From: Heterodontus francisci
Taxonomy: Eukaryota
Direction of reading: 5' to 3'
Length of the DNA: 64,000 nt
NCBI RefSeq assembly: GCF_036365525.1
Contig: NC_090387.1
Coordinates: forward strand, 18,445,766-18,509,765
Positions 1 to 64,000 of this stretch are shown here, in pieces (position 1 is the stretch's first letter; each line of letters starts with the position of its first letter). The position numbers and the translations under genes were made by a program. The notes under the pieces were generated by a model. That model worked only from the letters and a program-made list of their open reading frames with translations, did not search any database and was not told where the DNA came from.

Positions 1-151
1 ATCACGTTCTTTTTGATATTCCTGGGTACTTATTATTCCATATATCTGAACCTCTCTTCTGAACCTTACTGCCTTGTAATCACTCCCAAATATCCTTTAT
101 TCTAATGGAAAGAGTCATTAGATTGATTAATATTCTTTATATCTTATCCCA

Positions 152-911
152 GAGGCTGGATTTTCATTCCAGGGTCCTGATCTTGAAGCCAGGATAGATT
201 CTGGGTCAGGAACCCACACATGCTCGCGGCAGAACCCTGGAAGCAGTTTTGAAGGTGGCAGTCGATTAAGTGCCTCACTCCAGGAGCCCCATTCAACTAA
301 GGACGGCAGATGGGCTCCCAAGGCCGGAGGGACAATAGGCCCTCCGGCACTGAAAGATCGAAAGCCCCACCATCGGAGGTGGGAGCTGCCGATGCCGGTA
401 TGGGAAAGAGAGGGCAATTCAAGATGGAGGTGCCCCTCTGATGAGCTTTTAAAAATTGATAAGTACAAAGAGGCTACAGCCCCCAGGCATTCGCCATGGA
501 GGGGAAACCACTTCACTGGATGGCCTTTGGCCACAGCTGTGATCCTATGTCTACGGCGGCCACAGGGAGGCTGCATTTTCCTAGCTGGGTGGAACACCCA
601 ACCCCTCCCCCCCCCCCCCCGCCTCCCCCCACCGCCTCATCCCTGGTCTGCCACTAGGAGGCCACCTCCATCCCTCAGCTGTGTTTCGGCCCCAGCGGGG
701 GGCCCACATGCCAACTGGAAAATTCCAGTCCGTGTCAGCAGATTGGCCTAATTGGCTACCCGCTGCTTGTGGGCGGGTAGCTGACCCCACACCCCTGATC
801 CTGCCTGTTCCAAAATGGACTGGATGCAGCACACTGGCCGGTAGTGGGAAATTGTGGGCCTGCCTGCCTGCCTCTGGTCCCGCCTCAGCAGCCCAATGAA
901 AGTTTGGCCCC
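152..911. mobile_element. Harbinger-like MITE, degenerate
   Basis: Left end GGCTGGATTTTCATTCCAGGGTC equals the reverse complement of the right end of 5491-6172; right end aatgaaagtttggcccc. Confidence 0.6.
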
Positions 912-1679
912 AGCTATCCATTATTCTCAAGTAAAGGCAGAACTGTAAGGTTTGATATCAGCTGGTTCAATCCTACCTCCTAATAAACTGAGAATGAACT
1001 CTCAAGTGGCAACCCAAACAAATTAGCAGTGTACCAACAACACATCCAACCGCTGGTTAATGACATTGATTTAGTGGTATAGTTTCACTCAGGACAGTTT
1101 GGTCCAGTTTATAACTAACTGCTTTTTTCTCGATCCGTTCACTGGATTAATTTCTGCTGTGCTGTATAATTGAATCTTTTGAAATGATATATAAAGGCTG
1201 TCATACAATTTCCTTGTCGTCGTCAGGAATATTCAATTAATTGGAATTAATCAGTAACTATTATCAATGTCCGTTATATAATTTAAAAACCCATACACTG
1301 CTGCCATTATTTTAAGTGCAAGAATGACATTTGAATGATGTGCACCTGTTGGCTTCATGTGACTATTGTGGCATTAAATGTATTTTACAGAAGGTTGTGG
1401 AAGTGATAGATGTTTTAAAGTCCAGAGCTAAAGACTGAGAGCTTTGTTGCATCCTTGAAGTCACTTTTGTGACTGAAGGGGCAATATTTTCTGTAAATTG
1501 CACTCGTGCTGAATATCCGAGGAAAACGAACAGACACTTCATGAGTTTCAAACACTCTTCCACATCTGCCTTATGGTAACAAGTACTGAGTAACCTTTAT
1601 TTCCTTGTTTCTTCGTATCCATCACGGAAGACGGTTGCCTGGTGACATCATGTGCTAAAGACCAACACTGCAGACATCA

Positions 1680-2310
1680 GGCACCGAATTTTTAATTAGC
1701 TCAGGAGGTAGAACCAGAGGCGGGCAAACCTGGAATTTCCCGCTGCCGGCCAGTGTCCCAGTTTGCCAGCACATTCCCGCCTCCAGGCCATTTTCAAAGA
1801 GGCCGGGCAGCCAATTAAGACTTAACAGACCCCTCTCTCATGCCCACTGGAATATTCTAGGAAGGTCCTCCCACAGTGGCCGGAACATGGACAGTAAAAG
1901 GAGGCGGCTTCCCAGCGGCTGACTTGTGGACCAGCTCTTCAGCTTAACTATATACCTCCCCCACCCCACCGCCACTGCAGAATGATGCCACAGTTACAAC
2001 CACAAGCTCCCCTACCACAATGGTGGTCTGACAGCTGCAGCTATTTTGATTTTTAAAACTTGAGGCTCCCTCCCTCTCCCTTACCTGCATCGGCAGGCTG
2101 CTGCTTGCTTCGTGCTGGAGGGCCTCCTGTTGGCTCTCCAGCATCAGAGCCTGCCTGTCATCCTTAATTGGATGGTGAGTACGCCCTCTGGCCATTAATT
2201 GTCCATTCCCTGGAAATTGTGTCAGGTGACTATTTCCAACATGGTGCAGGCTCAGGATTCGCATTTGTTCCCGCTGTTGGGTTCCTAACCCAAAACAAAA
2301 ATCCTGCCCC
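1680..2310. mobile_element. Harbinger-like MITE, degenerate
   Basis: ggcaccgaattttt…aaaaatcctgcccc termini; shared internal gccaattaa motifs; GC-rich island. Confidence 0.5.
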
Positions 2311-2654
2311 AGTTATTTATGTGGCCCACACTCACTCATTCCACCTGCTCTTAGGCAGTGCAGGCGTGATGGTGAAACCAGTCAATAGAAGGTTGCTGAG
2401 AGTAACTGCAGGTCACCTTCCCTTTTGATTTCTCCCTCTCTCCCAGAGGAGCAGAGCATTGCGTCTCTCTGAACAACCCGTTACATGAGTAGGTGCAGGT
2501 GGTGTGACCCACGCACCCCGTCCCGCCAAATGTAAGCTTGAAGCATGAACACTCCACACCAGTTTACTAATTGTAAAATGACCGTGTGTTGCATTTGCTT
2601 GAAACTGAACAAACTTTATACAGAGGTAACCAGAGACATCCCAACTTTTTGTAG

Positions 2655-2771
<117 letters not shown>

Positions 2772-3819
2772 TGAGAGTGGCCCAGTTACTAGACAGATAC
2801 TGACTAAGATAAGGAAAGGAATCTTTCCACTGACTCAGTGGTGTGGGACTAAGCCACAGCATCTGAAAGGTTCCCTTGGTCTTTGCTGAGATGCTGATTT
2901 CAGCCAAGGCACCATCTAAAAATAAAACGGGTCAGGGTACCCATCCCAAACTGCTACCCAGTAACCCCTGCTGGAAAATGTGAGGGTGTGTTTGGGAATG
3001 GCCATTCACAGTTACGTTGCTTGCTGAAACTGGTGAGGAATGGCCACTGGGGAGAGGGACTGGAAGGCGGTCAGTGTCGGAGGGGCTGCACCCTAACAGA
3101 GTACGGACCTTTTGGAGAGCAGTGGGGAAAATTGGTCACACAGAAGAAAAGTACCACAAGTTGGCTTTCTGACCGTGATTTTGGAGAGGAACTGTGGGAA
3201 AAATTCCAAGGAATAGATTCCAAACCTACAGACAAAGATGGAAGGAAAATTACTCCCAAGGATAGACAGAAAAGACCAGGCCCATTGCTGATCTGCTAAT
3301 CATAGGCCATTCTCTGTCACATCGTATGACTTTGAACCCAAGGGAGTTTGGGTTGGAGAATTGGGCTTGCAGTGCTTTATCCCTGTCTCCGACCCATACT
3401 CGCTGCCAGTGTGGCTTTCCCTGGAAGTGCAGAATCATGGAATAACCTCTGAAAAGTCCCCGCTATGCTTGTTCCACCTAGGATGAATAGCCAAGAAGCT
3501 ACTGCAAAAGAGAAGTTATTAAACAGCCTAATTTTATTTTCTCTTTCCCTTCTAATCACTTTGCATTCTGACCTTTTTTTCTTGAATCCCATTTTTAGAT
3601 TTCTTTTCTCCTCCCTTGCTCCTGTTATGCATACTATTTTTCTATCAGTGTCATTCTTAACTAGCTGCTCGCCATTGGATGAAACTCCCTAACTTGTTTG
3701 TCCCTGTAATTTTTTCAAATTTCACTGAAAGAAATGTCAGAATAGAAACATCAACATCAGTTTCTGTCATGTCTGTCTCCGAAGTACGAATAATATTTAT
3801 TGAATATGATTCCATCCAG

Positions 3820-3936
3820 GTATCAGTCTTGGTCTTAATGCACAGGTGCTATGGCTACTACATCCATGGACGGTCGGTACATGGACATGCTGATATTGGC
3901 ATGGAGTCGATGTACCTCAACCTCAAGAAAGAAGAG
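3820..3936 (+). CDS. TMEM67: meckelin/TMEM67-like exon (117 nt) VSVLVLMHRCYGYYIHGRSVHGHADIGMESMYLNLKKEE
   Basis: ccatccag acceptor, gtaatc donor; hallmark GYYIHGRSVHGHAD motif (also in ORF 3679..3948). Confidence 0.95.
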
Positions 3937-4004
3937 GTAATCAAATGATGCATTTTGTGATGCTGGGATAGATTAACTTTAATAAAGTGGAATTTGCACT
4001 CAAG

Positions 4005-4315
4005 TAACATAAAAAATAGGAACAGGAGTAGGCCGTATGGCCCTTCGAACCTGTTCCACCATTCAATAAGATCATGGCCGACCTTCAACCTCAACTCCAT
4101 TTTCCCGCCTTATTCCCATATCCCTTGAATTCCCTTAAAAACAATCAATCTCAGCCTTGAATGTATTCAATGACTGACCATCCATAGCCCTCTGGGGTAG
4201 AAAATTCCAAAGATTCATGACCCTCTGGGTGAAGGAATGTCTCCTCATCTTAGTCCTAAATGGCTGGGCCCTTATCCCCAAGATGATGATCTCAAGCTCT
4301 AGACCCTCCCCTGGC
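4005..4315 (-). mobile_element. CR1 3' fragment
   Basis: FTQRVMNLWNFLP on -, plus typical 3'UTR (aggagtaggcc…cattcaataagatcatgg). Confidence 0.8.
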
Positions 4316-4672
4316 AAGAAGGTGCAGATTTTCCTGCTGCTGCCTCTGGGCCTATTTGAATACCTGGGAGCAGTGAATACAAGAAAATAAGATCGGGAGG
4401 AAATTTAAATCAGGTAAGATTTATTCTTTTTTCACTGTAAAGTGATAAAAAATTTGCACAAGCTTCCATCCAGAGGTGTGCTCTTTCCAGTCAGAATTTC
4501 CTCCATTTGGTACATCCAGGGGAAGCAATAGGCCTGGACTCAGGAACAGGAAAATCTGTAGGAGTAGGAGATGATGGTGGGTGCACGTCAGAGAGAAAAA
4601 TGATGAAGTTGATGTGATTGGGGAGGCAGAGAGGTTAATTTTGGGGAAGTGTCAGAACCACAGTGACTATGA

Positions 4673-4843
<171 letters not shown>

Positions 4844-5490
4844 TAATACCAGACTTTACTAGGTTACAGGAATGACATTTTTTTAAAAATATGAAATATT
4901 TACCCTTGCCCTGTTGAGGAAGTTGTTTTCTGTTGATATTTTGGGCTGAATGTTGCTTGTTCTGCACATTGGCAGCCATGCCTTCACCTATCTAGGCCCT
5001 AAGCTCTGGAATTCCCTCCAGAATTCCCTCCACTTTCCCATCTTCCCTCTCCTCCATTATGACGTGCCTTCAAATCCAGCTCTTTGACCAAGCTTTTCGG
5101 CACTGATCCTACTATCTGCTTCTTTGGCTGAGTGTCCATTTTGGGCAGAATACATTCCTGTGAAGTGCACTGGGACATTCTTCCATGTTAAAGGTGAGAC
5201 ATAAATACAAGTTGTCGTTGTTTCCTGCATTCATCTCAAGAGATGAATTGCTGTGATGACAAAATCTGCTTTTTCCAGTGACAGCAACAGCGTGAATTTA
5301 TGATGCCTCGGAGCACTTTGCAGTAAGGACTACAGGGATACAATGGACACTAAACATGGGGAAAAGGGAGAGGAATCCAAAGGCGAGGTGGAAGAGGAGG
5401 GTTTTCGAAAGCGGGGGCTGGGGGGGTGCAGTGGAGAGAAATTCAAGCTGTGCAAGGGTAATTGCGTTTGAATGGGAAGGTTGAGATTTG

Positions 5491-6172
5491 GGGCTGGATT
5501 TTCAAACCGCTTTGGGTGGGGGGGTGGTGTCGAGCTTGGGTGCGGGCGCTAATTGAAAATTATGTTGTCGGAAGGTGTTTCTGGATCCCGACGCCTCCGG
5601 AATGCGCTGCGATTTTCAAGGAGAGGGCATGGGGAGCCGGGAATCCACTCGCCTCCAATTAACTACCTGTTAAATTCCCAATGAGCTTTTTAACGGGATG
5701 TGGAGGGCCAGAAGAAATTTTCAAAGAGGAGAGTGGGAGGAGTGAACGGTCCAGTGCACATAACTGATTAGCTGTCGGGAGCAATACGGTTGCACATTGT
5801 CAATAATTATTTAAAGAAATGGACAAAATGAGTGATTGAATCATAGCGTTTCACCCCCTTTCCTGTTCACTTTTGGGCCACTTATTTGCACAGTAACACT
5901 GCTGACCCTCTGATTTACTGCCTGCACCATTCTGCAAAGTAATGGCGACCTGTCACGGCTGCTATCTGCCATTTAACATTGCAACCTGGAGCTGCTTCCC
6001 AGCTCCATGCCGGTCCCGGCACCACTGATTGTGCACCATCCTGAGTCCTGGTCCGGTTAGATCACTTACATTAGCCGATAGCATCACATCAGCTACACTG
6101 ACGCAGCATGGGGTTGGAACCCGGAAATTATCTGGGCGTTGGGGTCCCGACCCTGGAATGAAAATCCAGCCC
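5491..6172. mobile_element. Non-autonomous DNA transposon (PIF/Harbinger-like MITE)
   Basis: Perfect 13-bp TIR GGGCTGGATTTTC…GAAAATCCAGCCC with 3-bp TSD TTG/TTG. Confidence 0.8.
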
Positions 6173-6179
6173 TTGAACT

Positions 6180-7185
6180 AGAATAGGATGGTTACAGCAC
6201 AGATAATTATCCAATTCCCTTTTGAAAGCCATGATTGGATCTGCCTCCGCCACACTCCCAGGCAGTGAATTCCAGATCCTAACCACTCACTACGTTAGAA
6301 AAAGGTTTTTCCTCACGTTGCCTCTGATTCTTTTGCCAATCTCCTTAAATCGGTATGCCCTTGTTCTTGATCCTTCCACCAATGGGAATAGTCTCTCCCT
6401 GTCTACTGCCTCCAGTCCCCTCATGATTTTGAACACCTCCATCAAGTCTCCTCTCACCCTCCTCTTCTAAGGAGGACAACCTCAGCTTCTCCAATCTATC
6501 CATGAAACTGAAGTTCCTAATCAGTGGAACTATTCTCATAAATCTTTTCAACAACCTCTCTAATGCCTTCACATCTTTCCTAGAGTGTGGTGCCCAGAAT
6601 TGGATACAATACTTCAGGTGAGGCAGAATCAGTGTTTTATAAAGTTTCACCATAACTTCTTGTCTTTTGTACTCTATGCCCCTAAGCCCAGGATCCATAT
6701 GCCTTCCTGGAGGGAAAATACAGCTAGATGGTGCGAAAAAAGATTGACTGGAATGATACCAGAACTGAAAGGTTATATAAGATTGAACAGGCTAAGGCTC
6801 TTTTCTCTAGAAAAGGGACGACCGAGGGGTAACATGTTCAATGTATTAAAGATTATGAAACGGTTTGATAGCGTAGGCACGAAGAAGATGTTTCCTCTTG
6901 CAGGTGAGACCAGAACTAGGAGCCATAAATATGAGATAGTCACTAATTAAACCTAATAGGGAATTCTAGAGAAGCTTATTTATCTACAGAATGGTAAGAA
7001 TGTGGAACTCACTACTACATGAAGTGGTTGAGGTGAATGGCATAGATACATTTAACGGGAAGCTAGATAAGCAAATGAGAGAGAAAGAAATAGAAGGTTA
7101 TGTTCATGAGGATTAGATGAAGAGGGATGGGAGGAGACTCATGTGGAGCCTAAACACTAGCACAGACTTGTTGGACCAAATGCCA
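6180..7185. mobile_element. Two CR1 3' fragments back to back (- 6180-6700; + 6730-7185)
   Basis: ORF 6345..6698 (LKYCIQFWAPH) and ORF 6585..6950 (RLFSLEKGRPRG). Confidence 0.75.
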
Positions 7186-7271
7186 TCAAGGATCCCGAAT
7201 CTAATGCAGAATGTGACCTTGAAATTCAGCCCTAAGTTTGTTATTTTCTTACATATTGTTTAACCTTAAAG

Positions 7272-7376
7272 GCAGCAAGAGTAAATCGAACTGGTCGTGA
7301 GGATTCAGCCGCTCTGCAGCAGAACCTGAAAGCCTACTTCACAATGAATAAGTTCCTTTCATCCTTTCTTGAACAT
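7272..7376 (+). CDS. TMEM67: meckelin/TMEM67-like exon (105 nt) AARVNRTGREDSAALQQNLKAYFTMNKFLSSFLEH
   Basis: ccttaaag acceptor, gtgagt donor; matches KAYHMMNKFLGSFIDH. Confidence 0.9.
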
Positions 7377-7889
7377 GTGAGTAGGTGCCTTTCATTTTGT
7401 TTGTTGGTTGAGCGCGTGTGGGGCATTGTCAATTAGTGTGTGGGATGTTGTGTGCACATATATGCCAATGGGATAAAAGAACTTTGGATGTTAATTGATA
7501 TTTCTGACCATATAGTGTAAAACCAAGGGCGACCTCATCTGGGCACTATATGGGATGTAGTGAGTGAACATACTGTCCTTTCACCTGTGGATTCTATTCT
7601 ACTCAACACTGGTAGAAGGCCTTAATTCTTCTGGGTGCTTCAGCTTAGCTAATGCTCATTATGCTAAGAGGCAATCGTATTAGAATTTAGCCCATGATCA
7701 ATTAATCTAACTGCAAAGAAATTCTAAGAAATTGAATTTTAAATCATTCCAATATTCTCTTCTGTCAGTAAAGGGCCTTGAGCCTAACCAGACAAATCCC
7801 ATACTTGGACCAACAAGGCCAGTAGTTAATAAACTACTTTTACTGATACCCCTTCACTGCTGAAGTACCTCCGCACATTTGTGTCTCAA

Positions 7890-8455
7890 AGTGCAGTGAT
7901 TTACTTTTGGAGTACAGAGGATAATCTGGTTTTAGTGATGTTGGTTGAGGGATAAATATTGGCCAGAACTCCTGGAGAACTCCCCTGCTCTTCTTGGGCT
8001 CTTTTACGTCCACCTGAGAGGGAAGACAGGGCCTCGGTTTAATGTCTCATCTGAAAGACAGCACCTCTGGCAGTGCAGCACTCCCTCAGTACTGCACTGG
8101 TGGTGTGTCAGCTCGGGCTTTGGTACTGAAGTCTCTGGAGCAGCAAACACAGCAGCCAGCCTATACCAGAAATGCCCCACAAACAACAATGAGATTGAAT
8201 AACAAATGAACTTGCATTTAGTGGCATTGGTTGAGGGAGGATTGTTGGCCCACACACCAGGAGAATGCTTGTCTTCCAGTCGTGCCCTGGGATCTTCTCA
8301 TGCTCAGAACAGACAGACGGGACCTCGGTTTAACATCTCATTAGAAGGGTGGCATATCCTTTGATATAAGATTCCTAAATATTGCACTGGTGGCTCAGTG
8401 CAGATTATAAACTCAAACCCTGATATGAGGCTTGAACCCTCAATCATCTGCTCAG
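7890..8455 (-). mobile_element. Two partial Deu-domain SINE copies
   Basis: Reverse complement of the Deu core (ttggttgagggataaatattggccag…cttttacgtccacctgagag) occurs twice. Confidence 0.65.
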
Positions 8456-8679
8456 TGATTCAGCAAATAAACTAAGTCATAGGTTCGAAAAAGGTCCCAG
8501 GTTCAGTTGGCAGTCTGTGCTGATTTGACCTGTAGCTTTTGGAAGGGACACAACAGTCATCTCCGGATCACTCATGCACATGAAAGGAAATGAGCTTGGG
8601 TCTTGTTTCTGATTGGTATCTAGTCTTGTCTGTAATATAGAGATATGCTGATGTAGTGATTATGTACCGGACAGAGAAC

Positions 8680-9340
8680 GTGAGTTCAAATCCCATTGTG
8701 GCAGCTTTGAGAATTTGAATTCAGATTTTAAAAAAACACTGGTATCCGTGAAAGTGACAGTGAAGCTTTCAGATTGTCATAAAAAAACAATTTTTCTTTC
8801 ATGGGATGTGGGTGTCGCTGGCAAGGCCAGCATTTATTGCCCATCCCTGATTTCCCTTGACAACTGAGCGGTTTGCCAGGCCATTTCAGAGGGCAGTTAA
8901 GAGTCAAACGCATTGCTGTGGATCTGGAGTCACATGTAGGCCAGATCAGGTAAGGACAGCAGATTTCCTTCCCAAAAGGACATTAGTGAGCCAGATGGGC
9001 TTTTACAACAATCAATGATAATTTCATGGCACCATTACGAAGGATAACTTTCACTTGCAGATTTGTTGTTAATTAATTGAATTTAAATTCCACCAGTTGC
9101 CACTAGCCTGGGCCTCTGGATTACTAGTCCATGGCATTACCACGATGCCTCTGTCTCCCCACTAATTCCCTTTAGGGAAGGAAACCTGCTTTTCTTACCT
9201 GGCTGTCTTGTATGTGACTCCACCAACATGGTTGACTCTTAAATGTCCTCCAAAGTGGCGTAGCAAGCCACTTCAGGGCAACTAGGAATGGACAGAAAAT
9301 GTATGGTCTTTCCAGCGGTGCCCACATTCCGAGAAGGAAT
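8680..9340. mobile_element. Nested SINE copies of another family (outer +, inner - at ~8790-9160)
   Basis: B-box gagttcaaatccc; agggaaggaaa…ctgc…cttacctg and gttgactcttaa…ccctc motifs in both orientations; related pieces near 15950, 34900 and 45650. Confidence 0.55.
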
Positions 9341-10600
9341 TTTTAGAGACATCCCATGAGGGAATAGCTTGTTGACATTCAGAAGCCAGCTCACAATGAC
9401 CACCGGAGCAGGCAGCTGGAGGATGAAGTTCCAGGAGAGATGTGGAGTCGAGCAAATTGGCGAGAGAAAATGAAGACTATTATTTGAACCTTCATCAAGT
9501 GATAACTCGAGAGTCAGAAGGTTTGTTTTTGGAAAAAAAAAATCATCCTATGAGAGAAAGATTTTGGCAAAAGGAATGTCTAAATATTTTTGTAAAACTG
9601 GTCGAAACAAATGCAAATATTTTATCTCCCAGCTGTCCTGCTTTCACATCCAAAACAACATGAGTGCATTCAAAAAGCTTCATGCAGACCAGTCAATGCA
9701 ATGTTGACAACAGGAGACCCTTGCTCTTTGCAGTGGGAGAGAGATACTTATGAAGGGGCGTACCCATAGGGTCAAACAAAGGGCTGGATAGAAAATGTGT
9801 TCTTAATATTTTACGTTACAGCAGCAAGGACCCTGGGTGTGGTTTGTTGATCCCTATCAGCAAAAAATAGAAGTCTGTTTTTAAATAGCAAAATCTGTCA
9901 CAGGATCGTAGGATTTGTCTAGGTTGGGTCTGAATCAATGTAGCCACCCTTTTTAAATAACATGATGTTTCTTTTCTCCTTTTCTGTCAATTTTATTTTG
10001 TTTTTTTTTCTCCAGACTCCTCGAGTTCACTGCATCCTATTTCCCAGCGTTGCTTGAAACCATTGCTGAGAGTTATGCGAGAGCCGTGCTCTCTTCCTCG
10101 CTTAGGAATGCGTCTTGTCTCTTTTATGTGACCTCCACTCCTCATCCACTGAGATCAGGAAGCTCTCTGGAAGGTGGAGATGTGGTGTTAAAATCTCAGT
10201 CTGTGAAGTAACAATATAAGGTGCCATTACCAGAGATTGGGGAGCGGAATGCCTGTGATTTCCTGACCATTCATTCTGACCTGTTGGCCAGGTTTCCAAT
10301 CTGTGCTCTGGCTGATGCAGCTGCCCGCCATGCCGTCAGAAAACGACCCCAACACTCTGATTACTTATCGAGCTCTTTGGGTATCCTCCCCAAGTGTCTT
10401 GTGCCCTTGACTTCACAGAGTACTGCGCTGACCATGTTCTTGTTCTGTTACCCATTTGACGTGCTGGGCCGTGAGCTATCATTTGTCGAAATAAAGCAGT
10501 GGAAAATGATATATAATATCTGGAAGCAAATGGGGCTTTTACCATGTAGAAGAAGGCTTGTGATTGGCTGGCTTACTGGAATCAAAGCTATGATTTGTTT

Positions 10601-11380
10601 AGTGTCAGCTTGGCTTCGCTGGCAATGCTCTCACCCCTTGCATCAGCAGTCTGTGGGTTCAAGCCTCAATTCAGGACCTTGAGCACATAATCTAGGCCAA
10701 TAATGGCAGGTGAAGCTAGGACAAGAGGGCATAGCCTCAAGATTAGAGGGGGGCAGATTTAGGACTGAATTAAGAAGGAACTTCTTCACCCAGAGGGTTG
10801 TTAATTTATGGAACTCCTTGCCCAGTGAAGTAGTTAACGCTTCTTCAGTAAACGTCTTTAAACCTAAGGTAGATATCTTTTTGAACAATAAAGGAATTAA
10901 GGGATACGGTGAGAGCGCGGGTAAGTGGATCTGAGTCCACGAAAAGATCAGCCATGATCTTATTGAATGGCGGAGCAGGCTCGAGGGGCCGGACGGCCTA
11001 CTCCTGCTCCTACTTCTTATGATCTCTTATGAATAATCCAGTGCAGTAAGTAGTGAGGGAATGCTGTATTGTTGAATGAGATGTTAAACTGAGGCTTTAT
11101 CTGACTATCAAATTGGATGTAAAAGATCCTTTTGCACTGTTTGAAGAGCTTCAAGTTTTCCTGATGTTCTGGTCAACTTTATTCCCTCAACTGATGCCAC
11201 CGAATACAGATTAACTGGCTGTTTATTTCATTGCTGTTTGTGGGATCTTGCAGTGCGTGTATTTAGCTGTTGTGTTTGCTGACAGAGCAGCAGTGACTGT
11301 ATTTCAAAAGTAATTCATTAGGCGTGAAGCAGTTTATGACGTCCTATTGAGATGATAAGGCACTGAATAAATGTGAGCTC
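10601..11380 (+). mobile_element. Deu-domain SINE interrupted by a young CR1 3' fragment (10705-11031, TSD AATAAT)
   Basis: Same core as 22152-22605; the insert encodes FFTQRVVNLWNSLP and ends (cttatg)n; AATAAT at 10699-10704 and 11032-11037. Confidence 0.75.
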
Positions 11381-11464
11381 CTACAATCTTTCCCATTTGC
11401 AAACAATTGTTTGCGTGCAGACTATCCTCTTCCTGTGTAATGTTACTGAGTGTTCTCTGTGCAG

Positions 11465-11567
11465 GCTTACAAAGACATGGACTACGTGGTAAGGGAAAAA
11501 CTCTTCCTGGAGAGAATCTTGGACTTTGAGTTTCAACGATCAGACGATAGGAGTTTCTTCTACAATG
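11465..11567 (+). CDS. TMEM67: meckelin/TMEM67-like exon (103 nt) AYKDMDYVVREKLFLERILDFEFQRSDDRSFFYN
   Basis: ctctgtgcag acceptor, gtgaga donor, phase 0->1; matches [22 protein letters not shown]…SIFYN. Confidence 0.93.
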
Positions 11568-12344
11568 GTGAGAGCTGCAGGTTTGTCGGTATTTAAATGA
11601 CTAATACAGTGCAATGTAGCCACAGCTTTTTATCAATCAGATTTAACACATAACAGCAACATTGCTGTCATCTGAGTTTGGCCAAAGAGTTTCCCTGAAG
11701 CAGCCCTACAAGTCAGAACAATGTTTAACATGATCAGGAGGTTATCAGACTTACTCATCACACTAGCTACCCTGTCAGAAACTAAATGTAGTTCACTACC
11801 TGAACCTGAACTAACACAGCTGTAATGAGTTGTGTGAAACATTAGTGGTTATTTTGGTGAAATCTTTGCAGAATTTTTACCGCTAGTATCTCACGTTTCA
11901 TGACAAATGGCCTGTTTCTATGATCTAACTTTTATGTACCTTAATTAAGAGATCTGTAGAACGTTCCAGTGGGGAGAAAACAGAAATTCAGGTGTAAAAT
12001 TAAGATTCCAGTTAATCGCTGGAGCTGAGTTCCACTATTTCAGGTTTCAGTGTAATTGTTGCATTATCAGGAAACTTTATTTTGCAGTTCCTGAACTTAA
12101 ACAATAACATGTTCTTTTCCCTCTTCCCCGAATCCCCGTTGTATACTTTCCTACCCTCATTCTTTATCAGGATTTCAGTGAAACTCCTTGAGTAATGAAT
12201 AGCCTTTTAAAAGCCAAGCTTGACGTCACCTCATTATTGCTTCCTGATTTGCCTCATCTCTCTCTCTCTCTTTGCAACCTTTGTGATGAAGTACAACATC
12301 TGACAGTCTCAGATGTAATTTAAAGTTGGGCCAAATGAAAATGA

Positions 12345-12720
12345 TGGGCAGGAAAAGATCAGCTGGTCCATTAAGCCTACCTCACACCATGATGACTGGA
12401 GCATCATAACTAAACACTTCCTCCCCTCCCCCCTGCCTTCCTTCCCTCCAAGCCATGTAATCTCCCGGGAGAGCAAAAAAGCAGGGGGAAAAAACCCAGA
12501 CCCAATAAAGGAAAAATGTACTCTGGAAAATTCCTCTACCCCCTCATGCGATCAAAACCAATCCAGGAGATTGCACAGACCAGGACACTTGCCTTCGATA
12601 TGACACAATCTCTGTCCCAGTCAGGAACCAGACCAGCTCCCTTTTGAAGTATTGCAGAGAGTCAGCTCCCACTACACTGGCCGGCAATGTATTCCAGAGA
12701 CTCACTACTCACTGGGGTTA
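12345..12720. repeat. Interspersed repeat (probably a LINE 3' end); related copies at ~14015-14230, ~31215-31450 (inverted) and ~32810-32960 (inverted)
   Basis: Shared caggaaaaga…ctggtccat…agcct…ccatgtxaxctccxggg…tctggxaaattcctct…ccaggagat blocks. Confidence 0.6.
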
Positions 12721-12755
12721 GAGGGCCATGTGATTTGCATGTAACTGGATAACAT

Positions 12756-13544
12756 GGGGGGAATTTTATACTCTTCCCCCATGGCGAGTTTGGAGGCGGG
12801 GAGGGCATTTAATAGGACGGGATGACGATGGGTGGGGGCCCTGCCACCTTCCTGCCTCCATGCCAATTAATTCTATTAGGGGAAGGCCTGTGGATGTCCA
12901 ATTAAGGGCCTCATCCCACCACCACTGGTGTTCGCCCTTTGGCAGGCAGGACCATCGCCGCATGGCCAGCACGCCAAGCAAACTTACCTTGTTCTGGCAG
13001 CCATCCCATGCCGATATTGCAGACTACGTTTGGGGTTCCGAGGCGTGACATTGGTGGGAATGGGGGAGGAGTGAAATTATCAGTGCAGTAGTAGGGGGTG
13101 GGGGCGGGGAAAACCATTTTTATCGGCTGTGGGGATGGTGCGAAGGGGTTGAAGGACAAATATTACAAAGTTCGGGTTGGGAATAAAGTTGCTTTTGGTG
13201 ATGTTGGCCCAAGAGCTACCATTGGTGGGGGGAGGGGGATGTGGGTGGGAAAGGGCTTCCAGCTTTCATTTAATATTTTCAACACAATTAACAATCATAT
13301 TACTTTAAATTTAAAAATTTCTTCTAAGGGCTTAAAGCCCTTCGAAAATGGTGCCGGATGCTGTTGCCAGGGACAGTGTGGCCGCCCCCTCTACGTCATT
13401 GGGGGTGGCCGGTCCTTCCCCTCCATTTAAATGAGCCCCCGCACGAAATAACGCGGGGGCTCAGCGATGGTGCATCCGCGCCTGAAGACCGCCGACAGCA
13501 GGGCGTGCGGCTGCAAATTGCGGCACACTCATAAATTTCAGCCC
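12756..13544. mobile_element. Harbinger-like MITE, degenerate
   Basis: ggggggaattttat…ataaatttcagccc termini; shared ccaattaagggcc motifs. Confidence 0.55.
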
Positions 13545-13792
13545 AATGTGTCACAGGGATTCACTGGCTTCCATGTGATGTAGTTAAACTGAAACTGTCT
13601 GTTCACCTTGCCCCATTCTGAGCTGGAGTCCCTGCCTTGTGCAGTTTGCAGTTGTGCCCTTGTAGTTATAGAGCTTTTCGATTCCGTTTTCTCAGCTGTA
13701 AAAGACTCAGGGAGAGCTAACAAAACATTTATTGTGAGAATTTCCGACTCAGTGCATGAGGCTCAGTTATTTTTCAATCTCATTGTTTCCAG

Positions 13793-13935
13793 ATGATCGG
13801 ATTCTCTTCAGCAACGCTCTTTATTATGGCCACGAGTTGGTGCTGCTGCTCTTTGATACTCTGCTATTCTCTGTAGTGGACCTGGGCACACAGGACTTTG
13901 TTCTGGCAGCAATCATCACTTACCTTGTACAAAAG
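13793..13935 (+). CDS. TMEM67: meckelin/TMEM67-like exon (143 nt), hydrophobic segment (D)DRILFSNALYYGHELVLLLFDTLLFSVVDLGTQDFVLAAIITYLVQK
   Basis: tgtttccag acceptor, gtaagt donor, phase 1->0; matches [38 protein letters not shown]. Confidence 0.94.
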
Positions 13936-14314
13936 GTAAGTGACAGCTAACAAATATTTGGCAGATTTATGTCAGGATCATGGATTTCTGCTGTGAATGA
14001 CAAACATACAGTGACAGGCAGGAAAAGAGCCTCTGGTGCATCCAGCCTATCCCACACAATTGTGACACCTCGTGCATCACAATATATACTCCCCAACCCG
14101 CCTGAAACCATGTGACCTCCTGGGCGAGGTGGAAAACCAGATAAAAGCCCTGGCCAGTTTGGAGGAAAAAAGTCTGGGAAATTCCTCTCCGACCCCCTGT
14201 TTTGCTCAAAACTGGTCCAGGAGATCACTCACATATCAATTATCACTGATAATTCTATGCAGTTCCTACCTTTTGTACAAGGTGACCTCCAGTTCTCGCT
14301 TCAAGTTTGATGGA

Positions 14315-14930
14315 GAAATAGGAACAGGAGCAGCCCTTCAGGCCTGCCCCGCCATTCAGTTCAATCATGACTGATATGTACTTCAACTGCATTTTCATAC
14401 CTATGCTCCAGATCCCTTGATAATCTGACCTAACAAAAATCAATCTCTCTCCATCATGAAAGCTCCAAGTGTCCAAGTATTATTAGTCTTTTGGGGGAGA
14501 AAGTTCCAAATTTCTTTCTGATTTCACTCATAAACGGCCTCGCTCTTATTTAAAGATTATGTCCCCTTGACCTTGAATTCTGTCATCAAATGAAATCGTT
14601 TCTCCGTATCTACCTTCTCAAATCCTGTAAACCTTTTGAGCACCTCAATTAGATCATCCCTGAATCCTCTATACTAATGAGAATACAAGCCACGGTTATG
14701 CAATCTGTCCTCATAATTTAATCCCCTAAACCTTGGTATCGTCCTGGTGAATCTGTGCTGAAAAGCCAATCTTTCCTGAGGTGCGGTGTTCAAAACTGAA
14801 TGTAGTACTCTAGGTGGCGTCTCACCAAGGCTCTATACAGCAGAAAGATAACTTTCTCTCCTTTTGTATTCCAGTCCCCTGGAGATAAAGGCCATTTTGA
14901 TTGCTTTTGTACCTTAAACGATTTGCGTAC
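14315..14930 (-). mobile_element. Decayed CR1 3' fragment
   Basis: Reverse-complement YSLVRxHLEYYxQF and CR1 3'UTR text. Confidence 0.65.
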
Positions 14931-15014
14931 TTGGACTTATAGTTACACATAGTGCTGGGATTGCAGGTAGCAGTTTTGAACCAGACTGATAACAGGCCTA
15001 GGATTGCAATTACG

Positions 15015-16289
15015 GTGCATTATTCCTCCTGGACCTCGCTGTGGCATTCAGCAGTGTTGACCATGCCTGCCTCCGCCTGCCTCCTCTGATGTCTATCTAC
15101 TGTCTCCAATGCTTCATGGCACTGCTTTTTTAAGAATCTATTACCATCCATCTAGAAATAGCTATCAGTGACCTGCAACAATGACTTATCTTCCCTTCCC
15201 CACACGGCCACCTGCAGAGACTGCTAAGGATCTGTCCTTTTGTTTTCTTCCTCGTCTACATGTTGCCCCTCCACAACATCATCCATAGGTAAGCTGATGA
15301 CACCCAGTTTTACCTCCGCCCCCTCTCGCTCTCGACTGCCTCTGAGTTGCTGCTGTGCCTGACCAGTTTGGATGAGTCATATCATCCTTCAGTTCAACAC
15401 TGGGGAGATTGAAGCCATTGTCTTTAACCCTCACCACAAACTCTGATCCCTTGTCACTGATGCCATCCCCTTGACAGACACTATCTCAGGGTGGCCTGTT
15501 TAATCCTGAGCAGAGTTGAAAACCCCAAATTTTCTCCATCACAACAACTACTTACTTCATCTCTTTAACATCACCTACCTCTGCCCCCAACTCAGCTCCT
15601 CAGTACTGAAACACTTCTACATGCCTTTGTCACCTCCGGAGTCAATTATTCCATTGCTCTCCGTGCTGACCTTCCCTTCACTAACCTCCATAAACAAGTT
15701 GTCCAAAATTTTGCAGTCTGTATCCTACTCCCCAACCTATTTCCACTTGCACATCCCCTGTCCTCACTGACCTGCAACGGCTTCCGGAACACCCCCCTCT
15801 CCCAATGCATTAGGTTTACAATTCTCATCTTTAAATTCCTCCATGATCTCGCTGCATACTGTCTGGAATCAACTCCAGCTCTAAATTCCTTCTTTCCCGA
15901 GGACTCCAGTTATCTGAGTTATGCTTTTTACACGGTGGTTTACAGTTTTATGCTGGGTCAAAATCCCGGAACTCCCTCCGTAACAGCATTGTGGGTATAC
16001 CTACTCCACATGGACTACAGCGGATCAAGAAGGCAGCTCACCATAACCTTCTCAAGGGCAATTAAGGATGGCCAATAAATGCTGCCCTTGCCAGTGATGT
16101 CCACATCCCTTGAATGAATTTTTAAAAACCCTCACCGCGACCCAGCCACAGCCCTCTTTTCACACCACTATTGCATGGCAGAGTCTTCAATCACCTGGGA
16201 CCAGCTCCTAGAATTTAGTCCCTAAACCCATCCAGCTCTCCATCTCTCTCTTTAAAGTCCTTCTCAAACACATCACTTGGACCAAGCTG
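15015..16289 (+). mobile_element. Old L2-clade LINE fragment hosting the Penelope (resumes ~18159-18260) and a short repeat at ~15950-16125
   Basis: Degenerate LLDLSxAFxxVDH at ~15025, YADD-like gctgatgacacccag at ~15295, C/T-rich L2 composition, L2-type 3' tail at 18200-18260. Confidence 0.7.
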
Positions 16290-18158
16290 TCCTACATCCG
16301 TGACTCTTCTGACATCCTACGTCATTTTGACAATTTCCAGTTTTCTGGCCCTAACCGCCTCCTCTTCACTATGGACGTCCAATCTCTCTGCGCCTCCATC
16401 CCCCACCAGGAAGGTTTGAGGGCTCTCCACTTCTTCCTTGAACAGAGGCCTAACCAATCCCCATCCACCACCACCCTCCTCCGCCTGGCTGAACTTGTTC
16501 TCACATTGAACAACTTCTCCTTCAACTCCACTCACTTTCTTCAAGTAAAAGGTGTTGCTATGGGTACCCGCATGGGTCCTAGTTATGCATGTCTTTTTGT
16601 GGGATATGTCGAACATTCCTTGTTCCAGTCCTACTAAGGCCCCCTCCCCCAACTCTTTTTCCGGTACATTGATGACTGCATCGGTGCCGTTTCCTGCTCC
16701 CGCCAGAACTAGAAAACTTTATCGACTTTGCTTCTAATTTCCACCCTTCTTTCACCTTCACATGGTCCATCTTTGACACTTCCCTTCTCTTCCTTGACTT
16801 CTCTCTCTCCATCTCTGGGGATAGGCTGTCAACTAATATTCATTATAAGCCCACCGACTCCCACAGCTACCTCGACTACACTTCTTCACACCCTGCTTTC
16901 TGTAAGGACTCCATTCCATTCTCCCAGTTTCTCCGTCTCCAACGCATCTGCTCTGATGATGCAACCTAGTCCGACAGCGCTTCTGCTATGTCTTCCTTTT
17001 TCCTCAACCGTGGATTCCCCCGCACTGTGGTTGACAGGGCCCTCAACCGTGTCCGGCCCTTTTCCGGCATCTCTACCCTCACCCCTTCCTCTCCATCCCA
17101 GAACCACAACAGGGTTCCCATTGTCCTCACTTTCCACCCCATCAGCCTCCATATCCAAAGGATCATCCTCCGCCATTTCTGCCATGTCCAGCGTGATGCC
17201 ACTACCAAACACATCTTCCCCTCCCCTCCACTGTCAGCATATCAAAGGGATTGTTCCCTCTGCGGCACCCTGGTCCACTCCTCCATTACCCCACCACCTC
17301 GTCCCTTTCCCACGGCACCTTCCCCTGCAATCGCAGGAGGTATAATACCTGCCCATTTACCTCCTCTCTCCTCACTATCCAAGGCCCCTGACACTCCTTT
17401 CAGGTGACACAGGTGTACCTCTTTCAATTTAGTATACTGTATTCGCTGCTCTCAATATGGTCTCCTCTACATTGGGGAGACCAAACGCAGATTGGGTGAC
17501 CGCTTTGCAGAACACCTCCGCTCAGTCTGAAGGCATGAACCCAGGCTTCCGGTTGCTGGCCATTTCAACACACCCCCCTGCTCTCCTGCCCACATCTCTG
17601 TCCTGGGATTGCTGCAGTATTCCAGTGAACATCAATGCAAGCTCGAGGAACAGCACCTCATTTACCGATTAGGCACACTACAGCCTGCCTGACTGAACAT
17701 TGAGTTCAATAATTTCAGAACATGATGGGGCCCCCCTTTTTATTTTTATTTTTAGTTAATTTTTCTGTTTTCTTTTTTATTTATTTGTTTTATTTTAGTT
17801 TATTTTGTTTCTACTGTGCCTACCCACTTTTTTTAATGTTTGTGCTTGGGGCCAGGCTGTTCATTTTTCTGTCTATTAACACCCTCTCTGCACTAATGCT
17901 TTGTCTTTCAGCACACCATTAATATACCGTTTGCCTTTGCTCCATGACCTTCTGGTCAGTTATTCGCTGTGACCTTGTCCTATCAACGCCTTCTCTTTTG
18001 TTATCTCTTGCCCCCACCCCTGCTTTACTTGCTTAAAACCTTTTACATTTCTAATATTTGCTAGTTTTGATGAAGGGTCACTGACCTGAAACTCTGCTTC
18101 TCTCTCCACAGATGCTGAGAGACCTGCTGAGTATTTTCAGCATTTCTTGTTTTTATCT
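16290..18158 (+). mobile_element. Penelope-like retroelement, 5'-truncated: RT, GIY-YIG endonuclease and pseudo-LTR
   Basis: TMDVQSLxxSIPH, KGVAMGTRMGPSYACLFVG, FFRYIDD (RT); VYCIRCSQYGLLYIGETKRRLGDRFAEH (GIY-YIG, ~17430-17520); pLTR with a TGATGA…GAAA core at 18067-18091. Confidence 0.92.
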
Positions 18159-18546
18159 CCTAATCTCTTCCTTTCTGGCTCACCTTATACCTACCTCCGA
18201 AGCACTTTGGAATTTGTTTTCAGCTTAAAAGCACTATATGAATGAAAGTTGTTATTGTTTGTTTGGAGACAAGGAAGTCTCTTGATCAACATCACTAAAA
18301 CAGATTACCTGATCATTACCCCATTGCTGTTTGTGGGAGCTTTCTGTGTGCAAATTAGCTGCTGCATTTCCTATGACTACACTTCAAACGTCCTTCATTG
18401 GCTGTAAAGTGCTTTGGGGTGTTGTGAAAGGTGCTATATAAATGCAAGTCTTTCATTTACAAACAGTACTTGTTCCATTAGGATAGTTGAGAACTGATTA
18501 CAAGTCCTTTTTAACCCAAAAATGTTTTTTTTTCTTATAAAATCAG

Positions 18547-18627
18547 ATTCTGGAATTAATAAGAGAGGCGATTTCAAGGAGGAACTTAGCAGCGAAGACA
18601 CTAGTAGACGAAAGATTCCTTATCTAG
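18547..18627 (+). CDS. TMEM67: meckelin/TMEM67-like terminal coding exon ILELIREAISRRNLAAKTLVDERFLI*
   Basis: T-rich tract then aaaatcag acceptor; TAG stop; conserved meckelin C-terminal KTLVDxRFLI. Confidence 0.94.
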   Translation: MLELIREAISRRNLAAKTLVDERFLI

Positions 18628-19322
18628 AATTTATTTTCTGTCAAGGACTGCTGTACAGATAGGAATGCTTTAATCTTGACAATGCTCATGCAAGTGTGAC
18701 TTTAATTTGAGAACAATGAGTGTTCATTACCAAAGGGACCGTTGAACGACAAGGTTTAAAGCCATGATAGGTAACCCGCTACCTTGCAGAGTGAAACCGC
18801 GCTGTCACAGCTGAATAGAGTGGTTGAAGGAAAATTCAGTAACACACCCAGAAAAAGGAAAATGTAAATGTTTGCAGTCTGAACTGGTGAATCGCATTTT
18901 CCAATACCTTCTGGCTGGACTATTTTGCTCTGAAGACAGTATTTACATTAGGATTGCTTAGAACAAGCCCAAGGTGACACTCCAGAAGATTCTGAAAAAT
19001 GATCGATCACTTTGTGAAGGTTTCTTATCATATTGGCACCTGTATGTTACGTTTCTGAATAATCAGCGCTCGTCCTCCGCTGATGCTGGGCTGTTCACTG
19101 CAAAGTTGGTATTCAAGGTCTTCAGTCCGAGGAATAACACAGAGAGGAAGCCAGGGTGGGGTGTGCTGGTGATAGGTTTGCCAGCTATGGTTGGGTGTAT
19201 TCTCAAAAGTTTCCTCACATGACCACCTGCCTCGAATCATCCCACTCTAAACTCCCGCCATTGGTCCATTGTCCAGGCGCCACTGCCTTCCCACCGCCCA
19301 TTGGAAAGGGAACAGATTCTTA

Positions 19323-19943
19323 GGGCAGTATTTTATGTTCTGCCCCATACCGCCCTAAGAAGGCCCATGAATGGCCTTCCCGCCCCACCACCAATTGAGG
19401 CTCTTAAGTAGCAATTAATGCCCAATTAAGGGCCTCTTCCCGCCTCTGCTGGTATTGTCCCAGCGACGGGTAGGCCTGTTATTGTGCAGGGAGCACAAAA
19501 TGCAAACTTAGCGCTTGATTGAGGGACTCGGCATTGGAAAGGGGGGGCCCGCTGAGAGCCACCCCCCGCCCTTGCTAGCTACCCCACTACAGTCCCCCAC
19601 CCTGCGACCCCCTACCCCATGAAACATCACCTGCTATCACTTACCTCAGGCCTGGGTTGCTCGGCGATCCTGGGCCTTTAGTGGGTGTCGTTCTGACAGG
19701 AGCTACTGCCTCCCTACTGGCGTGTTGTACAAAAGAGCTGCTGGCCTCTGATTGGTGGCAGCTCGTGGTAGGTGAGACTTCCTGGCCCTGGGATCCTGAT
19801 CCTGGGAAAGGCCCGCCATTGGCCTGTTAATGGCCTGATTGACTTGTCATATGGCGGGCCTTCCCCAAAGGAGGCAACATAGGTGTCTTGCTGGCTCTCC
19901 AGCCATCGGCTGAGACCCCCATCACCTCCATAAAATTCCCGCC
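19323..19943. mobile_element. Harbinger-like MITE in the probable meckelin-like 3'UTR
   Basis: gggcagtattttatg…cataaaattcccgcc termini; internal similarity to 56780-57525. Confidence 0.6.
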
Positions 19944-20219
19944 TTTGCTACCTCTTTTTTGCCCCAACCCTATCTCCAATATTTTGTAACTAATAAATGA
20001 AAGCATCCAAAGAAAATGAAAAAGAATAAACACAATGTTGCCTTAATGCCGCTATGACTTTTCCCCTGGGTTGTTTGCAGGTGTGTCCTGTACATTAATT
20101 AATCTGGAAGATTTCAAGACAAACCTGGAGGTTTGACAGGCCTAGCAGTGGGAGGAGTAACAGAATGGAGAGAGAGATTTTGCCATGGAGACTCACTAGA
20201 TGTGAATACAGATCGTAGG

Positions 20220-20590
20220 TAGGAACATAGAAAGAGGAGTAGGCCATTCAGCCCCTCGAGCCTGTTCTGCCATTCAGTGAGATCATGGTTGATCTGTGAC
20301 CTAACTCCATTTACCTGCCTTTGCCCCATATCCCTTAATACCGTTGGATAAGAATAATCTATCAATCTCAGTTTTGAAATTAACAATTGATCTAGCATCA
20401 GCTGCCATATGCGGAAGAGAGTTCCAAACTTCTACCACCCTTTTGCGTGAAGAAGTGTTTCCTAATTTCACTCCTGAAAGGTCTGGCTCTAATTTTTTGA
20501 CTATACCCTCTAGTCTTAAACTCCCCAAAGAGCAGAAATAGTTTTTCTGTATTTACCCTTTCTGTTCCCTTTAATATCTTGAAAACTTCA
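20220..20590 (-). mobile_element. CR1 3' fragment
   Basis: ORF 20301..20528 RVVEVWNSLP…FKTEID. Confidence 0.75.
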
Positions 20591-20634
20591 AGAGTTTGTG
20601 TTTACTCTTTTTGTAATTTAACCCTTGGAGTCCA

Positions 20635-21259
20635 GGGGCTGAATTTACGTTTGTGAGTCCCGATCCCGCCATTGGGAGGAAATGTGGGTCGGGAATGATA
20701 GGGCAATTTTGGAGGAGGCAGCCAGTTAAGGAGTCCTGTCCAATTAAGGACGGCGACCAAGTTCCTGAGGCTGGAGGGCCAATAGGAGGCCCTCCTGCAC
20801 TTACCCATTGGCAGCCCCACCGGCAGAGGTGGAAGCTGCCAATGTAGGTTGGAGGGAGAGAGAATGGAGGCGCCCTCTGAAGACTATTTAAAAACTTGAA
20901 AAATAAAAAGAGGCTACAGCTGCGTGACCGTTATTGCGGAGGGGAAACCACTCCAAGGAGCGGCCAGTGGCCATCTTGGTATGTTGGCTCCAGGGGTGGG
21001 GGAGGGGTGGTTTAAAACAATGCTGGAGTACTGGTTGCCTGGTCTGCTGCCAGGAGGCCACTCCATGCGTGAGCTAGGCTTCAGCCACCAAGGGGTGGTG
21101 GCCACCAGCTGACTGGAAAATTCTAGTTGGCTTCAGGACATTGGCCTTAATAGGCCCATTAATTGCCTTAATAGGTTACCCATCACTTGCGTAACAGGAA
21201 ATTGCAGGCCTCTCTGTCTCTGGTTCCTCATACTGCAGCCATTAAAAAATTTGGCCCCC
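20635..21259. mobile_element. Harbinger-like MITE, degenerate
   Basis: ggggctgaattt…aaaaatttggcccc termini; internal similarity to 152-911. Confidence 0.6.
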
Positions 21260-21852
21260 GGTATTATTCTGGTAAATCTACGCTGTACTCCCTCCAAGGC
21301 CAAACTGTAAAACTGTAACCCTTGGGCTGTCTAACTGCTCCTAACAGGTCAGAAGAATGTGGTGATGAGGCCTATGTCACAAATAAGTCATTTTCTCATC
21401 AGGGTTGTCTCAGTGGCATCGTGGAGTTGCATTGACATGACGGATCATTCATAGAAAACTCCTTTCAGTTCAGGCTGAACTCGGAGGAAGCTATGAGAGA
21501 TATATACAAACACTAAACCTTTCTTCTGCAGATAATTGTGGGGTTTTTTTCCTGATGTGTTGTACATTTTAATGAGCATAAGAGATGTCCAGTGGCATAG
21601 TGTCCCGGGCCTGTCAGTAACTATATTGTATCATCAGAAAACATAAGGCAAGTTTGTTAGATGCTTTGTCGTTAAGAGTTTTCCAATCTTACATTCATCT
21701 GTTATTAAATGTGCCCCAATCATGCCCATCGCTTTAATCAGTAATCAGATATGAACTACAGTATCTTACGAGTGATATATTTTGAGAAATTGTTTTTTAA
21801 ATTTTGTTTGTGTACATTTGCTCTGTATTTTACAATTTTGTACTTATTCTCT

Positions 21853-21858
21853 AATAAA
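21853..21858 (+). terminator. Candidate distal polyadenylation signal (AATAAA) of the meckelin-like gene
   Basis: AATAAA at the end of a U-rich, TGTA-containing 3'UTR-like tract (21780-21870), followed by a GT-rich segment. Other AATAAA near 19992 and 20025 are alternatives. Confidence 0.4.
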
Positions 21859-22151
21859 TGTCTTTTTGCAAGTTATAATGAGTGGTGTCTCGGTGTTGCT
21901 GCAGACTGGGACCGATGTCTTTCAGTCCAGCTCAGACTGATGTGAAGAAATGTGTTCAGGTAACCTCAAGGTGCTTTTATATTCAAGACCTGCAGCCTCT
22001 TGGTGACAGAGGCTGTTGGTGATATGAACTCGCCGACTTCCCAGCTGGCAGTGGAGATGCACTTTTCTGAGAGTCTCACAGGGTCCTCTGGATAGTTCCA
22101 CCTTGATTCTGCTCAGCATCTCAGGTGGAACAGTTCCTGTTAAAATTGAAG

Positions 22152-22605
22152 TGTCAGCTGTGGCTTGTTGAGTAGCACTTCTGGCCTACAACTCAAAGAA
22201 TTGTGAATTCAAGTCCCACACCAGAGATTTGTCACACAATCTAGGGTGATGTTCCAGTGTCAGCACTGAGGGAGTGCCATGTGGTTAGAATGGGACATCA
22301 AACTGAGGTCCCACCTGCTCTCTCAGGTTGATGTAAAAGATCCCATGGCTCTATTTCAAAGTAGAGCTGGGGAGTTCTCACTGGTATGTGGCTAATATTT
22401 ATCCCTCAACCAACATCACTTTAAAAAAAAAATAAAAGATGATTTGGTCATTATCACGTTGCTGTTTGTGGGATCAAACTGTGCATCCTATGGCTGCTTC
22501 ATTTTCTATTTCACAACAGTGACTACACTTCAGAAGTACTTCATTGGCTGTAAACTTGGGGACAGCCTGTGAAAGTTGTTATATAAATGCAAGTTTTTTC
22601 TTTTC
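22152..22605 (+). mobile_element. Deu-domain SINE (SacSINE1/AmnSINE-related), near full length
   Basis: tRNA-like head, core CTCTCAGGTTGATGTAAAAGATCCCATGGC…AATATTTATCCCTCAACCAACATCACT, L2-like tail ATATAAATGCAAGT. Confidence 0.75.
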
Positions 22606-23738
22606 AGTAAAATGTAATTTGTCATTGTGTAATTCAACATGAGCAGAATCAGACGGGAGTGCACACAATTATAAATCATCTATCTCATTGGTACTTAGCA
22701 GAATATGGCTACTTATCACAGAAAGACACAGGTCATTGCTGTTTTATTACGTATTGTGATTGCTTATTCTGAACAGGGTGCAAATTGGCATCCGCGCACC
22801 ACACAAAACATTGGAAAATGTGTCCGTGAATTGGACTTTTACATAAAAGACAAACGACAGAGAATAATCCCTGCTCATAATTTTACCAACATACGTCACT
22901 GATTAGGTTTAAGCAAATCACACATTTCTCATTAAATAGTTTTGAAATGATATCACAGTCCCTATTTTGTGAGCAATGAGAAAGTTGCCCTCGAGAAAGG
23001 TTTTTTTGTGTGAAATTCTAATCCAATTTGGCATCATTTGCTCTGCTTTCCCTGACCTTAATCTGCTTTAAGAATCATGTAAGATCACTTCCAAAAGTCT
23101 TCTCAACTAATGAAAGGTTTTTGATAGCACAACTGCACTAATACACACTGAATTCCCTCTTTCTTTTAGATCTTTTCATTTGGGTATCATCTTTTTCTCT
23201 GTTTGCCTGTGTTATTTTGAGGAGACAGAAGAGAGGTCACTGGACAGGTGACCAATTAATACTAGCTGAGGTTTCAGTCAAACAGCAGCTTCTGTGAGCG
23301 GATATTGGGATCCATCTCATCACAGGAAGCTGATCCAGAGCCATCTGGCAATTTAGAGTTCAGTATTGGACAAGTGCTGCAGTGCACTGAGTAACATTTC
23401 ATTCAATAGAAACAAGTTATATTGCTGCATGCCCTGATGCTCCACTTTTATTAGGAATTGGTTGTACAGTTATATACTTGTAATGGCTTTACCTGGAATA
23501 GTCTATACTGCTTCATAAGGTGCAATGTTCCCTTTCACAGGACTGTCTGCTGTTGTACCAGTCTGCATTGAGTAATGCAGTTAACAGCTGCTCCCTTTAC
23601 ACTAAATGACTGCGCTGCAAAGTACTGTTTCTTTTAAACAGAATTACTGTGCTGCTGACAGTAAAACTCAACAACTATACAAAGAATGGAAATCCAGCAT
23701 CAATATTGCCCATAAAAATGTCATAAATGTGAAGTCTG

Positions 23739-23948
23739 CTCCCAGGAGCAGGAGCAATGGATCTACGTGCAGCTGCCAATCTAGACACGTCCCAATTTGC
23801 TCAAATTATACATAAAACAGCAAAGTAAAATGACAAATGGTAAAAAAAAAAGAAAGCCAGTCATTTTCCGGTGATTTTTGTGACCTTGACAACTTGTCTC
23901 CCAGGAGCAGGAGCAATGGATCTACGTGCAGCTGCCAATCTAGACACG
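23739..23948 (+). repeat. Exact 51-bp direct repeat (23739-23789 and 23898-23948) separated by 108 bp
   Basis: CTCCCAGGAGCAGGAGCAATGGATCTACGTGCAGCTGCCAATCTAGACACG occurs twice. Confidence 0.95.
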
Positions 23949-24581
23949 CCCCTCAGAAAAAGGCAACAAAGCTTTTAATTGACTTCAGATATGCATACTT
24001 GGAGCACTTCCCCACAGGGATTGCACTTTGTAGCTTTAAAGGGACAGCCTAGATTAAATGCAGCATCATCTTAGCAACTATACAACACAGACCATCCTTC
24101 AAACACGAGGTTACGTCACAGCTAGTTTTTTTTTTAATGCACCAACCATATTTGTATTCATAGATTTATTTGAAATATCTAGTGAAGGATTTTTAAAAAA
24201 TATTCCTTCCAGATATAACACCTGTTTTAACCAAAAATAACACACTATGAAGACCAGCAATGCAACACATCTAGCACCTGCTGGGCTTTCCATTAATCTT
24301 TCAAACTGACTTTGATTCCTCTCTTGCAGCAACCTTATGATCTTCTAAAGGTAAGATATTTAATATTTTTTTAAAATCCTTTTTTTGACAGGTAGACAGC
24401 ACAATGAAGTAAACCCAGCTGAACCACATGATGGGGCATGACGTTAATTGATGCATGGCTTCTTTGGCTTGCCTTTCTCGAACAAAGCCAAAAAAAAAAC
24501 TAAGGCCCTTAGTTCTCCCAAACTTTCTGCCAAATTCGAAGGGGAAATCACCAGATACCCTGAAGAAACGGTGTGAACCAT

Positions 24582-26195
24582 TCTAACAAACTTGATTGAA
24601 TTTTTCAAGGAGGTGACTAGATGTGTAGATGAGGGTAAAGCAGTTGATGTAGTCCACAGTGACTTCAGTAAGGCTTTTGATAAGGTCCCGCATGGGAGAT
24701 TGGTTAAGAAGGTAAGAGCCCATGGGATCCAGGGCAATTTGGCAAATTGGATCCAAAATTGGCTTGGTGGCAGGAGGCAGAGGGTGCTGTTTGTGGGTTG
24801 TTTTTGCAATTGGAAGCCTGTGACCAGTGGTGTACTGCCGGGATCAGTGCTGGGACCCTTGCTGTTTGTAACATACATTAATGATTTAGACGTGAATATA
24901 GGAGGTATGATCAGTAAGTTCGCAGATGACATGTAAATTGGTGGTGTGGTAAATAGTGAGGAGGAAAGCCTTAGATTACAGGACGGTATAGATGGGCTGG
25001 TAAGATGGGCAGAGCTGTGGCAAATGGAATTTAATCCTGAGAAGTGTGAGGTGATGCATTTTGGGAGGACGAGCAAGGCGAGGGAATATACAATGGATGG
25101 TCGGACCCTAGGAAGTACAGAGGGTCAGAGGGACCTTGGTGTACTTGTCCATAGATCACTGAAGGCAGCAGCACAGGTAGATAAGGTGGTTAGGAAGGCA
25201 TACGGGATACTTGCCTTTATTAGCCGAGGCATAGAATATAAGAGCAGGGAGGTTATGATGGAGCTGTATAAAACACTAATTAGGCCACAGCTGGAGTCCT
25301 GTGTACAGTTCTGGTCGCCACATTAGAGGAAGGATGTGATTGCATCGGAAAGGGTGCAGAGGAGATTCACCAGGATGTTGCCTGGGCTGGAGCATTTCAG
25401 CTATGAAGAGAGACTGGATAGTTTAGTTTAGAGATACAGCACTGAAACAGGCCCTTCGGCCCACCGAGTCTGTGCTGACCATCAACCACCCATTTATACT
25501 AATCCTACACTAATCCCATATTCCTACCACATTCCCACCTGTCCCTATATTTCCCTACCACCTACCTATACTAGTGGCAATTTATAATGGCCAATTTACC
25601 TACCAACCTGCAAGTCTTTTGGCTTGTGGGAGGAAACCGGAGCACCCGGAGAAAACCCACGCAGACACAGGGAGAACTTGCAAACTCCACACAGGCAGTA
25701 CCCAGAATTGAACCCAGGACGTTGGAGCTGTGAGGCTGCAGTGCTAACCACTGCGCCACTGTGCCGCCCAATAGGCTTGGGTTGTTTTCCTTAGAGCAGA
25801 GAAGGCTGAGGGGGGACTTGATTGAGGTATACAAAATTATGAGGGGCATTGATAGGGTAGATAGGAAGAAACTTTTTCCCTTAGCGGAGGTGTCAATAAC
25901 CAGGGGGGCATAGATTTAAGGTAAGGGGCAGGAGGTTTAGAGGGGATTTGAGGAAAAGATTTTTCATCCAGAAGGTGGCTGGAATCTGGAACACACACTG
26001 CCTGATGCGGTGGTCGAGGTAGGAACCTCACAACATTTAAGAGGTATTTAGATGAGCACTTGAAACACCATAGCATACAAGGCTATGGGCCAAGTGCTGG
26101 AAAATGGGATTAGAATAGATGGGTGCTTGATAGCCAGCACGGATACAATGGGCCGAAGGCCTATTTCTGTGCTGTATAACTCAATAACCCTAATG
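24582..26195 (+). mobile_element. 5'-truncated CR1 LINE, same subfamily as 41580-42836, interrupted by a SINE
   Basis: ORFs 24592..24936 and 24946..25326 are RT; near-identical text to 41580-42800. Confidence 0.93.
25421..25769 (-). mobile_element. tRNA-derived V-SINE (HE1-like) with CR1-type tail, nested in CR1
   Basis: Minus strand: A box (TGGCGCAGTGG), B box (GGTTCAATTC), V-domain GTGGAGTTTGCAAGTTCTCCCTGTGTCTGCGTGGG…GGTTTCCTCCCAC, tail GGGCCGAAGGGCCTGTTTC…(CTAAA)n; ATAG duplicated at the flanks. Confidence 0.88.
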
Positions 26196-27364
26196 ACGTT
26201 TCTCTTAGGTTCTGACCATCTCTCGGCCAAGCATCCTGTGGAAATTCCAGATGTGAACATTTGCCAGCTTTTTCTGATGATGACGGACCCTTTTCAAAGC
26301 ATTGTCCCTCTGTTGTGATTGCTGAGTAAACTGACACTTGCTTCATGAAATCTCCTCTTCACTCTTAGTGTAAACATATGAGTCGGGTCTGCTGACCAGG
26401 ATTACAGGAGAAGCCTGCAGGTTCACTGCAGCTAAACAACAGCAACTCTTACTCTTGTGCGTCTGATGAAGGGCAGATCCAAGTTGGCCATGGTTTGCGG
26501 GAATGACTGCTCCGCGTGGGCTTGGAAAAGGAGCAGGTGGTGGCTACCATTGCACTTGAGGCTTTCCGGGATCAGTGGGCACTGCAGAGACTCATTGTCG
26601 ACACGGGTGGCAAAGCTATTATTTCATTTGTTAAGTTTCCTCTGGTTTCTTTTACGATTCGGGTTTCTGTTAGCTGTGCCCCACTAAAAAATGGAGCACT
26701 GCTTTACATTTGTTTTGGTTTGATGACCCCAGGGACAAAGAGGCATCTGGTGAAGAGTAAGCAAGAACTCCCAACAGTGGGGAAGGAGAATATCACAGAA
26801 TCACAGAATTGTTATAGTGCAGAAGGAGGCCACTCAGCCCATTGTGTCTGCACTGGCTCTCTGAAAGAGTGATTCACTTAGTGCCATTCCACCACCTTCT
26901 CCCCGTAACCCTGCAATTTCTTCCTTTTCATATAGCAGTCTAATTCCCTGTCTTCACCACACTCTCCAGACGTTAACATATAACATTTAATATAGACAAC
27001 TTCCAAGAGCTCTGCAATAATTACAGAGCTTGTGTCAAAATCTATTCTGCTCCAGAGACTGCAGTGGCACATTACATCGTGCCACACTGGGCTGAATAAT
27101 GGATGGATGAATGAACAAATATCTGGACCAACCCAAACCATCATTAGACATGATACAGTTTCCCCCCAGGGGAAAGTATTCCTCATTTAATGATGGGTTC
27201 AGAGACTTGGCAGCTGTATATCAGCCCTTAGATACAAAGTACTTTTTAAATACTGCTAATTAGTATTTCCCATTTTTATCCTCCCCCTCCCTTCAGTTAC
27301 CTGTCCCCAAGGCATTCTGCTCATTTTGGTTGACAGAACTGTTGAACTCACAGAAATATCTTTC

Positions 27365-29210
27365 AATACATAGGAACATAGCAACAGGATGAGGCCATTT
27401 AGCCCCTCGAGCCTGTTCCACCATTCAATGAGACCACAGCTGATCTGCGGCCTAACTTCACATACCCGATTTTGCCCCCTTAATACCTTTGGTTGACAAA
27501 AATCTATCAGTCTCAGTTTTAAAATTAATCTTCCAATCTTCGTTCGATACAGGACGAGGGGAACAGAGTGGCTCCAGATGACTGGAAAATTGTGCATGTT
27601 ACACCTTCGCTCAAAAAAGGGTCTAAAGATAAACCTAGCAACTACAGGCCTGTCATAGAACCATAGAAAAGTTGCGGCACAGAAAGAGGCCTTTCAGCCC
27701 ATCATGTCTGTGCCGGCTGAAAAAACTAGCTGCCCAATCTAATCCCACCTTCCAGCACCTGGTCCGTAGCCTTGCAGGTTACAGCACTTCAGGTGCAGGT
27801 CCAGGTACTTTTTAAAAGTGTTGAGGATTTCTGCCTCCATCACCGATCCAGGCAGTGAATTCCAGACACCCACCACCCTCTGGGTGAAAAAGTTTTTCCT
27901 CATCTCCGCTCTAATCCTTCTACCAATCACCTTAAATCTGTCAGTCTAACATTGGTGGTGGGAAAGCTTTTAGAGACAATAATCTGGGACAAAATTAACA
28001 GTCACTTGGATGTGTGGATTAATTAGGGAAAGTCAGCACAGATTTGCTAAAGGCAAATCATGTTTAACTAACTTGATTGAGTTTTTTGATGAAGTAACAG
28101 GGAGGGTTAATGTGGCTGATGTGTTGTACACGGACTTCCAAAATGCATTTTATAAAGTGCCACATAACAGCAAAGTTGAAGCTCGTGGAATAAAAGGTAC
28201 AGCAGCAACAAGGATACGAAGCTGGCTGAGTAACAGGAAACAGAGAGTAGTGGTGAACGTTCTTTTTTAGACTGGAGGAAGGTATATAGTGGGGTCACCT
28301 AGGGGTCAGTACGAGGATCACTGCTTTTCTTGATTAATGACCCAGACTTGGGTATAGAGGGAACAATTTCAAAATTTGAAGATGACACAAAACGTGGAAG
28401 TATTTTGAACTGTGAGAGGAGGGTTGTGGTAGGTTTCAAGAAGACATAGATAGGCTGGTGGAATGGACAGGCACATGGCAGACGAAATTTAACGCAGAGA
28501 AGAGTGAAGTGGTACATTTCGGTAGGGAGAATGAGGAGAGGCAATAAAAAATAAAGGGCACAATTCTAAAGGGGGTGCAGGAACAGAGAGACCTGGGCGT
28601 ATATGTGCACAAATCGGTGAAGATGGCAGGGCAGATTGGGAAAGTGGTTAATTATGCATACAGGATCCTGGACTTTATAAATAGAGGCATAGAAGCAAAT
28701 AGGTTATGATGAACTTTTATAAATACAATCAGAACTTTCAAAAGGGAATTGGAAAAGAACTTGGAGAAAAGAATTTGCAGGGCTACAGGGATAGGGTGGT
28801 GGAGTGGGGGCTCGCTGAGTCGGGGATAGGGTGGTGGAGTGGGGGCTCGCTGAGTCGGGGATAGGGTGGTGGAGTGGGGGCTAGCTGAGTTGGGGATAGG
28901 GTGGTGGAGTGGGGGCTAGCTGAGTTGGGGATAGGGTGGTGGAGTGGGGCTAGCTGAGTTGCTCTTGCAGAGAGCCAGCACAGACACTATGGGCCAAATG
29001 GCCTCCTTTGCTGTAACCATTCTATGATTCTAAAATTTACATTTGATCTAGCATCAGTTGCTGTTCGTGGAAGGGAGTTCCAAAATTCCACCACCCTTTG
29101 TGCGTAGAAGTGTTTCCGAATTTCACTATTGAAAGGTCTGGCTCTAATTTTTAGACTATGCCCCCCAATCTTAGACTCCCCAACCAGCAGAAATAGTTTC
29201 TCTCTGTCAG
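27365..29210. mobile_element. Cluster of nested CR1 fragments (+ RT ~27545-28720, - inserts at 27655-27940 and 29020-29210)
   Basis: ORF 28010..28270 (QHRFAKGKSCLTNLIEFF), 27739..27930 and 28987..29307 (FTQRVV/WNSLP). Confidence 0.75.
28788..28960 (+). repeat. 35-bp G-rich minisatellite, 5 copies (GGGATAGGGTGGTGGAGTGGGGGCTMGCTGAGTYG)
   Basis: ATAGGGTGGT recurs at 28791, 28826, 28861, 28896, 28931. Confidence 0.95.
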
Positions 29211-29281
29211 TTCCCGTACTCCTTCTCGTTTGGCACAGGTTCAGTGTCAGGAAGGTTTGCCTAATTCTCTGTTTGATCAAA

Positions 29282-29287
29282 TTTATT
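29282..29287 (-). terminator. Candidate proximal polyadenylation signal for CIBAR2
   Basis: TTTATT on + (AATAAA on -) ~300 nt past the stop codon. Confidence 0.3.
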
Positions 29288-29592
29288 TCCCATCCATCCT
29301 GGGTCACTCAGAGCTGCAAAACTGGTTCCCTAACCCAATGGGGGAAAGAATGAATGTTAAGAACAACATATGATTTGAAAACGTAGAGTTCAGTGCTCTG
29401 CGGTCTATCCCCTTTTAGAGACTCCATCCAATTGTTGATTGGACAGTTTCTAGACTCTACAGCTACCAATGGTATCATTGACAAATGGTTTGGTTTGGCC
29501 TCAACACTAATTTACTCATCTCACTTCCAGAAGCAGTCATTTGGAAAATAATATTGCAAAGTGGGCTCTGCTTTCCGTCAGTAATAAATAAT

Positions 29593-29733
29593 TCATTTTC
29601 TAATTTTTGCATATTGATCGTACTCATCATCACTGACTTCCTCTAACTCTTCAATTTCATCCTCCTCTTCTTCCTCTTCCCCTGGCTCCTCTTCCTGAAA
29701 ATGAGCATGAAGAGTCCTTGATGGAGTCCGGAG
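29593..29733 (-). CDS. CIBAR2: CIBAR2 terminal coding exon LRTPSRTLHAHFQEEEPGEEEEEEDEIEELEEVSDDEYDQYAKIRK*
   Basis: ttaatgtcactgcag acceptor, open phase-0 frame, acidic tail, TGA at 29595-29593; an in-frame internal acceptor (cattttcag|GAA) is also possible. Confidence 0.78.
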   Translation of the reverse strand, partial: LRTPSRTLHAHFQEEEPGEEEEEEDEIEELEEVSDDEYDQYAKIRK

Positions 29734-30100
29734 CTGCAGTGACATTAAGAGTTTAATTACGGAAGTAAGTTGCAGTGAGAATCACTATGAACAAATGCAG
29801 ATTAGGGTTTTGCACTTTAAGCACAAAGGTCTTAAAATTACATTATGCAAATATTGATGGACAAAATCTGAAGTTGTGCAGTTAAAATGACATGGTCTGT
29901 TACTTTAAACATTTAAAAATAAATGATTTGAATTTTATTTGAATGCTTTCAGCTTTTGTATTCTAATATTGACACTGTGCAACTTAAAAGCCAAAGACTT
30001 TGGTAGATTCCCAACTGATTCCTTGTGATGTATTTGTATCACTTGCAGTGAGAAAGGTGTTTCTGAATGAGCTTGTAAATGCTGATTTGTTTTTACATCA

Positions 30101-30850
30101 GTCAGATTTTGCAGTCAGTGGCTAAGTGACACTGCTCATCGCTGACCTTGCAGAAAGCTGCCTGCAAAGATCTAGCAATCTCCAAGGCAAGGATTTCCCC
30201 TTTCCCAAAGTCAGCTTGAATCCGACGCCAAGTCATGGGAATTGCCAGGTGACCAGTAACAGTGAAGTCATCTAGCGAGGTAAGCAGCGAATCACATTGA
30301 AACATTCTCACACACAGCAAACCAGGAAGTAAAATGCTCCGAATTTTTCTCTTTCAATTAACATTTTAAAAGGGACAAAATAAATCATTGGTACGTACAC
30401 ATGGAATTAAAGTAGAAACTGAAATAAAATAAACAAACTTGTAAAAAATTTATTTTAAAATGTGAATTTTTATTATAATGGTGAAATTGGACACGCCACA
30501 AATATAAAATTAGTTTTCCGGGGCCAGTGAGATTGTTTCGTAATAACTGTGAACTTAGTATACCATTAAAAACCCAGTTACATCTATTTCAATAAGGTGT
30601 AATATCTTCCAGGGTTTTTATAATGAGACTAATAGCGACAAGTTCTCAGTTCTGTGATTCTACTTAATTGCAGTCTGGGGGGTTTCAACAATACAGCCTG
30701 TGGGGAAGTATAGAATCACTGACAGCAACTTCTGGATTTCTATGTTGAACTGCATGTTTGCGGACTCCAGAAGTTGCTTCCAGTTTCAGAGGACTAATGA
30801 TGGCAAACGCTGACCAGTTTCTCCACAATTACTACTGCAAAATCCAAGCC
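30101..30850. mobile_element. AT-rich non-autonomous DNA transposon-like element
   Basis: Imperfect TIRs gattttgcagt…actgcaaaatc. Confidence 0.45.
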
Positions 30851-31574
30851 ATTATCTAAGATTTTGGTATTCTATCTGGAATCTTTGAATCTCCAAACTG
30901 CGTTAATCTGAAACAAGTCTAAGTATCTGAAAAACAAATGCTGTTGAAGTTTGTGTAGAAAACTCTAATAGAATTTGGTATCTGTTTATTCAAAGGGAAT
31001 GCAGACCTGTCAGCTCTCCCTCACTTATTTTGTCTTAAAAGTAATTGCAGCTCCTTTGGGGAAAATTTCTGTTGTGAAGCTATTGGCGTTGGAAAATTGT
31101 GAACTAATTCTTTAGTCAGAAGATTGAGGGTCCAAATCCCACAGAGCTGGTGCAGACTCGATGCGTCACATGGTTTCCTTATGTACTGTACAATTCTATG
31201 ATTCAATGATTTACACTGGGTCCATATGATCTCTTGGATTGGTTTCTATTGCCTGAGGGGGGCCAGAGAGGAATTTTTCAGAGTATTTTTTCCCCTTATT
31301 GGCCCTGGGTTTATTTTCTCTCTTTTTGCCTCTCCCAGGAGTTTACCTGGCTGCGAAAGGGAGAGAGAGAAAGAAGTGTTCAGTTCTGATGCTTCTGCCA
31401 TCATGGTGTGGCAGAGGCTTGATGGATCAGCTGGTCTTTTCCTGCCTGTCAATTTTGTACAATCGTATGATTTTCATTAATTTTGTGCTGCGCTAAATTA
31501 CTTGCCTGACTCATATTCCACTGCCAGTTGATTAACTCGGAAGAAAAGTTTGAAATAGTTCAAAGACATGTTAC

Positions 31575-31673
31575 CTGGCTGCCTGGGGATTGTTGTAAGG
31601 TTGAGCTGCTGTGGGCCTGAGATGGACGTGCGTCATTTTCAAATTCACTGATGCAGACCTTTGCCCTAAATGC
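31575..31673 (-). CDS. CIBAR2: CIBAR2 exon 8 (99 nt) AFRAKVCISEFENDARPSQAHSSSTLQQSPGSQ
   Basis: tttttcacag acceptor, gtaaca donor; FRAK start and …QSxxSQ end as in FAM92B. Confidence 0.87.
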
Positions 31674-33434
31674 CTGTGAAAAAGAAATTCACATACAACA
31701 GGGTTGAAAAATAATTGAAAGTGACTGGCTGAGAGGGGCGTTGTGGAGGACTGTGGAATATGCTTGAGGGGCTGAATGGCCTCTACCTTTGTTCCTATGT
31801 TGACTGGTGAGCCGCTCGCCTCCTTGCTGCAGGAAAGTGTCTTTGGAAATGAGGAGAACTCTTACCCACCCTGCATACTAGGTATGTCCTCTGGGGCAAC
31901 TAGAGTGTAGTGCTGGCCATACTTTCAGAAAGGTTGAATGAAATGGTCGAAGGAAGACAATCAGAGGTGAGTGTAGCGGGGAGGAAACGAGAGGGTAAAG
32001 ATTTCCTACCTGCAAATGTAAATTTCTGGGATTCTGCGGCTCCCAGATAGCCTGAAATCCTGAGCTCTGATGTTTACAATGGAGCTGCTCCATGAGAACA
32101 ATGTCTTCAGTGATGTTACCAGGGTGACCTAGCAGGGAAGGTGCTTTTATTAATGTCCTGGATATAGCTTTTGGGGCACAATTTTGAAATTTGCAGATGA
32201 CACTAAGAATTGCTTTCCGATTGATCTTGTGTTAGCAGATTGGGTTCTTGACTGATAACACTGCGCTTTTCCAAATTAAACATAATTTGCCAGTCACGAA
32301 CCCAATCTCCAATTATATTTAATTTGGAAAAGTGCAGTGTTATGCACGTGGGCATAGTGAATGTTCAACATTTAGGGAAAAGCATTAAATAATGTGGAGG
32401 AAGATAGAGATCTGGATGTTCTATTGCATAGATCTCTGAAGGTTCATTAGCAATGGTATGTCGTGATAGAGCAAAGAGGGTGTCGGACACATTCAAAAGA
32501 AAATTGATTATAAGACAAGGCATACTGTTTTGTCCTTGTACAAGATCTTGGTCAGGCTTCACCTGGAATACTGTATCCAGTTTTAATCCCTCAAATGGTG
32601 AGTGATATTAAGACTTCAGAAAGGGTGCAAAGATGAGCCATTAAACTAATTCCCAGTATAAAGCTTGTTGGTTATCAAGATAGGCTAAAAGAGTTGGGAC
32701 TCTACACTTTAGAGAAGTGTCAATTTAGGGGTGATCTGATTGGGGTTTATAAGATGATGAAAGGAATAGATTGTCTTCCAGTTTGTGCCAATTAAATGAA
32801 TTATTCCAATGCATTCCTGGCTGGTCCAAATTATTTTCCCCCAATTGGCCTGGATCTCCCAGGGGATGACATGACTTTTGGGTGGGGTGTTGTGTATTTA
32901 CTGTGAAGGTATCACAATTGTGTGGGACAGGTTGGATGGAGCAGAGGGACTTTTCCTGTTTGACATTGTTCACCTGAGACCCAACTTAAAGTCCCTCTGC
33001 TGGTTTATTCAATTTTTTTAGAAATATGTCAAACCTCTTCTGAGTTTCTTTCGTTATAAAGTGGGAAATAAATTGAATGAGAAGGACGTCTGCCTAGATT
33101 AGAAGATAAATCCTTTCCAATATGATGTTTCAAGCTTCTACTACACCAATTCACACGCACATGGAAGTTGTTGTCACCACCAAACCTTGCAGTGTGAGAG
33201 TAGTAAGACATGGTGGTGAGCTGTGCCATAATTTTCACCTTTGATTCCAAGCAGCAGGGTTACCTAACCACTCCTTGTCTTGTTTTTGTCTTCTACTCTT
33301 TTCAGCCTTGGCAATGCCATTCTCTATGAGCTTTTGTTTTTCATCTAGATGTTTTATCCTAGGCTCGGCTACTTGTAAATCTGTCTGCTGCATATTTTTT
33401 ACTAGGACCGAACTCAAGTTACTTCCACTCGTAC

Positions 33435-33548
33435 CACCAGATCTTTCTCTTCATCAAAGTTGTTCAGGTGATGGAAGGCATTTGTGTACATCTCAAGTGC
33501 TTTGGCATGGAATGTCATCTCGACTGTCACAAAATTTGAGAAAATAGC
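33435..33548 (-). CDS. CIBAR2: CIBAR2 exon 7 (114 nt) [38 protein letters not shown]
   Basis: ttattcatag acceptor, gtacga donor; FAM92 FxTIEMxFHxKAxExY motif. Confidence 0.94.
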
Positions 33549-34013
33549 CTATGAATAAAAAGAAAGAAAATGATTTGAGTTTTGCAAAGGGAATCATGCT
33601 GCAATGACCAAGCACGGACTTGATGACTCCGTCTCTGTTCTGGAACTATCACAAGACCCTTGTTCTAATGGTGGATTGGACTCCCTTTGGGAATTGCAAC
33701 TGTTGGCAATGCTGTTACAGTGGAACCTACAAGCAGAGTTAGGCCAATTAGGTGCGGTAGCACTAAGAATGAAAAGAGAGGAGGTAGTTTAGGAAGTGGT
33801 GCTTTGATGCCATGAAACTTTGGTTTTAAAGACCTAAAGATCATAGAATAAAGGGAGACTAAGGGAGGGAAGGGGTTCTTCAGTTTGAGGTCCTCAGAAA
33901 GATTAAGTTCAAGTAGCAACCTGAGAATGGCGTGAGACAAGAGAAGGCCTGAAAGAAAGGTAGGAAACTGAGACATAATTTATGAATAAATAAATCAACT
34001 CCAATCTTCATAC

Positions 34014-34118
34014 CTTAATATCCTTCATTTTTTGTTGCTGAAATTTAAAAATGATCTCCTCCAGCTGATGTGTGGTGTGATTGACATCAACTGAAGCCTT
34101 CTGCACATTGGCTTCAGC
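34014..34118 (-). CDS. CIBAR2: CIBAR2 exon 6 (105 nt) AEANVQKASVDVNHTTHQLEEIIFKFQQQKMKDIK
   Basis: ttccttccctag acceptor, gtatga donor; FAM92 LEE…FxxQKxKD motif. Confidence 0.93.
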
Positions 34119-35229
34119 CTAGGGAAGGAAACCAATGCTCACATTCAGTTAGATATGATAACAAGGAGGCAACAAATTCGCTTTTGTATGAAACGTACAC
34201 TGCACTCCAAGGGTGATGAAGGGGTGACATGCAAAAAGAAATGCAAGTTTCACTGAAATTAAATAGGTGAGCCACTACATTCCTCAAAAGCACAGAAAAC
34301 ATGCATAATGTAACCAGGTTTCTGGAGTACAGTCTCTTCTCCAGTTGGGTCTCTTGTGTGTTGAAACTGTATCACGTACAGATTTTGAAGCCATTTCCAA
34401 TCAAATACAGCATCAACTAGAAAGGTATCTGAATGAGCATTGAGCCTGAAGGCAGTGTTACTAACTCATTGTTGATGGTGACGAGCACAATCTACGTCTT
34501 GCTCAAGAGTCACATTAAAGAAAGCTGGAGTGGTAGGACAAAGGCCTACACCCTGCTTTCCATTACACTGAGCTCCTGATTTCAAATTTATCACTGTGTC
34601 AGATCAGCCATGATCTAATTGAATGGTGGAACAGACTCGAAGGGCTGAATGGCCTACTCTTGTTCTTGCATTCTTAAGTCACCATAATGCCAGAGTTATA
34701 TTGTGACTGCTGAAAAATCTATCACAATGCATGAAACATGCTGTGCTTTGTGACAATGGAATAGTCAATCAAAGATCATAGATGAGGCAAAAGAGGGAAG
34801 GATGGAGCAGTCCTTTAAACACTAGACCTGGGAGCCTGTGGCTGAATCGACTGGGAAGAATGGGATGAACTTTCCTCGCTTATTGGCTGTAAGACATCAC
34901 TGGGTCAAAATCCTGGTATTCGCTGCTTAATAGCACTGTGGGAGTACCTTCATCACATGGACTGCAGCGATTCAAGAAGAAGACAAACCACTGCCTTCTC
35001 AAGAGCAACTAGGGATGGACAATAAATGCTGGCCTTGCTACTGTTGCCCATATCCCCAAAATCACTTTTTTTTCAAGTTTTCAATATAAAGTCAGCTGAA
35101 GCATTTTCGCTCAGTTCTCCATGAGCATGAGATCATAATACAAAACTGTTCACAATCAATTTTATCTGCCACACTTCTAAGCACTGATTCATTTTATTCA
35201 GAGAAAATTGCAGGATATGTGTTGTGAGA

Positions 35230-36435
35230 AGGGCTGCAGATGTCATATACATGGACTTCAGTAAGGCGTTTGATAAGGTTCCCCATGGTAGGCTGATGGA
35301 GAAAGTGAAGGCGCATGGGGTCCAAGGTGTACTAGCTAGATGGATAAAGAACTGGCTGGGCAACAGGAGACAGAGAGTAGCAGTGGAAGGGAGTTTCTCA
35401 AAATGGAGACGTGTGACCAGTGGTGTTCCACAGGGATCCATGCTGGGACCACTGTTGTTTGTGATATACATAAATGATTTGGAGGAAAGTATAGGTGGTC
35501 TGATTAGCAAGTTTGCAGACGACACTAAGATTGGTGGAGTAGCAGATACTGAAGGGGACTGTCAGAGAATACAGCAGAATATAGATAGATTGGAAAGTTG
35601 GGCAGAAAAATGGCAGATGGAGTTCAATCAGGGCAAATGCGAGGTGATGCATTTTGGAAGATCCAATTCAAGAGTGAACTATACAGTAAATGGAAAAGTC
35701 CTGGGGAAAATTGATGTACAGAGAGATTTGGGTGTTCAGGTCCATTGTTCCCTGAAGGTGGCAACGCAAGTCAATAGAGTGGTCAAGAAGGCATACGGCA
35801 TGCTTTCCTTCATCGGACGGGGTATTGAGTACAAGAGTTGGCAGGTCATGTTACAGTTGTATAGGACTTTGGTTCGGCCACATTTGGAATACTGCGTGCA
35901 GTTCTGGTCGCCACATTACCAAAAGGATGTGGATGCTTTGGAGAGGGTGCAGAGGAGATTCACCAGGATGTTGCCTGGTATGGAGGGTGCTAGCTATGAA
36001 GAGAGGTTGAGTAGATTAGGATTATTTTCATTAGAAGGACGGAGGTTGAGGGGGGACCTGATTGAGGTGTACAAAATCATGAGAGGTATAGACAGAGTGG
36101 ATAGCAAGAAGCTTTTTCCCAGAGTGGGGGATTCAATTACAAGGGGACACGAGTTCAAAGTGAAAGGGGAAAAGTTTAGGGGGGATATGCGTGGAAATTT
36201 CTTTACGCAGAGGGTGGTGGGTGCATGGAACGCTTTGTCAGCGGAGGTGGTAGATGCGGGCACGATAGCGTCTTTTAAGATGTATCTAGACAGATACATG
36301 AATGGGCAGGAAGTAAAGAGATACAGACCCTTAGAAAATAGGCGACAGGTTTAGATAGAGGATTTGGATCGGCGTAGGCTTGGAGGGCCGAAGGGCCTGT
36401 TCCTGTGCTGTAATTTTCTTTGTTCTTTGTTCTTT
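35230..36435 (+). mobile_element. 5'-truncated young CR1-clade LINE with an uninterrupted 376-aa RT C-terminal ORF
   Basis: ORF 35224..36354 with [43 protein letters not shown]; 3' tail (tttgttc)n. Confidence 0.95.
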
Positions 36436-38016
36436 GAGAAATGGATAAACTGCACAGCACCAATGCAACCTGAGTAATCAAACACAATGCACAAGTGCAG
36501 ACTGCACAATCCAAATTCAGCTCAAAGTCACAGGTCTGGACCGAAATATTGAGCCAATTTGGAGGATAAATGTAATCATGTTATTGTGTAATATTAAACC
36601 CTTATTTAGACATCAAGAAAGTTATTTAAGTGATTTGTGGGAACCCAATGGGCAGATTGTGCAATCACAGGATGATATACTCTCACTGTAAAATAGCAGC
36701 TACTGCGTGTTACACAGAATGACACTTCCAACATTGGGAAGGCCCATCACAGCATCACTTAGAGGAATAACAGATAGTGCCGCTTCTTATAATGGACCTT
36801 CAATGAAATGCATGCCCCATATATATATATATAAGACCTTTGGGACCTCCTGAGTTTGTGAAAGGCGCTTACAAAAATGCAAATGCTTTCTTTTTCTTTA
36901 TATACATATTATTTGAAAATTCTTGCATGTAGGCTACACTTCCTGTAACTATTGACTTACTCCCTGTAACACCTCCACATCAAACTCTTCTTACTGACCA
37001 TGAGCAACACCATGGGAGATCTGCCAGTGTGCACATATATAAATGACAATGAACTGCAGCATCACAAACTTGATGACAGTGATGTATCTGACATCTACTT
37101 ACCTCTGCCAAGGCAGACTATAAAAATTAGTCAGAAAGTTTGTATATTATTGACTGATCTTTCAATTTGTTAAAGAACTCCAGGAAAACAGCCATATTAC
37201 ATATCCAGAAATTAACGCTTGTCACGTTGGGTAATGTTAAGTGCTGGGGCAAGGAAACATTTTCCCATTTCCATTAAGAAGGGGATTGTAGTCCTGGTTA
37301 GTATGTGGTCAGACAATCAAATTTATTTATTCCTACGTCATTTTCATATTATCACAAAGCTTACTATTGCAATATAAGGTATATATGTACCATAATTACC
37401 AGCTGTAGCCTGACTTCAGCTGATTTCTATTGATTAGCAGGGTTGTATTGCAAGTTAGACACTGTGCTGAACTAGTCAGTTGGTTTCTGAAGCCTAGCCT
37501 CTGTGGTCATTCTTTGTGTGTGAGCCTAGACAGCCAAAATCGGCAGGTATTCCACTGAGGAACACATCACATTTCAGCACATTCCTGACTTCACTCAACA
37601 GCCATTAAAAATGCCTTTTTCTTGCTAGATGGTCACAGGACAGTGATTAGGAGTGGGATCCTGGCTGCATTTTCCTCTCCTAAACCTAAGTGTATTGGAA
37701 ATCATTGCAGCACCATAATACATATCCTAGCTGCAATCAGCTAACTCAACACAGATCAGGGGTCAAACCTGAGTCTTTCAAACTTGCATAGGTGAATACC
37801 ACATTGAACAGTATATTTGCTGACTAGGCAGTCAGGGGAATTAAGATGTGTGGTCTTTAATCATTACTACACCCCATAGGTACAGCCACCTGTTCACATC
37901 CATTAAAACAATCTGTTCAGGGATCAAAACATGTCAAATTACATGATAAATAGTATTAGTCAATCTTTAAAACCATTTTCGTTTTCAAGCTGATTGGAAG
38001 CTTAAAAGGTACTTAC

Positions 38017-38022
38017 CAGTGA
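38017..38022 (-). CDS. CIBAR2: CIBAR2 exon 5, 6-nt microexon TCACTG (Ser-Leu)
   Basis: Minus strand reads tttttCCTTAACtgactttcccAG|TCACTG|gtaagt: U12 branch point, AG, perfect U2 donor. Supplies the two residues between …PSDRxxI and AE… seen in FAM92 proteins. Confidence 0.85.
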
Positions 38023-38774
38023 CTGGGAAAGTCAGTTAAGGAAAAAAAAACAAAAGGATAAGATAACTATTTCTAATTTCACTTACACTCCCTTGAGGAT
38101 ATGTCCAAAACTTGCATACCTACACAAAATGTAAAATGTTTCATTTGGGTGTACAATGTAATCCATACCAACTTACTGTTCTTGTATAATGTGTGATCAC
38201 AAATAGATATCTAAAAAAGAGACATGAAAATGAAAAATGGCATTGGGCTCTGATCGCATTTGGGATGGCAGTATTATCTGAGTTACACCCTGACACCACA
38301 GTTATAGTTGGCAGGATATTCAACCTCAGAGAGCATTATACCCCAGCACAATCCTGACTTCATGCATCAGCCATTAAAAAATGCCTTTTTCCTGCTCCAT
38401 GGCCACTAGATGATGATTAGGAACGGGAGTTCTGGCTGCTTTTCTCTCTCCGAAGCCTAAGGGTAGTGGGGACCAATGCAGCATCCCAGCACATATCCCA
38501 GTCCATTTGCCTGGTCACTTTTAGACCTATGGTAAGATGGTTGATGCTTTTATTTTCTTCACACTAATTTTTCACCCAACAATTGTCTTCCCTGCTGAAA
38601 GCTGTGATTCCATGCTGAAGGGCAGTTCCATGGTGGCCATTTATCCACTGGCCGTTAACAGTGATTGTTCTCAATCAATTGGGATTGCGGAAGAACAACA
38701 GAAGCAAGCCTGATAATACTGTCCTCGCCCAACAGCCACATACACACGCTTGCAACAGGGATAGTGCATACCTT

Positions 38775-41700
38775 CTGGGAGCGGAGAGGAGCAGACCTGA
38801 GGGGAGAACACCGAGCGAGAGAAGAGGATAAATAGAGCCCGAGGATCGCGGCCTAGTCACTTACCTTCCGGGAGAGCGCGGAGAGCAGTCCTGGTGCACC
38901 GGTGTTTTGAAAAAAAAAAGAAAAAAAGTCAGCAGTGACATCACAAGAAAGCTGCAAGGTGATTGGTTGGTGAGTAACTGCTGTTAGGGAATAACTCTAA
39001 ATAGCTGGGTAAGTAAACAAAGAGAAAGGTCTACAGTTTTCTTTTAAGATAGTAGGTAGTTTTTTTTTAGGGAATCAAGGTCCCTATTGTAAATAATCTA
39101 ATATTGGGGTAATTTAAGGGGATAAATTACGGGTAAGTCATGGCAGGGCAGCTTGGCAGCGTGGAGTGCTCCTCCTCTGCAATGTGGGAAGTCAGGGACA
39201 CTTTCAGTGTCCAGGGCGAACATGTGTGCAGGATGTGTCTCCAGATGCAGCCACTTGAAATCCACGTTTCGGATCTGGAGCAGTGGCCGGAGACACAGTG
39301 CAGCATCTGCGAGTCTGAGGTCATCGTGGATAGCACGTACAGGGAGGTGGTCACACTGCAGATAAAGACTGCTCAGGCAGTAAGGGAATGGTTGAGTAGA
39401 AGAACTAGGCAGGTAGTGCAGGAGTCCCCTGGGTCCATCTCCCTATCTAACAGATTTTCCGCTTTGGATACTGTTGGGGGAGATAGCGTCTCAGGGGAAT
39501 ACAGCAAGAGCCAAGTCTCTGGCACCACAGGTGGCTCAGCTGCACAGGAGGGGAGGAAAAGGAGTGGGAGAGCTATAGTGACGAGGGATTCTATCGTAAG
39601 GGGTACAGATAGGTGTTTCTGTGGCCGCAAACATGACTCCAGGATGGTATGTTGCCTCCCTGGTGCTAGGGTCAAGGATGTCACGGAGCGGCTGCAGGAC
39701 ATTCTGAAGGGGGAGGGTGAACAGTCAGAGGTCATGGTACACATTGGTACAAACGACATCGGTAAAAGGAGGGATGAGGTCCTGCAACCAGAATTTAGGG
39801 AACTAGGTAGCAGATTAAAAAGCAGGACCTCAAAGACTGTAATCTCTGGATTACTCCCGGTGCCACGTGCTAGTGAGTATAGGAATAGGAGGATAGAGCA
39901 GATGAATGCGTGTCTGAGGAGATGGTGCAGGAGGGAGGGCTTTAGTTTCCTGAATCACTGGGTCTGTTTCTGGCAAAGGTGGGAGCTTTACAAGTTGTGG
40001 ATGGGTTGCACCTGAACCAGAATGGGACCAACATCCTTGCTGGGAGGTTTGCTAGTGCTGTTGGGGGGTGGGGGGGGCAGGTTAAACTAATTTGCAGGGG
40101 AATGGGATACAGAGTGGTGGTACATTAGGGGGTGATGCACAGTCAAATATAGAAGAGAAACTGAGTCAGTCTGGAAGGCAGAGCAAACATAGATCTGTTA
40201 AGTGAATAATGCAACGCTGGATTGCATCTATTTTATTGCAAGGAATCTTACTAGTAAAGCAGATGAATTAAGAGTGTTGATTAACACTCTGGGAATATGA
40301 TATTATTGCTATCACAGAGACATGGTTGAGGGAGGGGCAGGACTGGCAGCTCAATATTCCAGGGTATAGAATCTTCAGGTGTGACAGGGGAGGGTGTAAA
40401 AGAGGAGGTGGTATTGCACTGTTGACCAAGGCGTCAATTACTGCAGTAAGGAGGGATGATATCTTAGAAGGTTCCTCAAATGAGGCCATATGGGTAGAAC
40501 GTAAAAAAAAAAAAGGGGCAATCATTTGGCTGGGAGTGTACTACAGGCCTCCAAACAGTCAGGGAGAGATAGAGGAGCAGATATGTAGGCAAATCTCAGA
40601 AAGGTGTAAAAATAAATAGGGTAATAATAGTAGGGGATTTCAACTTCCCTAATATCAACTGGGATAGTCTTAGTGCAAAAGGATTCAAGGGGGCGGAATT
40701 CTTAAAATGCATACAGGGAGAGCTTTTTGAGCCAGCACGTAGAAAGGCCTCCAAGAGAAGGGGTGGTACTGGACCTAATCCTAGGGAATGAAGCCAGACA
40801 AGTGGTAGAAGGAACCCTGAATGTCAAGGGATCTAGAGGATTGGGTAAGGAAAAAAAAGGAGGCTTATGGCAGATTCAGAGTGCTGAAAACAGTGGAGGC
40901 GCTAGAGGAGTATAGGAAGTGTGGAGGGGAGGGGTACTTAAAAAAAGTAATTAGGAGAGCAAAGAGGGGACATGAAAAAACACTGGCAGGCAAGATAAAG
41001 GAAAATCCCAAGGTGTTTTATAAGTATATTAAGGGCAAGAGGATAACCAGGGAAAGAGGAGGGCCCATTAGGGACGAAAGAGGCAATCTGTATGTGGAGC
41101 CGGAGGACATGGGTGAGGTTTTAAATGATTACTTTTCATCTGTGTTCACTTTGGAGAAGGACGATGTAGGTGTAGAGATCAGAGAGGGGGATTGTGATAT
41201 ACTTGAACATATTAGCATTGAAAGGGAGGAAGTATTAGCTATTTTAGCGAGCATAAAAGTGGATAAATCCCCAGGCCCAGATGAGATGTATCCCAGGCTA
41301 TTATGTGAGGCAAGGGAGGAGATTGCAGGGGCTCTGACACAAATGTTTAAATCCTCTCTGGCCACAGGAGAGGTGCCAGAGGATTGGAGGACAGCAAATG
41401 TAGTTACAATTATTCAAGAAGGGTAGCAGGGATAAACCAGGTAATTACAGGCCAGTGAGTCTAACATCAGTGGTAAGGAAATTATTGGAAAAAATTCTGA
41501 GGGACGGGATTAATCTCCACTTGGAAAGGCAGGGATTAATCAGGGATAGTCAGCATGGCTTTGTTGGGGGAGATTGAGTCTAACAAACTTGATTGAGGTT
41601 TTCGAGGGGGTGACTAGATGTGTAGATGAGGGTAAAGCAGTTGATGTAGTCTACATGGACTTCAGTAAGACTTTTGATAAGGTCCCGCATGGGTGATTGG

Positions 41701-42836
41701 TTAAGAAGGTAAGAGCCCATGGGATCCAGGGCAATTTGGCAAATTGGATCCAAAATTGGCTTGGTGGCAGGAGGCAGAGGGTAATGGTCGAGGGTTGTTT
41801 TTGCGATTGGAAGCCTGTGACTAGTGGTGTACTGCAGGGATCAGTGCTGGGACCCTTGCTGTATGTAGTGTACATTACTGATTTAGACGTGAATATAGGA
41901 GGTATGATCAGTAAGTTCGCAGATGACATGAAAATTGGTGGTGTGATAAATAGTGAGGAGGAAAGCCTTAGATTACAGGACGATATCGATGGGCTGGTAA
42001 GATGGGCAGAGCTGTGGCAAATGGAATTTAATCCTGAGAAGTGTGAGATGATGCATTTTGGGAGGACTAATAAGACAAGGGAATAGACAATGGATGGCAG
42101 GACCCTAGGGAGTACACAGGGTCAGAGGGACCTTGGTACACTTGTCCATAGATCACTGAAGGCAGCTGCACAGGTAGATAAGGTGGTTAGGAAGGCATAT
42201 GGGATACTTGCCTTTATTAGCTGGGGCATAGAATATAAGAGCAGGGAGATTATGATGGAGCTGTATTAAATGCTAGTTAGGCCACAGCTGGAGTACTGTG
42301 TACAGTTCTGGTCACCACATTATAGGAAGGATGTGATTGCATTGGAGAGGGTGCAGAGGAGATTCACCAGGATGTTGCCTGGGTTGGAGCATTTCAGCTA
42401 TGAAGAGAGACTGGAAAGGCTCGGGTTGTTTTCCTTAGAGCAAAGAAGGCTGAGGGAGGACCTGATTGAGGTACACAAAATTATGAGGGGCATTGATAGG
42501 TTAGATAGGAAGAAACTTAGCAGAGGGATCAATAACCAAGGGGCATAGATTTATGTTAAGGGGCAGGAGGTTTAGAGGGGATTTGAGGAAAATTATTTTT
42601 ACCCAGAGAGTGGTTGGAATTTGCAATGAACTGCCTGAAGGGGCGGTAGAGGCAGTAACCCTCACAACATTTAAGAGGTATTTAGATGAGCACTTGAAAC
42701 GCCATCGCATACAAGGCTATGGGCCAAGTGCTGGAAAATGGGATTAGAATAGATAGGTGCTTGATGGCCAGCACAGACACGGTGGGCCGAAGGGCCTGTT
42801 TCTGTGCTGTATAGCTGTATAACACTATGACGCTAT
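38775..42836 (+). mobile_element. Near full-length CR1-clade LINE, decayed (5'UTR, ORF1 SGNH esterase, APE endonuclease, RT, short-repeat tail)
   Basis: ORF 39140..40015 has xDSIVR, CLPGARVKD, HIGTND and a frameshifted DGLHLN. EN motifs ITETWL, GVYYRPP, GDFN. RT motifs KSPGPD, DFSKxFDKVPH, [20 protein letters not shown]. Stops, frameshifts and an internal deletion near 40810. Confidence 0.93.
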
Positions 42837-43194
42837 GGCAGATTGGCTATTTACCCTCCCCAGGGCCTGCGCCAAGTGTAACACCCTTCCAGTTACCAGC
42901 TAACTTAGCAGAGGCTGGGGACCCAATCTGGTCTATATGGCTCAGCTACTCATAGGGTAAATTTAGTAAGCCTCTTTTGTGTTTTGTTTCTCATCTGATG
43001 CATGTATTTCAACATTAGTGAACCCTAAGTGTCTTATTGGAGCAGACTTATGTCACAATACATGGTGGAGAACCTAGTTACACCCTTAACACTGTCTTCA
43101 GGCAAATTCCAAAAGCAAGCTGAAGACTGGCCTGCATTTGTCTGTTCAAGAAGAATCCATGAATAATTGATCTTGTGATATGAATTATTATTTT

Positions 43195-43760
43195 GAAGTT
43201 ATGCTAAACTTGTATCAAACTTTAGTTAGACTACACTGGGAGTACTGTGTACAGTTTTGGTCACCTCATTATAAAAAGGATATCGAGACACTGAAGAGGG
43301 TGCAAAAAAAAACATTTACAAGGATGATGTCAAAAATGCAAGGCTCAACCAATCAGAAAAAGGAGAACTGGGCTGGGTTTCTTTTCCCATGAAAAGAGAA
43401 GGCTGAGGGTGACCTAATAGAGGTCTTTAAAATTATGAAAGGTTCTGATAGGAAGAGGGAGAGTGTTTGTGCTTGCGGGGAAAGCAAAACTAAAGGCCAT
43501 CAACATAACATAGTCACCAAGAAATCCAACAGGGAATTCAGAAGCATGGTGAGAATGTGGAACTTGCTTCCCAAGGAGTGGTTGAGGCAAATAGTATAGA
43601 TGTATTTAAGGGCAAGATAGATAACTGAATGAGGGAAAAAGGAATTGAGGGTTTTGCTGATGGAGTTAGATGAGGAAGGATGTGAGGAGGCTTGAGTGGA
43701 GCATAAATGTCAGTATGGACTGGTTGGGCAGAGTGGCCTGTTTCTGCACTATATATTCCA
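43195..43760 (+). mobile_element. CR1 3' fragment
   Basis: ORF 43180..43392 [21 protein letters not shown]; the same family recurs at 6730-7185 and 62460-63000. Confidence 0.75.
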
Positions 43761-46750
43761 TGTATCATTTCTCTGTGCCAGCACTGTTTGTCAACATTTG
43801 TGCATGAAATAATATAAGTGAGTTGCACAATTACTGAAATATCAAATTAGCTCGTGTATATTCCTGTAAATAAATCTCCTGTAACCGTCACCCACTGGAT
43901 ATGAAATTGACCAGAGCAAATCGTAAAAAGAGAACAGTGGAAACAATACAACTTTTAAAATGATATACAAAGTGACTGATGCTAGTGGGAGATGCTGAGT
44001 GATCGGTCGGAAGCTAACCCGTCAATCTGGGCTAAAAACTGAGGGTGAGCACAATAGTAAATATTCTGAATGGTTATCTTCTTCAAGTATTCAAAAGGGA
44101 CGACTTGAATAGCATGTCTTCTCCAAGAAAAAGCATCAAGGTGTAATTCAGGAGTTTGATATAAATGAGATGGAAATCAAGTTGAAAGGCCTTCAAACAA
44201 ATAAATCCCCATAGTAAAACAACATTTGTCTCAGAGTGTTGAGAGAGACTAATAAGGAAATTTATGAGGCAGTGACAATCATGAGGGATTAACGGGGGAA
44301 ATACAGGCTAAATTGAAAAGGGTGACAAAACAGATAGACAACCACAGGCATATTACTCTTACTTCAATTCCATGTATGAGAAGAATTAATTATCAGGAAT
44401 AAACTTCAGGATTATTTGGTAAACATCAATTGACATGGCGTTAGATCCTGCCTAACCTCCTTGGTTTCTTTGAGCAAGTGACATCCCAAGTTATTAGAGT
44501 TTCAAAAGTCATCTAATAAAGTACCACATGATGGATTAGAATTAAGTTCAAAGCTTTCATGATTCAGGAAAGCTTGGCGACAGATAAGAAGGTTAGAAAA
44601 CAATGGGTACTGGTTAGCAGGATAATGTGAAGATTCGGGGGTGGGGGGTGGGGGGGCGGCGTGGTTACTGAGTGAGGTTCCCGAGGGTGAGCTATGTTGG
44701 GACCTCTACTGTTCCCATTTAATTCAATGGCCTGGATTATGGCTCAAATTTGTTTAACTCCAAAATCGGAATACCACATGAAATTGTGTGAGCAAGAGGA
44801 CACAGGTTCAAAATAGTACAGGGTCAGTCTAAGAGTGATACTAGGAAGTTTTTCTTCAACACTCAATGATCAACACTTGGAATGGACTTCTAGGCAGAGC
44901 ACTAAATCCTGGAGCCATTTAAGGAGCAATTAGATGCAACAATGGGGCAGTGTAGGGGTTGTTGATGGATAAATCAAAACAGGTTGAATGGCCTTTCTCA
45001 TCCATACTTACCTGATCGATAATTGTAGTCAGCTGACTGTAATAGCACAGCTTGAACTGATAATTAATTAAGCACTCATTCCAACATGAGGGCAGGAAAA
45101 GCTATTGAGGAGTAAATTATCCAGGAGAGCTTGAAGCACTCTGAACTTCTCTTTTGCACATTGAGCTGCAGAGTTTTATGGGAATAATTGGTAGCAAAAT
45201 TAGTCACCTGTGGGCTTGTGAAATGCCAAACAGATACCGGAGACATTAATGGTCATCTGTGACCTCTTGCAGAGAGGTCATGACTCCAAAAGAACTCATC
45301 GGAATTGGCTGTTAGGATTGTCCACCTCTCTAGCAACATCTGATGGGAACCTTTTAATTAGTTACTGTGCTGAAACAAGCTCTCATTATTCCAGGTAAAA
45401 GCTTCGACTTATGATCTTATATCAAACTTAGCTGGAAAAAAGCATTATGATCACACATTAGGCATGGTGTCCCTGTGATACTCGGAAAATCAAATTAAAA
45501 TCCATGTGATTGGGGCATTTGACGTAATTGCAAATACCTCCCATTGGAGAATCTGCTGCTTAGCCCTGCCATAACTGTAAAAATATAGAAATGCATGTTT
45601 CAAGCAAGTAAACCATCAAACTGTTAGGAGATTATTATGTGTATGATAGTGCAGTGGTTCTTATTGGACTAGTAATCCAAAGGTCTGAACTAATAATCTT
45701 GAAAATGAGAGTACAAGTCTCATCGTGCATTCATTTGTTTAGAAAAATAAAAACTTTAGATCAGTAAAAGTGAGCATGATGCTGTTGTTAAAATCCCAGT
45801 CAGTTTTCTTATGTCCTTTCCTGAAGGAATCCTGATGATCTTTTCTGGGCTGGCCTATATGTGACTCCAGTCCCACACCAATGTGGGTAATGCTTATGGC
45901 CTCGTTAAGTGGCCTACTCAGTTTTATTAAACAATAGAAGAAGACCCACCAGAACTCGGGATGGGCTCCCCTCCCATGACTGCCTTCAGCATCTGTTCTG
46001 CTTACAACAGATCATAATTTGACAAATGATGGTTAATTTTATGCATTAAATTGCTCTTTACAAAACACCCATTTAATATTGTTTTGCTTGCTCCTGTCTT
46101 TAGAAGTGGTTTAGAATGGTCACTTGAACACCAAGATGAGAATGTATTCTCTAAGCCACTGTTAGTATAAATACCATAAACTTTGCAGACTTTTTTTTTG
46201 CAAAAGGTGTCATGGCAGATATTTCAGCCTGTTTCTGTATACACTGTATAATGATATCACTACTGAAGGATTATTAATTATGATGTAACCAGAACATGGA
46301 ATAATACAAATTTAACAGTTTTATATCTCAGAAATCAATATATACATAACATAATCAATGTATATATATCTATCTATCTATATTACATATTATTCTAAAC
46401 TTGGCTCTGAGTGTCATTTGATAGACACAGTCCATATTGCAGCTTTGACGTTTTTTATAAGAAGCTTGGATGAAAGGCTGAAGGTCATAGTGCAGATTCC
46501 ATCAAGGCTAGAAAAAGCAGAAGGGCGGATGTAGTAAATGAAGACGTACTGTTTAGGTGATCTGGGAGAGGTGGTGATATCACAGGCAATCCAGGCATAT
46601 CAATCAACTCAGAATTAAGCCAACTCTTTTGTATATATTGTTCTGACATTTGAAGTCATAAATATTTGTTGTTTTAGAAGTTGAATAAATGAAATTATTT
46701 TTCTCTTTAAACTCTCTACCCTTAGAGGCAGATCTTTCAGAAAAGGATAC

Positions 46751-46852
46751 AATCCCTTGCCTGTCTGAAGGATTCCTCTGTTTCACCTTTTGCAGGTTTT
46801 CCAGTTCTTTCATTTCACGATTTCTGACCCTGTTAAATTTTTTGATGTCTCC
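46751..46852 (-). CDS. CIBAR2: CIBAR2 exon 4 (102 nt) GDIKKFNRVRNREMKELENLQKVKQRNPSDRQGI
   Basis: taaattag acceptor; donor is GTATCCTTT (U12-type); RQxxPSDR motif. Confidence 0.93.
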
Positions 46853-47589
46853 CTAATTTAGATATAGAAAAAAAATTAATGTGCTTTTCTAAAACAATGA
46901 AATGTATAAACTTTTATAATCCAGTATTCTAAGAAGTTAATTTTTTTTATTGTGACAGGAACTCTAATTCAGTTGTATAAGGTAAACCTTTTGGTGTTGT
47001 TCCGTGAGTTATGTGGGAATTCCATAGACATCTGTTGAAAGCCCACTAATTTCCCAAATTACCTGGATCATGCTTTTTCCCACCTTTATGTCCTGTAAAG
47101 ATACTTTTCCCTTTGAGAAACGTTTATCACTGTTTTCCTCTGATAGCCCCACTTTCTAAACCAGAGCTCTGGAATTTACTTTTTCGTCAGAGGTTTCTCC
47201 TCAACAGTTGTTGACATGGCCCTTGACCATGTTTTAAACTCCCCAGCAAGCCTACCCTATCAAGCCCCTTAAGAATTTTGCCTGTTTCAATGAGATTGCA
47301 TTTCATTCTTCTAAATTCCAAGGCATACTCTCCCAATGTATTCAATATCTCCTGATAGGACAATTCTTTTATTCCAGGAATCAATCAAGTGAAATTTCCT
47401 CCAAGGCCACTGTATCCTTCCTTAAGCAAAGAGACCAATACTGTACACAGTATTCCAGATGTGGTCTCACCAAGACCCTATACAATTGCAGTAAGATTTC
47501 TTCACTCTGTATATTTGATTTCCTAATTGCTTGCTGTACCTGCATGTTAACGGTCTGTAGCCTACAGATACGTCTGTGTGAGTTAGCAA

Positions 47590-48410
47590 TTTCCATATGT
47601 TTCATCAATCTAGTATACTGTATTCGGTGCTTATGGTCCAGTCATCTCTACATCAGGAAACCAAATGCAGATTAGATGGCCCCATGTCTGACCTTGACGT
47701 CTCTGTGGCTTGCCATTTGAATAACTCTCCCTGCCATTCCCATCTCCATCTTTGGCTTCTTATGCTATTCCAACTAAAGACAAACTTCCCATGGGCACTC
47801 CAGCCCTGTGAAGTCCTCTGTACCTTACACCTTAGCTATATCAAACCTTTTCCTTGCAGCTGTTGCTGTTCGAAGAAAGGGAGGCAGGATTAAACTTTGG
47901 ACATCAAATTTTTGTCAGAACATGGTGTTGTTCAGGAGGGAAGAACAGTGGGGGTGGTAGCTGTATCTCCAGAGCTGTTGGAGCCCGTTGTGTGTTTCCA
48001 AGATTTTCTATTCCCAAGACTAATTTTCTCCAGTCTTGCTTTTTAACTTCCATGGGTATTTTCCAAGGTTTGTTCACAGCCTTGGCTGTTTGCATGTTCA
48101 TTGAACTCAGATGATTTTTTTTATCATCGAACAGTGTTCAATGAAGCAGATTGCAGGTTGCCCAACACATTGAGTCCCTCCCCGCCCCCTCTGTCTGGGG
48201 TTTCACCCTCACTCCACACCACCCATTCCCACCACCCCCCCCCCCCCCCTCCCCCATTTTCTTTCGTAACTTTACTTGGTGGCTTAGTTATCTTTCAACT
48301 TTCAGTTCTGAAAGAAAGATTATACCCAAAAATGATAAGCCCACTTCTCTCATGACAATTGACCTACTCTGAACTTTCTTTTGACTTCCAGCATTTGCAG
48401 TTTATTTTTC
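47590..48410 (+). mobile_element. Highly decayed Penelope-like fragment (GIY-YIG remnant and pLTR)
   Basis: tagtatactgtattcggtgc…ctctacatcaggaaaccaaatgcagatt…gtggcttgccattt parallels 17430-17570; pLTR-like end at ~48300-48400. Confidence 0.6.
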
Positions 48411-49685
48411 CTTTTGTTTTCCACTGTCCCCTGCCCTGCCTTCACCCTCTCCGACCGTGTATCCTTCAGCCGAGAGGCAAAATGGCCTGAATCACAGATG
48501 TCACCATAATAGCAGACCACATCAGCACTTGGAGAAATCCACAGTAACAGATACCATGAACAGGCTGTGACAGTAATGTTTTAATACTGTGCTGACCAGC
48601 CTCTCTCCTTGCACCTCTGTAAACACATGCGCATCCAAATCTCTGCTGCCTGAATCCTAACTTGCACCAAGTCCCATTCACCCATCACACCTTTGGTTGC
48701 TGACCGACATTGACACCAAGTCCAGCTTTTAAAATTCACATTCTTGTTTTCGAATCCCTCCATAGCCTCGCTCCTCCTTACATCTGTAACCTACTCCAGC
48801 CCTACAACCCTCTGAGATATCTGCGCTCCTCTAATCCTGGCCTCTTGAGCATCCTGAATTCAAAGTGATTATTGACAACGTGGCTGGCAGCTGACATCAT
48901 CAGACTGCGCCAAACTGCGCACAGGTGCAGATTGGCTCCTACTCTCTGCTCATGGGCTGCGCTCCACATTGCCAGGACTGGTTGGCGCATGTGCAGATGA
49001 CGTCATCGCGTAACACAGGCAGTGACTGGCGGTGCGGGAAGTGGGGAGAGCGCAGCCGAAGACCTCCTCCTCCCTCTGCCTGCTCCCCCCACCCCCCGCT
49101 TGCTCGCTCACTCCCTGCCCCTCCGCTCGCTCACTACCCCCCCCCCCCCCCAACCCCACCGCTCGCTCACTGCACCCCCCCCCCAGCTCATTCCCTCCCG
49201 GCCCGCTCACTCACTCCCTCCCTGGCCCACTCACTCACTCCCTCCCCGGCCCGCTCGCTCTCTCTCTCTGGCCATTGTGTGCTGCCATGTGTTTAGGTTG
49301 CCTTCCTGTGATTATTTGAGCAACGCCATCTTTAGTCCTGGCAGCTGCCTGACATCGCAGACTGTGACATTTTAGTGGCACAGGCTGCATTTGCGCATGT
49401 GCCATTGCAGCACCACCTAGTGGTTGCGATGTCAGCAAATGCAGCCTCCTAAATTTTATTCACTCCACCACTGGTGGGCATGCATTCAGCTGCCTGAGCT
49501 CTAAGCTCTGGAATTCCCTCCCTAAATCTCTCTACCTCTCTCTCCTCCTTTAAAACGGTTCTTAAAACCTACCCCTTTGCTGTCCTGATATCCACTTATG
49601 TGGTTCGGTGACAAATATTGTCTGTGAAGTGCTATTGAGGCGTTTACTACATTAAAGGTGCTATATTAATGAAAGTTATTATTTA
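48410..49685 (+). mobile_element. L2 LINE 3' fragment interrupted by an unclassified GC-rich insertion (~48862-49448)
   Basis: L2-type 3' text (cccatcacacct…ctccagccctacaaccctc…ctggcctcttgagcatcc | cactccaccactggtgg…ctctggaattccctccctaaa…aaaggtgctata) is split by the insert. Confidence 0.6.
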
Positions 49686-49796
49686 TATGAAGCTTTTGGT
49701 ATCTGGATAGAAAAAAAATGACTTTTGATTAATTGGAAGTATTACTGTGGAAAAGCACAGTAACAATAATTAAATAGCAATGAAGAAATAAAATAC

Positions 49797-49865
49797 CCGT
49801 TTGGATTTTGTCAGCGGACCATATGCCTTTAGTGGTCCAATAACCTTGGCATCCAGTCTTTCCAC
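49797..49865 (-). CDS. CIBAR2: CIBAR2 exon 3 (69 nt) VERLDAKVIGPLKAYGPLTKSKR
   Basis: ttgttttag acceptor, gtattt donor; FAM92 VERLExKVVxPLKxYG motif. Confidence 0.93.
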
Positions 49866-50329
49866 CTAAAACAATTCAGAGAGGTAGGCAAAAAAAGAAT
49901 AATATTAACGACCAATCTTGTGAAGAAATTGCTGCAACAAAGTGAATTGTGAAATTATGATACAAAAACGTGACTTAGCAATAACAGAAACATCTTTTCA
50001 TGGTTTGACTAATTCCCTCATGTGTTAATTATCTTCTGTGTTGTGGTAATCACCTTGTATCACCTAATCTCCATAATCTCCCTGAGCACTTCATCTTTCA
50101 TAGGTGTGGGAAGTCTCAGCGCAGTGAAAGCTTATTATCAATGATCATTATTGGAATGTTACCATTTGCTAAGGGTCCCTTATGAAAAATAGGTTATTCC
50201 TCAAAGGCAGGTTATGATAGGGCAATGGTTATGGTATTGTTCTAGCAACCTACAGATCATGAATTCAAGTCCCACTACAGAGCTTTAATGAGTTGAATGA
50301 AGTCTGTTAACATAGATTGTGCAGGTTCT

Positions 50330-50679
50330 TTAGATTAGATTAGAGATACAGCACTGAAACAGGCCCTTCGGCCCACCGAGTCTGTGCCGACCATCAGCCA
50401 CCCATTTATACTAATCCTACACTAATCCCATATTCCTACCAAACATCTCCACCTGTCCCTATATTTCTCTACCACCTACCTATACTAGTGACAATTTATA
50501 ATGGCCAATTTACCTATCAACCTGCAAGTCTTTTGGCTTGTGGGAGGAAACCGGAGCACCCAGAGAAAACCCACGCAGACACAGGGAGAACTTGCAAACT
50601 CCACACAGGCAGTACCCAGAATCGAACCCGGGTCCCTGGAGCTGTGAGGCTGCAGTGCTAACCACTGCGCCACTGTGCC
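50330..50679 (-). mobile_element. Second V-SINE (HE1-like) copy
   Basis: Nearly identical to 25421-25769. Confidence 0.88.
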
Positions 50680-50892
50680 ACTGTTTGGAAGAGTCAGTTA
50701 CGTGGACCAAATGTTTGTTTCAAGATTTACTTCAGAAGGAAGATGAGTGGGTTCAAGTGCCTGCTGGTTCTGAAAGTCAGAATTACATGTAGGAATTTAT
50801 AAATAAAGCAACTTCATTGCTACATTCCAAGGCTTCTAAGCACTGAATATGTCAATATTAGTGGAGATCTGATGCTTGGAAACTGAGATAAA

Positions 50893-51570
50893 GGGCTGGG
50901 TTTGGTGCTCGGTTTGAAGACGGGTTCTATGGCGGGGGTTGCCAGAGAATCAGTGCGCATTCGTCTGCTGCAGAACCCGACGCCGTAATGCCGGGTTCCG
51001 ATTTTTTCCGTGGCGGCACCTCCGCCGCTATGCGACGGGACCGTACTTTAAACATGTTAAATACCGTTTTACATGAATTAGAATGTAATTCACCGCGATC
51101 CTACCAGCCGTTCGCAATCTTCTGCATGACGTGCGGCACTCACGTGCCTTCACTTTCCCGTCTTTGAAAAGCTGGCGCTACCGAGATGAAAGTCCTCGGT
51201 GCCTGCAAAGGTTAGGTAAGTTATGCGTTGTTATCCTGTTGAGTTTGCTTTTACGTTGGACATTGTCACTAAGGTCAATCTGCAGATGTGAGGAGAGGTT
51301 GGAACTCTGCAAATGGATACTGTTGGGGGAAAGTGGGGAGCTCTGCAAGTGGGTACAGTTGTCTGGGGCGGGGGGGGGAGGTGGGGGGAGGATTAAACTC
51401 TGTAATCCAACATCAGGAGATGCTGTAAATGGCATCGACAATGCCACCCCTGCCATGTGATTGGGGGGGGGGGGGGGGTGGGGGAACAACCGCCTTCATT
51501 ATGCTAAATGTAGTGGCGCAGCTGCAGATGTCACAGGTGGGACGGCACCCACAATAACAAAATCCAGCCC
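50893..51570. mobile_element. Harbinger-like MITE, CpG-rich
   Basis: gggctgggtttgg…acaaaatccagccc termini. Confidence 0.6.
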
Positions 51571-52669
51571 AATGTCTTCTGGCATTGGAGACAAACGGAC
51601 TTCAGGGCTTTGTATCAAAATACTGGAAATGCAGGTCAGTTAGTCACTGAAAGTGAATAGATAGGTGGATACTTTGACTGGAGTCCTTCATCAGAATGTC
51701 AGGGCACAACTGAACCATTAACCTTTCTCTTTCAGATGTGAATGACCTGAAATTTTTCAACTTTTATTCTCGATTCCCAACATTATTGGCTTCTTTATCT
51801 CTTGCTATTTGAATGCGATGAGTTAAAGAAAGTGATGAGCTTAAGTTCTGTTGCACTGAATGAAAGGCCGGCCTGTTCCTCTCGCATTTGCCAATGTTAT
51901 TTCAAATAATTTTTTTTAAAATGTTCATTCCAAAGGGACTGTATTAATTTCAATACTAAGCATCGCGTAAGACTGACTATATATGTTTCTAATCCTGAAA
52001 CTATTTCCTGTAGTTGAATTGGAATCAACTTGCGGTAAAACTTGTTGAAACTCAGGCAGTTGAATCCTATTTGTTCTGCTCTGGTTGATAATATTTGAAG
52101 GTTGTTGTCTGGGAGTTTGGCCAGGACGTTTACTATCACTGTTGCCTCACTGGTGGACGTGTCCTAAATGGAACACTAAGATTTGTTTGTATCAGCGACT
52201 TGAGATAGATGCAAATTTCTTGGCACATGGGTTAAACTTTATATTGCCTCCAAGAATCTCTACAATCCACAAAGACAAAAAAAAACCTGGACATCCCATG
52301 CACTCGAGCTTGAATATCATGTACCATGCAGTTGTATGCCAACAGTTCCCCACACAGTGATTTCCTGAATTCAGCTGAGCTGTCAATGGTAGTTTAGATG
52401 ATGTTGAGTACCTCCAACCACCCACTTCCCCTATAAGAAGGTAAAAAAATCACAATAAGTGTCTCCTAAGACACTCTTGTGTACCTCATGGTTAGTATTC
52501 ACAAAGCAACGTTGCTTTGCAGGTCTTCATGCAGGGTTTTTATATGATAATTAATGAAAATGTAATTACTTTAAAATTGTGAATAACTGACAATATTATG
52601 CCAAACTATCAGTATAGTACAGCTGTGATTTCTAGTCTATATTAATGTGTGCAATTTCCTGCACAATTA

Positions 52670-53092
<423 letters not shown>

Positions 53093-53445
53093 CTAGGAAT
53101 GAGTGAAACACTAGAATAGCCAGCCAAATCTGAATTTTGGTAGCGGAATAATGTTGGGCTAGGTCCAAGCTTTTCTGTGCTTAATCCAGGCTAAAAAGAT
53201 ATTGATTCCTTTCTAAAGTTACAGTATTCATCATCCCTCTTTACTGGTGGAAATTTCAGATTGAGCCAACTCTTCAGTTTCTTGTTAGTTTCCAATTACT
53301 CATTTGTTAGCTTTACAGATGGCCCCTTGAATTCAGTGGATGAGATGGAACCAAATCTCCAGTTACCTAAGACTGATTCCCACATATCCCAGAACAAGCT
53401 TCACATATAGCTCTATGCTCTGGCTCCTATTCCCTTTTATTAACA

Positions 53446-53642
53446 TAAAAGCAAAATACTGCGGATGCTGGAAATCTGAAACAAAAACAAGAAATGCTGG
53501 ATTCACTCAGCAGGTCTGGCAGCATCTGTGGAAAGAGAAGCAGAGTTAACGTTTCGGGTCAGTGACCCTTCTTCGGAACCGAAGAAGGGTCACTGACCCG
53601 AAACGTTAACTCTGCTTCTCTTTCCACAGATGCTGCCAGACC
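53446..53642. mobile_element. Penelope pseudo-LTR insertion forming a perfect inverted repeat (arms 53513-53576 and 53579-53642)
   Basis: The arms are exact reverse complements around an AA loop and match the pLTR at 18070-18155; flanking direct repeat CCCTTTTATTAACA (53432-53445, 53641-53654). Confidence 0.9.
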
Positions 53643-53964
53643 CTTTTATTAACACTTTGTCCTGTCATAAAAATGTCGCCACTATTGATTTTTTTTGGTC
53701 TTTGGTGACTTTTGAAGACAGACTCAAATTCTAGTAACTTTTTCCACACCATCTACCCCAAAGTAAAGCACGACAGGATTTGCTCTAACACGCCTCTGTT
53801 CTCAATTTAAATAACTCTATTTGCAGGCGTCTGACAAAGTGGGACGTTATTTTAGTCTCAGGTGGATCACTACCAAAGTGACATTGCTTGGCAAAGACTC
53901 GCACACTGGCGCAGGCCTTTTGCTCCTTCCTTGCAGATTTGGATGCTTCACCTGAGGTATAAAT

Positions 53965-54295
53965 ACAACGAACAAAGAACAGTACAGCACAGAACAGGCC
54001 ATTCGGCCCTCCAAGCCTGCACCGATCTTGATGCCTGCCTAAACTAAAACCTTCTGCACTTCCGGGGACCGTATCCCTCTATTCCCATCCTATTCATGTA
54101 TTTGTCAAGATGCCTCTTAAACGTCGCTATCGTACCTGCTTCCACCACCTCCCCCGGCAGCAAGTTCCAGGCACTCACCACCCTCTGTGTAAAGAACTTG
54201 CCTCGCACATCCCCTCTAAACTTTGCCCCTCTCACCTTAAACCTATGTCCCCTAGTAACTGACTCTTCCACCCTGGGAAAAAGCTTCTGGCTATC
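53965..54295 (-). mobile_element. Young CR1 3' fragment
   Basis: ORF 54044..54271 RGHRFKVRGAKFRGDVRGKFFTQRVV; (gaacaaa) tail. Confidence 0.85.
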
Positions 54296-54774
54296 TAATG
54301 TGACTATCTGACTATCTAATCAAATGTGACCAAAACGGTGAGGATGAAAGAAAGATAGCTACAAGCCAGAATAAAAGCTGAACAATAAAAGGAAATTCAC
54401 ATTAATAGAGGAAAATCAGAAGAGTAAAATGACAATAAAGGAAACAGACAAGGCTTCTGATGACTCAGTCTGCAAAGACTTGGTGCAGAATATTTGCATC
54501 CGAAATTAAATAATTTACTTCCACTGCTTCACTAAGTACTTACAGGAAAGTTAATGAATACTTTTGCTACTATTGCATTTTAGCAAAAGAAAACCACAAG
54601 CTTAAAGTAATGCAAGGTCAAACTTAATGCTTCTTCTGAATAGACCAATGGTGCTTTTTTTCATTTGACTACGCAATAAGTCTTTGAATGCACCAAGCCA
54701 GTCCCAGCTTTGATCCCCAGCCTGTAGCTGAGTTAATATCCAGTAGGATTGCTACACTCTGTCTCCATCACTGG

Positions 54775-55625
54775 GGCTGGTTGGCATCCTTCCATTTACG
54801 AAAAATGATGGCGTGCCTCCTCTTGGTGCACCTTTGTTGATGGCTGTGAAGGCCAATCCTTGAGAGGCAGGTTCTACCACAAGTGCTGCACGAGAAGCTG
54901 CCAAGTGATGCTGTGAGTTGTTGTATTTGATGTTGGCACCTGTTGCCAAGCTGCTGTAGCAACTGGTCATCATGGTAGTGCACACCAGTCCACAGGATGT
55001 GTCGCCATTTCCCTCTTTCACCAACTAATGATTCCCAGGTGTGATAGTTGACCTTTAGGTTCTTCATGTCTCACTTGTAAGCATCCTTGAAGCGGAGCTT
55101 TGGGTGCCCCACTGGCTGTCTGGCCCCAGCTATCTCACCATCCTTGGGTATTCGACCGTCTTCCATCTTGCGCACGTGTCCGATCTACCAAAGCTGTCTC
55201 TGTTTCATTAGTGCCAACACTCTTGGGAGCTCTGCCTTTGAAAGGACTGCCACATTTGTGCTTTTGTCCTGTCAGGATATACCCATAATGTGCTGCAGAT
55301 AGCTGTAATATAAGGTTCTGAACGGGTCGAACTTGACAGTGTAAAGTGTACCACCCTTCATGATGATGTAAAAGATCATGTGGGAGAGACTCAAGAACAG
55401 ATACTGCGAGGCTTTTGAAGGAGTCACATAGGCTAGTGTGGAGTATTATATAGTTATTATGAAATAAATATTAATGTTTAAATACAACAGTCTAAGAGCT
55501 GAACCAAACATATAACAACAGCGAAGATGGAAATTATTGAGGTTCTTTTCCTGGTAGCTGTAAGTCGCCCATGTTTCACAGTCATACAGCAAGGTGCTGA
55601 GAACACAGGCCTTATAAACCAGCAC
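54775..55625 (-). mobile_element. RTE-clade LINE 3' fragment, interrupted by a solo LTR
   Basis: VYKACVLSTLLYDCETW…LNNFHLRC (RT C-terminus) and C-terminal FSCSTCGRTCLSRIGLHSHQQRC zinc finger, typical of RTE. Confidence 0.8.
55304..55517. mobile_element. Short solo LTR (214 bp) inside the RTE fragment
   Basis: TGTAATATA…TATAACA termini, 5-bp TSD-like ATAGC/ACAGC; removing it restores the RTE frame (FHLRC|LQHIMGISWQDK). Confidence 0.7.
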
Positions 55626-56779
55626 TGGGGCGAGGCCAAGAAAAATAAGCTGGGGTTCTAGCTCCTGATTACCATCCAGTTCCCCTTGCTTGAAAAGTTC
55701 AAATGTGTAGACATCAGGTGATGGGAAGACTGGGCTGACGGTGACCTCCGTGGTCAAATATTCCATGGACACACATCGCCTAGTCTAACATGATGATTGG
55801 TTGCATGGGTGAGATACCAAAGGGTATCTGATGCCTGTGGCAAGAGTCTGCACCATCAGGGGAAGGAGGGAAGGGGAAGGACTTCCTTTTAAGGCAGATA
55901 AAAAGTAAATGATAGTTGGCATTATGAAAATTTTTAATAAGGACATAGCATAAAAATAGATGCAGGAGTCAGTCATTTAGCTCCTTGACCCTCGACATTC
56001 AATAAGATCCTACCTGCCCTATCCACATATCTCTCAATTTCCTTTGTGCCCAAAGATTTATCATTCTCATTTTGAATATACTCTTTACTGAGCATTCACA
56101 CCCCTCTGGGGTAGAGAAATCCAAAGATTCACAACCATCTGAGTGAAAAGATTTCTCGTCATCCCAGTCCTAAATGACCGACCCTTATCCTGAGACTATG
56201 ACCCCTAGTTCTATACTCTCTGGCCAAGGGAAACAGCCTCTCAGCACATATCCCAACAAACCCTCTCAGAATGATTGTTGAGTATGTCCTCAGAAAGAAA
56301 GCACTTATGGTGGGGGTAGGGGTACTGATTTTAACATTTCCAAGTACTGGGGTCAACAGAGGTCATGGGAAAACTAGGAACTCCCCACTGGGAAAACTGC
56401 CATCTCTGACTGGGCAGTTTGGTTGTTCCATTGTACGGTTTTCTATGCTGTTTGGTTGTATCTTGTCTTATTTTCCTATCAATTAAATTTTCAAGAAGGC
56501 GGGCAGAAATATGCTGTAGCATTCTGTTAAATAATTGATTGTGCTATTTTGCAAAGGATGCATTCATTCAAATAAATAATTGTTATAATATACAATTTGA
56601 TTTCCATTCTTGATTAATTTACTTCACTCTGGGATCCTCTCCTGTCACAGCTTGATAGGGTTTTAATTTGTTTTCCAGTTGTTAGCCAGTCAGAGGAGAT
56701 TGCTTGTGGCTGACGAATATCTGCAATTTTAGGGAGCTGCTGCTTTAACTTGCCTTCCCCCTGTACCGCCTCTCTCTTT

Positions 56780-57525
56780 TTGAGTTGGTTTTTATGGGCC
56801 CTCCTGAGACGCGGCCAGAGGCAGTGATGGGGAGGGTCACGGAGAATCCGATGTGTGGTGGGGCGGGGGGGGTGGCGGAGGGCCCATTGTCTCCGCGTCG
56901 ATCGTACTGGGTGAAGGATAGGCCGACAACGGCCTTCCTGCCCAGAGGCCAATTGAGGCCTTTAAGTGGCCTGCTAATGGCCAATTAAAGGCCTCTTCCC
57001 TGAGCTGCTGGGATTTTACAAGCAGTGGAGGTCCTCTGCCAGGTTGGGATGGTGCCTTGTAAAATGAGGCACTCTCTCTCTGGGCTTTGGGGGTGGGGTG
57101 GGGGTGGGGGGGGGGTCCCTCCTCCGGGAGCAATCTGTGGCCCGTAGAGCACCTCTGCCAGGAGCCACTTTACCGCCCCCCCCCAGGACTCCAGTCCTCC
57201 CAGTGCCCTTCTGGACTGGCCCCGGCGATCCTGCCTCACCTACCTCTGGTCCAGGGTTCCAGCACTGCCCCTGGATCCAAGGCATCTGCAGTACTGGCAG
57301 TGGCCACCGTACCTGGTGGCGTTGTCGATACTGCTGAGCTGCCAGTCCTGTGGTTGGCCGGCAGCTGATGGAGGTGAGATCCCCATCTTTAAAGGGACCG
57401 GCTCATGAAACTTTGTTGCAAAAATACTGGAGGATTGCTCCAGGGAGGCAGGAAAAGGCCGAGGCAGGGCTCCCCTGCCTTTTTGGCCCAGTGCCAGGAG
57501 CCCCACCTCCTACACAAAATCCACC
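56780..57525. mobile_element. Harbinger-like MITE, degenerate
   Basis: Ends caaaatccaccc; internal ccaattgaggc…aagtggc…aatggccaattaaaggcctcttccc shared with 19390-19440. Confidence 0.55.
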
Positions 57526-59377
57526 CTTTGTGTCTGTGTAGGCTTGCTTCACTCAGATGGTCCCGACATTTTGTATTATATACCTCTTTGCTGTTGAATG
57601 CTGTAGTCTGATGCTGCAACTGGACATCCCGTCCTCCACTCTCAATATTCTGTCCTCTTGAAGATGCCAACTCATGCTGGAGTACAGCCACCCTCCGATA
57701 TCTCTTCTCGCTGGCTATACTTCACATGACAGCCTCGGCCATGAGTGCAGGAAGGCTGTTGGATTACAGGAGGCACCCATTGCTGAGCCTGACCGTCCCT
57801 CATCCACCAGCCATGCGCACACACACATAGTCACTGGGAGCTGGAACTTTCTACTGCCCAGCTAATTGCATTGTAGCACCCAAACTGCTAGAGATTGTTG
57901 AGTTCCGCGTAGACTTTGGATTGAACCTGGGACTGATCACTTCAGTATCACACCATGTAGTTCATTTACCTGTCAATCAGATGAGCTCTCGTCTAGAATC
58001 TAATGCTCTTCCTCGAGAGGTGCAATAAAGTATCAATGGGAAAGAAAGCAATTCTTTGGGAAGGGGAATATTGTGGATGTTGACTCTTCTTGTTGTGGTA
58101 AAAGTCCTTTATTTCTCCCTCCCACCCACTTTTCATTCCAACATCATTCAAGAAAAGAAAATCCTCTTTGATACTAGGCTTGTTCACCGAAGCACTAGCT
58201 ATATATCTACAGTACATCAAGTGTTCTCCATACTGTTAGTGGCGACCCAACTTATAATGGCTCTCTGTTCCAACAGGTGCTCACAAGCCTGCCACACTGC
58301 TTCTATATTTGAATAAATGATCAAACTTGCCTTTATCCATCTTGTATTTTGCATCCTGGCCTGGATATTAGGATTTTGCTGCTTTTAATTGTGAAGGGGA
58401 CTTCTATTGGGCCTTTTTGCACCCACTGCCAGGCAGGGAGGAGAATCCTGTCTGAAACTGGTAGCTCACAGATGTGCAGAAGCAGCCTGGAAGTAAAGCC
58501 CCCTCTGCATCCACCTCAGCCTGACTGAGATAGACACATCTCCAATCTCTTCCTCCATCACCCTTTCAGTTGCTGCATTCCCGATCATAACACACGTCAT
58601 TTAAAAAAAGTCTCCTCATTCCAATCCCCTCCCCCCACCTCCGCCCCTGGTTCTTTTGCCAATTATCTTAAATCTGTGTCCTCTGGTTATCAACCCTTCT
58701 GCTGAAGGAAAGTTTCCTCCCTTCCTACTCTTGCCAAAACACCTTCATAATTGTAAACAAATGAATAATTTAGGGTGGTAACTGAATTAAGCAGTTATTA
58801 GGTTGGTCAAACCCATTGCAGGTTAGTGCCACTCTGCCCGAAGTAAAATGATGAGCAACTCTTGCAAAAAACTTTATATCACAGCTGAGTCTGGTCCTGT
58901 CCATATTCGCACTGTCCAACAGTGTGTCACTGAATGGCCATCGAGTGGGAGCCGTGGGCACTTGTTTGTGTTGTAAATGCTGTTATGGTTGAATCTCTCG
59001 GTGAGTACATTGTGGAGACAAAACACAGGGAAAGGGTTAATTTGAAAGAGGGAACTTTTGGAGCCAGGCCACAATCATTTGACTAAGAAGCACATTTCCA
59101 GATAAGTCCTGAATTTCAATATGGTTTACAAGCAGGAGCTCTTTAACAACCATTTCTGTTACTGATTTGATGAAAAGGAAAAATACCAGTTTATTCAATC
59201 TTTTCTTATATTTCTGCTTCTTGCTAAAACCCAGACTCTAGCCCGATGTGGCAGTCTGCTTATTCAATAATTGTAGATGGGGCCTGCTAGATTGATGCAC
59301 TCTGAAAGGGATTGTAGTTTGTGTTCATATTTTTCATCTTCTATGTTTTTAAATAACAACTTGCTTTTATATAGCAG

Positions 59378-60127
59378 TGTCATGAAAACGCGCTAGGTCG
59401 AATGATGATTTTTTTTCACCCATCGGCTGGAAACCTGAATATTAAACTGGTGGGGACGAACCGCTCAAACCTTGCAAGCTTTGAACCGGGTCTGCTGACT
59501 GTAATTATTTACATAAGCCTGAGGAGGGAGCTAGAGAGAGAGCGAACTTTCTGGAAAGAACAGAAGAAGCCTCCTTCAGTTACACAATAGAGAATTTTCT
59601 GGAAAGAGCAGACAGATACCTCCTTCAGCTACACAGGAGAGAACTTTCTGAAAAGAACAGGCAGAGACCTCCCTTGAAGCAATTCAGCTGCATTGCTGTC
59701 TCCTGGAGAACTACTGAATCAGCATCCAGCACTTCAAACCGGAAGCCTCATGACCACCAAATTCAGCCTGAAGCCAGCTGAGTCACCAACCTCCACAGAC
59801 TGTAGACCCCTTTTATTTCTCTCGACTCTAATTCAACCAATCTATCCTTCCCCACTCTGTAACTTATTTGTGTATGCGTGTGTGAAAGTTGGAGCGTAAT
59901 TTAATTATTTTTACTTAGATCTGTTTATGTACAATAAAGTTAACCTCTTTCTTTGTTAAACTTGAGAAAACCTGTCTAATTGGCTCTTTTATGATCATGG
60001 TGTATAAACAGTTAACCACTCACTGAGTTGGCAAGTATATGCACTTAAAAGGAAATAAATCTGTTGTGGTCAAACAATGAGAGGGAAAAGAGGGGAGCCG
60101 TTCAACCCCTCCTCACCCAATTGCAAA
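59378..60127 (+). mobile_element. Solo LTR (~750 bp) inserted in an L2-type 3' end
   Basis: Starts TGTCATG, flanked by a GCAG/AGCAG duplication, internal AATAAA at ~59933; host tail ttttatatagcag|ctttaacat rejoins. Confidence 0.65.
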
Positions 60128-60619
60128 GCAGCTTTAACATAAAATATCACAAGGTGCTTCACAGGAGTGTTATTAAGCCAAATTTGACGCTATGGCACAT
60201 AAGGAGATATTAGGACAGGTGACCAAAAACTTGGTCAAAGAGGTAGATTTTAAGGACCATCTTTCAAGGAGAAGAGAGAGAAGTAGAGAGAAGAAAAAAC
60301 TTAGGGAAGGAATTCCAGATCAAAAGGCCTAGGCAACTGAAGGCATGGCCACCAATGTGGGAGCAGTAAAAATTGGGAATGTGCAAGAGGCCAGAATTGG
60401 AGGAGCACAGAGAACTTGGGATGCTTGTAGTGCCGGAGAAGTTTACAGAGATATAGAGGAGTAGGGCCATGGGGGGATTTGAAAACTAGGATGATAATTT
60501 TTTAAATCGAGTTGTTGGCGGAGCCAGTGTAGTTCTGAGAGCTGTCGGGTGATGGGTGAACGGGAATTAATCCAAGTTGGGATATGGGCAAAGCATGGAG
60601 AATTAATTGTAGGAAGTAG

Positions 60620-61255
60620 TAACATAGGAAATAGGCGCAGGAGTAGGCCATTCGGCCCATCGAACCTGTTCTGCTATTCAAACAGATCATGGCTGATCAT
60701 CTATCTCGACGCCATTTTTCCCCATTATCCCCATATCCTTTGATGTCGTTAGTATTCAGAAATCTATCGATTTCTGTCTTGAACATGCTCAAAAGATTGA
60801 ACTTCCACAGCCCCCTGGGGTAGAGAATTCCAAAGATTCACCATCCTCTGAGTAAAGAAATTTCTCCTCATCTCAGTCTTAAATGGCCTGCCCCTTATTC
60901 TGCGACAGTGTAACCTTGTTCTAGACTCACCAGCCAGAGGAAACATCCTATCCACATCTACCCTGTCGGCCCTGTAAGAATTTTGTAAGTTTCAATGAGA
61001 TCACTTCTCATTCGTCGAAACTCTAGAGAATGCAGGCCTAGTTTCTGCAATCTCTCCTCATAAGACAATCCCGCCATCCCAGGGATTAGTTTGGTCAACC
61101 TCCGCTGCACTCCCTCTATGGCATCTAAATCCTTCCTTAGATAAGGAGACCAAACCTGTACACAATACTCCAGGTACGGTCTCACCAAGGCTCTGTACAA
61201 TTTCAGCACAACTTATTTACTCCTGTACTCAAATCCCCTTGCAATGAAGGCCATT
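60620..61255 (-). mobile_element. CR1 3' fragment
   Basis: ORFs 60958..61209 (YRALVRPYLEYCVQVWSP) and 60764..60955. Confidence 0.85.
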
Positions 61256-62078
61256 TGTAAAGCAGGTTATTCAATTATTTGTGAACTATTGATATACTGA
61301 GATCATCACCTGTTCATGCTTGTTTTTTGATAACTGGAATATGGTCAAAATCACATCAGTGGCAATTGAGAAAGAGTCCGCAGAGGAAGGAATGTTGATA
61401 AGTGAATACAATGCAGGATACCCACGAGAATTGGCCAGATTATTAACGGAATATTATGAGTAATGTCCCCCCACATCCCTCCCACATGTCTCAAAATGGG
61501 AACGCCTTTTGAGAGAAGGGAAGAAAACCGATGACAGCAAAAAAAGAGATTAAATGGAAGATGTGATGCTTGGTGCAACCAGCGTTATTGGTGACATAAT
61601 TGTGTAACCCTGACTAAAGTGGCAATTTGCCAAAGAATGCCCATTAAGTACAGAAGCAAAATACCCTTTTTTGTTCCAATTTCTCAGACAAGTCTTTTGT
61701 TGACCTCTATTTTACACATTCAGAAACATGAGGGGAGAATTTGTAAGTATTAACTATTGCACAGTAAATAATTAAACCCTAGCATGGACCCAACATTGAC
61801 AAGGTGACTCAAAATGACTGCTGAACTTGATCTCGTTAATAGCGCAACCTTAAGAGGCCCTGACTGGCACTGCGCTAAAATTGGTCCCCTGACGTAGTAT
61901 TTAAAAATAAATTCTTATTAAATCGATCAGGTTCTCTATCCACAGCTGCATTGATACCAGGAGCTGTGTGGGTTGGGTGTTTATCAATGGCTGACACAGT
62001 CCCTCTGTTTAAATCTCACTTTTTCACAATTCTAAGGCAACATTTTTGAATGTGGATTTGGAGACACTTTACCCTTAC

Positions 62079-62098
62079 CTTGATAACGAAGAATTCAT
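62079..62098 (-). CDS. CIBAR2: CIBAR2 exon 1 coding part, MNSSLS(R)
   Basis: aaaATGAATTCTTCGTTATCAAG|gtaagg on -; the phase-2 end fits exon 2; resembles FAM92B MNIVFSR. Confidence 0.82.
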
Positions 62099-62224
62099 TT
62101 TTCCAGAAATGTTCTGAGCGTGCTTTTTCTTTTTAAGAAATAATTTCCTCCCTTATTTAAACAGCTGACAATGCCAGCCCGTTCTCAGAGGAAGGTTAAC
62201 CTTGCCTACGTTTTGGTGTCCCTG

Positions 62225-62246
62225 GTTGTTATAGTGACGGCAAACA
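62225..62246. promoter_or_regulatory. RFX X-box-like site plus adjacent forkhead (FOXJ1-type) motif upstream of the CIBAR2 ATG
   Basis: GTTGTTATAGTGAC (rc GTCACTATAACAAC, one mismatch to GTYRCYATRGYAAC) at 62225-62238 and GCAAACA at 62240-62246, ~130 nt 5' of the ATG. Confidence 0.6.
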
Positions 62247-62289
62247 CAAGGCAGTCATCTCCTTTATTGCTAATTATTTCTCACAAAGA

Positions 62290-62305
62290 TCACTAGATGG
62301 CAGCA
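62290..62305 (+). promoter_or_regulatory. CTCF-like motif
   Basis: TCACTAGATGGCAGCA resembles the CCASYAGRKGGCRSY consensus. Confidence 0.45.
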
Positions 62306-62459
62306 AAGAACTACTGTGCTTCTCAGTTATGTATTTTACAAACATTTTTTTAGTAAATGTTGAGAGTCCTGCACTTAAGTGCAGCATTGGAAGGTTCCAA
62401 TCTCATGCAGCTCAATTTTCTTTTTTGTAATGCTTTTATGCAGCCTAAACTTTTCTTGT

Positions 62460-63000
62460 ATAGAAGCTTGGTTAGCCCACATTGGGGGCACTGTGAACAG
62501 TTCTGTCCTCCAGATAACAAAAGGATATAGAAACACTGGAGCTGCTGCAACAATTATTTTTAAACTAGATCACTATGAGAACAGAGAGGTTATATACCTA
62601 TCAAGAAAAATTAAACAGGCTGTGATTCTCCTTTTCTGGAAAAGAGAAGACTGAGGGGTGAGCTGGGTGAGGTCTTCAGGACGATGCAAGGAGGGATGTT
62701 TCCACTTGCAGGGGAGATCAGAATGAGGGGCCATAAATATAACATAGTCACTAATAAGTTAAATAGGGAATTTCTTTACCCAGAGAGTGGTCAGAATGTA
62801 CTACCGGAAGGAATAGTTGAGGTGAATAGCGTAGATACGTTTAATGGAAAGTTAAATAAACACACGAGGGAGAAAGGAATAGAAGGCAGTGTTGATGGGG
62901 TTAGATGAAGTAGGATTGGAAGAGGTTTGTGTGGAGCATAAACATCAGCATTGATCTTTTGGGTCAAATAGCCTGTTTCTGTACTGTACATTCTAAGTAA
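62460..63000 (+). mobile_element. CR1 3' fragment upstream of CIBAR2
   Basis: ORF 62684..62908 FPLAGEIRMRGHKYNIV; typical CR1 3'UTR. Confidence 0.7.
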
Positions 63001-64000
63001 TATTTTTCTTTCCAAGTTGCAGTGACTTAATGCGATGAATGAAGACACAGCACCCTTTTGTGAAACTGTCAACAGCAGAGCAGCCTCTCAATCATTGGAG
63101 AGGTAGAATCCTGTTCTCTGACAGCCACTACAAATCCTCACTAGGTTGCATTTTATGTATTTTTGTTAACACAATAGGATCTACATTTTGTCTTAAACTT
63201 TTATAAGTATCAAACCTGGGCCAATCTAGGATTGGACTGTACAGCTCGGGGACAAACTAGGCATTGAACCTATTGATTGTAAAATACAAACGCGAGAGCA
63301 ATCAGGCACCTAAAAATCATTTCATCAGCTAATACTATTACTGAACACTGTAACTCACTCATAAGGATGAACTCGTAACTTAAAGAGCGAGTCCTGCCAT
63401 CAGCACCACTTAAATAAAAGTTACGAAGTGTGATTAAAACTCTCGCTGGTTTATTTCTGTGATGAATTGGAACTCTGGGGAATTAGTGCACGTGAAAGAG
63501 AGACAGGGAAAGGAAGGACAAAAATAAATTGAATTAGTCAGTACAGATAGAATAATGTTTCAGTGGCTTTGTTGCTCTAACTATTGAAGTTCATTGTCCT
63601 TTGTACTAATGCTGGGCTCAGTAACTTCACCAGACTCACCTTTTTCTCTAATTCTTTTAGGATGGCCAACCTTCCAGGATAGTCCTGTCTTTAAGAATTA
63701 AGGATTAATCTCCTGGACTCTGCTGCAAGCAACCCAGGAGTAAAAAATGATAGGAAATCTTTTTTATTAAATTTCTTTGCACATTTTTATTTATTATTTA
63801 TAAAATAATTGGAGAAGGACTGATAGTCAAGAACCAACCAATCGGATAATGAAAGGTCTGTTTGTTCCCCAAATGGCTGTGGGAAGCCGGGGTGCAGGGT
63901 GATGGACATGTCAGACGACCAATGGCTTAAGTGTGGGGCGGTTGGAGGCAAGGTCACGTGATGAAACCTTATTGAATACAGTCAAATTTGGCAACACTAA

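Follow-up and report, generated by a model that had tools for sequence, protein, structure and literature searches.

The closest described system is the minor intron of CIBAR1 (Fam92a in the mouse), a published minor-intron gene (PMC12750831; bioRxiv 10.1101/2022.11.10.516037). According to the available passages, CIBAR1 mRNA was down by about 70% in SCNM1-mutant fibroblasts (PMC12750831), and the exons on either side of the Fam92a minor intron were both skipped in U11-null mouse limbs (bioRxiv 10.1101/2022.11.10.516037). We infer that this intron corresponds to intron 4 as analyzed here; the passages give no intron number. The human CIBAR1/mouse Fam92a intron resembles the present one in its family, its minor-spliceosome dependence, the flanking-exon skipping on U11 loss, and the dipeptide seen in mammalian CIBAR1 structures. 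In contrast, the present gene is the paralogue CIBAR2 of a shark, and the 6-nt downstream exon goes unmentioned in those passages.

Minor introns have been described as slower and proposed, as a general idea, to be rate-limiting (PMC8329584). The available part of the same review describes crosstalk between the spliceosomes as mostly strengthening constitutive splicing, and reports a mixed U2-donor/U12-acceptor join in MAPK12 under U12 snRNA mutation. In the available texts a rate-limiting effect was shown for CIBAR1 under minor-spliceosome damage; for CIBAR2, or for normal cells, it would be a proposal. The GT-AG U12-type introns treated there (PMC8329584) share with CIBAR2 intron 4 the donor GTATCCTT, a TTCCTTRAC branch site a short distance before the exon, and the situation of one minor intron among major ones. 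However, the downstream exon of CIBAR2 is too short for the cross-exon contacts between U1 and U11/U12 described there.

Vertebrate and SRRM4-dependent neural microexons, as described in the available parts of PMC13149111 and PMC10250204, resemble CIBAR2 exon 5 in being 3–15 nt long, a multiple of three, conserved, and often missed by aligners. Unlike them, CIBAR2 exon 5 has a U12-type acceptor and no upstream UGC, is apparently constitutive, and encodes part of a core helix instead of a surface loop or linker. For SRRM4-dependent microexons, the downstream intron was removed first in 58% versus 26%, which goes with shorter length (PMC10250204, available part); for neuronal microexons, removal of the upstream intron first was reported (2026 preprint 10.64898/2026.05.02.722430). 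Both studies of splicing order concern U2-flanked microexons.

Results

The window (the whole 64-kb stretch of shark DNA analyzed here) carries the ciliary gene CIBAR2 on the minus strand. RefSeq protein P0001 was matched exactly across nine exons, and the larger exons left two residues alone, Ser143-Leu144, unplaced. RefSeq XP_067905208.1 carries Ser-Leu at this position.

29593..62098, minus strand: CIBAR2 coding span, nine exons (exact RefSeq protein match and tree)
49797..49865, minus strand: exon 3, 69 nt, ending in phase 0
46751..46852, minus strand: exon 4, 102 nt, phase 0-0, residues 109–142 (RefSeq protein match, Pfam PF06730)
34014..34118, minus strand: exon 6, 105 nt (RefSeq protein match)
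62098-62079, 52997-52763, 33548-33435, 31673-31575 and 29733-29593, minus strand: further exons (RefSeq protein match)

In the structure model, the tip loop and the distal half of BAR helix 2 are encoded by exon 4, and Ser143-Leu144 sit a few residues into BAR helix 3 (residues 139–208). The PF06730 BAR domain is present, and a quick IQ-TREE of 29 rows placed the protein with CIBAR2, apart from CIBAR1 (SH-aLRT 100 and 96 for the respective clades), supporting the gene assignment of the preliminary description; the second gene, on contig C5, fell in CIBAR1. A TMEM67-like neighbor hinted that the present gene might be CIBAR1; this was rejected on the strength of the tree and of a second TMEM67 that adjoins the true CIBAR1. 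A search of the genome for a third FAM92 locus or a retrocopy found none; at least seven exon matches were obtained, all at the two loci.

The preliminary description had proposed U12 signals for intron 4, and both the donor and the branch site were located.

46741..46750, minus strand: U12-type 5' splice site GTATCCTTTT, immediately following the Q-G-I codons that close the preceding exon
38023..46750, minus strand: intron 4, GT-AG U12-type, 8,728 nt, with many high-copy repeats
38035..38043, minus strand: U12-type branch site TTCCTTAAC, presumed branch A (38036) 13 nt before the exon

The donor has the RTATCCTT form both here (46750) and in CIBAR1 (GTATCCTTAA), and in both paralogues it lies exactly at the homology-defined exon end. 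The branch site follows TTCCTTRAC; it is separated by a 10-nt spacer from the AG at 38024-38023, and its 9-mer occurs a single time on the minus strand of the window. The usual distance from a U12 branch A to the exon is 11–13 nt; in CIBAR1 it is 11 nt. In the whole window, the donor motif GTATCCTTT had 1 match against 0.66 expected, equalled in 50 of 100 shuffles, and the combination of branch site, AG, 6 nt, and GT had 1 match against 0.15 expected (14 of 100 shuffles). Neither motif alone exceeds chance window-wide; the case for the U12 intron and the microexon is a positional one.

The genome encodes the minor-spliceosome RNAs U12 (140 bits, three matches above the cut-off) and U11 (110 bits, one match). 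The U12 duplex at the intron 4 site reached −10.2 kcal/mol, the best of seven acceptors, and the CIBAR1 site −7.1, inside the controls (−6.1 to −9.4). The U11 duplex gave −6.9, compared with −3.2, −4.0, and an off-register −7.9. Pairing energies failed to discriminate between the U12 sites and the U2-type ones.

Downstream of intron 4, a 6-nt in-frame exon with a U12 acceptor and a U2-type donor was found as previously proposed.

38017..38022, minus strand: exon 5, microexon TCACTG encoding Ser143-Leu144, 6 nt, phase 0-0 (RefSeq residues, branch site distance)
38011..38016, minus strand: U2-type 5' splice site GTAAGT of intron 5 (3,898 nt)

With 6 nt between AG and GT and the frame kept, the exon falls within the microexon range of 3–27 nt. 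The observation is confirmed, and the exon is already annotated, its residues being present in RefSeq. The Pfam profile PF06730 has exactly two positions that fall after exon 4 and before exon 6. Between these exons, six 6-nt candidates have a good donor; only TCACTG also shows a perfect match to the U12 branch consensus at a suitable distance and encodes the annotated Ser-Leu. An origin of Ser-Leu from a longer exon 4 was ruled out by its read-through, V-S-F, and an origin from a longer exon 6 by the six bases before it, which end in an in-frame stop. The exon 6 acceptor has a pyrimidine tract and lacks the U12 branch consensus. No UGC/TGC was present within 40 nt upstream of the microexon acceptor in either paralogue, so SRRM4-type regulation is not indicated.

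Shark RNA contigs were inspected for 4 of 24 listed runs over 33300–50300; the microexon junction was not among the 15 joints listed of 1,765, which repeats dominate, and this outcome speaks neither for nor against inclusion. One of the four runs had low cover in the bins holding exons 3, 4, 6, and 7. No short transcript-derived protein spanning the microexon junction turned up in a search. A literature search retrieved no paper on the microexon, and PMC4667643 and PMC10760453 make no mention of a CIBAR 6-nt exon; the original SCNM1 study may describe skipped isoforms.

The same layout was recovered in CIBAR1 of this genome, where the U12 donor GTATCCTT stands at the equivalent exon end (G000:C5:68575934) and the acceptor side reads TTCCTTGAC, AG, ACACAG, GT. 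When the CIBAR1 intron was scanned for strict donors, four candidates emerged, and all of them lacked both a branch site and fitting residues. ACACAG appeared once any GT was permitted, as did other loose candidates; it stood out first for its branch match and afterwards because the annotated CIBAR1 protein, viewed after the scan, has TQ at the microexon position. Its donor is CAG|GTTTGT; the consensus GTAAGT is therefore not conserved. The dipeptide was kept in all 10 aligned full-length Logan-sourced vertebrate proteins; SQ is present in the two solved CIBAR1 structures (8CEG and 9UHD). Variants were SL, SQ, TQ, TL, AQ, and SR. These observations agree with the earlier expectation of a tiny exon conserved in the FAM92 family, and the layout of U12 intron plus 6-nt exon is likely older than vertebrates. 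Among protostome gene models, five lack exactly the dipeptide and two run into a VS(F) donor, a pattern that indirectly suggests a bilaterian age.

Gene finders had been expected to miss so small an exon, and indeed 9 of 54 proteins in one set and 4 of 34 rows in alignment A1 lack exactly its two residues, several of them RefSeq models. We read models lacking only 143–144 as aligner misses, with true exon 4-exon 6 splicing a possibility. All 10 deletions of the region in A1 end at 144; they start at 143, 109, 131, or 86, positions coinciding with an exon boundary of the window or with an internal GT in exon 4.

46781..46786, minus strand: in-frame internal GT donor AAG|GTGAAA in exon 4, candidate U2 bypass site, at the position of the ray and frog model deletions

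In the ray and frog models, residues 131–144 are deleted, starting at the internal-GT codon. Residues 109–144 are absent from 3 of 34 rows of A1 and from 14 of 31 rows of A2, an alignment chosen for short isoforms. Database isoforms dropping exons 4 and 5 together, in frame, occur in sharks, skates, a caecilian, and mammals.

The microexon had been called hard to skip, on the grounds that skipping would create a U12-U2 hybrid junction. This was only half right: two in-frame bypasses avoid such a junction. Joining exon 3 to exon 6, in frame because exon 3 ends in phase 0, removes 36 residues, and use of the internal GT removes 14. The cell can probably bypass the microexon by dropping two exons together. 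The fold predicted for a natural isoform without exons 4 and 5 retained three helices, with a tip pLDDT of about 47–51 and a pTM of 0.41 against 0.67 for the full length; given the shallower alignment (17 versus 35 rows), this comparison carries little weight.

Discussion

This genome shows the splice signals and reading frame, the annotated residues, the matching CIBAR1 layout, and the U11 and U12 snRNA genes. The reading we strongly favor is that CIBAR2 intron 4 carries U12 signals and precedes a 6-nt in-frame exon giving Ser143-Leu144, with removal by the minor spliceosome very likely and inclusion in the main transcript likely. The U11/U12 complex would recognize both the donor and, at the other end of intron 4, the branch site, and would not require a tract bound by U2AF. 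An exon of six bases is too small to be defined in the ordinary way, and the flanking introns are therefore probably removed one after the other. We slightly prefer an order in which major intron 5 goes first through its strong GTAAGT, giving a 111-nt exon 5-6, and the slower minor intron follows. Where minor splicing lags, the major spliceosome would likely join exon 3 to exon 6 or use the internal GT of exon 4, and the product would be a BAR protein, still in frame, whose arm is shortened. With such bypass the cassette would depend on the minor spliceosome only leakily and would not act as a lock. Full-length CIBAR2 protein is likely tied to the minor splicing machinery. The ancient layout was likely kept because losing either intron, or switching it to U2 type, disturbs recognition of the tiny exon.

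On function, a nearly even chance is given to a frozen accident: an ancient pair of introns 6 nt apart, spliced constitutively, with the skipped isoforms as noise. The anatomy is the same as in the favored reading, and the two differ on function only. The free variation of the dipeptide, the predicted low-confidence fold at the new tip of the skipped isoform, and the mostly reinforcing crosstalk reported in the available part of PMC8329584 are consistent with it. However, the form lacking exons 4 and 5 recurs in both paralogues from sharks to mammals, although shared phase-0 boundaries could give the same by noise.

A conserved switch is a doubtful reading; here a cassette inherited from the last bilaterian ancestor would let minor-spliceosome activity set the ratio of full-length CIBAR to the isoform without exons 4 and 5. 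If so, that isoform would keep the dimer core and lose the distal arm and one membrane-binding arginine cluster. Membrane bending at the ciliary base would be blunted, which could be part of why minor-spliceosome disorders resemble ciliopathies.

It is unlikely that the microexon is a strict checkpoint that allows no bypass, with minor-spliceosome activity setting CIBAR2 mRNA through retention and decay. Exon 6 offers no U12 branch consensus, CIBAR1 transcript and protein fall with defective SCNM1 (PMC12750831, available passages), and the proposal of rate-limiting minor introns (PMC8329584, available part) points the same way. In-frame bypass isoforms nevertheless exist in the databases (109–144 absent, A1 and A2), and mouse Fam92a skips both flanking exons on U11 loss (available passages of bioRxiv 10.1101/2022.11.10.516037).

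Very unlikely is an alternative cassette, in which direct splicing of the U12 donor to the exon 6 acceptor also occurs and gives a protein two residues shorter. RefSeq models of Cetorhinus, Pristis, Hypanus, and Mustelus lack only 143–144, and the MAPK12 join (PMC8329584, available part) provides a precedent. The two-residue loss was nevertheless seen in 0 of 10 Logan rows of A1 and 0 of 4 short-contig Logan/JGI rows of A3, where all six rows showing it are genome-based models; it would also be predicted to shift the register of helix 3, and upstream UGC is absent from both paralogues. Chance motifs, with the two residues coming from elsewhere, are hardly credible: neither motif is rare in 64 kb, but exon 4 reads through into V-S-F, an in-frame stop precedes exon 6, and CIBAR1 has the same cassette with annotated residues.

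The component parts are not new: minor introns are already known in this gene family, and RefSeq includes the exon. Under the favored reading, the locus offers a natural, long-conserved test case for recognition of a 6-nt exon whose two sides belong to different spliceosomes. A CIBAR protein lacking exons 4 and 5 is a product to seek in minor-spliceosome ciliopathies (SCNM1, RNU4ATAC, U11 loss). The microexon also accounts for a recurring FAM92 annotation error, from sharks to molluscs.

Layout of CIBAR2 intron 4 and its microexon

The U12-type intron of CIBAR2 and the 6-nt exon downstream of it are real and conserved in both vertebrate paralogues. The elements are arranged as follows.

46852-46751, minus strand: CIBAR2 exon 4, with the donor GTATCCTTTT directly after it
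38043-38035, minus strand: branch site TTCCTTAAC of the 8,728-nt intron 4, followed by a 10-nt spacer and AG
38022-38017, minus strand: 6-nt exon 5, TCACTG, with AG before and GTAAGT after

Neither the donor nor the branch motif alone is rare across the whole window, where 0.66 matches to the donor motif were expected (reached in 50 of 100 shuffles) and 0.15 to the branch site with AG, 6 nt, and GT (14 of 100 shuffles). The feature was judged real because of the positions of the motifs, not their rarity. Eight larger exons of the window match the RefSeq protein P0001 (XP_067905208.1, H. francisci CIBAR2-like) letter for letter, and its only residues without a place on them are Ser143 and Leu144. 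The match to Pfam profile PF06730 on exon 4 ends at profile position 148, 2 residues short of the exon end, and that on exon 6 begins at position 153, leaving two positions between. A scan between exons 4 and 6 for 6-nt exons followed by a good donor gave six candidates; a single one encodes Ser-Leu, and it alone has the exact U12 branch consensus. The arrangement proposed in the preliminary description, a U12-type intron leading into a 6-nt exon, was thus borne out by the exon-end position, the PF06730 gap, and the annotated Ser-Leu.

Two words resembling U11 sites, ATATCCT (38102-38096) and TATCCTTTT (about 38061-38052), stand on the minus strand 40-80 nt ahead of the microexon and may be chance occurrences. 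Retroelement remains in and near CIBAR2 (35188-36351, 24577-24933, and 39137-40012, plus strand) comprise hits to RVT_1 and, within intron 4, one to an SGNH/GDSL-like domain.

Gene identity and the CIBAR1 paralogue

In a quick tree of 29 proteins, the window gene grouped with CIBAR2/FAM92B (SH-aLRT 100) and the FAM92 locus on contig C5 of the H. francisci genome with CIBAR1 (SH-aLRT 96). The exon matches listed by a genome search with PF06730, at least 7, were confined to these two loci. Each paralogue has its own meckelin (TMEM67) neighbor, which fits duplication of the whole block.

Window 2646-2744, 3820-3936, 4700-4834, and 13780-13938 (C17, 18.38-18.46 Mb), plus strand: meckelin (TMEM67-like) exons, tail to tail with CIBAR2
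C5, 68.14-68.35 Mb: second meckelin gene, beside CIBAR1

From these loci, two TMEM67 copies seem to have been kept in H. francisci; human TMEM67 we take to be a single copy adjoining CIBAR1.

CIBAR1 exon 4 ends at the donor GTATCCTTAA (C5:68575934). A strict scan of the CIBAR1 intron returned no fitting small exon. A looser scan returned, among other candidates, TTCCTTGAC, 8 nt, AG, ACACAG, and GTTTGT at C5:68566094. ACACAG predicts Thr-Gln, and the annotated CIBAR1 protein P0056, fetched afterwards, has TQ at the same place. With the same layout of U12 donor, branch site, and 6-nt exon in CIBAR1, the expectation that the microexon is conserved was confirmed. Introns 4 and 5 measure 9,840 and 1,028 nt in CIBAR1 versus 8,728 and 3,898 nt in CIBAR2; these lengths are unlike, and therefore the layout has persisted since the CIBAR1/CIBAR2 duplication. 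U12 and U11 snRNA genes are present in the H. francisci genome, and computed pairing with these snRNAs gave no clean separation of U12 from U2 sites.

The microexon in spliced sequence and protein models

Four RNA-type runs over 33300-50300 gave joint tables dominated by repeats, with no exon joints among the matches listed. Logan proteins represent spliced sequence because they are built from short assembled contigs. SQ was present in 10 of 10 full-length Logan proteins of alignment A1, including fish and rodent clusters, a count that leaves out six short fragments (P0044, without residues at the microexon place; P0050, divergent; P0114, P0140, P0194, and P0195). Both solved CIBAR1 structures, 8CEG and 9UHD, have SQ, which agrees indirectly, as do the Logan proteins, with inclusion of the microexon in mRNA. 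Among 54 proteins from the CIBAR2 search, classified by eye at the microexon boundary, the two residues were present in 29 (two with five extra residues), exactly these two were absent in 9, and the exon 4-5 segment was absent in 5. Two end at the GT inside exon 4, three continue as V-S-F/L, the translation of a GTATCCTT donor, and six were partial or otherwise different.

Skate and bamboo shark CIBAR2 models (P0010, P0014, P0016, P0185) carry five added residues directly before exon 6, with exons 4-5 present or absent; these would represent another small exon or an upstream acceptor, the site being unplaced in the window.

Evolutionary age and prior knowledge

Alignment A3 comprised 50 of 150 listed distant representatives, with near full-length matches favored and 20 of the 50 rows identified by name. 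No two-residue deletion recurred except the absence of residues 143-144, in 6 of the 50 rows; two different ones each appeared in a single row. All six rows are genome-based models, one from a bat and the rest from five protostomes (Lottia, Tubulanus, Nymphon, Saccostrea, Chamberlinius), and V-S or V-S-F stands at the boundary in two further rows (Octopus isoform X2, Paralvinella). All four identified Logan/JGI short-contig rows have two residues at the microexon place. This error signature shared by vertebrate and protostome protein models suggests that the same exon, and judging from Paralvinella the same donor, was present in the bilaterian ancestor. Two Lottia FAM92 models with consecutive accessions, P0220 and P0228, differ in that one has the two residues and the other does not.

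CIBAR1 has been published as a ciliary gene with a U12 intron, and its canonical transcript was reduced by 69.9% in SCNM1-mutant fibroblasts according to excerpts of PMC12750831. A search of mainly open-access literature on FAM92/CIBAR with microexons or minor introns found no account of this microexon or of a CIBAR2 minor intron. Minor-intron and microexon databases presumably list CIBAR2 intron 4. Already known are the microexon residues, which are in RefSeq, and a minor intron in the FAM92 family; new are the case of CIBAR2 in a shark, the indication that the layout dates back to early bilaterians, and the charting of bypass forms that keep the frame.

Order of intron removal

Excerpts of PMC8329584 describe recognition of the minor-intron donor and branch site by U11/U12, cross-exon cooperation of U1 with the minor spliceosome, and minor introns as considered slower. 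With only six bases between AG and GT, simultaneous exon definition by both spliceosomes would be impossible, and we therefore infer that introns 4 and 5 are removed in sequence. Intron 5 would probably be removed first and intron 4 later; against this order stand upstream-first removal, as described in a 2026 preprint (10.64898/2026.05.02.722430), and the weaker microexon donor of CIBAR1. No UGC motif was found upstream of the microexon in either paralogue. A hypothetical regulatory use in normal tissue is no more likely than a constitutive layout that has simply been frozen.

Bypass of the microexon and protein consequence

Exons 3, 4, 5, and 6 of CIBAR2 join in phase 0 throughout. In A1 (34 rows), 10 of 10 deletions in the microexon region end at residue 144. 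Four rows start at residue 143 (exon 5 start), three at 109 (exon 4 start), two at 131 (internal AAG|GTGAAA site), and one at 86 (exon 3 start). In A2 (31 rows, mostly picked as short isoforms, so that its counts are not frequencies), residues 109-144 were absent in 14 rows, with shark, skate, caecilian, and mammal models among them, and 143-144 in 4. The deletion rows of both alignments are annotation models, not read counts. The earlier view of the microexon as hard to skip held for the microexon alone, not for exons 4 and 5 as a pair, which are lost together in frame in database models.

The structure model of P0001 (pTM 0.67; pLDDT >90 across the BAR domain) has helix 2 ending at residue 134, a tip loop at 135-138, and helix 3 from 139, which places Ser-Leu in the second turn of helix 3. 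For human FAM92A1, excerpts of PMC11266426 place the membrane-binding Arg132, Arg134, and Arg136 at the distal end of the arm, and in an alignment with the CIBAR1 structures these residues fall within exon 4. Skipping of exons 4 and 5 would remove these arginines and retain the dimer core. The model of a natural skipped isoform, P0007 (pTM 0.41, shallower alignment) retained three helices, with a new tip of low confidence.
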